This document shows, piece by piece, positions 1-33,446 of a DNA stretch of 33,446 nt (positions are counted from its first letter, which is position 1; the number at the start of each line of letters is the position of its first letter). The notes below the pieces were generated by a model. It was not told the DNA's origin, made no database searches, and saw nothing but the letters and a program-made list of their open reading frames with translations. Location of the stretch: assembly GCA_001789355.1 (NCBI GenBank), contig MFZI01000023.1:1-33446 (forward strand), in the 5' to 3' direction. The translations under genes were made by a program, and so were the position numbers. This DNA is from Candidatus Roizmanbacteria bacterium RIFCSPHIGHO2_01_FULL_39_8 (lineage in GTDB: Bacteria > Patescibacteriota > Microgenomatia > UBA1406 > GWC2-37-13).

Positions 1-1
1 C

Positions 2-574
2 TGGTTTGGAGATATCTGGAAAATGCTCTTTTTCAAGAAAGGATTTAACGGGAAGTTGATTCTGCTTTTTGGTATTCCCGGGATTATTGCCAGCTTTTGG
101 GCAGCCCGATTGCCATTAACTCTGCCGGAAGAGTTATTACAACGCTCACTCGGCCTGTTTTTGGTTCTTTATGTTGCCATCCTGTGGCTTAAGCCAGACT
201 GGAAGATGAAGCCTTCCAACAATAATGCTTTGCTGGGTGGGGCGCTCTCGGGCTTCTTCTCTGGGGTCTTTGGAGTGGGCGGGGCACTGAGGAGCACTTT
301 CTTATCTGCTTATAACTTGCCTAAGTCTGTATTTCTATTTACCTCGGGGGTGATTGGATTGTTGATTGATAGCTCGCGGGTCACGCAGTACTTTATCAGT
401 GGAATTCGTATTGAAGGATACTTACTTCTAACTCTGGTTGTGTGCGTTCCTATTTCGCTATTGGGGGCATATTTGGCTAAAAAGCTGATAGACAAGATTC
501 CTCAAAGGTCCTTCCGTCTGTTTATCGCTGTAGCTTTATTCTTAGTAGGGTTACGATATTTATTCATTGCTTAG
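2..574 (+). CDS. TauE/SafE (DUF81) family membrane anion exporter, 5' end cut by the window edge
   Basis: The frame is open from nt 2, with no stop before the ATG at 23. The protein is polytopic and hydrophobic, with the Gly-rich helix GGALSGFFSGVFGVGGALRS typical of TauE/SafE. Only about 190 aa are visible. Confidence 0.65.
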   Translation, partial: WFGDIWKMLFFKKGFNGKLILLFGIPGIIASFWAARLPLTLPEELLQRSLGLFLVLYVAILWLKPDWKMKPSNNNALLGGALSGFFSGVFGVGGALRSTFLSAYNLPKSVFLFTSGVIGLLIDSSRVTQYFISGIRIEGYLLLTLVVCVPISLLGAYLAKKLIDKIPQRSFRLFIAVALFLVGLRYLFIA

Positions 575-787
575 TAAAAAGGGGGGGAAATTATGAAAAT
601 TGGCATCATTTTAGAAACCAATTTGAATATCTTCAAGAAAACGATCAATATGTTCTTTGTACGGAGTTATTCCCAAGAGTTGAGGTACGGGGAGCAAGAT
701 TCGATTTAGATTCTTCTAACAAAATCTTTCGTAATATATTGAACACCGTGACACACATCACTGACGAAAACACATTCTTCGTATAGC

Positions 788-807
788 ATATGAATGTGAA
801 TTCATAT
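788..807. promoter_or_regulatory. Candidate ArsR/SmtB-type operator (8-4-8 inverted repeat ATATGAAT-gtga-ATTCATAT)
   Basis: A perfect 8-bp inverted repeat overlaps the arsR start codon at 790. The TGAA/TTCA-containing arms resemble known ArsR/SmtB operators. Confidence 0.35.
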
Positions 808-1101
808 AGTTGTTGCACCGCTAAAAAGCGAGTATCTAAGCAAGTCACTAGTTTATCTTCGTTGCTTAAACTCGTGGGCGAGGAAAGTCGACTCAAAATT
901 CTTTGTATCTTACGACAGAATATATATTGCGTTTGCGAAATCGAAAAGCATGTTAATCTTTCCCAAAGTCTTATCTCTCATCACTTGAAAGATCTAAAGG
1001 AAGCCGGGTTAATCCAGGATGAGAAAAAACAACAAAGGGTCTACTACTTTCTAACCGAAAAGGGTAAAAATATTACCGAGTTATTATTTAGTATTAATTA
1101 A
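790..1101 (+). CDS. ArsR/SmtB family metalloregulatory transcriptional repressor
   Basis: Winged-HTH signature CVCEIEKHVNLSQSLISHHLKDLKEAGLI, N-terminal Cys pair (SCC), 103 aa. Confidence 0.85.
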   Translation: MNVNSYSCCTAKKRVSKQVTSLSSLLKLVGEESRLKILCILRQNIYCVCEIEKHVNLSQSLISHHLKDLKEAGLIQDEKKQQRVYYFLTEKGKNITELLFSIN

Positions 1102-1108
1102 AAAAATA

Positions 1109-1360
1109 ATGAAAATTCAAGTATTAGGCTCCGGTTGTGCAACTTGTCATAAATTGTTCGAAATTACTCAACAAGCAATCAAAGAGCTTCAATTAACTCA
1201 TACTGTCGAATATGTAACCGGCGATAAAGGGACACAGAAAATAATTGAGCTTGGTTCGATGTCGAGCCCCGTACTTGCGATTAACGGTAAAATTGCCATG
1301 GTTGGATTTGTCCCAGACGTAGAGAAGATCAAGAAGCTTATTTTGGACAATCTCAACTAA
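1109..1360 (+). CDS. Thioredoxin-fold protein (redox-active disulfide protein 2-like)
   Basis: 83 aa, N-terminal MKIQVLGSGCATCHKL with a CxxC motif. It sits between arsR and a permease, a commonly seen triad. Confidence 0.75.
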   Translation: MKIQVLGSGCATCHKLFEITQQAIKELQLTHTVEYVTGDKGTQKIIELGSMSSPVLAINGKIAMVGFVPDVEKIKKLILDNLN

Positions 1361-1363
1361 TCT

Positions 1364-2341
1364 ATGGATATTTTTTTCCCTATTCAACGATTAGCTAATT
1401 GGATCACTTACAGCTTTTTACCATTGCAAGAATCCAACCATTTTGCGGAAAGTCTGAATTTTTTTATCTACGACACGATTAAAATCGTTGTCCTTCTCAT
1501 AGTTGTCAACTACATAATGGCGGTATTCCGCTATTACTTGCCAGTTGAGAAAATAAGAAAGATACTCACTTCCCGCAATTGGTACGGACTTGATTACCTG
1601 TTAGCCGCCTTTTTTGGAGTGGTAACGCCTTTTTGCTCCTGTTCCTCAATTCCTCTTTTTATTGGCTTTGTGAGTGCGGGTATTCCATTAGGGGTAACCT
1701 TTGCCTTTCTGATTACTTCACCTCTAGTTAATGAGGCTTCGCTTGCTTTGTTTCCCGCTCTATTTGGCTGGCAAATAACCCTTATATATAACTTAATAGG
1801 TATTCTTGTTGGGGTTACTGGGGGTATGATCATACATAAATTAAATATGGAAAAGTATATCGAGCCATCTCTTTTGAAGTTTAAGTCGAAAGTAGATATT
1901 GCAGGGAAAAAGGAAAAAATTGCATTATCCAAACTTGTCACAATTTGGTGGGTTGAGGGCTGGCAGATAACAAAAAGTCTTATCCCATATGTTCTCCTTG
2001 GAATCGGAGTTGGAGCGATAATCCACGGTTTTATTCCCGCTAATTTTTTTGAACGCTATTTATCGAGCAGACAATGGTGGACTGTACCAGTTGCTACATT
2101 AGCTGGACTGCCCTTGTATGCAAATTCTGTTGGACTTATACCCATAATGGAAGTTCTGGTAGATAAAGGTGTATCTCTGGGCACGGCACTTGCTTTTATG
2201 ACGGCGACCGTAACTCTCTCAATTCCCGAGGCACTCATCCTTAGAAAGGCTATGAAACTACCATTACTCATAACCTTTTTTGGTGTAACGACAGTTGGAA
2301 TAATGATAATTGGGTACTTCTTTAATTTTATCTATAGGTAA
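1364..2341 (+). CDS. Permease of the UPF0718/DUF318 (ArsP-like) family
   Basis: About 8-10 predicted TM segments and the conserved TPFCSCSSIPLF Cys motif. It starts 4 nt after the preceding stop. Confidence 0.8.
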   Translation: MDIFFPIQRLANWITYSFLPLQESNHFAESLNFFIYDTIKIVVLLIVVNYIMAVFRYYLPVEKIRKILTSRNWYGLDYLLAAFFGVVTPFCSCSSIPLFIGFVSAGIPLGVTFAFLITSPLVNEASLALFPALFGWQITLIYNLIGILVGVTGGMIIHKLNMEKYIEPSLLKFKSKVDIAGKKEKIALSKLVTIWWVEGWQITKSLIPYVLLGIGVGAIIHGFIPANFFERYLSSRQWWTVPVATLAGLPLYANSVGLIPIMEVLVDKGVSLGTALAFMTATVTLSIPEALILRKAMKLPLLITFFGVTTVGIMIIGYFFNFIYR

Positions 2342-2438
2342 ATAGGTTGTATTTGAAAGGTTTAAAAAAGTTTAGATGTTCTGTAGACTAAATCCAAACT
2401 CTATTTTTCGGTCCTTTAAAGCGTTTACTAAGTAGAGC

Positions 2439-3317
2439 TTATTCATACATAGTTAGATAGGTTACTGGGTTAGATATCCCATTGTAGATAATCCATTTAA
2501 TAAGCTCAGGCGGACAACCTTTAAAGTAATAGCGAAGTAATTTAGGGCCGACAACAGGATTTAAGAAGACTTTTCTCTCGAATTGTTCATCTAAGTTACG
2601 AGGAGACTCACTGCGATCTACTATAATAGGAAAGTCTTTATCTAAAAAAGGAATAACTCTTTCATCGCTATAATCAATCCCCCCTGCAATTTTCCCTATC
2701 GCATCGGTTCCCATAATCTCAACAAACTCCAACGGATCAAATTGGGCAAGCCGGAAACGCATAACTACTTCATCAAAAGCGATTACTGCCCGTCTCTGCA
2801 CGTCGGCGAGAGACCCCGCTATTCTCACTTGAACATGTTGGCCCGAAACTTTTTTTAAGGTCCTAATATATGATTCATAATCAGGCAGAGTGTGAAAAGG
2901 TCCTTCATTTTTCACACCAAGCTTGTAGACGTCTGTATCAAATCCTATTACATGAGTTACGTCTGGACTACCCCAAAAAGCAGCGAGAGCTTTATAATGA
3001 GCAATTGAACTTATACGATAAAAATCAGCGGAAACAATCGAATAAATACCTCTTTGTTGCCACTGGCTTTCAAGGTGTTGCTTAATGGCATCCTCATTTG
3101 CTGTATTAGCCAAAATAGGCCTTCCCCCAAGCTCTTGAACAGCTCGGTTAGCCACGTCTATTTTAGTCGTATTTCTGCTTGCAATCCCAATTTGCAGCCC
3201 TGGAGGCATCTGCCAACCTTGTGGAACAGCAGAGAACTCAGGAATTGACCACAATTTTTCTAGCGGATTCCCTGATAGAAAAGTTGGATTTTCAGGGGTT
3301 TGTATGAGGTCTTGCAT
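2439..3317 (-). CDS. Hypothetical protein, possibly a divergent Maf/ITPase-fold nucleotide pyrophosphatase
   Basis: A 292-aa ORF with motif order reminiscent of Maf: IGIASRNTTK, VIGFDTDVY, KVSGQHVQVRIAG, GKIAGGIDYSDE. The similarity is weak and judged by eye only. Confidence 0.5.
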   Translation of the reverse strand: MQDLIQTPENPTFLSGNPLEKLWSIPEFSAVPQGWQMPPGLQIGIASRNTTKIDVANRAVQELGGRPILANTANEDAIKQHLESQWQQRGIYSIVSADFYRISSIAHYKALAAFWGSPDVTHVIGFDTDVYKLGVKNEGPFHTLPDYESYIRTLKKVSGQHVQVRIAGSLADVQRRAVIAFDEVVMRFRLAQFDPLEFVEIMGTDAIGKIAGGIDYSDERVIPFLDKDFPIIVDRSESPRNLDEQFERKVFLNPVVGPKLLRYYFKGCPPELIKWIIYNGISNPVTYLTMYE

Positions 3318-3478
3318 GGTTCAAAAAAGAATGATGGTATTATACCATTGAGCAGAGAATAGCTTGATAAACCTTATCCAGAAAACTTCAGAGGTTATCT
3401 AAATTTTATTTGTTACAATTTTTGTATAATTCAATTTAATAAATTAGATACTTTATTAAAAAAGGGAATAGATAGATT

Positions 3479-3934
3479 ATGACAACAATAACCAAGAAGA
3501 CTACGAATAAACCCACTGGATTCTCCGATGATGAGCGAACGGCGATGAAGGAGCGTGCCAAAGAATTGATGGCAGAGGCACGGTCAAGCAAAAACAAAGC
3601 TCAAGGCGAAAGAGACGTTCTCGAAGCAATCGTAAAGATGCCGGAGCCGGATCGCGCCATCGGCAAGCGGCTCCATGCGATTATCAAAGCCAACGCGCCG
3701 ACCCTTTCTCCGAAAACCTGGTATGGGATGCCTGCGTATGCGAATAAGGACGGTAAGGTTGTTTGTTTCTTTCAAGCAGCGAGTAAATTTAAATACAGAT
3801 ATGCTACGCTTGGCTTCCAAGAAGATGCGAATCTTGATGAAGGGAGTATGTGGCCAACTTCGTTTGCGCTGACGAAGTTGACTCCCAGTGAAGAGGCGAA
3901 GATAGCTGTGCTTGTGAAAAAAGCAGTAAAGTGA
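3479..3934 (+). CDS. DUF1801 (YdhG-like) domain protein
   Basis: 151 aa. The central segment [35 protein letters not shown] matches the DUF1801 pattern. The gene is visibly more GC-rich than its surroundings. Confidence 0.65.
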
Positions 3935-3950
3935 CAGCCGAACACCATAT

Positions 3951-4481
3951 ATGAAAATCTTCCGGTTTAGTCCGATAAAAGATAAAAGTGAATTATTCAA
4001 AGCAATCCAATACATTCACTTTGAATCACATAGACTCTGTAGACAAAATTTAGGTTATCTCTTACCTGTTGCAGGAAATATCGGTGTTTTCTGTCATTAT
4101 GGAGACGAGTTTGAACAGTTGATCAAAATAAGAAAAGAGCTAACCGATCTTTCAGACAATTGGAACGAGAAATATTTCCGTCTTTATAAGTCAATTGTCA
4201 TCCCTGCTAAAGACGACATACCAGAGACAACGTATACGTATCTGTATATCCGCAAACCTGATCCAAATAACAGTCATGTCGGCGATGTAGACTTTTACCT
4301 TGAACCCGACAAATACAAAGAATTAAAAGAGTCCTTATTATCCGGAAAAATAATAAAGGGGGTAAAGATATTCGAAAGATCCGATCTTGATCTTGTCAGG
4401 CTACATGATCCGAATAGTGACGTAAGTGCTTTCGTCGGTAAAAAGACAATGCTCCAGAATGTAAAAGAAAAACACATTTAG
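3951..4481 (+). CDS. Hypothetical protein
   Basis: A 176-aa ORF starting 17 nt after the previous gene. No motif recognised. Confidence 0.55.
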   Translation: MKIFRFSPIKDKSELFKAIQYIHFESHRLCRQNLGYLLPVAGNIGVFCHYGDEFEQLIKIRKELTDLSDNWNEKYFRLYKSIVIPAKDDIPETTYTYLYIRKPDPNNSHVGDVDFYLEPDKYKELKESLLSGKIIKGVKIFERSDLDLVRLHDPNSDVSAFVGKKTMLQNVKEKHI

Positions 4482-4570
4482 AAAAGAAGAGTCCGTTGAG
4501 GTTTTAACTCAGAACATGATCCCCTCTCCATTTACTTACACTTCTAATAAACCTATAGTATAATATTCGG

Positions 4571-6115
4571 GTGAGAGAGAATCCAAATAGAAGCATTGCT
4601 GAGGCACAATTTCTGAAAGACCAATTTAATAATCTAGTGGAACAGGTGCAAGCGGATGTTTTACGCTACGCAGAAAGAGTAACCGGATCGGTTGATCTGG
4701 CCAATGAACTGTATATGATAACGTGGTGGGATGTTTTAGGAAGATTTCCCAATATTAGAAGAAAAGAGCGTATCCCATTTAAAGTATATTTTCAACGAGC
4801 CTTGAGGAGTAATTTTTTTGACTTTCAAGAAAGATCAAGGAGAACATTGAGTCTTGATCCACTTGGTGATGTCAAGGATGAAAGGGCAATTGCGATGGGT
4901 GAAACCCACGATCTAAACGAAGACCTGTACCGTGCATTGTATGGATTAGATCCACCATTAAGACAAGTTATATTATTGCAAAGCGAGGGATATAAGGAAA
5001 AAGAGTCGGCTGAATTAATGGGAATTTCACCCGCTTACTTTAAAGAGTTGTTAGCTGAAGCTCGTTTTTTATTGCAGCAAGAGATTTTTAGGGAAGAACT
5101 GACTGATCCAAAAGAAGCCAAACAAGAAGAATATGTAACAATAGAAGAAATCGCACAGAGATTACATTGGACATGGACCTCAACCGCAACACAACTTACT
5201 GCCTACAAAGACCAGGCAAGAAATGAGGGGGGAAGAACAATTATGGGAAGAATTCTTTTCCCGGTAAGCATATTGGAGCAACTTCAGAAAATACCTGAAG
5301 TCACTGTCCCTGCTTCGGACTGGTTGACCATTACTCAATTAACTCAATTGTTAGGAGTAGATTATAGATGGGTCGTAAGAAGACTATTTAAACTAACTTT
5401 TAAGGGTGAACTTAGAGTCGGTACCTTTCATAGAGTGGCAGTTCATTACCCGCCACAAAGTTTAGACGAATTAATGATAGAGCGCGATCGTGTTATTACA
5501 CCTCCTAATCCAGAAATTGAGCACACGATATCAGACCTAGCAATATTGACAAAAAGACATCCGCATTGGGTAGAAAAAAGACTCATTGAACATGGTATTG
5601 CACCAAAATACAGAAGACATTTTTCGGGAAACATATTTGCTTACTATGATCATTCTGTACTAGTAACTTTAATGAATGAGAGCTTAAAATATCCACTACT
5701 TGGAGATTATTTGACTATCCCTATGTTAACTAAAGCAACGGGTATGGATAGAGAGTGGGTGATTAAAAAACTACATGAACTTGGAATAACCGGTGAACAG
5801 AGAGAGCATCCTGCTTTTCACCGAAGAGTTTATACTAGTTATCCACCTTCTACACTAAATAACCTCATTTCTTTAGCAGGAGACTATAAGAAAGCAGAAG
5901 ATGGATGGTTAACTCTAACGGCCTTAGAAACAAAAGTGGGAAAATCCAGTAGATGGATATTAAAAAGACTCGGAGAAATAAATGTAACCACTATTATGCA
6001 AAGAGATTCAAGGGGAGCGTTGCGAATACACTATCCTCCTGCAGTTCTGCACGAATTATTGCAAGCAAAACAAATGGAAGAAGATAGAAAGCATGCAAAA
6101 AAGTGGTATGAGTGA
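4571..6115 (+). CDS. Sigma-70/ECF-like N-terminal domain fused to five tandem excisionase/MerR-type HTH-like repeats
   Basis: GTG start. Region-2-like DLANELYMITWWDVL and region-4-like LRQVILLQSEGYKEKESAELMGISPAYFKELLAEARFLL. These are followed by five modules of about 63-66 aa, each [WY]LT[IL]..L....G....W[IV]...L.......G.....YPP..L..L. Confidence 0.7.
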   Translation: MRENPNRSIAEAQFLKDQFNNLVEQVQADVLRYAERVTGSVDLANELYMITWWDVLGRFPNIRRKERIPFKVYFQRALRSNFFDFQERSRRTLSLDPLGDVKDERAIAMGETHDLNEDLYRALYGLDPPLRQVILLQSEGYKEKESAELMGISPAYFKELLAEARFLLQQEIFREELTDPKEAKQEEYVTIEEIAQRLHWTWTSTATQLTAYKDQARNEGGRTIMGRILFPVSILEQLQKIPEVTVPASDWLTITQLTQLLGVDYRWVVRRLFKLTFKGELRVGTFHRVAVHYPPQSLDELMIERDRVITPPNPEIEHTISDLAILTKRHPHWVEKRLIEHGIAPKYRRHFSGNIFAYYDHSVLVTLMNESLKYPLLGDYLTIPMLTKATGMDREWVIKKLHELGITGEQREHPAFHRRVYTSYPPSTLNNLISLAGDYKKAEDGWLTLTALETKVGKSSRWILKRLGEINVTTIMQRDSRGALRIHYPPAVLHELLQAKQMEEDRKHAKKWYE

Positions 6116-6203
6116 GTGTTTACATACTTTATTTCAACCTTCCTCTTCCTAAAACATGTTAACTAAGGGGGAACACTTCGTCGAGCTCAGTGCAAGCCAA
6201 TCA

Positions 6204-6965
6204 TTATTTACAATAATCGCTTGATTTGCCACTCTGATAATCTGAGGATGGAAGAGCTAAAACTTTTGTTTTATCTTCAGATGAAATCCAATCAAACCAA
6301 CAAACTGCATAATGTTCAATTTCGTAAGTATGTTTGGCGACCCAAGCAGGATCTTTTGAGGATTCGTTCTTTTGCCTATAATCATATACTCCCCAGTCTA
6401 CAAAAGTATTAAGGCCTCCCAAAGCACTCGGACCTCCCTTGGTCAAACCAACCGCAGTGGCAATAATTTCTCCTTGCTTCACTTTTATCGGTGGATATAC
6501 TTCCGTGGTTCTTGAATCCAATCCTTTAGGTAGGGGAAATTTATCGGCGATGGCTTGGAATTTTGGCGTTAGGGTAAGCAAGTGACCAAAGCGGTACCTA
6601 ATTCCACAGGGATGGGTAAAATCAAAAGTATATTGAATTTCGCCGTCCACCGGATATCGAGCTCCGGCAATTACTTCAGCATCATAAGGAGCCACTACCT
6701 TGATCTCATCAGGATGAGAATTATCAAATCTAAAGCCCCCATGCGCTTTATATTCTCCACCTCTATATTGTCCGGGATAAAGAATTGATGTAACCCTATT
6801 TATATCTACCGGCATCTGGAAAACAAACGGACTTGGGCAAGATTCATATGATTTTGTAAATTGCTTGATTTGCCCCATCGGCAATATCTTTTCCGGATCC
6901 CGGATAAGTGCAGCAATAATAAATAACAAAAAACCCGTTACAATAACAAGTAAAATTTTCCTCAT
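6204..6965 (-). CDS. Signal-anchored secreted protein, possibly LytM/M23-like fold (catalytic HxH not seen)
   Basis: N-terminal hydrophobic helix MRKILLVIVTGFLLFIIAALI. The motif order AHGGFRFD ... VVAPYDAEVIAGA ... FGHLL ... VKQGEIIATAVG resembles M23 topology. Confidence 0.5.
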   Translation of the reverse strand: MRKILLVIVTGFLLFIIAALIRDPEKILPMGQIKQFTKSYESCPSPFVFQMPVDINRVTSILYPGQYRGGEYKAHGGFRFDNSHPDEIKVVAPYDAEVIAGARYPVDGEIQYTFDFTHPCGIRYRFGHLLTLTPKFQAIADKFPLPKGLDSRTTEVYPPIKVKQGEIIATAVGLTKGGPSALGGLNTFVDWGVYDYRQKNESSKDPAWVAKHTYEIEHYAVCWFDWISSEDKTKVLALPSSDYQSGKSSDYCK

Positions 6966-7198
6966 ACTTAAATTTATTATATTTTAGTTATGCGATGCAA
7001 ATGCAGTGATATTTATTATTTAACTGGATCGTTCGTAGAGAGAATGTTTCACCTCATCATAAAAGGCGGCAGCAGAAGATGTGCATCCTGTCGTTTTTGA
7101 AAGATCGCGAGGATTTGGGGGCTACACCCTTTGTATCCCAAAATATCGATACTTTTATCTCTTCGAGAAAGAAACTTCATGAGGCTATTATACTCCTT

Positions 7199-8311
7199 TT
7201 AGGCGCTTACGATCTGTTCCCAGGAAAAGTGATTGCGGCCAAAATGCCCATAGCAGGAGGTGTCCCTATAGATCGGTCTTCGCAAATCAAGCTTCTCCAA
7301 AATTCCTGCCACTGAGGTATCAAGTATCTTATTCACGAAGTCTTTTATTACTTTGTTTGACTTTTTTGCAGTTCCAAATGTCTCGACATCCTGCATGATC
7401 GGCTTTTTTGCACCGATGAAATAGGCTAAGCGTACTTCTGCCTTGTCTGCAAGCTTGTGTGCGACGATGTTTTTGGCCAAAAAGCGTGCCGCGTAAGCGC
7501 CGGACCGATCGACTTTGGTCGGGTCTTTGCCGCTAAAAGCTCCTCCACCCACTCGTGCGTAGCCACCATAGGTGTCAACAATTATTTTTCGCCCCGTCAC
7601 ACCGGTATCAGAGGCCGGCCCGCCAAAATGCCAGATTCCGGTCCCATTTACGATCACGTCTTTCGTTTCTATCGCAAATCCATATGATTTCAGCACCGGT
7701 TTAATTATTTTTTTATAGACATCGCTCTTTACTTGCTTCAGATGGACCGATTCTTTATGCGGAACAGCAATCACCACTGTCTGAACTTTGTAAGGTTTTC
7801 CGTTTTTATACTCCACGGTAACCTGGGTTTTTCCATCCGGTCGAAGATAAGATAAGATGTTTTTCTCCCTCACTTGATCTATCTTTTGAGCCAAAGTGTG
7901 AGCGATACTTATAGCGATCGGCATCAGGGTATCGGTATCCCGACAAGCAAAGCCAAACATCATTCCCTGGTCTCCCGCTCCCGCAACATCTACACCCGCT
8001 GCAATCTCTCTCGACTGGGCATGGACATAAATATCTATGGGAGATCGGAAAGAAAAGTTTAATTCTTTGCTTGTATAGCCGAGCGCCTTGATTTCATTTC
8101 GGGCCACTTTGTCAAAATCTATCTTGTATCGTGAGGTTATTTCACCCGCTAGTGTCATCTGGTTGTAAGTAACAAGCGTTTCGATAGCTACTCTCCCGTA
8201 CGGATCTTTTGCAAGAACGTTATCCACGATAGCATCGCTTACTCGATCACAAATTTTGTCTGGATGACCTGCACAGACCGATTCTGAGGTAAACGTATAT
8301 GAGTTGGACAT
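7199..8311 (-). CDS. metK: S-adenosylmethionine synthetase
   Basis: FTSESVCAGHPDKICDRVSDAIVD, GAGDQGMMFGFA, GGGAFSGKDPTKVDRSGAY: canonical MetK motifs throughout 370 aa. Confidence 0.95.
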   Translation of the reverse strand: MSNSYTFTSESVCAGHPDKICDRVSDAIVDNVLAKDPYGRVAIETLVTYNQMTLAGEITSRYKIDFDKVARNEIKALGYTSKELNFSFRSPIDIYVHAQSREIAAGVDVAGAGDQGMMFGFACRDTDTLMPIAISIAHTLAQKIDQVREKNILSYLRPDGKTQVTVEYKNGKPYKVQTVVIAVPHKESVHLKQVKSDVYKKIIKPVLKSYGFAIETKDVIVNGTGIWHFGGPASDTGVTGRKIIVDTYGGYARVGGGAFSGKDPTKVDRSGAYAARFLAKNIVAHKLADKAEVRLAYFIGAKKPIMQDVETFGTAKKSNKVIKDFVNKILDTSVAGILEKLDLRRPIYRDTSCYGHFGRNHFSWEQIVSA

Positions 8312-8445
8312 AAAAAAACCTCTCTTATCCGAGAGGTAAAATTATAATTTGTCCGACGTGACGTCGGACCACATCTTCCTCTCGGAAATGGCACCGTATT
8401 ATTCGGTTGCTGGTCCGATGTTACATCGGACACTCTTGATGTTTC
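8312..8445 (-). promoter_or_regulatory. SAM-I-clan (S-box-like, compact) riboswitch with a terminator and SD-sequestering expression platform
   Basis: Read on the - strand: CAUCAAGAG (P1 and J1/2), P2 GUCCGAUG-UAA-CAUCGGAC, CAGCAACC, P3 ACCG-AAUAAUA-CGGU, GCCAUUUCC, P4 UUCC-GAGA-GGAA, and P1 closing GAUG. Next come the hairpin GUCCGACG-UCA-CGUCGGAC and CCUCUC-GGAUAA-GAGAGG-UUUUUUU directly before the metK AUG. Confidence 0.7.
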
Positions 8446-8505
8446 CAATTACTATATATCTTTTGTTTCTTCATTGCAAGGGGAGAGATCACCATGTGCA
8501 TAGAA

Positions 8506-9084
8506 TCAAAAAGGTAAAGTGAGATGGTCCTCTGATTTTCCCGAATCTTCGCTATACTTTTTCCAGTCAACTTTAATAGATATCTTGCCTTTTTCGTTCA
8601 AATAGGCTACTTCGCCGGTTTGCGCTCCATGTTCAAAAAGCTCTTTCGTAAGCATGACATCATCCATACAATATTGTCTTAGTTCATCTAGTTTTCCCTC
8701 TTTGTAAAGATCTATCGCCATCAACCCATGCCCGGTTTTCTTTTTCCCGAGCGTCGCATACAAAAGATCGTTGAGCGCCAGTCTTCTTCCGATTTTATTT
8801 CTGATATCGTCGAGCAGATCGAAGGTCGAAAGCATTTCGAGCTTCCCCGGATAATACCCCTGGAGAACGGGTAAGTCAAAATTAATGACATTAAAACCGA
8901 TGATATAGGATGAGCTCTCCAAAATGGGGAATAACTTATTCAAGTCCTTTTCACCAAAAGCTTTACATTGCTTGTCCTTGTAGTCGTATACGCCAACCAC
9001 GGTCACCCCCAGCTTCTTATGTTCGGAAAAATCGCGAAAGGTATGCTTAGTTTCGAGGTCCAAAACAATCGGAAATTTTTTCAT
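8506..9084 (-). CDS. DEDDy-type 3'-5' exonuclease (RNase H-like/DnaQ superfamily)
   Basis: Exo I VLDLETKH, Exo II IGFNVINFDLPVL, Exo III YCMDDVMLTKELF. I preferred the start at MKKFPIV (9084) because the upstream ATG at 9144 would overlap the preceding gene. Confidence 0.75.
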   Translation of the reverse strand: MKKFPIVLDLETKHTFRDFSEHKKLGVTVVGVYDYKDKQCKAFGEKDLNKLFPILESSSYIIGFNVINFDLPVLQGYYPGKLEMLSTFDLLDDIRNKIGRRLALNDLLYATLGKKKTGHGLMAIDLYKEGKLDELRQYCMDDVMLTKELFEHGAQTGEVAYLNEKGKISIKVDWKKYSEDSGKSEDHLTLPF

Positions 9085-9100
9085 AGTAGTTCGTATTATT

Positions 9101-9502
9101 TCAGTTGGATCTTTTATTCGTAGGGAGTTCCTTGAAAATTTCAAGCTCGAGCAATTGAGGCAAATTCGTTTTAAGCTCTGATTTTATATTGACTTTGTTG
9201 AGTTGATTCTGAAATTGTTGATACAAATCATCGAATATCCTAAAAAAAACTTCTTTCTGGTTGGCATTAATATACCTAAATTCTTTGTGAAATGTCTCAT
9301 CCAGCTTTCCCAGACTCCATAGCGTTTCAATAAGGTGTGTATTATTGAGCTGCAAAAAAGAAACATCACCCGCGATTGGCTTCACTTTGAATTTCATCAT
9401 CCGTACTTCGCTTACCATATCTTGAATGGGAGGTTTGGCAGCAAGGATCTTTTTTAAGCGATTAAAAATTTCCAGAACGTCTTTTTTATTTTTTCTGATC
9501 AT
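9101..9502 (-). CDS. Hypothetical protein
   Basis: ORF with no recognisable motif. I preferred the start at MIRKNKK (9502) because it leaves a divergent intergenic region with yqeY. Confidence 0.45.
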   Translation of the reverse strand: MIRKNKKDVLEIFNRLKKILAAKPPIQDMVSEVRMMKFKVKPIAGDVSFLQLNNTHLIETLWSLGKLDETFHKEFRYINANQKEVFFRIFDDLYQQFQNQLNKVNIKSELKTNLPQLLELEIFKELPTNKRSN

Positions 9503-9560
9503 ATTCGTGTGCCACTCTCGGCGTGATTTTGTTATCGCTCCTGCGTGATATAATGTATAA

Positions 9561-10013
9561 ATGGTCAAACAAAAAATAATTCAGGACCAAATCCTGGCAA
9601 TGAAACAAAGAGACCAGAATAAAGTCACAACGCTACGATATATTCTAGCACAATTGAAGAACAAAGAGATCGACAAAAAAGGTGAACTTTCGGATGAAGA
9701 AGAATTAGTCATTCTAAGAAAAATCGGTAAGGAGTTAAAAGAGTCAATTGACGCCTTCAGAAAGGGAAAAAGGGAGGATTTAATCGCTCAGTACGAATCA
9801 CAGTTGAAATTATTGGGAACATATCTTCCTCAGGAAATATCAGACGAAGAGTTAAAAAAAGAAATTGGAAAAATTATTTTAGATAATAAAGAATTATATG
9901 ACAAGAATCCCAAAGTAATCATAGGAATAGCCATGAAACAACTAAAAAATAAAGCCGACCCCACCCGCATCCTCAAATTACTTCGAACTAGCGAACTAAC
10001 TAATAACGAATAA
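9561..10013 (+). CDS. GatB/YqeY domain protein
   Basis: 150 aa. The N-terminus IIQDQILAMKQRDQNKVTTLRYILAQLKNKEID and the LPQEISDEEL segment are typical of YqeY. Confidence 0.85.
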   Translation: MVKQKIIQDQILAMKQRDQNKVTTLRYILAQLKNKEIDKKGELSDEEELVILRKIGKELKESIDAFRKGKREDLIAQYESQLKLLGTYLPQEISDEELKKEIGKIILDNKELYDKNPKVIIGIAMKQLKNKADPTRILKLLRTSELTNNE

Positions 10014-10035
10014 CGATCTTTGCTATACTTTTACT

Positions 10036-10374
10036 ATGAGACTGATTAGGAAGATATTTTTTATATTGCTTATTTTATTTTTTTTCTCTTCTTTAACAAA
10101 GAATCTTTTAGATTTTGGAAAAAAACTTGCTTTCTATGAGGATTTTAAAAATAGTTACGAAAAAGAAAAAAAAAGGAACTCTGAGCTACAGACAGAGTAT
10201 CTGAAAAAAAAAGATCCGAACGAAGTTGAAAAAACAATCAGAAATAAACTCAATCTTCTTAAACCAAATGAAGTGGCAATTATCCTCAAACAGCCAACGC
10301 CCATCCCAACCATCCTTACTCCAACCCCTCTTCCCAACTACCAACAATGGTGGAATGTGTTTTTTAGCCAATGA
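10036..10374 (+). CDS. Septum formation initiator (FtsB/DivIC-like) membrane protein
   Basis: An N-terminal TM helix is followed by a coiled-coil segment, then KIRNKLNLLKPNEVAII and a Pro/Thr-rich tail. Confidence 0.55.
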   Translation: MRLIRKIFFILLILFFFSSLTKNLLDFGKKLAFYEDFKNSYEKEKKRNSELQTEYLKKKDPNEVEKTIRNKLNLLKPNEVAIILKQPTPIPTILTPTPLPNYQQWWNVFFSQ

Positions 10375-10444
10375 CAAGGCCATAAATGCAACCGAGCCGG
10401 TTGCAGAAAGGCTTACAGTACAATCTAATATTCATCATTTCTAA

Positions 10445-10473
10445 TTGAAAAAGAATTGGATAAAAAGTATAAT
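10445..10473 (+). promoter_or_regulatory. Sigma-70-type promoter for the intron-containing tRNA gene
   Basis: TTGAAA (10445-10450), a 17-nt spacer, then TATAAT (10468-10473), 10 nt upstream of tRNA position 1. Confidence 0.45.
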
Positions 10474-10483
10474 ATGCACAATA

Positions 10484-10747
10484 TACGGGGTAGTGTACGG
10501 TTGCACAGGAGGCTCAAATATGGGCTCATTTCGAAGTAATTCGAGACTAGAAAATTCGGCTGTATCGGTGGAATCCTTCGAGTCGGAGGGCAATACCGAG
10601 GAAACCTTAACATGAGGTTTAAGGGATCCGTAGAGACTATACGCCGAATCCCGATTAAATCGGGAAAGATATAGTCCGACACTCTTGGTAACAAGAGAAA
10701 CCGGTAGCATAATCTCCTAGACCGTGGTTCAACTCCCGGCCCCGTAA
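10484..10747 (+). tRNA. tRNA with anticodon CAU (Met or Ile2/lysidine type) interrupted by a group I intron; exons 10484-10514 and 10708-10747
   Basis: Spliced product is 71 nt. Acceptor TACGGGG/CCCCGTA with A73, U8, D stem GTGT/GCAC with a GG loop. Anticodon stem GGAGG/TCTCC and loop CT-CAT-AA. T loop GG-TTCAACT-CC. The T stem has one bulged T (CCG-T-GG/CCCGG). No CCA is encoded. Confidence 0.7.
10515..10707 (+). ncRNA. Group I self-splicing intron (small, ORF-less, IC3-like)
   Basis: The intron follows U33 and ends in G (10707). P1 is GGCU|C paired to GGGCU, with a U.G at the splice site. P10 is UAUG paired to the 3' exon CAUA. P2 is TCGAA-GTAA-TTCGA and P3 is ATTCGGC/GCCGAAT. P4 is GGAATCC/GGATCC with a bulged A, P7 is GACTAT/ATAGTC and P8 is CCCGA-TTAAA-TCGGG. 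P9 is CTCTTG-GTAA-CAAGAG. The conserved strings GTAGAGACTATACG and AAGATATAGTCC are also present. Confidence 0.8.
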
Positions 10748-10780
10748 CATAGGTAGTAAAGAAATGCTATACTATTCTTC

Positions 10781-11713
10781 ATGACCAACTTCCTCATTTC
10801 GATAGTCATTCCCGTCTACAACGAAGAGCAAAACATCCAACCACTCCTTAAAACACTTATTCCTATCCTCAAACCATATCAATATGAAATTATTTTTGTC
10901 GATGACGGGTCTAAAGATCAGACTATTCCGCTCATAAAACAAGAGGCTAAAAAATCTCAAAGCGTCAAACTCCTTAGCTTCCAGCGCAATTTCGGCCATC
11001 AGATGGCCCTCACCGCAGGCTACCACTTTGCTAAAGGTGCTTGTACGATTACTCTTGATGCAGACCTTCAGGATCCACCTGATATTATTCCCAAAATGAT
11101 CGAGAGGTGGGAAAAGGGGGCAAAAATTGTCTACGCAAAGCGAACAAAAAGAGATTCCGACAGTTTCTTTAAAAAATTGACTGCCCAGGCATTTTATCGT
11201 TTCATCAATTTCCTCTCCGACACACAGATCCCAGATGACGTCGGTGATTTTCGCTTGCTTGATCGTGAAGTCGTAGACTTTCTCAAAGGACTTCCGGAAC
11301 AGTCCCGCTTCTTACGCGGTCTTGTAGCCTGGTCTGGATTCCCCGCCTCTTATGTTACTTTTGAAAGACAGAAAAGGCACGCCGGTGAAACCCACTATCC
11401 CTTCTCCAAAATGCTCAACTTTGCACTAGAGGGCATTGCCTCATTTTCAGTAAAACCTCTTCGGCTTTCCATCTATTTGGGGTTTATTGCATCGGCCCTA
11501 AGTATTTTGGTGATCGCTTTTAAATCAGTACAGCATTTTATTTTCCACCAAGGTGATTGGCTACCGGGCTGGGCCTCACTTTTTTTCTCCATCGTTTTCC
11601 TGGGGGGGATTCAGCTTATTACCATAGGTATTATTGGTGAGTATGTAGGCAAAATATATAAAGAAGTACAAAAACGGCCACAGTTTTTGATAAAAGAGAA
11701 AATTAATCTTTAG
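10781..11713 (+). CDS. Family 2 glycosyltransferase, polyprenol-phosphate sugar transferase type (GtrB/ArnC/DPM1-like)
   Basis: ISIVIPVYNEE, IIFVDDGSKD, LDADLQDPP motifs plus two C-terminal TM helices. Confidence 0.9.
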   Translation: MTNFLISIVIPVYNEEQNIQPLLKTLIPILKPYQYEIIFVDDGSKDQTIPLIKQEAKKSQSVKLLSFQRNFGHQMALTAGYHFAKGACTITLDADLQDPPDIIPKMIERWEKGAKIVYAKRTKRDSDSFFKKLTAQAFYRFINFLSDTQIPDDVGDFRLLDREVVDFLKGLPEQSRFLRGLVAWSGFPASYVTFERQKRHAGETHYPFSKMLNFALEGIASFSVKPLRLSIYLGFIASALSILVIAFKSVQHFIFHQGDWLPGWASLFFSIVFLGGIQLITIGIIGEYVGKIYKEVQKRPQFLIKEKINL

Positions 11714-11786
11714 CTATTTGCTAATTAGCTCTTTGCTTTTTAGTTTTTCTCATAGCTAACCATTTAATAATCTAAAAGCTAATATT

Positions 11787-11936
11787 GTGAAAATAGTTGG
11801 TTCCATCTTTATCGCTTTCGGGCTTGCTCTCATGGTCTTTCTTCTTTTCATGTATATGGGGGATAGAGATAAGATGGTATCTCCTATTCCTGAGGAAAGA
11901 GGCGTGAAGGTGATTTTTGTTACCCCCGCAAAATAG
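11787..11936 (+). CDS. Possible 49-aa single-pass membrane peptide (not in the ORF track)
   Basis: GTG-initiated ORF MKIVGSIFIAFGLALMVFLLFMYMGDRDKMVSPIPEERGVKVIFVTPAK. Its clean TM helix makes it more plausible than the 72-aa antisense ORF 11756..11974. Confidence 0.3.
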   Translation: MKIVGSIFIAFGLALMVFLLFMYMGDRDKMVSPIPEERGVKVIFVTPAK

Positions 11937-12041
11937 TGCAAAGTGCAAAAATCAAAGATCAAAGCTTGGCTCAAAAATTAAATCCTATAAAACTTTAGCT
12001 TTGAACTCGTTTTTGACATTTGAAGTTTGATCTTTGAACTC

Positions 12042-12410
12042 TTATGGACCTGGTATCTCCAACTTAAACAACTTACAGCTGCTTCCGAATCCTCCCAAGA
12101 AAAGAACGCAGATGATATTGAGGATAAGATAGGCGCTCACGAAGAGAATGAGACCTAGGATTGCAAATTTAAGTGTCCCCTGGGCTTTTTTTACCCCTTC
12201 CGGATTGCCAAGTGAAGTGAGGTAGCGAAATGCGCCGACGACGAACATGATGAATAATACAAGAACAAAAAGAGCCGAAGACATAAAAAGAATATTTCCA
12301 AAAACTACTTCGAGACATTTTAGGGTTGGCACTTCTACCCCCCCAACGTCAACTAAACAACCCGAAGTTGCCCAATCTCTCACCTGAGCATTGACGACAA
12401 AATTATACAT
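12042..12410 (-). CDS. TrbC/VirB2-like 'T4SS pilin' family protein (divergent paralog)
   Basis: Two-TM hairpin with the loop motif YLTSLGNPEGVKKAQGTLKFAILGLILF. This matches the (S/T)xGGNxE..KAK..I...I.G pattern of T4SS-pilin-like proteins. Confidence 0.6.
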   Translation of the reverse strand: MYNFVVNAQVRDWATSGCLVDVGGVEVPTLKCLEVVFGNILFMSSALFVLVLFIMFVVGAFRYLTSLGNPEGVKKAQGTLKFAILGLILFVSAYLILNIICVLFLGGFGSSCKLFKLEIPGP

Positions 12411-12445
12411 AAGGAAATATATGAAAGATTACCAAAATGGAGAAG

Positions 12446-12958
12446 TTATAGCAAGTTCGGTAAGGTAAGTGGGCAGGATATACCAAAGCATACAGCCTTT
12501 TTAAAAATGATTTGTTCAAAAACAACGATGATTGAAAGCACCGCAACAATAATAATAATTCCTAGTATTGCGGCAGTGATCTTGTCTCTTGCCTTATCAA
12601 CACTCTCTTTGTTACCACCTGAGGTGACCCAGGCCATAGCTCCCAAGAGAAGAAACATCAAAGCGAGTAATCCGGCAAGGACGAAAAAACCTCTAACCGC
12701 AAAAGTGAGAAAGGTACTCATCGTTGGGATTACAAAGCCAAGACCACCAGCGGTTACTGGACCGGTATTCACCCGAACAACCGTAGAAGGATCTGCACAG
12801 GCATTGCCTACCGCTTGACCGATTGCTGCACATGTAGCCGGGTCGCCTGGTGCAGCGAGAGTCTGTGCCCATTTAAATGTTTGAGTAGCAGCGTCAAGTT
12901 TACATTCACAAACAGCGTAAACTGGTCGAATTATTTTATCTAAAATTGCTTGTAACAT
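12446..12958 (-). CDS. TrbC/VirB2-like 'T4SS pilin' family protein
   Basis: C-terminal module LGFVIPTMSTFLTFAVRGFFVLAGLLALMFLLLGAMAWVTSGGNKESVDKARDKITAAILGIIIIVAVL...CFGISCPLTLPNLL. The N-terminal part is Cys-rich and variable. Confidence 0.7.
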   Translation of the reverse strand: MLQAILDKIIRPVYAVCECKLDAATQTFKWAQTLAAPGDPATCAAIGQAVGNACADPSTVVRVNTGPVTAGGLGFVIPTMSTFLTFAVRGFFVLAGLLALMFLLLGAMAWVTSGGNKESVDKARDKITAAILGIIIIVAVLSIIVVFEQIIFKKAVCFGISCPLTLPNLL

Positions 12959-12964
12959 ATTATC

Positions 12965-13390
12965 TTAAGGACCTGACTTTTGTAATAGATTAGGTAATAC
13001 AAGATCACACGATATTCCAAAACAAAGCTTTCCTTTGAATACCACTTGTTCTAATGTTACCATAATTGCCAAGACTGCTACAATGAGGACTACTCCCAAA
13101 ATTGCAGCGGTAATCTTGTCTCTTGCCTTATCTACACTTTCTTTATTTCCACCTGAGGTGACCCATCCCATAGCTCCCAAAAGAAGAAACATCAAAGCGA
13201 GTAACCCGGCAAGGACAAAAAAGCCTCGGATTGCAAAAGTGAGGAAGGTGCTAAAACTTGGAATAGTGAAACCCAGTTCTGAATCACTTATCTGAATTTG
13301 ATCCGTGGGAACAGGAGTAGAAGAGGGAACCTGGGCCAAAACTGACTTTACTAAAAAAGAGTTTATAAATTGGAAGATTTTAGCAACCAT
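12965..13390 (-). CDS. TrbC/VirB2-like 'T4SS pilin' family protein
   Basis: It has the same C-terminal module as 12446..12958, and the nucleotide blocks are nearly identical. The signal-like N-terminus is MVAKIFQFINSFLVKSVLAQ. The track start at 13435 is probably an upstream extension. Confidence 0.7.
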   Translation of the reverse strand: MVAKIFQFINSFLVKSVLAQVPSSTPVPTDQIQISDSELGFTIPSFSTFLTFAIRGFFVLAGLLALMFLLLGAMGWVTSGGNKESVDKARDKITAAILGVVLIVAVLAIMVTLEQVVFKGKLCFGISCDLVLPNLLQKSGP

Positions 13391-13446
13391 ATATTTCTTA
13401 CAAAAAAGAATACTCAATACAATATGCTTTGTCAAGCCCCATTTGA

Positions 13447-15003
13447 TTACTCTTCTTTGAGACGATACTGTAGAGCTTCAGAAACAAACACTGCTTCAAT
13501 TTTATTTCTATCGTTTAAGTCGGCGATAGTCTGAGCAACCTTTATTATTTTGAAATAAGACCGCGCCGAAAGTGAAAGTCGCGATATGGCCTGCTTTAAA
13601 AAATCGATCGCTTCTTTCGAGAACTGACAGTATTTTTTGATCTGAGATGAGCTCATTTCACCATTGGTCTTCACAGAAGAATTTTTAAACCTCGTTTGCT
13701 GTCTTTGCCGAGCCACCTCTACCCGCTCTCGAACTTTTGCACTCGGTTCCGATTCTTTGTACAGATTTAGGCTTTCTTCCCGTACCGGAGGAACATCTAC
13801 ATGTAAATCAATACGATCAAGAAGTGGCCCAGATAATCTTTTGCGATATTTTAAAATTCCTCCGGGTAAACAATGACAAGGTTTTTTGGGATTTCCCAAG
13901 TTGCCACAAGGGCACGGGTTCGAGGCCGCAAGAAGCAAAAAACGAGAAGGAAACGTAAGACTTCCTGAAGCCCTCGATATCGAAACTTTTCCATCCTCCA
14001 AAGGTTGGCGCAAAGCCTCCAACACCGATCGGGAGAATTCGGGCAACTCGTCCAAAAATAGCACTCCCCGATGAGCCAAAGAAATCTCGCCAGGTTTAGG
14101 AATCGTTCCCCCACCGATGAGCCCTATCCGCGAAGTTGTGTGGTGAGGTGAGCGGAAAGGTCTCGCAGTCATAAAAAATGTATCTTCCAGTAATCCTGAA
14201 ACTGAATAAATTTTTGAGACCTCGAGCATTTCATCTCGATCCATCCGAGGGAGAACCGAGGGAAAGGCCCGAGATAACATAGTTTTGCCCGCTCCGGGAG
14301 GACCTTTAAGAAGGAGGTTGTGAAATCCGCTTGCCGCAATCTCAAGGGCCCGCTTGGCCTGGATCTGCCCTTTAATTTCGGAAAAATCAAATTCATATGT
14401 GCTTTCTTTAGCAAGGTGTTCCCAACTCAATTTTATTTGTTGAGCAATTTCTTTGTATCCGTTGAGGTGTAAGATCAGATCAGAAAGATTTTCTACCGGA
14501 TAGATATGCAGACCATCTACTAGACTTGCTTCTTTCGCACTTTCCAAAGGGATATAGAGATCCTTATATTTCAATTTTTTTGCCAAAAGGGCTATCGAAA
14601 TAACTCCGGGAACCCGCCGAACCTTTCCTTCCAAAGAAAGCTCTCCTAAAAATAGACTTTTTGTCAAATGTTCTTTTTGTACAGATCCTGATGCTGCTAA
14701 AATTCCTATCGCGATCGGGAGATCAAAGCGTGACCCTTCTTTAGGGATATCTGCCGGAGCAAGATTGATCGTAAGCCGGGAATCCGGCATCTCAAACCCG
14801 ACATTCTCGATCGCTGCCCTTACTCTATCTTTCGCTTCGTCTATTGACTTGCTGGGAAGGCCGACGATACTAAAAGTGGGGAAACCCTTTCCTGCCACGT
14901 CTACCTCCACCTCAATAAGTACACCATCCAAACCAATTGTGGTACCGGAACATACTTTAGCCAACACGTAATCAATGTAGAATTTACCTCTGGAAGAAGT
15001 CAA
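13447..15003 (-). CDS. comM: YifB/ComM family Mg-chelatase-like AAA+ ATPase
   Basis: Lon-like N-domain, Walker A GPPGAGKT, Walker B VLFLDELPEF and the C-terminal ChlI-like region. The track start at 15003 is a TTG. An in-frame GTG at 14977 (VLAKVCSG) matches the usual MLAKV N-terminus better. Confidence 0.9.
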   Translation of the reverse strand: MTSSRGKFYIDYVLAKVCSGTTIGLDGVLIEVEVDVAGKGFPTFSIVGLPSKSIDEAKDRVRAAIENVGFEMPDSRLTINLAPADIPKEGSRFDLPIAIGILAASGSVQKEHLTKSLFLGELSLEGKVRRVPGVISIALLAKKLKYKDLYIPLESAKEASLVDGLHIYPVENLSDLILHLNGYKEIAQQIKLSWEHLAKESTYEFDFSEIKGQIQAKRALEIAASGFHNLLLKGPPGAGKTMLSRAFPSVLPRMDRDEMLEVSKIYSVSGLLEDTFFMTARPFRSPHHTTSRIGLIGGGTIPKPGEISLAHRGVLFLDELPEFSRSVLEALRQPLEDGKVSISRASGSLTFPSRFLLLAASNPCPCGNLGNPKKPCHCLPGGILKYRKRLSGPLLDRIDLHVDVPPVREESLNLYKESEPSAKVRERVEVARQRQQTRFKNSSVKTNGEMSSSQIKKYCQFSKEAIDFLKQAISRLSLSARSYFKIIKVAQTIADLNDRNKIEAVFVSEALQYRLKEE

Positions 15004-15031
15004 TGGACTATAAGCGACAAAAGGAGAAGTT

Positions 15032-15343
15032 TTACCTATTAGAAGAAGTCTTTTCTTTCATTTCCAAATGCTTGAACCAGCTACGTTTGAGAAGGATTGC
15101 AATGACGGCATAGACTCCGATATCGATCCATGAATCTTCTATGGATTCATTCACCGGTTTCTTGCCGTTCATGAGAAGATTTTTAATTCTATTGAATTTT
15201 TCCGAGATGCGAAAGGCTATCCCCAACTCCCCCATATCCAAAATGTTGCCTTTTCCGTAATCTTTATGTTTTTTCTTAAAAGTCTCAACCATCTTGCGAC
15301 ATACTTCTTCAAAGGCCTCATCAAGATATTTCGGTGATTTCAT
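15032..15343 (-). CDS. DUF1599-like (nucleotide-modification-associated domain 1 / MazG-like helical) protein
   Basis: KKHKDYGKGNILDMGELGIAFRISEKFNRIKNLL fits the K.DYG....MG..GI..R..DK..RI.NL pattern of DUF1599. I preferred the start at MKSPKYL. Confidence 0.5.
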   Translation of the reverse strand: MKSPKYLDEAFEEVCRKMVETFKKKHKDYGKGNILDMGELGIAFRISEKFNRIKNLLMNGKKPVNESIEDSWIDIGVYAVIAILLKRSWFKHLEMKEKTSSNR

Positions 15344-15560
15344 TGAATCGATTATACAAACAATTAAACGGCTTGTCATGCTGAATTTATTTCAGTATCT
15401 GGCTTTAGAATCGGATCCTGAAACAAGTTCAGGATGACTATCATTTTGATCTACTATGTCATACATCGTTCTCTTGACTCAAAATTAAAATGAGTATAGA
15501 ATTCATCCCCAGTATGTTGCATCGACTCATTAGAAAATTCCGAATTTCTCATTAACAGTT

Positions 15561-15582
15561 CCCCCACCAGGGGGATTTTTTT
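15561..15582 (+). promoter_or_regulatory. GC hairpin plus U-run immediately upstream of the start codon (terminator-like, SD-sequestering)
   Basis: CCCCC-ACCA-GGGGG followed by ATTTTTTT, ending 3 nt before the ATG at 15586. A possible promoter is TTGACT (15474-15479), a 17-nt spacer, then TAGAAT (15497-15502). Confidence 0.35.
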
Positions 15583-15585
15583 AAT

Positions 15586-16530
15586 ATGCCAGTAGATCTA
15601 AAAGAACTGTCAAAAAGAACATTAGAACAGGCTCCTATAACCTATAAAACTTATGGGACTGGAAAAGTTGAAATTGCACATTTACAAGGTAAACGTTTTG
15701 ATGTTCTCCCTTTTTTAAAGGATCCAGATTACTATAAAGGAACGGGTGCCAGTCCTTATGTAGATTATTTGGTAAATTTCGGAGATACTTTTGCCGGACT
15801 AATTGGCGAATATGATGGACAATATGGGACTTGGGGGAAACCAGAAGATTTAGCACAGGATGGAATAATTGTACTTCAGTACTTCGTTGAGGAGGCATCG
15901 GACATTATAAGAAGAATCGACGAACACTCTGCAAAAGGGCTTTATAATGACCAAGGATGGCAACAGAATTACTACGAAATGGCTAAATTTGCATATTCTC
16001 TTTTACGCAAATATGAAGAGCAATTTCGAATTGGACCAATACAAAGACCAGTTGCTTTGGAAAGAGCTGGTCTTGTGAGTGACAGGTTAGCAATGAATCT
16101 TCAAAAAGATGCAAGAATAAAGAACGAAACTCGAGTAATTACAAAAAGGGTACATTTAGTTGGTGAGGAACAAGGAGAAGTTGCCACTTCAGTCATATGG
16201 CGTGATGTGAATCAACTCCACATTCTTAACGGACAACTTATAGATGTGGTAGATTTTGTTAATCCAGCTTCAGGTGCATCTACAGCTGGAGTGATTCTTG
16301 CTGCAGGACAGGAAGGTGTTCGTCCTTCACATGTAGTTCATCGTTCAGTCAGTGCAACTCGTCAGGGAATCATGTTTAATAGAATGGCTTTGAATTATTT
16401 AGGGATTGGTTCTTCTTTTATCACAGTTGGAGAAACAGGCCGTATGTCTACAAAATTCTACTTAGAATCCCCAGGAGTAGGTGATGCTGGTGAAGCTTTA
16501 AGAAATTTTCAACCAAAGTGGGTCAAATAA
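15586..16530 (+). CDS. Uracil phosphoribosyltransferase-like (type I PRTase) protein with a long N-terminal extension
   Basis: PRPP-loop-like LIDVVDFVNPASGASTAGVI and the C-terminal YLESPGVGDAGEAL (compare Upp PGLGDAGDR). It is 314 aa versus about 210 aa for canonical Upp. Confidence 0.55.
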   Translation: MPVDLKELSKRTLEQAPITYKTYGTGKVEIAHLQGKRFDVLPFLKDPDYYKGTGASPYVDYLVNFGDTFAGLIGEYDGQYGTWGKPEDLAQDGIIVLQYFVEEASDIIRRIDEHSAKGLYNDQGWQQNYYEMAKFAYSLLRKYEEQFRIGPIQRPVALERAGLVSDRLAMNLQKDARIKNETRVITKRVHLVGEEQGEVATSVIWRDVNQLHILNGQLIDVVDFVNPASGASTAGVILAAGQEGVRPSHVVHRSVSATRQGIMFNRMALNYLGIGSSFITVGETGRMSTKFYLESPGVGDAGEALRNFQPKWVK

Positions 16531-16531
16531 C

Positions 16532-17050
16532 TTAAGAATTATTTTCTAGCGCGAGAAAAGTATATTTGTATTCCCTATTTCTTGATTCTTTTTTAAAGAC
16601 TACTTTTCTAAATTCTGAATAATCGGGAAAAAAGGTATCCGCGTCAAATTTTCCCTTTACAATTGTCAGATATAATTTGTCCGCATATTTGATTCCCTCT
16701 TTATAAATCTGTCCCCCTCCTATAATAAATATTTCGCCTTGAGTTTCCTTCTTTTTTCCTTGCTCTAGAGCCTCTTCCATAGAATTTACCACATAAAACT
16801 CAACTAATTGATCAATTGAGTTCTGAGGGAATGGGGGTTTATATTTTTTATCTCTGGTAATTATAATGTTTACTCTCTTTGGTAAAAGCCTTCCAATTGA
16901 CTCTAAGGTTTTTCTTCCCATAATAACAACGTGGCCTTTGGTTAATTCCCGGAAAAGCTTCATATCCTCGGGAATATCCCATAGAAGCTTATTATTTTTT
17001 CCCAGTTCCCTATTTTCGCCAATTGCCGCAATCATACTAATTTTTATCAT
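16532..17050 (-). CDS. folA: Dihydrofolate reductase
   Basis: ISMIAAIGENRELGKNNKLLWDIPEDMKLFRELTKGHVVIMGRKTLESIG and IIGGGQIY motifs. The gene lies 4 nt downstream of thyA. Confidence 0.9.
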   Translation of the reverse strand: MIKISMIAAIGENRELGKNNKLLWDIPEDMKLFRELTKGHVVIMGRKTLESIGRLLPKRVNIIITRDKKYKPPFPQNSIDQLVEFYVVNSMEEALEQGKKKETQGEIFIIGGGQIYKEGIKYADKLYLTIVKGKFDADTFFPDYSEFRKVVFKKESRNREYKYTFLALENNS

Positions 17051-17054
17051 AGTG

Positions 17055-18041
17055 CTATTTTTTGCTTTTTTGAAAATATCCGCCAGAGACAGACAGTGCA
17101 GCTTTAATAGGTGAGTGAGGATTGTAATTGAGAAGTTCTAAAAAATTCGGCCTGAATTCGTCTACCGTCTTGAATTCACTTGTAAATCTAATTTTCGGAA
17201 ACGGGCGCGGTTTTCTTTTAAGCTGTTCCCTGACTTGATTCACGTGGATCTCGTATACATGACAGTCTCCAAACGTATGGACGAATTCTCCCGGTTTATA
17301 CCCCGTAATCTTTGCGAGAATAAGAGTCAAAAGGGCATACGATGCGATATTAAAAGGAACACCCAAAAATAAATCCGCGCTTCTCTGGTAGAGCTGAAGA
17401 CAAAGTCTTCCATCGATCACATTTAATTGATACATGTTGTGGCAGATCGGAAAATGAGAGGTATCTTGATACCTCGCCATCGTGTATAAATATTCCGGAT
17501 TCCAGGAATTTACGATCGCATTATGACAGTTTGGGTCTTCAACTACCTCGTTGACCGCCCACTTTAACTGGTCAATCGTGCGGGCAGGTTTACCCGCCGA
17601 AGCCTTGGCGGAGGTGGGCCAGCGTCTCCATAGTTCTCCATAGATTCTCGGCAGATTTCCCCACTTTTTTGCGAATTTCTTATCTGTCCTGATTTTTTCT
17701 ATAAATTCTTCTTTTGTCAGTTGATTCTTCATACTTAATTCTTGATTCTTAATTCTGTATATTTTGTATGGATAGTCGTCCCAAATATGCACGTTATTGT
17801 CTACTAGATATTTAATATTCGATTGACCTGACATAAACCAGTACAATTCGTGAATTACTCCTTTCCAGTAGACTTTTTTTGTCGTGAGAAGCGGGAATCC
17901 ATCATTCAAATCAAATCGTATCTGTTTTCCGAATAGACTGAATGAAGCATCTCCTGTGCCCCGATCGACTTTCCGGTAGCCTTTGCTTAGTGCTTCCTCC
18001 ATGAGATCTAAATACTGTTGTTCTGGGTGAGTTTGTTTCAT
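17055..18041 (-). CDS. thyA: Thymidylate synthase (long form with internal insert)
   Basis: FPICHNMYQL (catalytic Cys), LYQRSADLFLGVPFNIASYALL, HTFGDCHVY. The start at MKQTHPEQQYL overlaps the upstream stop as ATGA. The track start at 18095 is an extension. Confidence 0.95.
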   Translation of the reverse strand: MKQTHPEQQYLDLMEEALSKGYRKVDRGTGDASFSLFGKQIRFDLNDGFPLLTTKKVYWKGVIHELYWFMSGQSNIKYLVDNNVHIWDDYPYKIYRIKNQELSMKNQLTKEEFIEKIRTDKKFAKKWGNLPRIYGELWRRWPTSAKASAGKPARTIDQLKWAVNEVVEDPNCHNAIVNSWNPEYLYTMARYQDTSHFPICHNMYQLNVIDGRLCLQLYQRSADLFLGVPFNIASYALLTLILAKITGYKPGEFVHTFGDCHVYEIHVNQVREQLKRKPRPFPKIRFTSEFKTVDEFRPNFLELLNYNPHSPIKAALSVSGGYFQKSKK

Positions 18042-18634
18042 TTTTTTTCTTTCCAATCGCCCGCGGTAAATCTGTTTCGGGCGAAAAAATGCCAATCATG
18101 TGGATTTGAATCCTGGACATCTTTCCACATTTTTTTTGCAGAGGCGGTGTAGAGTTTTTTATACACTCTTTTTCTGGTATCGAGCCAGTATTTGCGCAGT
18201 GTTTCGCCTTTTACTTCTTGTTCCTTAAGCTCAAATTCCACATCCAGATTATCAGCGTCTTTGACAATTTTTGCTTCGATTGTTTTTCTTTCTTCGTATT
18301 CTTTCCATAGCTCGATCATTTCCTTCTCCATCACAGTACCGTCAAAAACATCTTTTACTGCCATTTCTTCATCGCGCGAAGTATACAAGCGTGAAATATA
18401 GTGAACGTCTCCACTCCTGCTCTCTCCTACATCGTGAACCAATGCCATCTGCACTACTTTTCCAATATTTTTCACCCCTTCATACGAAGCGAGAATCATC
18501 GCGATCCACGCGACTCGAAAACTATGCTCTGTTTCATTGGAAAAATCGGCATTCAAAAACTGCCGCCAGTTCCGCTGGAGAAATCGTAGACACCCCACCT
18601 CGTACAATAGTTCCAGATCACGTTTTTTAGTCAT
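18038..18634 (-). CDS. HD-domain phosphohydrolase (YfbR-like 5'-deoxynucleotidase)
   Basis: HSFRVAWIAMILA ... ALVHDVGESRSGDV ... DADNL: HD-domain metal ligands in the YfbR order. Confidence 0.8.
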   Translation of the reverse strand: MTKKRDLELLYEVGCLRFLQRNWRQFLNADFSNETEHSFRVAWIAMILASYEGVKNIGKVVQMALVHDVGESRSGDVHYISRLYTSRDEEMAVKDVFDGTVMEKEMIELWKEYEERKTIEAKIVKDADNLDVEFELKEQEVKGETLRKYWLDTRKRVYKKLYTASAKKMWKDVQDSNPHDWHFFARNRFTAGDWKEKK

Positions 18635-18640
18635 TGGATT

Positions 18641-18711
18641 AGTATCAAGAATTAAGTAGTAAGTATTAAGTATAAAAATATATACTTTCTTAATTCTTAA
18701 TACTTGATACT
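18641..18711. repeat. 71-bp AT-rich imperfect palindrome built from AAGAATTAAG/CTTAATTCTT-type words
   Basis: AGTATCAAGAATTAAG...AAGTATA-AAAA-TATACTT...CTTAATTCTTAATACTTGATACT, lying between dcd and the HD gene. Confidence 0.6.
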
Positions 18712-18720
18712 TACTTCTCG

Positions 18721-19260
18721 TTATACTTGAGTTTCACGTCTTTTCGTTGTAACCCGTCCGTGTTGCCACTGTCCTCGGTAAAGGTTTCCATCACCATCGA
18801 CCCACTCAAACTGAACATGAACAATTCTACACCCGAGTTCTAAAGTAACCGGAACTGGACCCTCGTTTTTCATTCCAAATGTGAGTTTGCCTTTGTATCC
18901 TGGAGCAACGTTTCCCGTTCGGATAAACAGTCCTGACCGAAATGTGGTAGTTCTTGGCTTAAAATTTGCAGTAATATCTTGAGGAAGGTTTACTTTTTCA
19001 ATCGTTGAAATTAAATAAAAGTCTCCCGGTTTTATCTTTATCGATGAACTCTTTTTTTTGTCATACAGAGCGACTGTTTTTATTGCGGGTGTTTCCCGCT
19101 CGTTAATCCCCAAAAAAGCTTTTCCTTTTATCGAGTGGACTTCTCCAAGCCGAAGATCAAAACCTGCACCTTCCGGGTTAGCCAATTCTCTTTCGGCCAG
19201 ATCTTCAACTAGTTTAACTTTTTTGACGAGTTGTAATAATTTTTTTGGCCCTATTACCAT
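18721..19260 (-). CDS. dcd: dCTP deaminase / dUTPase-superfamily protein
   Basis: 179 aa with GAGFDLRLGE, IKPGDFYLISTIE and FIRTGNVAPGYKGKLTFGMKN motifs. Confidence 0.8.
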   Translation of the reverse strand: MVIGPKKLLQLVKKVKLVEDLAERELANPEGAGFDLRLGEVHSIKGKAFLGINERETPAIKTVALYDKKKSSSIKIKPGDFYLISTIEKVNLPQDITANFKPRTTTFRSGLFIRTGNVAPGYKGKLTFGMKNEGPVPVTLELGCRIVHVQFEWVDGDGNLYRGQWQHGRVTTKRRETQV

Positions 19261-19358
19261 AAGCTAAATATTACAAATAAACAAATTGTTGAATTACTCA
19301 TTCATTATTTAATTTATCTGAAATTTGCCGGATTTGTCATTTGTTTATTTTGTGCTTA

Positions 19359-19928
19359 TTATACACTTCCCATTTCTACTACCTTAAAATTTCCGTCATC
19401 TTTAAATTTGACTAAATAGAAGGGGATATCTTTCCCAGTCTTTTTTATCGATTCATAAAGATTATCTTCTATCGATGAAAATAAGACTTCATATAAATAT
19501 TCTTGATCGCAACCCGGAAATAATTTTACCGCCTTTTCCTCAACTAATTCTTGTGCAATTTTATAGAGTAGCTTACTCATGAGGGTCTGATGAAAAATAT
19601 AAAACTTCCCAGCTATGGCGCCTTGGCCAGTTTCTATTGTAAAAGCAGAACGAATATTGTAGTTTCCTTTAACTTGAAGAATTACATCGAAATTTAGTAT
19701 CTTCTCTTCCTCTTCATCTTGCAACAGTTTGAGAGCTTTTATAAGAGATTCAACTTTATTTTTATAAACCTCGAATCCGAAATCTTCTCCTGCTTTACTC
19801 ACCGCGCCAACAACATCAAGTGACATCTTTTCTTTTTTTTCATCAATTGGATAGCGGCTGTTGAATATTATCTCCTCAACGTGTTCTTTTGAAACAATTA
19901 TCCCTTTCACAAGAAGATAGTATACCAC
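19359..19928 (-). CDS. Hypothetical protein
   Basis: 189-aa ORF with a GTG start that directly abuts the preceding stop. No motif recognised. Confidence 0.5.
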   Translation of the reverse strand: MVYYLLVKGIIVSKEHVEEIIFNSRYPIDEKKEKMSLDVVGAVSKAGEDFGFEVYKNKVESLIKALKLLQDEEEEKILNFDVILQVKGNYNIRSAFTIETGQGAIAGKFYIFHQTLMSKLLYKIAQELVEEKAVKLFPGCDQEYLYEVLFSSIEDNLYESIKKTGKDIPFYLVKFKDDGNFKVVEMGSV

Positions 19929-20165
19929 TCAGGTATTCACAATTTCAGACAGGAGATCTACAATCTGTCCAGTCGTATACTGAGGATATTTCTGAGCAAT
20001 CCTCTCGGCAATCTCCTGTAAGATCTTCCATTGTGCCTCTTTGTTGGTGAGAAAACGATATCCATATTTTGTTTTTTTGGCAAACTGGAACCAAGCAATC
20101 GGTTTTCCCATGTGTTTAGCTTTTAAGCCAACTTCCAACTTCAAAACCTCCACTATTTTTTTCAT
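19929..20165 (-). CDS. Hypothetical small protein (78 aa)
   Basis: I preferred the start at MKKIVEVLKLE. The longer 140-aa track ORF overlaps the upstream gene by 112 nt. Confidence 0.45.
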   Translation of the reverse strand: MKKIVEVLKLEVGLKAKHMGKPIAWFQFAKKTKYGYRFLTNKEAQWKILQEIAERIAQKYPQYTTGQIVDLLSEIVNT

Positions 20166-20239
20166 ATGGAGCTTATTGTAAATAAGAAAGAAAGTAACTG
20201 CTTGATAGGAACCTGACACGATTCTGACTGGGAAAAATA

Positions 20240-21451
20240 CTATTTTTGAAGGAGAACAAATCCCATGCCTTTTTTTGTTCTCAAGGCATAAGGAGATTTC
20301 ATAGCAATTAGTTTTGTCCTCACTCGATGTAAGAGTTGATCGATTGCCCACTCAGAATATTTTTCTTCAACATCTGATTCCCAGATTCTTTCTGCGATAA
20401 CATCCCTTCCTACAATAGTGTTAAGATTTTTCTGGAGGTGAGTGAAAACACGATATTCTTGATCTGATAAAACTAAATGGTAGTTGAGATTAATTTCATC
20501 TTCCTGTTTATGTTTCTTGACAATTGTCGAGAGATATGGGGGGTAAATAATATATTCCCCTTTTTCTTTTTTTAAAAGTCCCAACTTAGTAAGATATTCT
20601 AGGTAAAGAGTATCCTTGTCTTGAGTCTGATAACCTCCTTGAGAGATTGCTTCTAAGAGCTTGCGGATCTCTTGAGAGAAAACCTGAACCATTGTTTGGG
20701 CTCTGTCGATCATTGAAACATCCTCTGCGATTTCGCCGGGTGTTATTTTTGACCTCTCACGAATAAGACGCATTGCATTTTTTATCCATCCCAATCTACC
20801 CGAGCAATTCTTCAGAATCCACTCTTTCTGTTTTCTATTAATATGCATATTCCATTTTTCTTCAAGATATTTTATAAACTGAGTTGAATCCTCTATTGAA
20901 TAAAGAGGAATATAAAAGAAATTAGCTGCTAGAGGGTTTTTTTCAAAAAGCTTGGATTTTGTTCTTTTTTCGAGTAAGTAAACGCCGGTAAAAACCAAAA
21001 TAGATAGATTATCAAAACGTTCATTGAGGGAAACAAGTTCTTTGAAAAGAGTGAAATCTAAATTTTGTATCATCCTATCTGCTCCTGTAACAAATAAAGC
21101 TATGTCAAATCCGTTTTCTCGTAATGTACTCATTAGTACTATAAGATCATTTCCCTCAAAACTAATATCCTCTCTTTTCACTCCTCTTTTCAATTGTGAT
21201 TGTAACTCCGAAAAAAGCCGATACTTTTCGATCTTTGGCTCTTCATATAAATCTAAATGAATACAAATTGTCCTTTTTTTGAGACCGAAAATAATGTGTA
21301 ATTTCTTATCTTCGATAAATTGAAGTATTCTTCTTTCCACACCCGTTTTGGGAGGCATCATAAAAAAACCCATTTCACGATAAGGAAGAAAAGAGATCCA
21401 TCCCTCTACCATTTTCCTGAAAGAGTGTGGATGTATAGGAGGTTCTGTCAT
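20240..21451 (-). CDS. Transcriptional regulator: degenerate P-loop/STAND-like N-domain plus C-terminal OmpR/PhoB-type winged helix
   Basis: C-terminus LSDQEYRVFTHLQKNLNTIVGRDVIAERIWESDVEEKYSEWAIDQLLHRVRTKL...GMGFVL fits Trans_reg_C. In the N-domain, MPPKTGVERR stands in place of Walker A and ALFVTGADR in place of Walker B. Confidence 0.7.
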   Translation of the reverse strand: MTEPPIHPHSFRKMVEGWISFLPYREMGFFMMPPKTGVERRILQFIEDKKLHIIFGLKKRTICIHLDLYEEPKIEKYRLFSELQSQLKRGVKREDISFEGNDLIVLMSTLRENGFDIALFVTGADRMIQNLDFTLFKELVSLNERFDNLSILVFTGVYLLEKRTKSKLFEKNPLAANFFYIPLYSIEDSTQFIKYLEEKWNMHINRKQKEWILKNCSGRLGWIKNAMRLIRERSKITPGEIAEDVSMIDRAQTMVQVFSQEIRKLLEAISQGGYQTQDKDTLYLEYLTKLGLLKKEKGEYIIYPPYLSTIVKKHKQEDEINLNYHLVLSDQEYRVFTHLQKNLNTIVGRDVIAERIWESDVEEKYSEWAIDQLLHRVRTKLIAMKSPYALRTKKGMGFVLLQK

Positions 21452-21523
21452 GCTAACATTATACTCTACCCTTTATTCTTTTTGGTATAATGATGTCCTA
21501 TTTAATTTTATTATAAGGTATAT

Positions 21524-23440
21524 ATGCGCTTAGCTGAGGTTGCCCAGCGTCTACAAAATAATTCTTTTTTAAACACGGTCTTATCCTACGGTAGGCTTAA
21601 TGATTATCTTCTGCTACACGCTTTAGATCATGATATTAAATTAGCCGTAACAAGTACTCCCAATCGTTATACAGTCCTTCCTTCTGAAATAGTTCCTCCA
21701 AGCGAAATCTTCCGAAATGGGGTCCGAATGAACATCAGAGAATTCATTCGTATTCATGAACAAAACTCTATTCCAGGTATACCAGAGTTAAATACAGCAG
21801 AGGTGATTACCGAATCCATGATGCCTTTCATGAGTTTTTTAATGGACGAAATAGAGGCGCTCGAACAAAAAAGAGGACGAACATCACATTTTATCCGCTC
21901 CAGCTCTGTCGCTGATATTTTACTTGCTAAGACGTCATTTCAACCTACTGAGAACTCAGTTCCTATTGCCCGAAGGGGAGAGCTCAAAAGCATCATTGCA
22001 AACGATCACCCTCATGAACGATTCCCCCTCGGAACGCTTTTAGACAGAGTTAAACAACAACTTCATACCGGTTCAGATCTCGATCTAAAGATCGAATTTT
22101 CAGATTATCACAGTTTTTTTGAATATCTTCGTCAAACACTCCCCTCATATGATGAGAACCTTGAACTGCTCGTAAACAACGAAGACGATAAAGGAGGGAT
22201 GTTTATCTGGCATCTAAAAGGAAAACAAATAACTGCGGGAGCCAGATACGATGAAGGTCCTATTTTACCCCATGAACTGTATCTACGCTGCCGACACACC
22301 TCAACGAGGAGTGGTATTCCCCGGATAGAAGTCGAGCTTATTCATGGTGAGAACTTTGATGGAAAAGAGCTCGAAATTAGACAACACGATCTCAATATTC
22401 TTTTTTCAATTGGTTTTTCCCAATATGAAAGCCTTACTGAAGAGGTTCGAGCAAGAGATACGAGAGTCTCTAGAATCGCCAACAAATGGGATCAAAAAGG
22501 CAGGGGAAGATTGGTCCGAGAGAATGAGGATATTTATCTAGCTGCTGAAAAGGAATCAGTCGCTGCCTTAGCTTCGCCAAACGAAGTGGGCGAAGAGATT
22601 GATAGCTTGAGAGAGTATCGACCTATTCTTTTTTTTGATGAAACACTAAGAATATTTAGAAAAGCTGTTGTAGAAAAAAGAAATCTTGAATTCTCAAGGG
22701 AAGGGAGAACTCATATGACTCCGGATTTCAATTCATCAACAAGTAGTCGATTCTGGCGGGATCATGGTTACTATTTCCCTATCACCGACGATTCTCTCAC
22801 TTATATTAATTCCGTGTTGCGCAATCCGGATTTTTTCGAAAATTTTCACATTGCCTGGAACGAGCTAGAATCTGAGAGAAAAATGTTTTTTTCAACGATC
22901 TTTGCCTCTGAAATTATGACCATGTTATTTTATGCTCCAAAGGAAACATTCACCCTCTTAAGAGATTTTGGATACACTGAATTTTTTCCTTTTCTTAAAG
23001 GTCTTTCGGAAAGACCTGATATATATAATACAGTTATAGAAGAACTCCCAGATCAAAGGGAGCTTGAGTTGACGACACTACTCAGGATGGATTGGTACAA
23101 TGCTCTTACCAAACGAGTTCAACCTCTTTTGAATAGTTCGCAATATCGAAGAAACGCTCTCCACATCGGGGCTAGTATTATGCATTCTGACGAGTCTATT
23201 TTTCACTCTACTCCCTATATTATCGATAACTTGTGCCTTACCCCACGAATGTTAAGAATAAGAAAAGTATTAGAAAAGATGGCCGAATTAACAAGCTCTT
23301 TTTCTCCTACGACGATCGTTCCTACCGGTTTTTCCTCCATGGTTCGTCTTGTAACAATAGATCCCTCCCTTTACCCTCAAGGCTATCCCACATGGCTCAG
23401 AGATGTGATTACCCCTATTAGAGATACATCCTTGAGATAG
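21524..23440 (+). CDS. Large hypothetical protein (638 aa), no recognisable domain
   Basis: A long uninterrupted ORF transcribed divergently from the regulator, with no TM segment or signal peptide. Confidence 0.65.
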   Translation: MRLAEVAQRLQNNSFLNTVLSYGRLNDYLLLHALDHDIKLAVTSTPNRYTVLPSEIVPPSEIFRNGVRMNIREFIRIHEQNSIPGIPELNTAEVITESMMPFMSFLMDEIEALEQKRGRTSHFIRSSSVADILLAKTSFQPTENSVPIARRGELKSIIANDHPHERFPLGTLLDRVKQQLHTGSDLDLKIEFSDYHSFFEYLRQTLPSYDENLELLVNNEDDKGGMFIWHLKGKQITAGARYDEGPILPHELYLRCRHTSTRSGIPRIEVELIHGENFDGKELEIRQHDLNILFSIGFSQYESLTEEVRARDTRVSRIANKWDQKGRGRLVRENEDIYLAAEKESVAALASPNEVGEEIDSLREYRPILFFDETLRIFRKAVVEKRNLEFSREGRTHMTPDFNSSTSSRFWRDHGYYFPITDDSLTYINSVLRNPDFFENFHIAWNELESERKMFFSTIFASEIMTMLFYAPKETFTLLRDFGYTEFFPFLKGLSERPDIYNTVIEELPDQRELELTTLLRMDWYNALTKRVQPLLNSSQYRRNALHIGASIMHSDESIFHSTPYIIDNLCLTPRMLRIRKVLEKMAELTSSFSPTTIVPTGFSSMVRLVTIDPSLYPQGYPTWLRDVITPIRDTSLR

Positions 23441-23466
23441 ATTCTCATTCCATTTATAATATATTC

Positions 23467-23832
23467 ATGACAATACATACCTGTGATGCGCTCGTCGTTT
23501 CTTGCATAGACTTCCGATTCCAAAAATATATCCGCGAATGGCTCGAGAAGAATATGGAGAATAAGAAATATGATTATGTTGGATTTGCTGGGGGAGTAAA
23601 GGATCTTATCACGATTGTAAAACAACTTGATATCTCTGTAAAACTACATCACATATCAGAGGTTACTCTTATCAATCATGAAGACTGTGGAGCATATGGT
23701 AAAGAAAGCACTCACACTAGGCATTCCCAGGATCTCAAAACTGCAAAAAAAGTGATACACTCGCTTTATCCCGACTTAACTGTAGATCTCTATTATCTTC
23801 ACCTCGATGGGAGATTTGAAAAAATTAAATAA
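23467..23832 (+). CDS. Minimal beta-carbonic-anhydrase-like protein
   Basis: SCIDFR (CxDxR) and NHEDCGAYG (HxxCG) occur in the beta-CA order, but the protein is only 121 aa. Confidence 0.45.
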   Translation: MTIHTCDALVVSCIDFRFQKYIREWLEKNMENKKYDYVGFAGGVKDLITIVKQLDISVKLHHISEVTLINHEDCGAYGKESTHTRHSQDLKTAKKVIHSLYPDLTVDLYYLHLDGRFEKIK

Positions 23833-23856
23833 TATCTTCTTTGTTACAATTACTCT

Positions 23857-24957
23857 ATGTCTTCTTCTATCTATTGTTATGATCCGATAGCGGGTGATCC
23901 CTTAAGTAGAGTAAGAGGAGTTGGGAGATATCTTCAGATTCTTCGTGAAAATTTTTCTCATTGGACTTTTGCTAATAAATCGGGAATGAGAAATTCGGAA
24001 TTGAGAATTTTTATCAATCCGTTCTTCAATTTTTTACAACCCCCCTTAAGCATAAGGCGAATCGCAAAAAAACAAGTAGCGATAATTCATGACCTTATCC
24101 CTCTTAAATATCCAGAGCATTTTCCAGCCGGGATAAAAGGCAAAATAAATATTTTTCTTAATAAATTAGTTTTGAAACATTATGACAGTATTGTCACCGA
24201 TTCTGAGGCCAGTAAGAAAGATATTGTGAGAATTTTGGGAATAAATGAAGATAAAGTAAAGGTGATTTATCCCTGCCTTCCCAAAATTTTCAGTAATTCG
24301 AAATTAGTAATTCGTGATTCGGAAAAACAAAAACAAGAAAATCCTAATTACCAATTACCAGTTACTAATTACTGTATCTACGTCGGTGATGCAACCTGGA
24401 ATAAGAATCTGGTCAATCTCGCCCGCGCGATAAAAGAAATCAATGTGACGTGTGTATTTGTAGGAAAAGTATTCAGTAATTCGGAATTAGTAATTAGTAA
24501 TTTGGACAAACAAAATAATCCTAATTACCAATTACCAGTTACCAGTTACTCCAATCCTTGGCAGAAAGAACTCAAACAGTTTATCGAAGAGGCGAAAAAT
24601 GACAAGCGCTTCATATTTCCCGGTTTTATCCCCGATGAAGAGCTGATGACTCTCTACCGAAATGCAAAATGTAATATTCTTGTTTCCCGCGACGAGGGAT
24701 TCGGGTTTTCTTATCTTGAAGCAGCCTCCCAAAGCTGTCCTTCTATTCTCTCGGGCATCCCAACGTTAAAAGAAATTAGCGACTCGAAAGGGGCGCTATT
24801 TGCTCCACCGGAAAAAGTAAGCGATATTGCAAACACTATTGGTGAATTGTATTTTAATCGAGACAAACGGAATACATTGGGAATTGAGGCTGAACGACAA
24901 GCTAGGTACTATTCCTATTCCAAATTTACACATGAGTGGAGTAAAATAGTGATATGA
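23857..24957 (+). CDS. Family 4 (GT-B, group 1) glycosyltransferase carrying two in-frame repeat insertions
   Basis: C-terminal domain FPGFIPDEELMTLYRNAKCNILVSRDEGFGFSYLEAASQSCP (E-x7-E region). Its stop overlaps the next start as ATGA. Confidence 0.85.
   Translation: MSSSIYCYDPIAGDPLSRVRGVGRYLQILRENFSHWTFANKSGMRNSELRIFINPFFNFLQPPLSIRRIAKKQVAIIHDLIPLKYPEHFPAGIKGKINIFLNKLVLKHYDSIVTDSEASKKDIVRILGINEDKVKVIYPCLPKIFSNSKLVIRDSEKQKQENPNYQLPVTNYCIYVGDATWNKNLVNLARAIKEINVTCVFVGKVFSNSELVISNLDKQNNPNYQLPVTSYSNPWQKELKQFIEEAKNDKRFIFPGFIPDEELMTLYRNAKCNILVSRDEGFGFSYLEAASQSCPSILSGIPTLKEISDSKGALFAPPEKVSDIANTIGELYFNRDKRNTLGIEAERQARYYSYSKFTHEWSKIVI
24289..24372 (+). repeat. In-frame word-stutter inverted-repeat element, copy 1
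   Basis: ttcaGTAATTcgaaattaGTAATTcgtgattcgg...aatcctAATTACcAATTACcAGTTACtAATTAC. It encodes FSNSKLVIRDSEKQKQENPNYQLPVTNY. Confidence 0.7.
24472..24549 (+). repeat. In-frame word-stutter inverted-repeat element, copy 2
   Basis: ttcaGTAATTcggaattaGTAATTaGTAATTt...aatcctAATTACcAATTACcAGTTACcAGTTAC. It encodes FSNSELVISNLDKQNNPNYQLPVTSY and starts 183 nt after copy 1. Confidence 0.7.
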
Positions 24958-26462
24958 AAAGGATCTTCTTCATTTTACTTTTCATAATTGGCCTATCTTT
25001 GCAATCAGTTCTTGCACAAGAGGCAACAGATATAAGTCACCTTTTTACTGAACAAAAAGCGAGAGTGAGTTCTCGACAATCACCTTCTCTCCAAATCACT
25101 CCCATTCCATCTGTCGAAACGAGCGATGCCCTACCCACCACAGGAGAATGGAAAGGAAAAGCGATAAAAATAATACCTATAGATCGTTTCTTTCCAGAAA
25201 CAGACCATTTTATCCCCGAAGGAATAAAATCTCTGACAACTTTGAAGGATGGCCGAATCATTGGAGGAGGAAAAGATGCATTTTTTATCAAATTTTCTGC
25301 CGATGTTGCCTGGAAGAACCTTCAACTAGTCGAAATCCCAAATAGTTTTGACTTAGACGGAATACGATTCATCAGGATCGCAGAAACAAATACTTCTTCT
25401 GATATCTATCTTGACGGAGACCTCGGACTCGTAAAGCTGGACAAAAATTATTTTTTGTCAGAGATTGAAGATCCCTTTGATTCTTCTGGACATCTAAAGG
25501 ATTTCAAAGATATGGCAGTAGGCAATAGGGCTCTCGCGGCTTTTAAGAATGGCAATTATGGCTATACCAATGGAGCTCTCTATTTTATACACAAAAATAT
25601 TCTGCGGAAGTGGTTGCTCCCTAGGCCTGATCCAAGCAGAAACTCTGACTCGATCCTCGGAATATTCCATGACGTATCCGCCAATAACAGCCTCTATATC
25701 ATAGTTGGCTGCGAGGCATATGGAGGAATCTGCCCATTTTCAGATCTCGCAAAACAATATCTCGTCAGGCTGCAATTTTCAGCTAATACGCAAGTTCCAC
25801 TTAGTGCAACAAGGCTGACAAAGGTATCGATACCAGAATTTGTATCGGGCCAATATATTTATAAACCTCGTATAAAGCTAAATCCTGACGGCAAAAAGAC
25901 TCTGTACTCAATTCTCAAAACTCCGCAACAAAAGGATCGTCTTGCTGTAATCTACGACTTTAAACCAAACTCTCCACTTCTAGAACTTCATCTGTACTCG
26001 ATCCCCTCCCCATCTGAAAGCGTTGAAGCAATTTTGGATTTTGTCTTAGATAGCGATCCCAACACAGACATCGTATATGCGGTAACGAGCGGACCATCAG
26101 CTCTCTGGGCTATCTCCGATCTAAAACCAAATATTGTTCCTTCCATAGAGTCCATTGCCGAAGTTAATACTCAGTCTTTGACTATGGATTCTTCTAAAAA
26201 TATTATCTTAGGCTTTGGTCCATCTCCGCCAAATACGGCCGCAATAACAATATGGTCAACTGTAGCAAATCCCATAACTCCAACTTCTACAAATGTTTCT
26301 CTCCAAGAGATCCAAATAAACGAAAATGCGCTCGGCTTCAAAATTCCTACATTTAGCCAATTTCTTACATTTGCTATCCGCGGATTTTTTGTACTTGCAG
26401 GTTTACTCGCACTCCTTTTTTTACTCTTGGGGGGGGCTTGCTTGGATTGTTTCAGGGGGTAA
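24954..26462 (+). CDS. Large secreted protein whose C-terminus enters the T4SS-pilin-like module and is then cut short by a frameshift
   Basis: Signal peptide MKRIFFILLFIIGLSLQSVLAQ. From residue about 470, LGFKIPTFSQFLTFAIRGFFVLAGLLALLFLLLGG matches the pilin paralogs, then the sequence diverges (ACLDCFRG*) right after the G8 tract. Confidence 0.75.
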   Translation: MKRIFFILLFIIGLSLQSVLAQEATDISHLFTEQKARVSSRQSPSLQITPIPSVETSDALPTTGEWKGKAIKIIPIDRFFPETDHFIPEGIKSLTTLKDGRIIGGGKDAFFIKFSADVAWKNLQLVEIPNSFDLDGIRFIRIAETNTSSDIYLDGDLGLVKLDKNYFLSEIEDPFDSSGHLKDFKDMAVGNRALAAFKNGNYGYTNGALYFIHKNILRKWLLPRPDPSRNSDSILGIFHDVSANNSLYIIVGCEAYGGICPFSDLAKQYLVRLQFSANTQVPLSATRLTKVSIPEFVSGQYIYKPRIKLNPDGKKTLYSILKTPQQKDRLAVIYDFKPNSPLLELHLYSIPSPSESVEAILDFVLDSDPNTDIVYAVTSGPSALWAISDLKPNIVPSIESIAEVNTQSLTMDSSKNIILGFGPSPPNTAAITIWSTVANPITPTSTNVSLQEIQINENALGFKIPTFSQFLTFAIRGFFVLAGLLALLFLLLGGACLDCFRG

Positions 26463-26640
26463 TAAGGAAAGTGTTGAGAAGGCTCGTGATAAAATCGTGG
26501 CTGCTTTAATAGGAGTCATTATCATGGTGGCAGTCCTTTCTCTAGTTGTTGCGCTGGAACAAGTCGTGTTTAAACAAAGTATTTGCTTTGGGATATCTTG
26601 TCCAATTACTCTTCCTGATCTGCTTAAACCTTCAAATTAA
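26326..26640 (+). CDS. Out-of-frame (+1) continuation of the preceding gene: second half of the pilin-like module
   Basis: From about nt 26430, this frame reads GGLAWIVSGGNKESVEKARDKIVAALIGVIIMVAVLSLVVALEQVVFKQSICFGISCPITLPDLL, collinear with the paralogs at 12446 and 12965. The ATG at 26326 is probably not a real start. Confidence 0.6.
   Translation: MRSASKFLHLANFLHLLSADFLYLQVYSHSFFYSWGGLAWIVSGGNKESVEKARDKIVAALIGVIIMVAVLSLVVALEQVVFKQSICFGISCPITLPDLLKPSN
26429..26436 (+). repeat. G8 homopolymer at the frameshift point
   Basis: ctcttGGGGGGGGcttgc. With 7 G the two frames join to give LLLGGLAWIVSGGNKES. Confidence 0.9.
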
Positions 26641-26684
26641 CTCCTGATAATAATCACCCAGCAAAATATGCTATTCTAGAATTC

Positions 26685-26885
26685 ATGGATCTCCTTACTT
26701 ATTGCGTCATTTCCATCATCTATATTCTACTTATGCACTTTGCAATACAAATTAACGCAGAATTCAAGTTGTTTGTTATGGTTTTGATCTTTTTTTTTGG
26801 AGGAGTCGTTGGTACCTTCTTGCAATCTTATGAATTTGGACTCGTAGCTGCAATCATTATTTCCCAAATCAAGTGGGAAAACTAA
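26685..26885 (+). CDS. Hypothetical small membrane protein (66 aa, two TM segments)
   Basis: Hydrophobic ORF that converges on tatD and overlaps its stop by 4 nt. Confidence 0.4.
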   Translation: MDLLTYCVISIIYILLMHFAIQINAEFKLFVMVLIFFFGGVVGTFLQSYEFGLVAAIIISQIKWEN

Positions 26886-27736
26886 ATAATTGCAAAAAGG
26901 CTTTTTGCATTGGTTGTGGTCGCTTCAATGAGTTGATCCAGGGGAATATTTGTTGTCTTTGCAATAAACTCTGCAATGCGTTTCAAATTCTTTGGCTCGT
27001 TTGGGCCACGAATGTTTCGGGGTTGGGATCGCAAAGGCTCGGGATGAAGGAAAGGAGCGTCTGTTTCTAAAACAAGCATGTTGAGAGGAATTTTTTTTAT
27101 GAATTCTTGTTTATCTTTGCGATAGGTAATGTCACCATCGACCCCGATATACATATTGTGTTCTTTCGCAAAAATAAGGAGCTCTTCATCCGGCTCACAA
27201 CAGTGAAAAACGCTTCTGCCTGCAAGTTTCGGGTCCCATTTTTTACTTAACACGGACAAGGTGTCTGCCTTTGCTTCTCGGTTATGAAGAATCAGGCTTT
27301 TGTCATACTTTTTTGCTAGTTCGATTTGCTCTCTTAGAAATTCTTTCTGCAGTTCGATAAATTCTTCTGTCACCTGATAATTTACATGCCTCGTATTCTG
27401 ATAATAATGCCTATCTAATCCTATCTCCCCCACTGCAACTACTTTAGGATTTTTAACGAGCGCTTCAATTTTTTGAATTTCAGATTTGAGATTTGAGTTA
27501 TAGTTTTGAGTTTTGATATCTGAGTTTTGAACTTGAAAGACGTGGTGCGGGTGGATTCCTACTGTTGCATAGACATATTCGTGTTGTTCAGCAATTTCTA
27601 CCGCGTTTCGTGAAGTCTTCACGTTAGTCCCCGGAACTACAATACGAGTCACGCCAGCATCCTTTGCACGCTGGATAATATCGTCAATATTGGGAAGTAA
27701 CATCTTGAAATTGAGATGACAATGAGTGTCAAACAT
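26882..27736 (-). CDS. tatD: TatD family metal-dependent hydrolase/DNase
   Basis: MFDTHCHLN, VGIHPHH, VAVGEIGLD, ILHNREA, FHCC and VLETDAPFL motifs. Confidence 0.9.
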   Translation of the reverse strand: MFDTHCHLNFKMLLPNIDDIIQRAKDAGVTRIVVPGTNVKTSRNAVEIAEQHEYVYATVGIHPHHVFQVQNSDIKTQNYNSNLKSEIQKIEALVKNPKVVAVGEIGLDRHYYQNTRHVNYQVTEEFIELQKEFLREQIELAKKYDKSLILHNREAKADTLSVLSKKWDPKLAGRSVFHCCEPDEELLIFAKEHNMYIGVDGDITYRKDKQEFIKKIPLNMLVLETDAPFLHPEPLRSQPRNIRGPNEPKNLKRIAEFIAKTTNIPLDQLIEATTTNAKSLFAII

Positions 27737-27740
27737 TCTT

Positions 27741-27833
27741 CATGTAACAGAGAACATATAACATGTAACATTCTAATTCATACTTTCTTTTAATTGTTAC
27801 ATGTTTCATGTTACATGCTACAATGTAAACATG
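27741..27833. promoter_or_regulatory. Array of CATGTAACA / TGTTACATG 9-mers in the divergent tatD-rpiB promoter region
   Basis: Forward copies at 27741-27749 and 27762-27770. Reverse copies at 27795-27803 and 27809-27817. One degenerate copy, ATGTAAACATG, overlaps the rpiB ATG. Confidence 0.4.
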
Positions 27834-28274
27834 ACCATCTTCATCGGTGCCGACCACCGAGGATTTGAGTTAAAAAATAAACTTATCGAATACATTCAGG
27901 AAAAAAATATTCGAGTTGAAGATCTCGGTGCGTTTGAATTAGACCCATTGGATGATAATCCTGACTATGCTCAAAAAGTTGCCCAAACAGTTCTTCAAAA
28001 TCCAAAAGAGTTTTTGGGAATAGTAATCTGCGGATCAGGAAATGGAGTCGCGATGGCTGCGAACCGGTATAAAGGAATCTTTTGTGGGCTTGCCTTTGAT
28101 GTTCACCAAGTCAAACATATGCGTGAACACGATCATATCAATATGCTCGCAATCCCTGCTGACTATATTGATGTTGAGGTAGCTAAAAAATTTATAGATA
28201 TTTTTCTTTCATCCCAACCTAAGCAGGAAGAAAAATATATACGAAGACTTAAAAAAACAGATACTACTCCTTAA
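27831..28274 (+). CDS. rpiB: Ribose-5-phosphate isomerase B (RpiB/LacA/LacB family)
   Basis: MTIFIGADHRGFELKNKLIEYI and ICGSGNGVAMAANR. The track start at 27801 lies within the repeat array and is probably spurious. Confidence 0.9.
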   Translation: MTIFIGADHRGFELKNKLIEYIQEKNIRVEDLGAFELDPLDDNPDYAQKVAQTVLQNPKEFLGIVICGSGNGVAMAANRYKGIFCGLAFDVHQVKHMREHDHINMLAIPADYIDVEVAKKFIDIFLSSQPKQEEKYIRRLKKTDTTP

Positions 28275-29088
28275 CCTGTGAAATTTTGTCGTTTTTTGAA
28301 AAACGCTTTCCCAAAAAGAATCGTATCATTTTTTTATACCTTTCATTCAAGTCAGATACATAGTATTCACGTTTTTTCCCTTTTGCCAACTTTTTTTCGA
28401 GAGCGCTATGTCTCTTGAGATATTCTTTTAGCTTTTGAGCTGTCACTTTTCCCTCGGATAAGATCTTTGTCGATGGCCCGACTAAGGATCGAATTTTTTT
28501 ATCAATTAATCCGTAATGAGTGCATCCTAAAACAAGTGTGTCTATATTTTTTTCTTTAAGCGGCGCGAGATACTTCCGGAGCAGAAGATTTAAACCTTCC
28601 CACTGGACTTCTCCCTCTTCGATTACTGGGACAAGAAGCGGACAGGCATTTTGATATACATCAATTTTGTCATCCAATTTTTTCAGCTCAGCGACAAAGC
28701 TTTTCGAAATTACAGTCGCATACGTTGCCATAATACCAACACGTTTTGAGTTTTTTTCCACAATTGCTTCGACAGTGGGTCGAATTATTCCTAGCACCCG
28801 TCGTTCCGGATAGCAGTGAATAAGGTATTCTCTCTGGATTTTGGGAAGGGATATAGCTGTCGCTGTATTACAGGCGAGAATAACGAGAAGACAGTTTTTC
28901 TTCATTAAAAAATCGACTGCCTTACGGGTATATTCATAAATCAATTCTGCAGATTTTCCGCTGTAGGGAACTCTGGCGTTGTCCCCGAAATAAATATAGT
29001 TGTACTGCGGAAGTTCATCGAGTATGTCTTTTAGAACGGATAAACCGCCTAAGCCCGAATCGAAGACTCCAATAGAAAATGGTTTCAT
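28264..29088 (-). CDS. murI: Glutamate racemase
   Basis: IGVFDSGLGGLSVL, ILACNTAT, LVLGCTHY. Confidence 0.9.
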   Translation of the reverse strand: MKPFSIGVFDSGLGGLSVLKDILDELPQYNYIYFGDNARVPYSGKSAELIYEYTRKAVDFLMKKNCLLVILACNTATAISLPKIQREYLIHCYPERRVLGIIRPTVEAIVEKNSKRVGIMATYATVISKSFVAELKKLDDKIDVYQNACPLLVPVIEEGEVQWEGLNLLLRKYLAPLKEKNIDTLVLGCTHYGLIDKKIRSLVGPSTKILSEGKVTAQKLKEYLKRHSALEKKLAKGKKREYYVSDLNERYKKMIRFFLGKRFSKNDKISQVKE

Positions 29089-29324
29089 GGAGTTTTTTTA
29101 TTTTTTTTCCTTAACCCCAAAAGACTAACAAAAAAGATAATCAAATACATAAAAAATCCGTATACGCAGGCAGGCAATTGGAAGAGAGAGAATGTACTAC
29201 CGCATTGAACTAAAGCATTTTTGCATCCCACGGCAAATAATTCCATATACGATAAATAGCCGGAAAAGAGAAGTCCTGCCAGCGAAAGAATAAAAATTGC
29301 TTTCAGAGCTTTTTCGGGATTCAT
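29085..29324 (-). CDS. Small Cys-containing membrane protein (VKOR-like N-terminal pattern, uncertain)
   Basis: 79 aa, 2-3 TM segments, GCKNALVQCGSTFSLFQLPACVYG. Its stop overlaps the murI start by 4 nt. Confidence 0.5.
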   Translation of the reverse strand: MNPEKALKAIFILSLAGLLFSGYLSYMELFAVGCKNALVQCGSTFSLFQLPACVYGFFMYLIIFFVSLLGLRKKNKKTP

Positions 29325-29340
29325 AGTTTAATTTTTTGCG

Positions 29341-30018
29341 TCACTCTTTTGCTGAAGATACCATCTTTTGGAAAGCCTTTATGTTATTTATTGTTATCTT
29401 GTGGCGCAAATAGCTTATTGCTTTTTCTTTTTGCAGCTTTTCCAGCTCGCGGCTTGCTGTCTCGCGGCTTATTCCCGCAAAAGATGCGATATCACGATGA
29501 GTAAAGGCTTCATTTAACTTCGCTACATTTCCTTTTTTTTCACCGAAGTGTCTGGACAAAAAAAGGAGCGCGGATATGATTTTCAGCTTTGCATTTCCAT
29601 TCGTAAGATTTTCTATACGTAGAATCAATTTATCCAGTCCGAGAAGGAGTCTTCTTGAGAGATCAAGAACTACATCGGGTTCTTTTTTCAAAAAATTAAC
29701 CAATTCTTCTTTGGGAATAATATAGAGTTCAGCCGGAGTAATAGTTTCGTAAAAGTACCTGTTTTTTGTCTTACTTATGATTGCAAGCATGGGAAAATAA
29801 GATCCTGGGGCAAAAATATGCAGAGTCAGCTCAACACCCTGGGGTGAAAGTGCATATTCGCGGACATATCCCTTTTTGAGATAAAAGGCTTCTTCGGGTG
29901 TTTCTTCAGCATCGATAAGTATGCTTCCTTTTTTTAACACTTTTTTCGTGAAGCGCGAAAAAAATTTCTCAATTTTTTGAGTCAGATTAGAGGGCATAGG
30001 ATCAGTGCAAGTATACAT
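29341..30018 (-). CDS. Crp/Fnr family transcriptional regulator
   Basis: cNMP-binding-like beta-roll (FYLKKGYVREYALSPQGVELTLHIFAPGSYF) and C-terminal HTH (THRDIASFAGISRETASRELEKL). The start is uncertain: ATG at 30018 or 29997. The track start at 30138 is an extension. Confidence 0.8.
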   Translation of the reverse strand: MYTCTDPMPSNLTQKIEKFFSRFTKKVLKKGSILIDAEETPEEAFYLKKGYVREYALSPQGVELTLHIFAPGSYFPMLAIISKTKNRYFYETITPAELYIIPKEELVNFLKKEPDVVLDLSRRLLLGLDKLILRIENLTNGNAKLKIISALLFLSRHFGEKKGNVAKLNEAFTHRDIASFAGISRETASRELEKLQKEKAISYLRHKITINNIKAFQKMVSSAKE

Positions 30019-30296
30019 CTCCTTTTGTAAGATTTCAAATATAATATAACGATTAGTAGAAAACATGAGATAATTGTGCAAAATATGAGCGTGGATTCTG
30101 ACCCTTCTCGTCGCGGTGGATCTCGAGAGCCAATACATCTTAATTGGTTTATAGATGTTTGGCTATATCTCCTTTCACTAAAATCTACTCAGAATCAAAA
30201 AAAAACAGGTAGTTTTTTACCACTAAGTAGTCAACCTCCAACTAGGCCTGATAGTCAAAGACATCCTTTTCGTGATGATTTTGGTGCAGCAGATGA

Positions 30297-31388
30297 TTAA
30301 ATTATTTTAAAATATTTGCCTTCCTGATTTTTTTCCACAGCTCCCTTTATCTCAAAAATGGAAAGAATGTTAAGAATTTTTTCTATCGGCAATTTGGTTT
30401 CTTGGATTAACTCATCTGAAGATTTTGGTCCGTCTTTAAGTGAAGAGTAAACAACTTTTTCATCTGGCTCTAATTCTGACTCTACGTCTTTGCTCTCTTT
30501 TGGAACTCGTCTCAGATTAAATTCTTCAAAAATATCCTCTACCGATGTGACAAGTTTCGCTCCTTGTTTTAACAGATTATGAGGAGCTTCTGACATCTTT
30601 GAGGTCAGAAGACCAGGCAGTGCAAATACATCTTTTCCCTGTTCTGCCGCATATCTGGCGGTGATCATTGCTCCCGAATCTCTCGCTCCCTCTATAACAA
30701 GTACTCCTAATGATAATGCAGAGATTATTCTATTTCGGGCAATAAAAAGTCCTTTAACCACGGTCTGCCCCGGGGGAAATTCGGATATAATGAGCCCCTC
30801 TTTCTCAATTATTTTGTAATACAAGGAAGAGTTTATGGCAGGATAGATGATGTCTACCCCGCAGCCTAAAACTGCAACCGTCCTGCCGCCCGAATTAATG
30901 CATGCTAAGTGAGCTGCAGCATCGATCCCTATTGCAAGTCCGGAAACAATAATAAATCCTCCTTCCGTTAATTCTGCCGAAAACTTCTTTGCCATCTGTT
31001 GACCGTAGCTCGTTGGCTCTCTGGTTCCGACGATCGCCAGACATGCGTATGTATCAAATGGAAATGACTCAATTTTTCCTTTTATATAGAGACAGAGTGG
31101 AGGGTCCGAAATTTCTTTAATTTTTTTGGGGTAAACCTTATTATTGAATGGAATTACGGAAATATGTTTTCTTTTTAATTCTTCAAGTTTTTTAACCGGA
31201 TCAAATTTTTTTCGAAATTCTATAAACTTTTCTCCCCAGTTGTTTCCGATGATTTCTTTTATTTTAGCCCTGTCACCTTCATAAGATTTTTTAACACTCC
31301 CGAAATGATTTAAAAGAGCGGTGAACCGGGTAGGCCCGATTCCTAAAAAATGTGAAAAGCCGAGATAGTAATAAACATCATCTGACAT
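30297..31388 (-). CDS. dprA: DNA-processing protein A (Rossmann-like DNA-binding, competence-associated)
   Basis: AIVGTREPTSYG, SGLAIGIDAAAH, GVLVIEGARDSGAMITARYAAEQGKDVFALPG and a C-terminal wHTH-like tail. Confidence 0.9.
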   Translation of the reverse strand: MSDDVYYYLGFSHFLGIGPTRFTALLNHFGSVKKSYEGDRAKIKEIIGNNWGEKFIEFRKKFDPVKKLEELKRKHISVIPFNNKVYPKKIKEISDPPLCLYIKGKIESFPFDTYACLAIVGTREPTSYGQQMAKKFSAELTEGGFIIVSGLAIGIDAAAHLACINSGGRTVAVLGCGVDIIYPAINSSLYYKIIEKEGLIISEFPPGQTVVKGLFIARNRIISALSLGVLVIEGARDSGAMITARYAAEQGKDVFALPGLLTSKMSEAPHNLLKQGAKLVTSVEDIFEEFNLRRVPKESKDVESELEPDEKVVYSSLKDGPKSSDELIQETKLPIEKILNILSIFEIKGAVEKNQEGKYFKII

Positions 31389-31471
31389 AAAAATACACTG
31401 AGAGTAGCAGAAACGCCGACAATTGTCTGTAGACTATAAGCGACAAACTTAGATTATCAGCTGTTAGTCTA

Positions 31472-32806
31472 TTAGATTTTAGAGTAAATGGATTTGAGAG
31501 CTTCTATCCCTTTCCAAAACATCTCTTCATCGATATTTTCGTTGGGAGAATGTGCTTTTTCATCAGGAAGAGTAAACCCAAAAAGAATCACCGGTTTGCC
31601 AAAATGACGCTGCAGGACTTCCGCCGCTCCTATCGATCCTCCTGTTCTATTGTATATGGTCTCATTTCCAAAAATTTCCTTTAGCTGAGCCGCAGTTTTC
31701 TTTACATGGGAATTATCCGTGTCTGTATAAAAAGGAACAAATTTTGCAACTGTCTTAAGGGTGTATTTCACTCCCCTAGGAATTGCTTTTTTTATGTATT
31801 TTTTTACCAAATGCTCAATTGTATCAGGATTTTGATTCTCTACTAATCGAAAGGAGAACTTTGCTTTTATCTCTTTTGGGATCACCGTTTTTGCCCCCAC
31901 TCCGGTATATCCTGATGTAATTCCATGAATATCGAAAGATGGATGAATCTTTGGCAACAAATATCCTTTCTCATGATTTGTTTCAATGATGGTAAATGTC
32001 TGCGCTTCTTTCTGGAGTTCTTTATTGCCTGTATAGGTTTTTTTTAACAATTCTCGTTCCTTCTCACCTATTTTTTTTACGCCATCGTAGAAGTGATCGA
32101 TCAAAATCCTTCCTGACTTGGTGTCTTTCATTTGGGAGATTAACTTTGAAAGAACGAGGATTGGATTAAGTACCGCATTGCCGTAAATACCCGAATGAAG
32201 ATCCCGCTCCCCGACGCAAAGTTTGATTTCAAAATAGACAAGACCTCGTAATGCATACATTATTTGAGGAACATTTTTTTTATGCATCCCCACGTCTGTT
32301 ACGTAAAAAACATCGACCTTTGACAGGGTTTTTTTTACACTCTGTATCATCTCTTCGAAGTGAAGGCTCCCCACTTCTTCTTCTCCCTCTAAAATGAATA
32401 CCACATTATTCTTCAGCTTGTTTGCGACTATAAGTTCTTTGATGGCATATATGTTCTGGATGACATGACCCTTGTCATCGGCCACTCCTCTTCCATATAG
32501 TTTTCCGTTTTGGGCGGTAAGTTCAAATGGTGGAGTTTTCCACTCATCTACCGGATCTTCCGGTTGAACATCGTAATGAGCATAGATTCCTATGGTCTTT
32601 CCTGCTTTTGAAGAATGTCTTGCTGCATAAAGAAGCGGCGGCGCATTATTTTTTTTGATCAGTCGTACCTCAAACTTCATCTTACGTAACTCCCTAGTCA
32701 ATAAATCAACCGCCATTGTAATTTGTTTTCGCCTTTTCGGATCAGCAGAAACGGATTGAATTGAAACAAAGTTGGAAAGAAGTTGTAGTGTCTTGTTTTT
32801 ATTCAT
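31472..32806 (-). CDS. M20 family metallopeptidase/dipeptidase (ArgE/DapE/ACY1/CPG2 type)
   Basis: YAHYDVQP, GRGVADDKG, ILEGEEEVGS, and HSPNENI near the C-terminus. Confidence 0.85.
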   Translation of the reverse strand: MNKNKTLQLLSNFVSIQSVSADPKRRKQITMAVDLLTRELRKMKFEVRLIKKNNAPPLLYAARHSSKAGKTIGIYAHYDVQPEDPVDEWKTPPFELTAQNGKLYGRGVADDKGHVIQNIYAIKELIVANKLKNNVVFILEGEEEVGSLHFEEMIQSVKKTLSKVDVFYVTDVGMHKKNVPQIMYALRGLVYFEIKLCVGERDLHSGIYGNAVLNPILVLSKLISQMKDTKSGRILIDHFYDGVKKIGEKERELLKKTYTGNKELQKEAQTFTIIETNHEKGYLLPKIHPSFDIHGITSGYTGVGAKTVIPKEIKAKFSFRLVENQNPDTIEHLVKKYIKKAIPRGVKYTLKTVAKFVPFYTDTDNSHVKKTAAQLKEIFGNETIYNRTGGSIGAAEVLQRHFGKPVILFGFTLPDEKAHSPNENIDEEMFWKGIEALKSIYSKI

Positions 32807-32898
32807 TTATCTGACTTGAGTCCAAATAAACTTCGAAGCGCGTTCACAATATGACTCAGAGCTCTACTGAACCAATTTTTATTTTCTCTTTCACTCAT
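32803..32898 (-). CDS. Possible 31-aa leader peptide/small ORF coupled to the M20 peptidase gene
   Basis: MSERENKNWFSRALSHIVNALRSLFGLKSDK. Its TGA overlaps the peptidase ATG (ATGA). It is not in the ORF track. Confidence 0.25.
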   Translation of the reverse strand: MSERENKNWFSRALSHIVNALRSLFGLKSDK

Positions 32899-32947
32899 AA
32901 GGGCTTAATTTTATCAAATTTAGATTGTTATAGCAGCAATAGGTTAT

Positions 32948-33415
32948 TTACTCAACTTTTTCGTAAAAATTAACCGTTGCCTTTCCCCATGTCATCGGAT
33001 ACTCCTCCATTTTCAAGAACTTAAAAAAAGCCGATTGGAATGTTTTGGTAACGAGGAGAACTTTTGCACCTTTCTTTAAGCTCATACATCTTCTCTCGAG
33101 CGCCGTCATGAGCTCATCATGGAAACAGGTCGAATGAGCAAATATCATATCAGCCGATGAGAAATCTTGTTCCAAAAAATCGCCGTGGAGAAAATCAAGA
33201 GTTTGCTGTTTTTTTGCATCCGGCAGAATCGGGCGAATGGCTTCTTCATAGCGACTCAGGATTTTTTTTGACTCAAGATATAAATCCTCTAACATCTCAA
33301 TCCCTATAATCTTGGTAAAGTTGCCAAAGAGTGAAGCGAGTACCACTCCTTTTCCCGTCCCCGATCCAAGATCATAAAAAGTTCCGGTAGAGACAATTTG
33401 GGGTTTAGATACTCC
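32948..33415 (-). CDS. Class I SAM-dependent methyltransferase, N-terminally truncated (no usable start before motif I)
   Basis: Motif I FYDLGSGTGKGVV lies upstream of the track start (GTG at 33346). The frame is closed by a TGA at 33416-33418, only 15 codons before motif I, with no ATG/GTG/TTG in between. Confidence 0.55.
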   Translation of the reverse strand, partial: GVSKPQIVSTGTFYDLGSGTGKGVVLASLFGNFTKIIGIEMLEDLYLESKKILSRYEEAIRPILPDAKKQQTLDFLHGDFLEQDFSSADMIFAHSTCFHDELMTALERRCMSLKKGAKVLLVTKTFQSAFFKFLKMEEYPMTWGKATVNFYEKVE

Positions 33416-33446
33416 TCCATTTTCAAGAACTTAAAAATGGAGGAGT
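33408..33446. repeat. Terminal foldback: a 30-nt direct copy of internal gene sequence plus a 13-bp perfect hairpin at the window end
   Basis: GATACTCCTCCATTTTCAAGAACTTAAAAA occurs at 32998-33027 and at 33408-33437. 33411-33446 reads ACTCCTCCATTTT-caagaactta-AAAATGGAGGAGT. Confidence 0.8.

Follow-up and report, generated by a model that had tools for sequence, protein, structure and literature searches.

A 193-nt group I intron in the anticodon loop of a tRNA(CAU) gene, likely of initiator type, in a CPR/Patescibacteria bacterium

The stretch of DNA analyzed here (the window, 33,446 nt) is a Rifle aquifer metagenome scaffold, and positions 10484-10747 of its forward strand raise the question of whether an apparent gap holds two small antisense proteins or an RNA gene that routine annotation overlooks. 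Default ARAGORN called no tRNA over the 33-kb window, and a default whole-window Rfam scan in gathering mode returned a SAM-I/IV riboswitch as its sole match, missing the intron described below; such a scan likewise missed the intron of L011, a related locus in the genome of another species. A sequence-only reading of this DNA had pointed to two antisense ORFs of 89 aa, which do exist (10425-10694 and 10441-10710). Neither ORF had a Pfam match, even at E ≤ 1, and both frames are broken by indels relative to L011, so a protein-coding reading was rejected. The same sequence-only reading had interpreted the 264-nt element as an RNA gene, namely a tRNA(CAU) gene split by a group I intron, and all the coordinates and strings that it gave are present in the sequence. 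The element is identical in two further assemblies. Since default ARAGORN and default Rfam both miss the gene, the genome would seem to be without an essential CAU tRNA, and the gap left behind would be filled with spurious antisense ORFs.

A covariance search with the Rfam model Intron_gpI (RF00028), which the sequence-only reading had proposed as a check, was significant. By scanning the short region 10400-10800 with permissive filters, a match to positions 10505-10698 was obtained at 67.4 bits (E 3.8e-17), compared with a gathering score of 50. The alignment spanned the full model, positions 1-253 of 253, and placed U10514 on the conserved splice-site U of RF00028, paired to G10523. Folded alone, the intron had a z-score of -4.59 against 200 shuffles, and its centroid structure recovered P2, P3, P4, P5, P6, P8, and P9. 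The covariance score, the covariation among relatives, and the absence of the intron from syntenic orthologous loci thus bear out the claim that an ORF-less group I intron of 193 nt (10515-10707, forward strand) splits a tRNA(CAU) gene. We regard the presence of a group I intron after U33 of a tRNA(CAU) as practically certain.

All elements of the intron fold lie on the forward strand. P1 pairs 10511-10516 with 10521-10526 and places U10514.G10523 at the 5′ splice site; the internal guide sequence, UAUGGGCU, occupies 10519-10526. The P2 hairpin (10529-10546) is closed by a GUAA tetraloop at 10536-10539, and the relatives carry this hairpin with different sequences. P3 pairs AUUCGGC (10554-10560) with GCCGAAU (10643-10649) and is supported by covariation. 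The covariance model and the centroid fold agreed on P4 (10565-10570 with 10594-10599), on P5 enclosed by it (10574-10580 with 10584-10590), and on P6 with the P6a hairpin (10600-10629), in which P6 itself is 10600-10601 with 10628-10629. J6/7 and the 5′ strand of P7 read GUAGAGACUAU at 10630-10640, the P7 strand being 10635-10640, and J7/3 is the AC between this strand and the 3′ strand of P3 (within 10630-10649). The P8 hairpin, CCCGA-UUAAA-UCGGG (10650-10664), is supported by covariation and the centroid fold, and is followed at 10665-10676 by J8/7, AAAGAU, and the 3′ strand of P7, AUAGUC (10671-10676). The P9 hairpin, CUCUUG-GUAA-CAAGAG (10682-10697), has a GNRA-type loop, as do its counterparts in the relatives. 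P10, read directly from the sequence, joins UAUG (10519-10522) to CAUA (10708-10711). The architecture proposed earlier therefore held for P2, P3, P8, and P9, but the bulged A that it had placed in P4 did not, because P4 is a plain helix of 6 bp in the covariance-model alignment. The guide pairings P1 and P10 that it described were found in the covariance-model alignment or the sequence, and the last intron nucleotide is, as it had stated, a G: the terminal G (omega G), G10707, is invariant among the relatives (G224 in alignment A1, described below).

The exact boundaries were determined by enumerating every pair of an "after U" and an "after G" position around the core and testing each joined product with ARAGORN. 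For the window and for 41 related genome loci, a single CAU solution with U(-1)/G(omega) was obtained, in which the intron follows loop position 2. The joined exons 10484-10514 and 10708-10747 were called by ARAGORN as a tRNA(cat) of 71 nt, and the predicted ligated junction reads GGAGGCU|CAUAAUCUCC. Metagenome contigs were scanned for this junction using the pattern GGTAGTGTA N4-6 GCAC NNN RGGCTCATAATCY, and at least 120 uninterrupted genes matched. One of them, L102:103-173, equals the ligated exons of the window at 71 of 71 bases, including an extra T in the T stem. It scored 44.6 bits on the Rfam tRNA model (RF00005, gathering score 29), so that a sequence identical to the ligated exons passes the tRNA model, a further check that the sequence-only reading had suggested. 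Intron-less loci in the same gene order, with a family-2 glycosyltransferase gene after the tRNA, show 64-68% DNA identity; their alignment with the window stops at 10516 and picks up again at exactly 10708. The two-base overlap arises because CA occurs at both junctions, and the U(-1)/G(omega) rule settles it as 10514|10515 and 10707|10708. The proposed insertion after U33, with the whole anticodon in the 3′ exon, is thus supported by the unique U/G solution and by intron-less genes with exactly the predicted junction. ARAGORN with intron detection, which had also been recommended, found a split gene here but misplaced the intron after position 37 and called the product Leu(caa). This call was rejected because it would leave A as the last base of the 5′ exon and U as that of the intron, which breaks the group I rules; the short variable loop and the intron-less genes reading CUCAUAA contradict it as well.

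The 5′ exon (10484-10514, forward strand, 31 nt) supplies tRNA positions 1-33, comprising the acceptor 5′ strand TACGGGG, U8, A9, the D arm, the anticodon-stem 5′ strand GGAGG, C32, and U33; L011 and L102 match it at 100% identity. The 3′ exon (10708-10747, forward strand, 40 nt) begins with the anticodon CAU and continues with A37, A38, the anticodon-stem 3′ strand UCUCC, the variable loop UAGA, the T arm CCG[U]GG-UUCAACU-CCCGG, the acceptor 3′ strand CCCCGUA, and A73. The gene reads ACA after A73, and hence CCA is not encoded. A candidate sigma-70-type promoter, TTGAAA-17 nt-TATAAT, lies at 10445-10473 on the same strand and ends 10 nt 5′ of tRNA position 1; by consensus comparison alone, it has 11 of 12 matches.

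The chemistry of group I splicing is established knowledge and is applied here by way of family membership; for this locus we infer both self-splicing and use of the candidate promoter. Transcription would probably start from the TTGAAA-17-TATAAT element. In the transcript, the guide would pair with the GGCU end of the 5′ exon and the first intron bases to form P1, a helix that would draw on G10511 and G10512, two bases also claimed by the anticodon stem. Bound in P7, a free guanosine would attack after U10514, G10707 would then take the same guanosine site in P7, and P10 would align the 3′ exon. Exon ligation is predicted to yield the 71-nt tRNA with the anticodon loop CUCAUAA, and its ends would be completed by RNase P and the CCA-adding enzyme, the latter being needed because the gene does not encode CCA.

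Group I introns are often found in CPR tRNAs (PMC8172020). One genome per species was searched with the core pattern GTAGAGACTATACG N15-45 GATATAGTCCGA, which returned 78 loci, nearly all of them from CPR/Patescibacteria. About 51 of the 78 shared both the tRNA(CAU) gene and the insertion site of the window, and the rest (about 27) lay in 16S or 23S rRNA genes; L038 was confirmed in an LSU rRNA and L047 in an SSU rRNA. An alignment of 46 related precursors (A1) was made with MAFFT, and base pairs were counted on the proposed structure. The anticodon stem, which spans the intron, was paired in 100% of cells, with three of its five pairs changed on both sides, and the T stem in 99.6%, with four of five pairs so changed. 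Within the intron, both-side changes affected five of the seven P3 pairs (91% of cells paired), all four P8 pairs (93%), and four of the six P9 pairs (99.6%), and 99.3% of P4 cells were paired. P1 was paired in 276 of 276 cells with no both-side changes, its U.G occurring in all 46 sequences, and both P6 pairs were G-C in all 46. P6a varied in length and sequence, with a 90-nt insertion in L058, and P10, read directly, comprised 2-4 bp in the relatives. Since P7 and its flanks served as the search pattern, their invariance partly follows from the search, and P7 is uninformative for covariation. The counts for P2, P5, and P6a (47-70% of cells paired) are underestimates, because MAFFT aligned these regions poorly. 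For the structure as a whole, the observed values were reached by none of 500 shuffles, and the fraction of paired cells fell by half when the 3′ partners were slid.

In L011, the exons are identical to those of the window at 71 of 71 positions, the adjacent genes are 64-69% identical, and P9 carries a compensatory change between the two introns. Among 47 family members, the intron measured 175-284 nt (median 199 nt). The 193-nt intron, which had been ranked among the smallest group I ribozymes, is small for such ribozymes in general, but within its own family the length is ordinary, as 14 of the 47 are shorter. The locus adds a mapped and comparatively validated, very compact group I ribozyme, and its natural variants (175-230 nt) and intron-less alleles at the orthologous site are useful for work on minimal ribozymes and on intron gain and loss in CPR bacteria.

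Williams (2020; bioRxiv 10.1101/2020.01.27.920355) catalogued four classical classes of bacterial tRNA introns, Leu.3Ug, Arg.5Ug, fMet.2Ug, and Ile2.5Ug, as well as 17 new ones. The "2" in this scheme denotes insertion after the second loop nucleotide, U33; the insertion site in the window is therefore the classical fMet site, and is not new. In the supplement, the seed Gba28.Ile2.2Ug and the intron of locus L043, from Candidatus Gottesmanbacteria GW2011_GWA2_43_14, are exactly the same sequence, and the window intron is a further member of the class already catalogued in 2020 as Ile2.2Ug. Both introns are 193 nt long and lie after U33 in the same host tRNA family. They are 72% identical and share P3 UUCGGC/GCCGAA, GUAGAGACUAUACG, GAUAUAGUCCGACA, and a P9 with a GNRA loop. 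The hosts differ in that the window tRNA is a derived subtype (U1:A72, A2:U71, and an extra T-stem U). The host of Gba28 is labelled Ile2 in the catalogue, whereas it is read here as an initiator.

The identity of the CAU tRNA was examined in the family as a whole. Most relatives have the acceptor stem CGCGGGG/CCCCGCA-A, that is, C1xA72, G2:C71, C3:G70, and A73. An E. coli initiator tRNA gene, metY, at the argG-rimP locus, has the same stem. In the set of 123 distinct family tRNAs, C1xA72 occurred with G2:C71, C3:G70, and A73 in 55 and A1xA72 in 2, while U1:A72 was combined with G2:C71 in 50 and with A2:U71 in 16. The determinants recognized by Fmt are a 1:72 mismatch, G2:C71, and C3:G70 (PMC5389676). 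The window tRNA has U1:A72, A2:U71, and C3:G70, and thus departs from these determinants in its paired 1:72 and in the A:U at 2:71. Its anticodon stem has A29:U41, G30:C40, and G31.U39 in place of three consecutive G:C pairs (29:41, 30:40, 31:39), and throughout the family only one of the pairs 29-31:39-41 is G:C and the D stem has an elongator-like U11:A24. This au/GC/gu pattern of the anticodon stem has nevertheless been documented as a natural variant among the initiators of mycoplasmas and alpha-proteobacteria (PMC5389676).

Neighboring tRNA genes bear on the same question. Genome loci were viewed as stretches of about 8 kb per genome, and a second, uninterrupted tRNA(CAU) of elongator type lay nearby at 30 of 45 split-gene genome loci; the same was seen at 73 of 118 intron-less metagenome loci. 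Of the genome loci scanned, 8 had a tRNA-Ile(UAU) close by, and 24 metagenome loci combined this gene with the family tRNA and a second tRNA(CAU). Since a UAU tRNA removes the need for Ile2(CAU) (PMC8450103), the family was read as initiator. Within the 33-kb window itself, ARAGORN found no other tRNA gene, and neither fmt nor tilS was found.

On this evidence, we consider it likely that the family is that of the initiator and not of tRNA-Ile2, and initiator function is what we infer for its members. The catalogue label "Ile2" is probably a misclassification of an atypical tRNA. With high confidence, 10484-10747 on the forward strand can be described as a tRNA(CAU) gene on the chromosome of a CPR/Patescibacteria bacterium, carrying its 193-nt ORF-less group I intron between U33 and C34; by homology, it belongs to a CPR-wide family, read here as that of the initiator. 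In the clade of the window this family is derived, with U1:A72 and A2:U71 replacing C1xA72 and G2:C71 and with one extra T-stem pyrimidine. A broader proposal is only tentative, and we would give it less than an even chance as a whole: the CPR "Ile2.2Ug" family would be the initiator, all initiation in many CPR lineages would rely on ribozyme self-splicing, and the initiator of the window clade would no longer have the 1x72 mismatch or G2:C71 and would have acquired a bulged T stem. Should the initiator reading be true, the class label in the existing catalogue would need correcting, and translation initiation in many CPR bacteria would include an essential step that relies on self-splicing. 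If the broader proposal is true, the losses in the window clade (1x72 mismatch, G2:C71) point to relaxed, altered, or absent formylation.

Taking the catalogue label of Williams (2020) at face value, the interrupted gene would be tRNA-Ile2, TilS would convert its C34 to lysidine, and the tRNA would read AUA. The label stems from a tRNAscan-SE-based pipeline, and the seed that bears it, Gba28.Ile2.2Ug, is the L043 intron itself; yet tRNA-Ile(UAU) occurs in the same loci, namely the 8 genome loci and the 24 metagenome loci that also have a second CAU tRNA. The family does not have the three G:C anticodon-stem pairs and the A11:U24 of textbook initiators, but its au/GC/gu stem is a known initiator variant. 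Similarly, the Watson-Crick pair at 1:72 in the window tRNA favors Ile2, while the CGCGGGG/CCCCGCA-A73 stem with its C1xA72 mismatch matches the E. coli initiator. E. coli TilS uses C:G pairs at 4:69 and 5:68. Both of these pairs are G:C in the present tRNA, unlike those of E. coli TilS recognition. The assignment to tRNA-Ile2 is therefore considered unlikely, although it is the best of the alternatives to an initiator.

A still less probable possibility, to which we give little credence, is that the interrupted gene encodes the elongator tRNA-Met of the lineage, with an acceptor stem (U1:A72 and A2:U71) acceptable to EF-Tu. The fully paired acceptor stem of the window tRNA and its U11:A24 would fit such a role. 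The gene is nevertheless clearly orthologous to the C1xA72 family, with which it has synteny, the D arm, and the anticodon arm in common, and its change at 2:71 is compensatory. Moreover, a distinct elongator tRNA(CAU) of GCCAGGG or GGCAGGG type adjoins the family gene in relatives.

The sequence-only reading had also noted one bulged T in the T stem, and had offered a slightly aberrant tRNA or a sequencing indel as its cause. The extra T is present and real. It is identical in three assemblies and, within the genome set, is confined to the window and L011; it also occurs in intron-less genes, including L102, L117, and L192. Its origin as a sequencing error was ruled out by the three assemblies, L011, and these intron-less genes. 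At the same spot in the T stem, sister lineages have C or TT (CCGCGG, CCATGG, CCATTGG), and the extra T is a feature of the lineage. A decaying pseudogene, in which the bulged T stem and altered acceptor stem would be damage to the tRNA and the intron would splice no more, is hardly credible. In its favor, the extra U is unusual and ARAGORN draws two mismatches in the T stem. Against it, the exons show 100% identity between genomes in which the neighboring genes reach only 64-69%, and the change at 2:71 is compensatory. Intron-less genes also have an extra nucleotide (U, C, or UU) at this place in the T stem, the Rfam tRNA model accepts the ligated sequence, and the intact catalytic core exceeds the gathering score.

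Among previously described introns, a group I intron in a cyanobacterial tRNA-fMet, belonging to class fMet.2Ug, was reportedly described by Biniszkiewicz and colleagues in 1994. Its position was taken here from the class name fMet.2Ug in the Williams catalogue and from the seed Tpc1. This self-splicing intron interrupts an initiator tRNA gene; as in the window, it lies after U33 and forms P1 on GGCU|CA...UGGGC. In contrast, its seed Tpc1 shows only 40% identity with the window intron, and the cyanobacterial intron reaches 244 nt and is more elaborate around P9; any kinship between the two probably goes no further than membership in one broad intron group.

The Azoarcus intron, to whose size the window intron had been likened, has a length of 205 nt (PMC13168695). 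Both are compact and without P5abc, cap P2 with a tetraloop and their only P9 hairpin with a GNRA loop, and end in a tail of about 10 nt after P9 (...AAACCGG) with a terminal G. Both also interrupt the anticodon loop of a CAU tRNA, and their identity is 49%. However, the Azoarcus intron lies after U36, with a 5′ exon ending in CAU, in a proteobacterial tRNA-Ile2, and its self-splicing has been demonstrated experimentally, whereas that of the window intron is predicted.

The group I introns of CPR 16S and 23S rRNA genes share the core strings of P7 and J8/7 with the window intron. They differ from it in their host genes and guide sequences, and have GUCCGAAC or GUCCGAUC after P7 where the window family has GUCCGACA. 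Some of these rRNA introns appear to hold an ORF.

When scanned with Rfam in gathering mode with default filters, stretches of 25-33 kb (the window and L011, a locus in the genome of another species) returned no match for the group I intron class, and when a 400-nt region was scanned, the match to the window intron lay 17 bits over the gathering threshold. Genome annotations derived from default gathering-mode Rfam scans will therefore be without this initiator-like tRNA(CAU). Two introns of the family, both at genome loci found by the pattern of the intron core, were observed to carry insertions. At L058 (3341-3693), an insertion of approximately 90 nt in P6 was present in an intron of 284 nt, and at L077 (4201-4492) the 222-nt intron contained an additional hairpin 3′ of P9.

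The same P7/J8-7 core as in the tRNA introns was also found in 16S and 23S rRNA genes of CPR bacteria. It was located at 4880-4927 of locus L038, inside the LSU rRNA (3870-7245), and at 196-246 of locus L047, inside the SSU rRNA (1-1762), with further rRNA-gene loci including, among others, L008, L022, L026, L030, L059, L061, and L082. Since an apparent coding sequence extends up to P7 in several of these loci, the data suggest that some of the rRNA introns contain an endonuclease gene.

In the family tRNAs themselves, taken from the alignment of 46 intron-bearing precursors (A1) and the metagenome loci without the intron (L085-L204), T-loop position 55 covaried strictly with the nucleotide that occupies position 18 (usually G18) of the D loop. 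Among 123 distinct family tRNAs, 43 combined A18 with G55, and 79 combined G18 with either U55 or C55, with no case of A18 with U55 or C55 and none of G18 with G55; the one remaining tRNA had U at the G18 position, together with U55. The usual T loop UUCRANY was replaced in family tRNAs by, for example, CGCAACU or UGCGACU. Taken together, this covariation and the atypical T loops suggest that the elbow of these tRNAs is held by an unusual contact. In the window, the D loop and T loop occupy 10497-10502 and 10728-10734, respectively.

The family tRNA gene often clusters with an uninterrupted gene for an elongator-type tRNA(CAU) and with a tRNA-Ile(UAU) gene, as at genome loci L009, L010, L013, L017, L019, L058, L063, L068, and others, and among the metagenome loci L085-L204. 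The neighbouring elongator-type genes start with GCCAGGG or GGCAGGG, and in several of them, with the sequences read by eye, the lowest pair of the anticodon stem appeared to be an A31/C39 mismatch.

At intron-less syntenic loci, the tRNA gene is followed by a glycosyltransferase gene in the same order as in the window (10484-11713). By contrast, the tRNA gene of L011 has the glycosyltransferase gene on its opposite flank and in reverse orientation, which indicates a local inversion relative to the window.

Elsewhere in the window, a SAM-I/IV riboswitch (RF01725; 8335-8447, minus strand; 45.9 bits, with the gathering score at 41.1) forms part of the leader that precedes the S-adenosylmethionine synthetase gene (7199-8311, minus strand), and this layout is as expected. 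Three small tandem genes on the minus strand (12042-13435) gave weak matches to PF18895, a family of type IV secretion system pilins, genes of which are common in CPR genomes.

What the first reader, a model, noticed from the sequence alone, without database searches (positions are those of the whole stretch)
24954..26640. Large secreted protein fused to the pilin-like module, interrupted at a G8 tract
ORF 24954..26462 encodes a signal peptide (SVLAQ cleavage-like site, shared with the pilin paralog at 12965) and a roughly 440-aa extracellular region. It then enters the conserved pilin module (LGFKIPTFSQFLTFAIRGFFVLAGLLALLFLLLGG).

Right after a run of eight G (26429-26436), the homology jumps to the +1 frame (LAWIVSGGNKESVEKARDKIVAALIG...CFGISCPITLPDLL, ending at 26640). 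With seven G, the two parts form one protein of about 561 aa.

A G8 run is conspicuous in such an AT-rich coding background. It is the classic substrate for slipped-strand phase variation of surface proteins, but it is also the classic site of sequencing or assembly indels.

The architecture is a large ectodomain anchored by a VirB2/TrbC-like two-TM pilin module. It suggests a pilus-tip or surface adhesin built on a pilin scaffold, which I do not recognise as a described type. The gene start also overlaps the stop of the upstream GT4 glycosyltransferase (ATGA at 24954-24957), suggesting co-expression and possibly glycosylation.
Basis: partly seen in the sequence, partly recalled or inferred. 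Interest (0 to 1): 0.7.

Follow-up and report, generated by a model that had tools for sequence, protein, structure and literature searches.

The report
Propeller-headed pilin gene with variable G-tract
A tiny groundwater bacterium (Candidatus Roizmanbacteria) has a gene that joins a large beta-propeller surface domain to a conjugation-type pilin module. In this copy the gene is broken by one extra G in a G-run whose length differs (7 or 8) between otherwise near-identical assemblies from the same aquifer.

Summary
G8 lies at 26429-26436. ORF 24954-26462 runs into it, and the pilin homology continues in the +1 frame to 26640. Removing one G gives a 561-aa protein.

It is one gene, not two. Intact 561-aa alleles exist in other assemblies of the same population: G7 in L063, GGGGTGG in L001. 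A 54%-identical ortholog of 572 aa sits in the same synteny.

The protein has three parts: a Sec signal peptide, a roughly 380-aa beta-propeller with no Pfam family, and a two-helix hairpin. The hairpin is homologous to the short PF18895 (VirB2-like) pilins of Roizmanbacteria.

The fusion is rare. The closest 120 of more than 1,000 pilin-module relatives are 117-232 aa. The 17 other proteins with this propeller carry lectin, CBM or dockerin tails instead of a pilin module.

The tract is polymorphic. G8 is in 14 contigs and G7 in 3, and one sample's assembly holds both. No other homopolymer in the region varies.

However, the tract is absent from the ortholog, and a G8 run is not beyond chance. 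No reads could be inspected.

Verdict: a real chimeric pilin gene with a young, slippage-prone tract. True phase variation, pilus-tip adhesin function and glycosylation all remain unproven.

The parts
23857..24957 (+). GT4-type glycosyltransferase gene. Its TGA stop overlaps the ATG of the fusion gene (ATGA at 24954-24957).
   Evidence: Pfam Glycos_transf_1 E=5.5e-21 and Glyco_trans_1_4 E=2.1e-14. The same adjacency and ATGA overlap occur in ortholog loci L002 and L064.
24954..26462 (+). Fusion gene as it reads in the window (G8 allele). The 502-aa product has the signal peptide, the propeller and the first pilin helix, then 8 out-of-frame residues (ACLDCFRG) and a stop.
   Evidence: The exact product is on record in GCA_001788035.1 and ERZ27254745.
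24954..25016 (+). Predicted Sec signal peptide (MKRIFFILLFIIGLSLQSVLA). Cleavage after VLA is inferred.
   Evidence: Hydrophobic peak at residues 1-24 and helix 2-20 in the model. An LAQ-type motif is shared with stand-alone pilins.
25131..26261 (+). Beta-propeller ectodomain (residues about 60-436), with no Pfam or NCBIfam family.
   Evidence: AlphaFold2 model is all-beta here, with pLDDT about 85-95. Foldseek matches 7-bladed propellers at E about 1e-8 and about 12% identity. Only 17 relatives were found among 1.84 billion representatives.
26262..26351 (+). Low-confidence linker, followed by the conserved mature-pilin N-terminus (TPTSTNVSLQEIQINENALGFKIPTFSQ).
   Evidence: pLDDT is below 50 at residues 441-457. 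The segment aligns with the mature N-terminus of paralog 12965-13435.
26352..26436 (+). First hydrophobic helix of the pilin hairpin, ending in the G tract.
   Evidence: Helix 467-499 and hydropathy peak at 467-503.
26429..26436 (+). G8 tract, the site of the frameshift. Other assemblies carry G7 or GGGGTGG here.
26437..26640 (+). Remainder of the pilin module in the +1 frame: charged loop SGGNKESVEKARDK, second helix, and CFGISCPITLPDLL tail. It is translated only from in-frame alleles.
   Evidence: Helix 504-542. Pfam T4SS_pilin matches residues 478-533 at E=2.1e-5.
12042..13435 (-). Tandem array of three stand-alone pilin paralogs (12965-13435, 12446-12958, 12042-12410), downstream of a ComM/Mg-chelatase-like gene (13447-15003).
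   Evidence: Pfam T4SS_pilin scores of 24.9, 22.6 and 30.9 bits. The synteny is conserved in Roizmanbacteria loci L014 and L016 and in other assemblies.

Best explanation
**What it is**
- Positions 24954-26640 are one gene of a Candidatus Roizmanbacteria (Microgenomatia, Patescibacteria) genome.
- It encodes a chimeric pilin. A beta-propeller of about 380 residues is inserted between the Sec signal peptide and the mature part of a PF18895-type (VirB2-like) two-helix pilin.

**How it probably works (inferred)**
- After export and signal-peptide cleavage, the hairpin sits in the membrane with the charged loop inside and both ends outside. The propeller is therefore displayed on the cell surface.
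- If the hairpin is taken into a VirB2-like filament, the propeller would sit on the outside of that filament as a minor or tip subunit.

**The tract**
- In the window's strain, a run of seven G (codons Gly-Gly) has gained one G by strand slippage.
- Translation then stops 8 codons later. The product keeps the propeller and one membrane helix but loses the second pilin helix.
- In-frame (G7) and out-of-frame (G8) alleles coexist in the aquifer population on nearly identical backgrounds. The tract therefore behaves as a young on/off, or pilin/anchor-only, switch.

**Shown and inferred**
- Shown: gene unity, domain order, homology of the module, rarity of the fusion, and allele polymorphism at assembly level.
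- Inferred: membrane topology, pilus incorporation, adhesin role, and reversibility of the switch.
For: **One gene**
- Intact 561-aa alleles: P0001 on L001 and P0165 on L063.
- An intact 572-aa ortholog at 54% identity lies in conserved synteny, with the same ATGA overlap to GT4.

**Architecture**
- The AlphaFold2 model has mean pLDDT 80. It is all-beta at residues 60-436, has a floppy linker at 441-457, and has helices at 467-499 and 504-542.
- Foldseek matches 7-bladed propellers.
- There are three hydrophobic peaks: the signal peptide and the two helices.

**Pilin module**
- Pfam T4SS_pilin E=2.1e-5.
- 39 homologs at E of 1e-20 to 1e-44, of which 27 carry PF18895.
- 1,012 profile hits.
- The alignment shows the mature pilin N-terminus is retained after the propeller.

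**Rarity of the fusion**
- All 27 species-representative loci encode 112-135-aa pilins.
- The best 120 profile hits are 117-232 aa.
- The propeller family has 17 other members. Their C-terminal tails are Laminin_G_3, CBM_4_9, CBM96, He_PIG or Dockerin. Only these two clusters carry the pilin module.

**Tract polymorphism**
- G8 is in 14 contigs, from IDBA, MEGAHIT and Logan assemblies.
- G7 is in L063 (a clean 3.3-kb contig), L038 and L032.
- GGGGTGG is in L001.
- Sample ERZ4903055 has G7 (L038) and G8 (L052) on contigs that overlap at the tract.
- L038 differs from the window by nothing else in 5.6 kb.

**Controls**
- No other homopolymer (T9, A9, several T8) in 20857-30736 shows an indel in any contig.
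- The G7 runs at 11602 and 12338 are invariant in 7-9 assemblies.

**Other**
- Both trustworthy SNPs downstream of the tract in G8 alleles are synonymous in the pilin frame.
- The near-identical genome GCA_001788035.1 is listed as VirB4-positive. VirB2-like arrays are reported as common in Microgenomatia (PMC12102498).
Against: - The tract is not conserved. The ortholog reads GGAGCT, the paralogs read GGx GCx, and strain L001 reads GGGGTGG.
- Only two lengths are seen, and G8 dominates. One slippage event followed by spread would explain the data equally well.
- Two of the three G7 contigs end or have a gap 12-17 nt after the tract. Those two could reflect poor local read support.
- Many of the assemblies may reuse the same Rifle read sets, so the contigs are not all independent.
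- A G8 run is expected by chance in about a quarter of shuffles.
- The fused protein's Pfam hit is below the gathering score.
- There is no significant sequence or fold match to a solved VirB2, TraA or CedA pilin.
- No T4SS gene lies in the window, and the pilin array sits next to housekeeping genes.
- A 45-kDa head on every subunit would not fit a VirB2-type helical lattice. Pilus incorporation, if any, must be rare.
Confidence: 0.55

Rival explanations
1. Plain pseudogenisation. A single +1G slippage inactivated the gene in one lineage that became dominant in the aquifer. G7 and GGGGTGG are simply the surviving functional alleles of other strains. There is no reversible switching and no functional role for the truncated product.
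For: - G8 is the allele of 14 of 18 contigs that span the tract.
- Only G7 and G8 are seen, never G6 or G9.
- The tract is absent in the ortholog and paralogs.
- G8 is not beyond chance.
- The clean G7 contig L063 and the GGGGTGG contig L001 each carry extra SNPs, so they may be distinct strains.
Against: - L038 carries G7 on a background with no other difference in 5.6 kb. Its own sample also yields a G8 contig.
- The region downstream of the frameshift is undamaged. Its two reliable SNPs are synonymous in the pilin frame.
- Other homopolymers of similar length never vary.
Confidence: 0.3
2. Sequencing or assembly artefact. The true sequence is in frame (G7 or GGGGTGG), and the eighth G is a homopolymer error.
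For: - Homopolymer runs are classic indel-error sites.
- Contig ends and N-gaps cluster within 50 nt of the tract: L038, L052, L050, L032, L049 and L051.
- T-to-G differences next to G runs (26434 in L001 against the others, 26460 in L045) resemble known Illumina run-adjacent miscalls.
Against: - G8 is reproduced in 14 contigs from at least three assemblers and several runs or samples: SRR1658344, SRR2090153, SRR2090155, SAMN03202995 and two GenBank MAGs.
- Longer A/T runs and two G7 runs show no indel in any assembly.
- Substitution-type miscalls cannot add a base.
Confidence: 0.1
3. Programmed recoding. The G8 allele is the functional form, and full-length protein is made by +1 ribosomal slippage or transcriptional slippage on the G run.
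For: - On G8, a P-site Gly-tRNA could re-pair perfectly one base downstream.
- RNA polymerase can slip on long homopolymers (established knowledge).
- The downstream frame is intact.
Against: - The slippery run is not conserved in the ortholog or in strain L001. In-frame alleles exist.
- No rare or stop codon follows the run; the next codon is GCT.
- No stimulatory element was looked for or seen.
Confidence: 0.03
4. The C-terminal hairpin is only a membrane anchor. The PF18895-like module never enters a filament, and the protein is a cell-surface beta-propeller receptor or enzyme tethered by two helices.
For: - No T4SS genes lie near this gene or near the pilin array in this lineage.
- Relatives of the propeller are anchored by an N-terminal helix and carry carbohydrate-binding tails. 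This fits a generic surface protein.
- The fold search of the hairpin is not significant.
Against: - The module keeps the whole mature pilin, including the conserved N-terminal LGFxIPxF segment and the CFGISCP tail. It is about 80% identical in DNA between orthologs, while the propeller is 47% identical in protein. That conservation is tighter than a mere anchor would need.
- The genome has VirB4 (PMC12102498 Table S1).
Confidence: 0.3

Closest known systems
VirB2-like (Pfam PF18895 T4SS_pilin) pilin arrays of Patescibacteria. They are essential in Southlakia epibionticum (Wang et al. 2023, PMC10633639) and were surveyed by Quinonero-Coronel et al. 2025 (PMC12102498).
   Same: - The module is the same: signal peptide, then two hydrophobic helices joined by a short charged loop.
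- The clade is the same (Microgenomatia).
- The window also holds a three-gene tandem array of this kind.
   Different: - Described members are small. Close relatives here are 112-232 aa.
- This protein has a propeller of about 380 residues inserted after the signal peptide, giving 561 aa in total.
- The gene is not in a T4SS cluster or in the array. It lies 11.5 kb away, behind a glycosyltransferase gene.
Poly-G/C homopolymer phase variation of surface-protein genes, for example Neisseria hmbR/hpuAB (PMC3786947) and Campylobacter (PMC8355987). Also short 7-nt tracts such as M. tuberculosis glpK (bioRxiv 10.1101/717272; PMC10334774).
   Same: - An intragenic G run in a surface-protein gene.
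- Alleles one base apart that turn the reading frame on or off.
- Both alleles are present in one natural population.
   Different: - The tract is short (7/8).
- It is not conserved in the ortholog, and only two states are seen.
- Switching rate and reversibility are unknown.
- The off state is not null. It keeps the ectodomain and one membrane helix.
Pilus-associated beta-propeller adhesins, for example PilY1 of type IV pili (from my own knowledge, not tested here), and the VirB5 tip protein of T4SS pili (PMC12857230).
   Same: The idea is the same: a large binding domain, a propeller in PilY1, presented by a thin filament.
   Different: - PilY1 and VirB5 are separate proteins that dock on the filament.
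- Here the head is covalently part of a pilin subunit.
- There is no homology, and the filament class differs from that of PilY1.
The unnamed propeller ectodomain family (P0003-P0019).
   Same: The propeller of about 400 residues is the same, at 20-38% identity, ending in LANPY...GHxYLxGQFN.
   Different: Those proteins have an N-terminal membrane anchor, a Pro/Thr linker and C-terminal Laminin_G_3, CBM_4_9, CBM96, He_PIG or Dockerin modules. They have no pilin hairpin.

Membership tests
PF18895 T4SS_pilin / VirB2-like pilin | Match to the Pfam model at or above its gathering score (26.6 bits) | tested here: not met
   The G7-repaired protein scores 25.0 bits (E=2.1e-5) and P0001 scores 20.8 bits. 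Paralog 12042-12410 passes at 30.9 bits.
PF18895 T4SS_pilin / VirB2-like pilin | Clear sequence homology to proteins that are members | tested here: met
   The C-terminal 120 aa hit 39 proteins at E of 1.6e-44 to 2e-11, and 27 of them carry PF18895. The profile search found 1,012 hits.
PF18895 T4SS_pilin / VirB2-like pilin | Signal peptide followed by two hydrophobic helices joined by a short charged loop | tested here: met
   Helices at 467-499 and 504-542 in the model. Hydropathy peaks at 1-24, 467-503 and 509-545. The loop is SGGNKESVEKARDK.
PF18895 T4SS_pilin / VirB2-like pilin | Small protein (about 100-200 aa precursor) | tested here: not met
   This protein is 561 aa. Relatives are 112-232 aa.
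PF18895 T4SS_pilin / VirB2-like pilin | Encoded with T4SS machinery (VirB4, VirB6 and others) | tested here: not met
   No T4SS family was found in any window ORF scanned. VirB4 is reported elsewhere in the near-identical genome GCA_001788035.1 (PMC12102498 Table S1).
PF18895 T4SS_pilin / VirB2-like pilin | Fold similar to solved VirB2, TraA or CedA pilins | tested here: inconclusive
   The PDB profile search found nothing. Foldseek of the paralog hairpin found nothing at E<=2; the Aeropyrum conjugation pilus 8dfu was rank 11 at E=5.
PF18895 T4SS_pilin / VirB2-like pilin | Polymerises into a filament | not testable with these tools
   Needs microscopy or biochemistry.
Homopolymer-tract phase-variable (contingency) gene | Intragenic homopolymer whose length sets the reading frame | tested here: met
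   G8 is out of frame and G7 is in frame.
Homopolymer-tract phase-variable (contingency) gene | Length differs between otherwise near-identical genomes | tested here: met
   G8 in 14 contigs and G7 in L063, L038 and L032. L038 has no other difference in 5.6 kb. Control tracts are invariant.
Homopolymer-tract phase-variable (contingency) gene | Mixture of lengths within one population sample | tested here: inconclusive
   The ERZ4903055 assembly holds G7 (L038) and G8 (L052) on contigs overlapping at the tract. Read counts were not available.
Homopolymer-tract phase-variable (contingency) gene | Tract maintained in orthologs | tested here: not met
   The ortholog reads GGAGCT and has no G/C run of 6 or more in the gene. 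L001 reads GGGGTGG.
Homopolymer-tract phase-variable (contingency) gene | High-frequency, reversible switching | not testable with these tools
   Needs deep reads, time series or culture.
Programmed frameshift / transcriptional slippage gene | Conserved slippery site in orthologs | tested here: not met
   In-frame alleles and an ortholog without the run exist.

The most novel reading that the evidence does not exclude
The gene encodes a new class of T4SS pilus subunit: a VirB2-like pilin that carries its own beta-propeller head. It would be incorporated at the tip, or sparsely along the filament, of a Patescibacteria pilus to recognise the host cell or a surface glycan. A hypermutable G tract would toggle the protein between a pilus-competent form and a membrane-tethered, one-helix form. 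That would be phase-variable host recognition in an uncultivated episymbiont.
Probability: 0.15. Interest if true: 0.75.

Novelty: new variant of a known kind. Interest (0 to 1): 0.5.

Why it matters
VirB2-like pilins were recently found to be essential for the epibiotic life of Patescibacteria, yet nobody knows what their filaments bind. A pilin that carries its own large binding domain would give a concrete, testable candidate for host or substrate recognition. Its propeller is elsewhere joined to lectin and dockerin modules.

The 7/8-G polymorphism in a natural aquifer population would also be an accessible case for asking whether these tiny-genome bacteria use slipped-strand switching of surface proteins. 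Public Rifle time-series reads can answer that directly.

If the tract turns out to be a one-off mutation, the finding reduces to a rare domain fusion plus a recent pseudogene.

Tried and rejected
- **Genome-contig scan with P0001:** no relative found. The second scan, with alignment A1, found only short pilins.
- **Both metagenome-contig scans:** the propeller alignment A3 and an exact DNA pattern across the tract both found nothing. JGI contigs added no tract alleles by that route.
- **Profile of pilin modules against PDB sequences:** only spurious armadillo-repeat hits.
- **Foldseek of the stand-alone pilin model:** nothing significant. Structural membership stays open.
- **NCBIfam:** no family for the fusion or the propeller. 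Only far-sub-threshold hits of the paralogs to a mycoplasma ICE pilin-like family.
- **Repeats as the cause of contig breaks near the tract:** rejected for the window. No exact repeat of 15 nt or more from 26301-26640 occurs elsewhere in the window. Paralogs outside the window could not be checked.
- **Programmed frameshift:** rejected as the main reading because the run is not conserved.
- **Two independent genes:** rejected because of the intact alleles and ortholog.
- **Glycosylation of the protein by the upstream GT4:** the adjacency is conserved, but nothing tests the protein as substrate. It is left as speculation.
- **Promoter and terminator scan:** counts were not above the shuffled expectation.


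Full report
**1.

- The window is 39% G+C. Its longest G/C run is GGGGGGGG at 26429-26436.
- ORF 24954-26462 encodes 502 aa and ends ...FLTFAIRGFFVLAGLLALLFLLLGGACLDCFRG*.
- From 26437 the +1 frame reads LAWIVSGGNKESVEKARDKIVAALIG...CFGISCPITLPDLLKPSN, stopping at 26640.
- That stretch aligns residue for residue with the stand-alone pilin-like gene at 12965-13435(-) and with its two tandem neighbours.
- Removing one G gives a 561-aa protein.
- The ATGA overlap with the upstream GT4 glycosyltransferase gene and the shared SVLAQ motif are also as described.
- A G8 run alone is not beyond chance. 27 of 100 dinucleotide-preserving shuffles contain one. The significance lies in the homology on both sides of it.

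**2. It is one gene, not two**

- A search of 5.8 billion protein clusters returned two clusters. The other is a 572-aa protein at 54% identity (P0002).
- The cluster of P0001 also holds a second intact 561-aa form (P0165), the window's 502-aa product, and 487/488-aa versions that gene callers started at a later codon.
- The ortholog sits in the same gene order on a 12.5-kb contig (L064): HD, dCTP deaminase, Trans_reg_C protein, a 627-aa protein, Pro_CA_2, GT4, then the fusion gene. It has the same ATGA overlap with GT4 and no G/C run of 6 or more.

**3. What the protein is**

*Model and fold*
- An AlphaFold2 model built on 19 sequences has mean pLDDT 80.
- It shows an N-terminal helix (the signal peptide) and an all-beta domain from about residue 60 to 436, mostly at pLDDT 85-95.
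- A disordered linker at 441-457 follows, then two long helices at 467-499 and 504-542.
- Foldseek against the PDB matches seven-bladed propellers at E about 1e-8 and about 12% identity. Examples are the clathrin terminal domain, WD40 proteins and the periplasmic sensor propellers BT4673/BT4663. This identifies the fold but not a function.

*The propeller family*
- The propeller has no Pfam or NCBIfam family.
- A full HMMER scan of 1.84 billion representative proteins found only 17 relatives, at 20-38% identity.
- Those relatives share the propeller. They have an N-terminal membrane helix, a Pro/Thr linker and varied C-terminal modules: Laminin_G_3 in three, CBM_4_9 in two, He_PIG in two, CBM96 in one and Dockerin_1 in one. 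The pilin module occurs only in P0001 and P0002.

*The C-terminal module*
- It scores just under Pfam's gathering score for PF18895 T4SS_pilin, at 25.0 bits against 26.6, E=2.1e-5.
- It matches 39 short proteins at E of 1.6e-44 to 2e-11, and 27 of them carry PF18895.
- A profile of these finds 1,012 proteins. Those with a source name are labelled Candidatus Roizmanbacteria.
- The alignment shows the fusion keeps the entire mature pilin, including the segment just after the signal-peptide cleavage site of the stand-alone forms. The propeller therefore looks inserted between signal peptide and mature pilin.

**4. How unusual the fusion is**

- All 27 loci recovered from species-representative genomes encode stand-alone pilins of 112-135 aa. 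The titles of these records name Roizmanbacteria or other Patescibacteria, or carry an 'uncultured Gammaproteobacteria' or plain 'bacterium' label.
- The 39 closest relatives are 72-210 aa.
- The best 120 profile hits are 117-232 aa.
- The published survey of Patescibacteria T4SS genes describes VirB2-like arrays of 2-11 genes, especially in Microgenomatia. The passages I retrieved with term searches do not mention large fusions (PMC12102498; PMC10633639).
- I could not list the lengths of all 1,012 hits. Fusions to other ectodomains among more distant pilins are not excluded.

**5. The G tract across assemblies**

Looking up the exact neighbouring proteins (GT4, TatD, the 104-aa +1 ORF) brought in many contigs of the same population. 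They come from Rifle aquifer samples: 'ANAN16' scaffolds, MEGAHIT re-assemblies, Logan contigs and two GenBank MAGs.

*Alleles in contigs spanning the tract*
- G8 is in 14 contigs: the window, L003/L044 (GCA_001788035.1), L004, L033/L043, L034, L035, L036 (GCA_001788115.1), L037 (SRR1658344), L041 (SRR2090155), L042, L045, L047, L048 (SRR2090153) and L052.
- G7 is in three:
  - L063 is a clean 3,308-nt scaffold spanning the whole gene, with one other SNP.
  - L038 has no other difference in 5.6 kb, but the contig ends 17 nt after the tract.
  - L032/L046 has a 10-N gap 12 nt after the tract.
- GGGGTGG (Gly-Trp) is in L001, which also differs at three other SNP sites in 3.6 kb.
- Sample ERZ4903055 yields both alleles. 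The upstream contig carries G7 (L038). The downstream contig starts 10 nt before the tract and carries G8 (L052).

*Contig breaks and controls*
- Several other contigs break within 50 nt of the tract: L050, L049 and L051.
- No repeat within the window explains these breaks.
- In the same contigs, no other homopolymer between 20857 and 30736 shows an indel. That includes the T9, the A9 and several T8 runs.
- The two G7 runs elsewhere are invariant in 7-9 assemblies each. One is in the GT2 gene at 11602. The other is in pilin paralog 3 at 12338.

*What this means*
- The eighth G is very unlikely to be a random assembly error.
- The in-frame G7 allele is real at least in L063.
- The pattern is what a mixed population at modest coverage would give. 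It is equally what a single slippage event that spread would give.
- Some assemblies probably reuse the same reads, so the contigs are not all independent.

**6. Is it an evolved switch?**

*Against*
- The ortholog reads GGA GCT at this position. Most pilins have Gly-Ala there.

*A simple history (inference)*
- The ancestral state was Ala (GCx).
- It changed to Gly (GGG), creating G7.
- G7 then slipped to G8 in one lineage, or mutated to TGG (Trp) in another, which breaks the run.

*For continued use of the downstream frame*
- The downstream frame is undamaged.
- The two reliable SNPs found there in G8 contigs (26460 T>G and 26620 C>T) are both synonymous in the pilin frame. Two sites carry little weight.

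*Consequence of the frameshift*
- The G8 product is not null. It keeps the signal peptide, the propeller and one membrane helix, and would be a C-terminally anchored surface protein lacking the second pilin helix.
- I regard the tract as a young, slippage-prone site that currently gives on/off alleles. Whether switching is frequent and reversible is open.

**7. Mechanism**

*Shown*
- The domain order.
- Three hydrophobic segments.
- Homology to VirB2-like pilins.
- Conserved translational overlap with a GT4 gene.

*Inferred from what is known of VirB2/TraA pilins*
- The loop faces the cytoplasm, or the pilus lumen, and both termini face outward.
- The propeller is therefore displayed outside the cell, and on the outer face of a filament if the hairpin is polymerised.
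- A 45-kDa head cannot fit on every subunit, so it would have to be a minor or tip subunit.

*Open alternative*
- The hairpin may serve only as an anchor.
- No T4SS genes are in the window.
- The three-gene pilin array lies between a ComM-like gene and a GT2 gene. This arrangement is conserved in other Roizmanbacteria.
- Neither sequence nor fold searches tie the hairpin significantly to a solved pilin.

**8. Verdict**

- Its architectural reading is supported.
- Its phase-variation idea is partly supported by assembly-level polymorphism.
- The adhesin and glycosylation ideas remain hypotheses.
- The object is a new variant of a known kind: a VirB2-like pilin of Patescibacteria carrying a large propeller head, with a variable G tract.
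- Interest is moderate. It becomes high only if read data show true switching, or if the protein is found on filaments.

Noticed in passing
window 12042-15003 (- strand): A tandem array of three divergent PF18895-type pilin genes lies directly downstream of a ComM/Mg-chelatase-like gene. A GT2 gene sits on the opposite strand. The same order is seen in other Roizmanbacteria (L014, L016), with no T4SS genes nearby.
   Followed up: partly
window 12338-12344 and 11602-11608: Two further runs of seven G on the coding strand, each encoding Gly-Gly. One is in pilin paralog 3 and one is in the GT2 gene. Both are in frame and invariant in 7-9 other assemblies.
   Followed up: yes
window 26410-26486; loci L038, L052, L050, L032, L049, L051: Contig ends and a scaffold gap from several independent assemblies cluster within about 50 nt of the G tract. 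No repeat within the window explains this. It may reflect mixed alleles or poor read quality after the run.
   Followed up: partly
L045 (ERZ4903072), equivalent to window 26460: A T-to-G change turns GGGGGT into GGGGGG just downstream of the tract. It removes the out-of-frame stop, giving a 488-aa product, and is synonymous in the pilin frame. It could be a real SNP or a run-adjacent miscall.
   Followed up: partly
L064 9079-9522 (ortholog locus): In the related species, the gene downstream of the fusion gene is a Wzy_C (O-antigen ligase/polymerase-like) gene on the opposite strand. In the window, TatD occupies that position. Together with the conserved GT4 gene, this hints at a surface-glycan neighbourhood.
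   Followed up: no
window 21524-23440 (+): A 638-aa ORF has no Pfam or NCBIfam hit. It is conserved upstream of Pro_CA_2, GT4 and the fusion gene in the ortholog locus, where it is 627 aa. Its function is unknown.
   Followed up: no
window 23432-23460: The best sigma-70-like promoter match of the region (11 of 12) lies in the short gap before the Pro_CA_2 gene. This suggests a Pro_CA_2-GT4-fusion operon. Counts of such sites are not above the shuffled expectation.
   Followed up: no
window 13447-15003 and 30297-31388: ComM-like and DprA genes, both linked to natural transformation in other bacteria, are present in the window. Their relation to the pilin genes was not examined.
   Followed up: no
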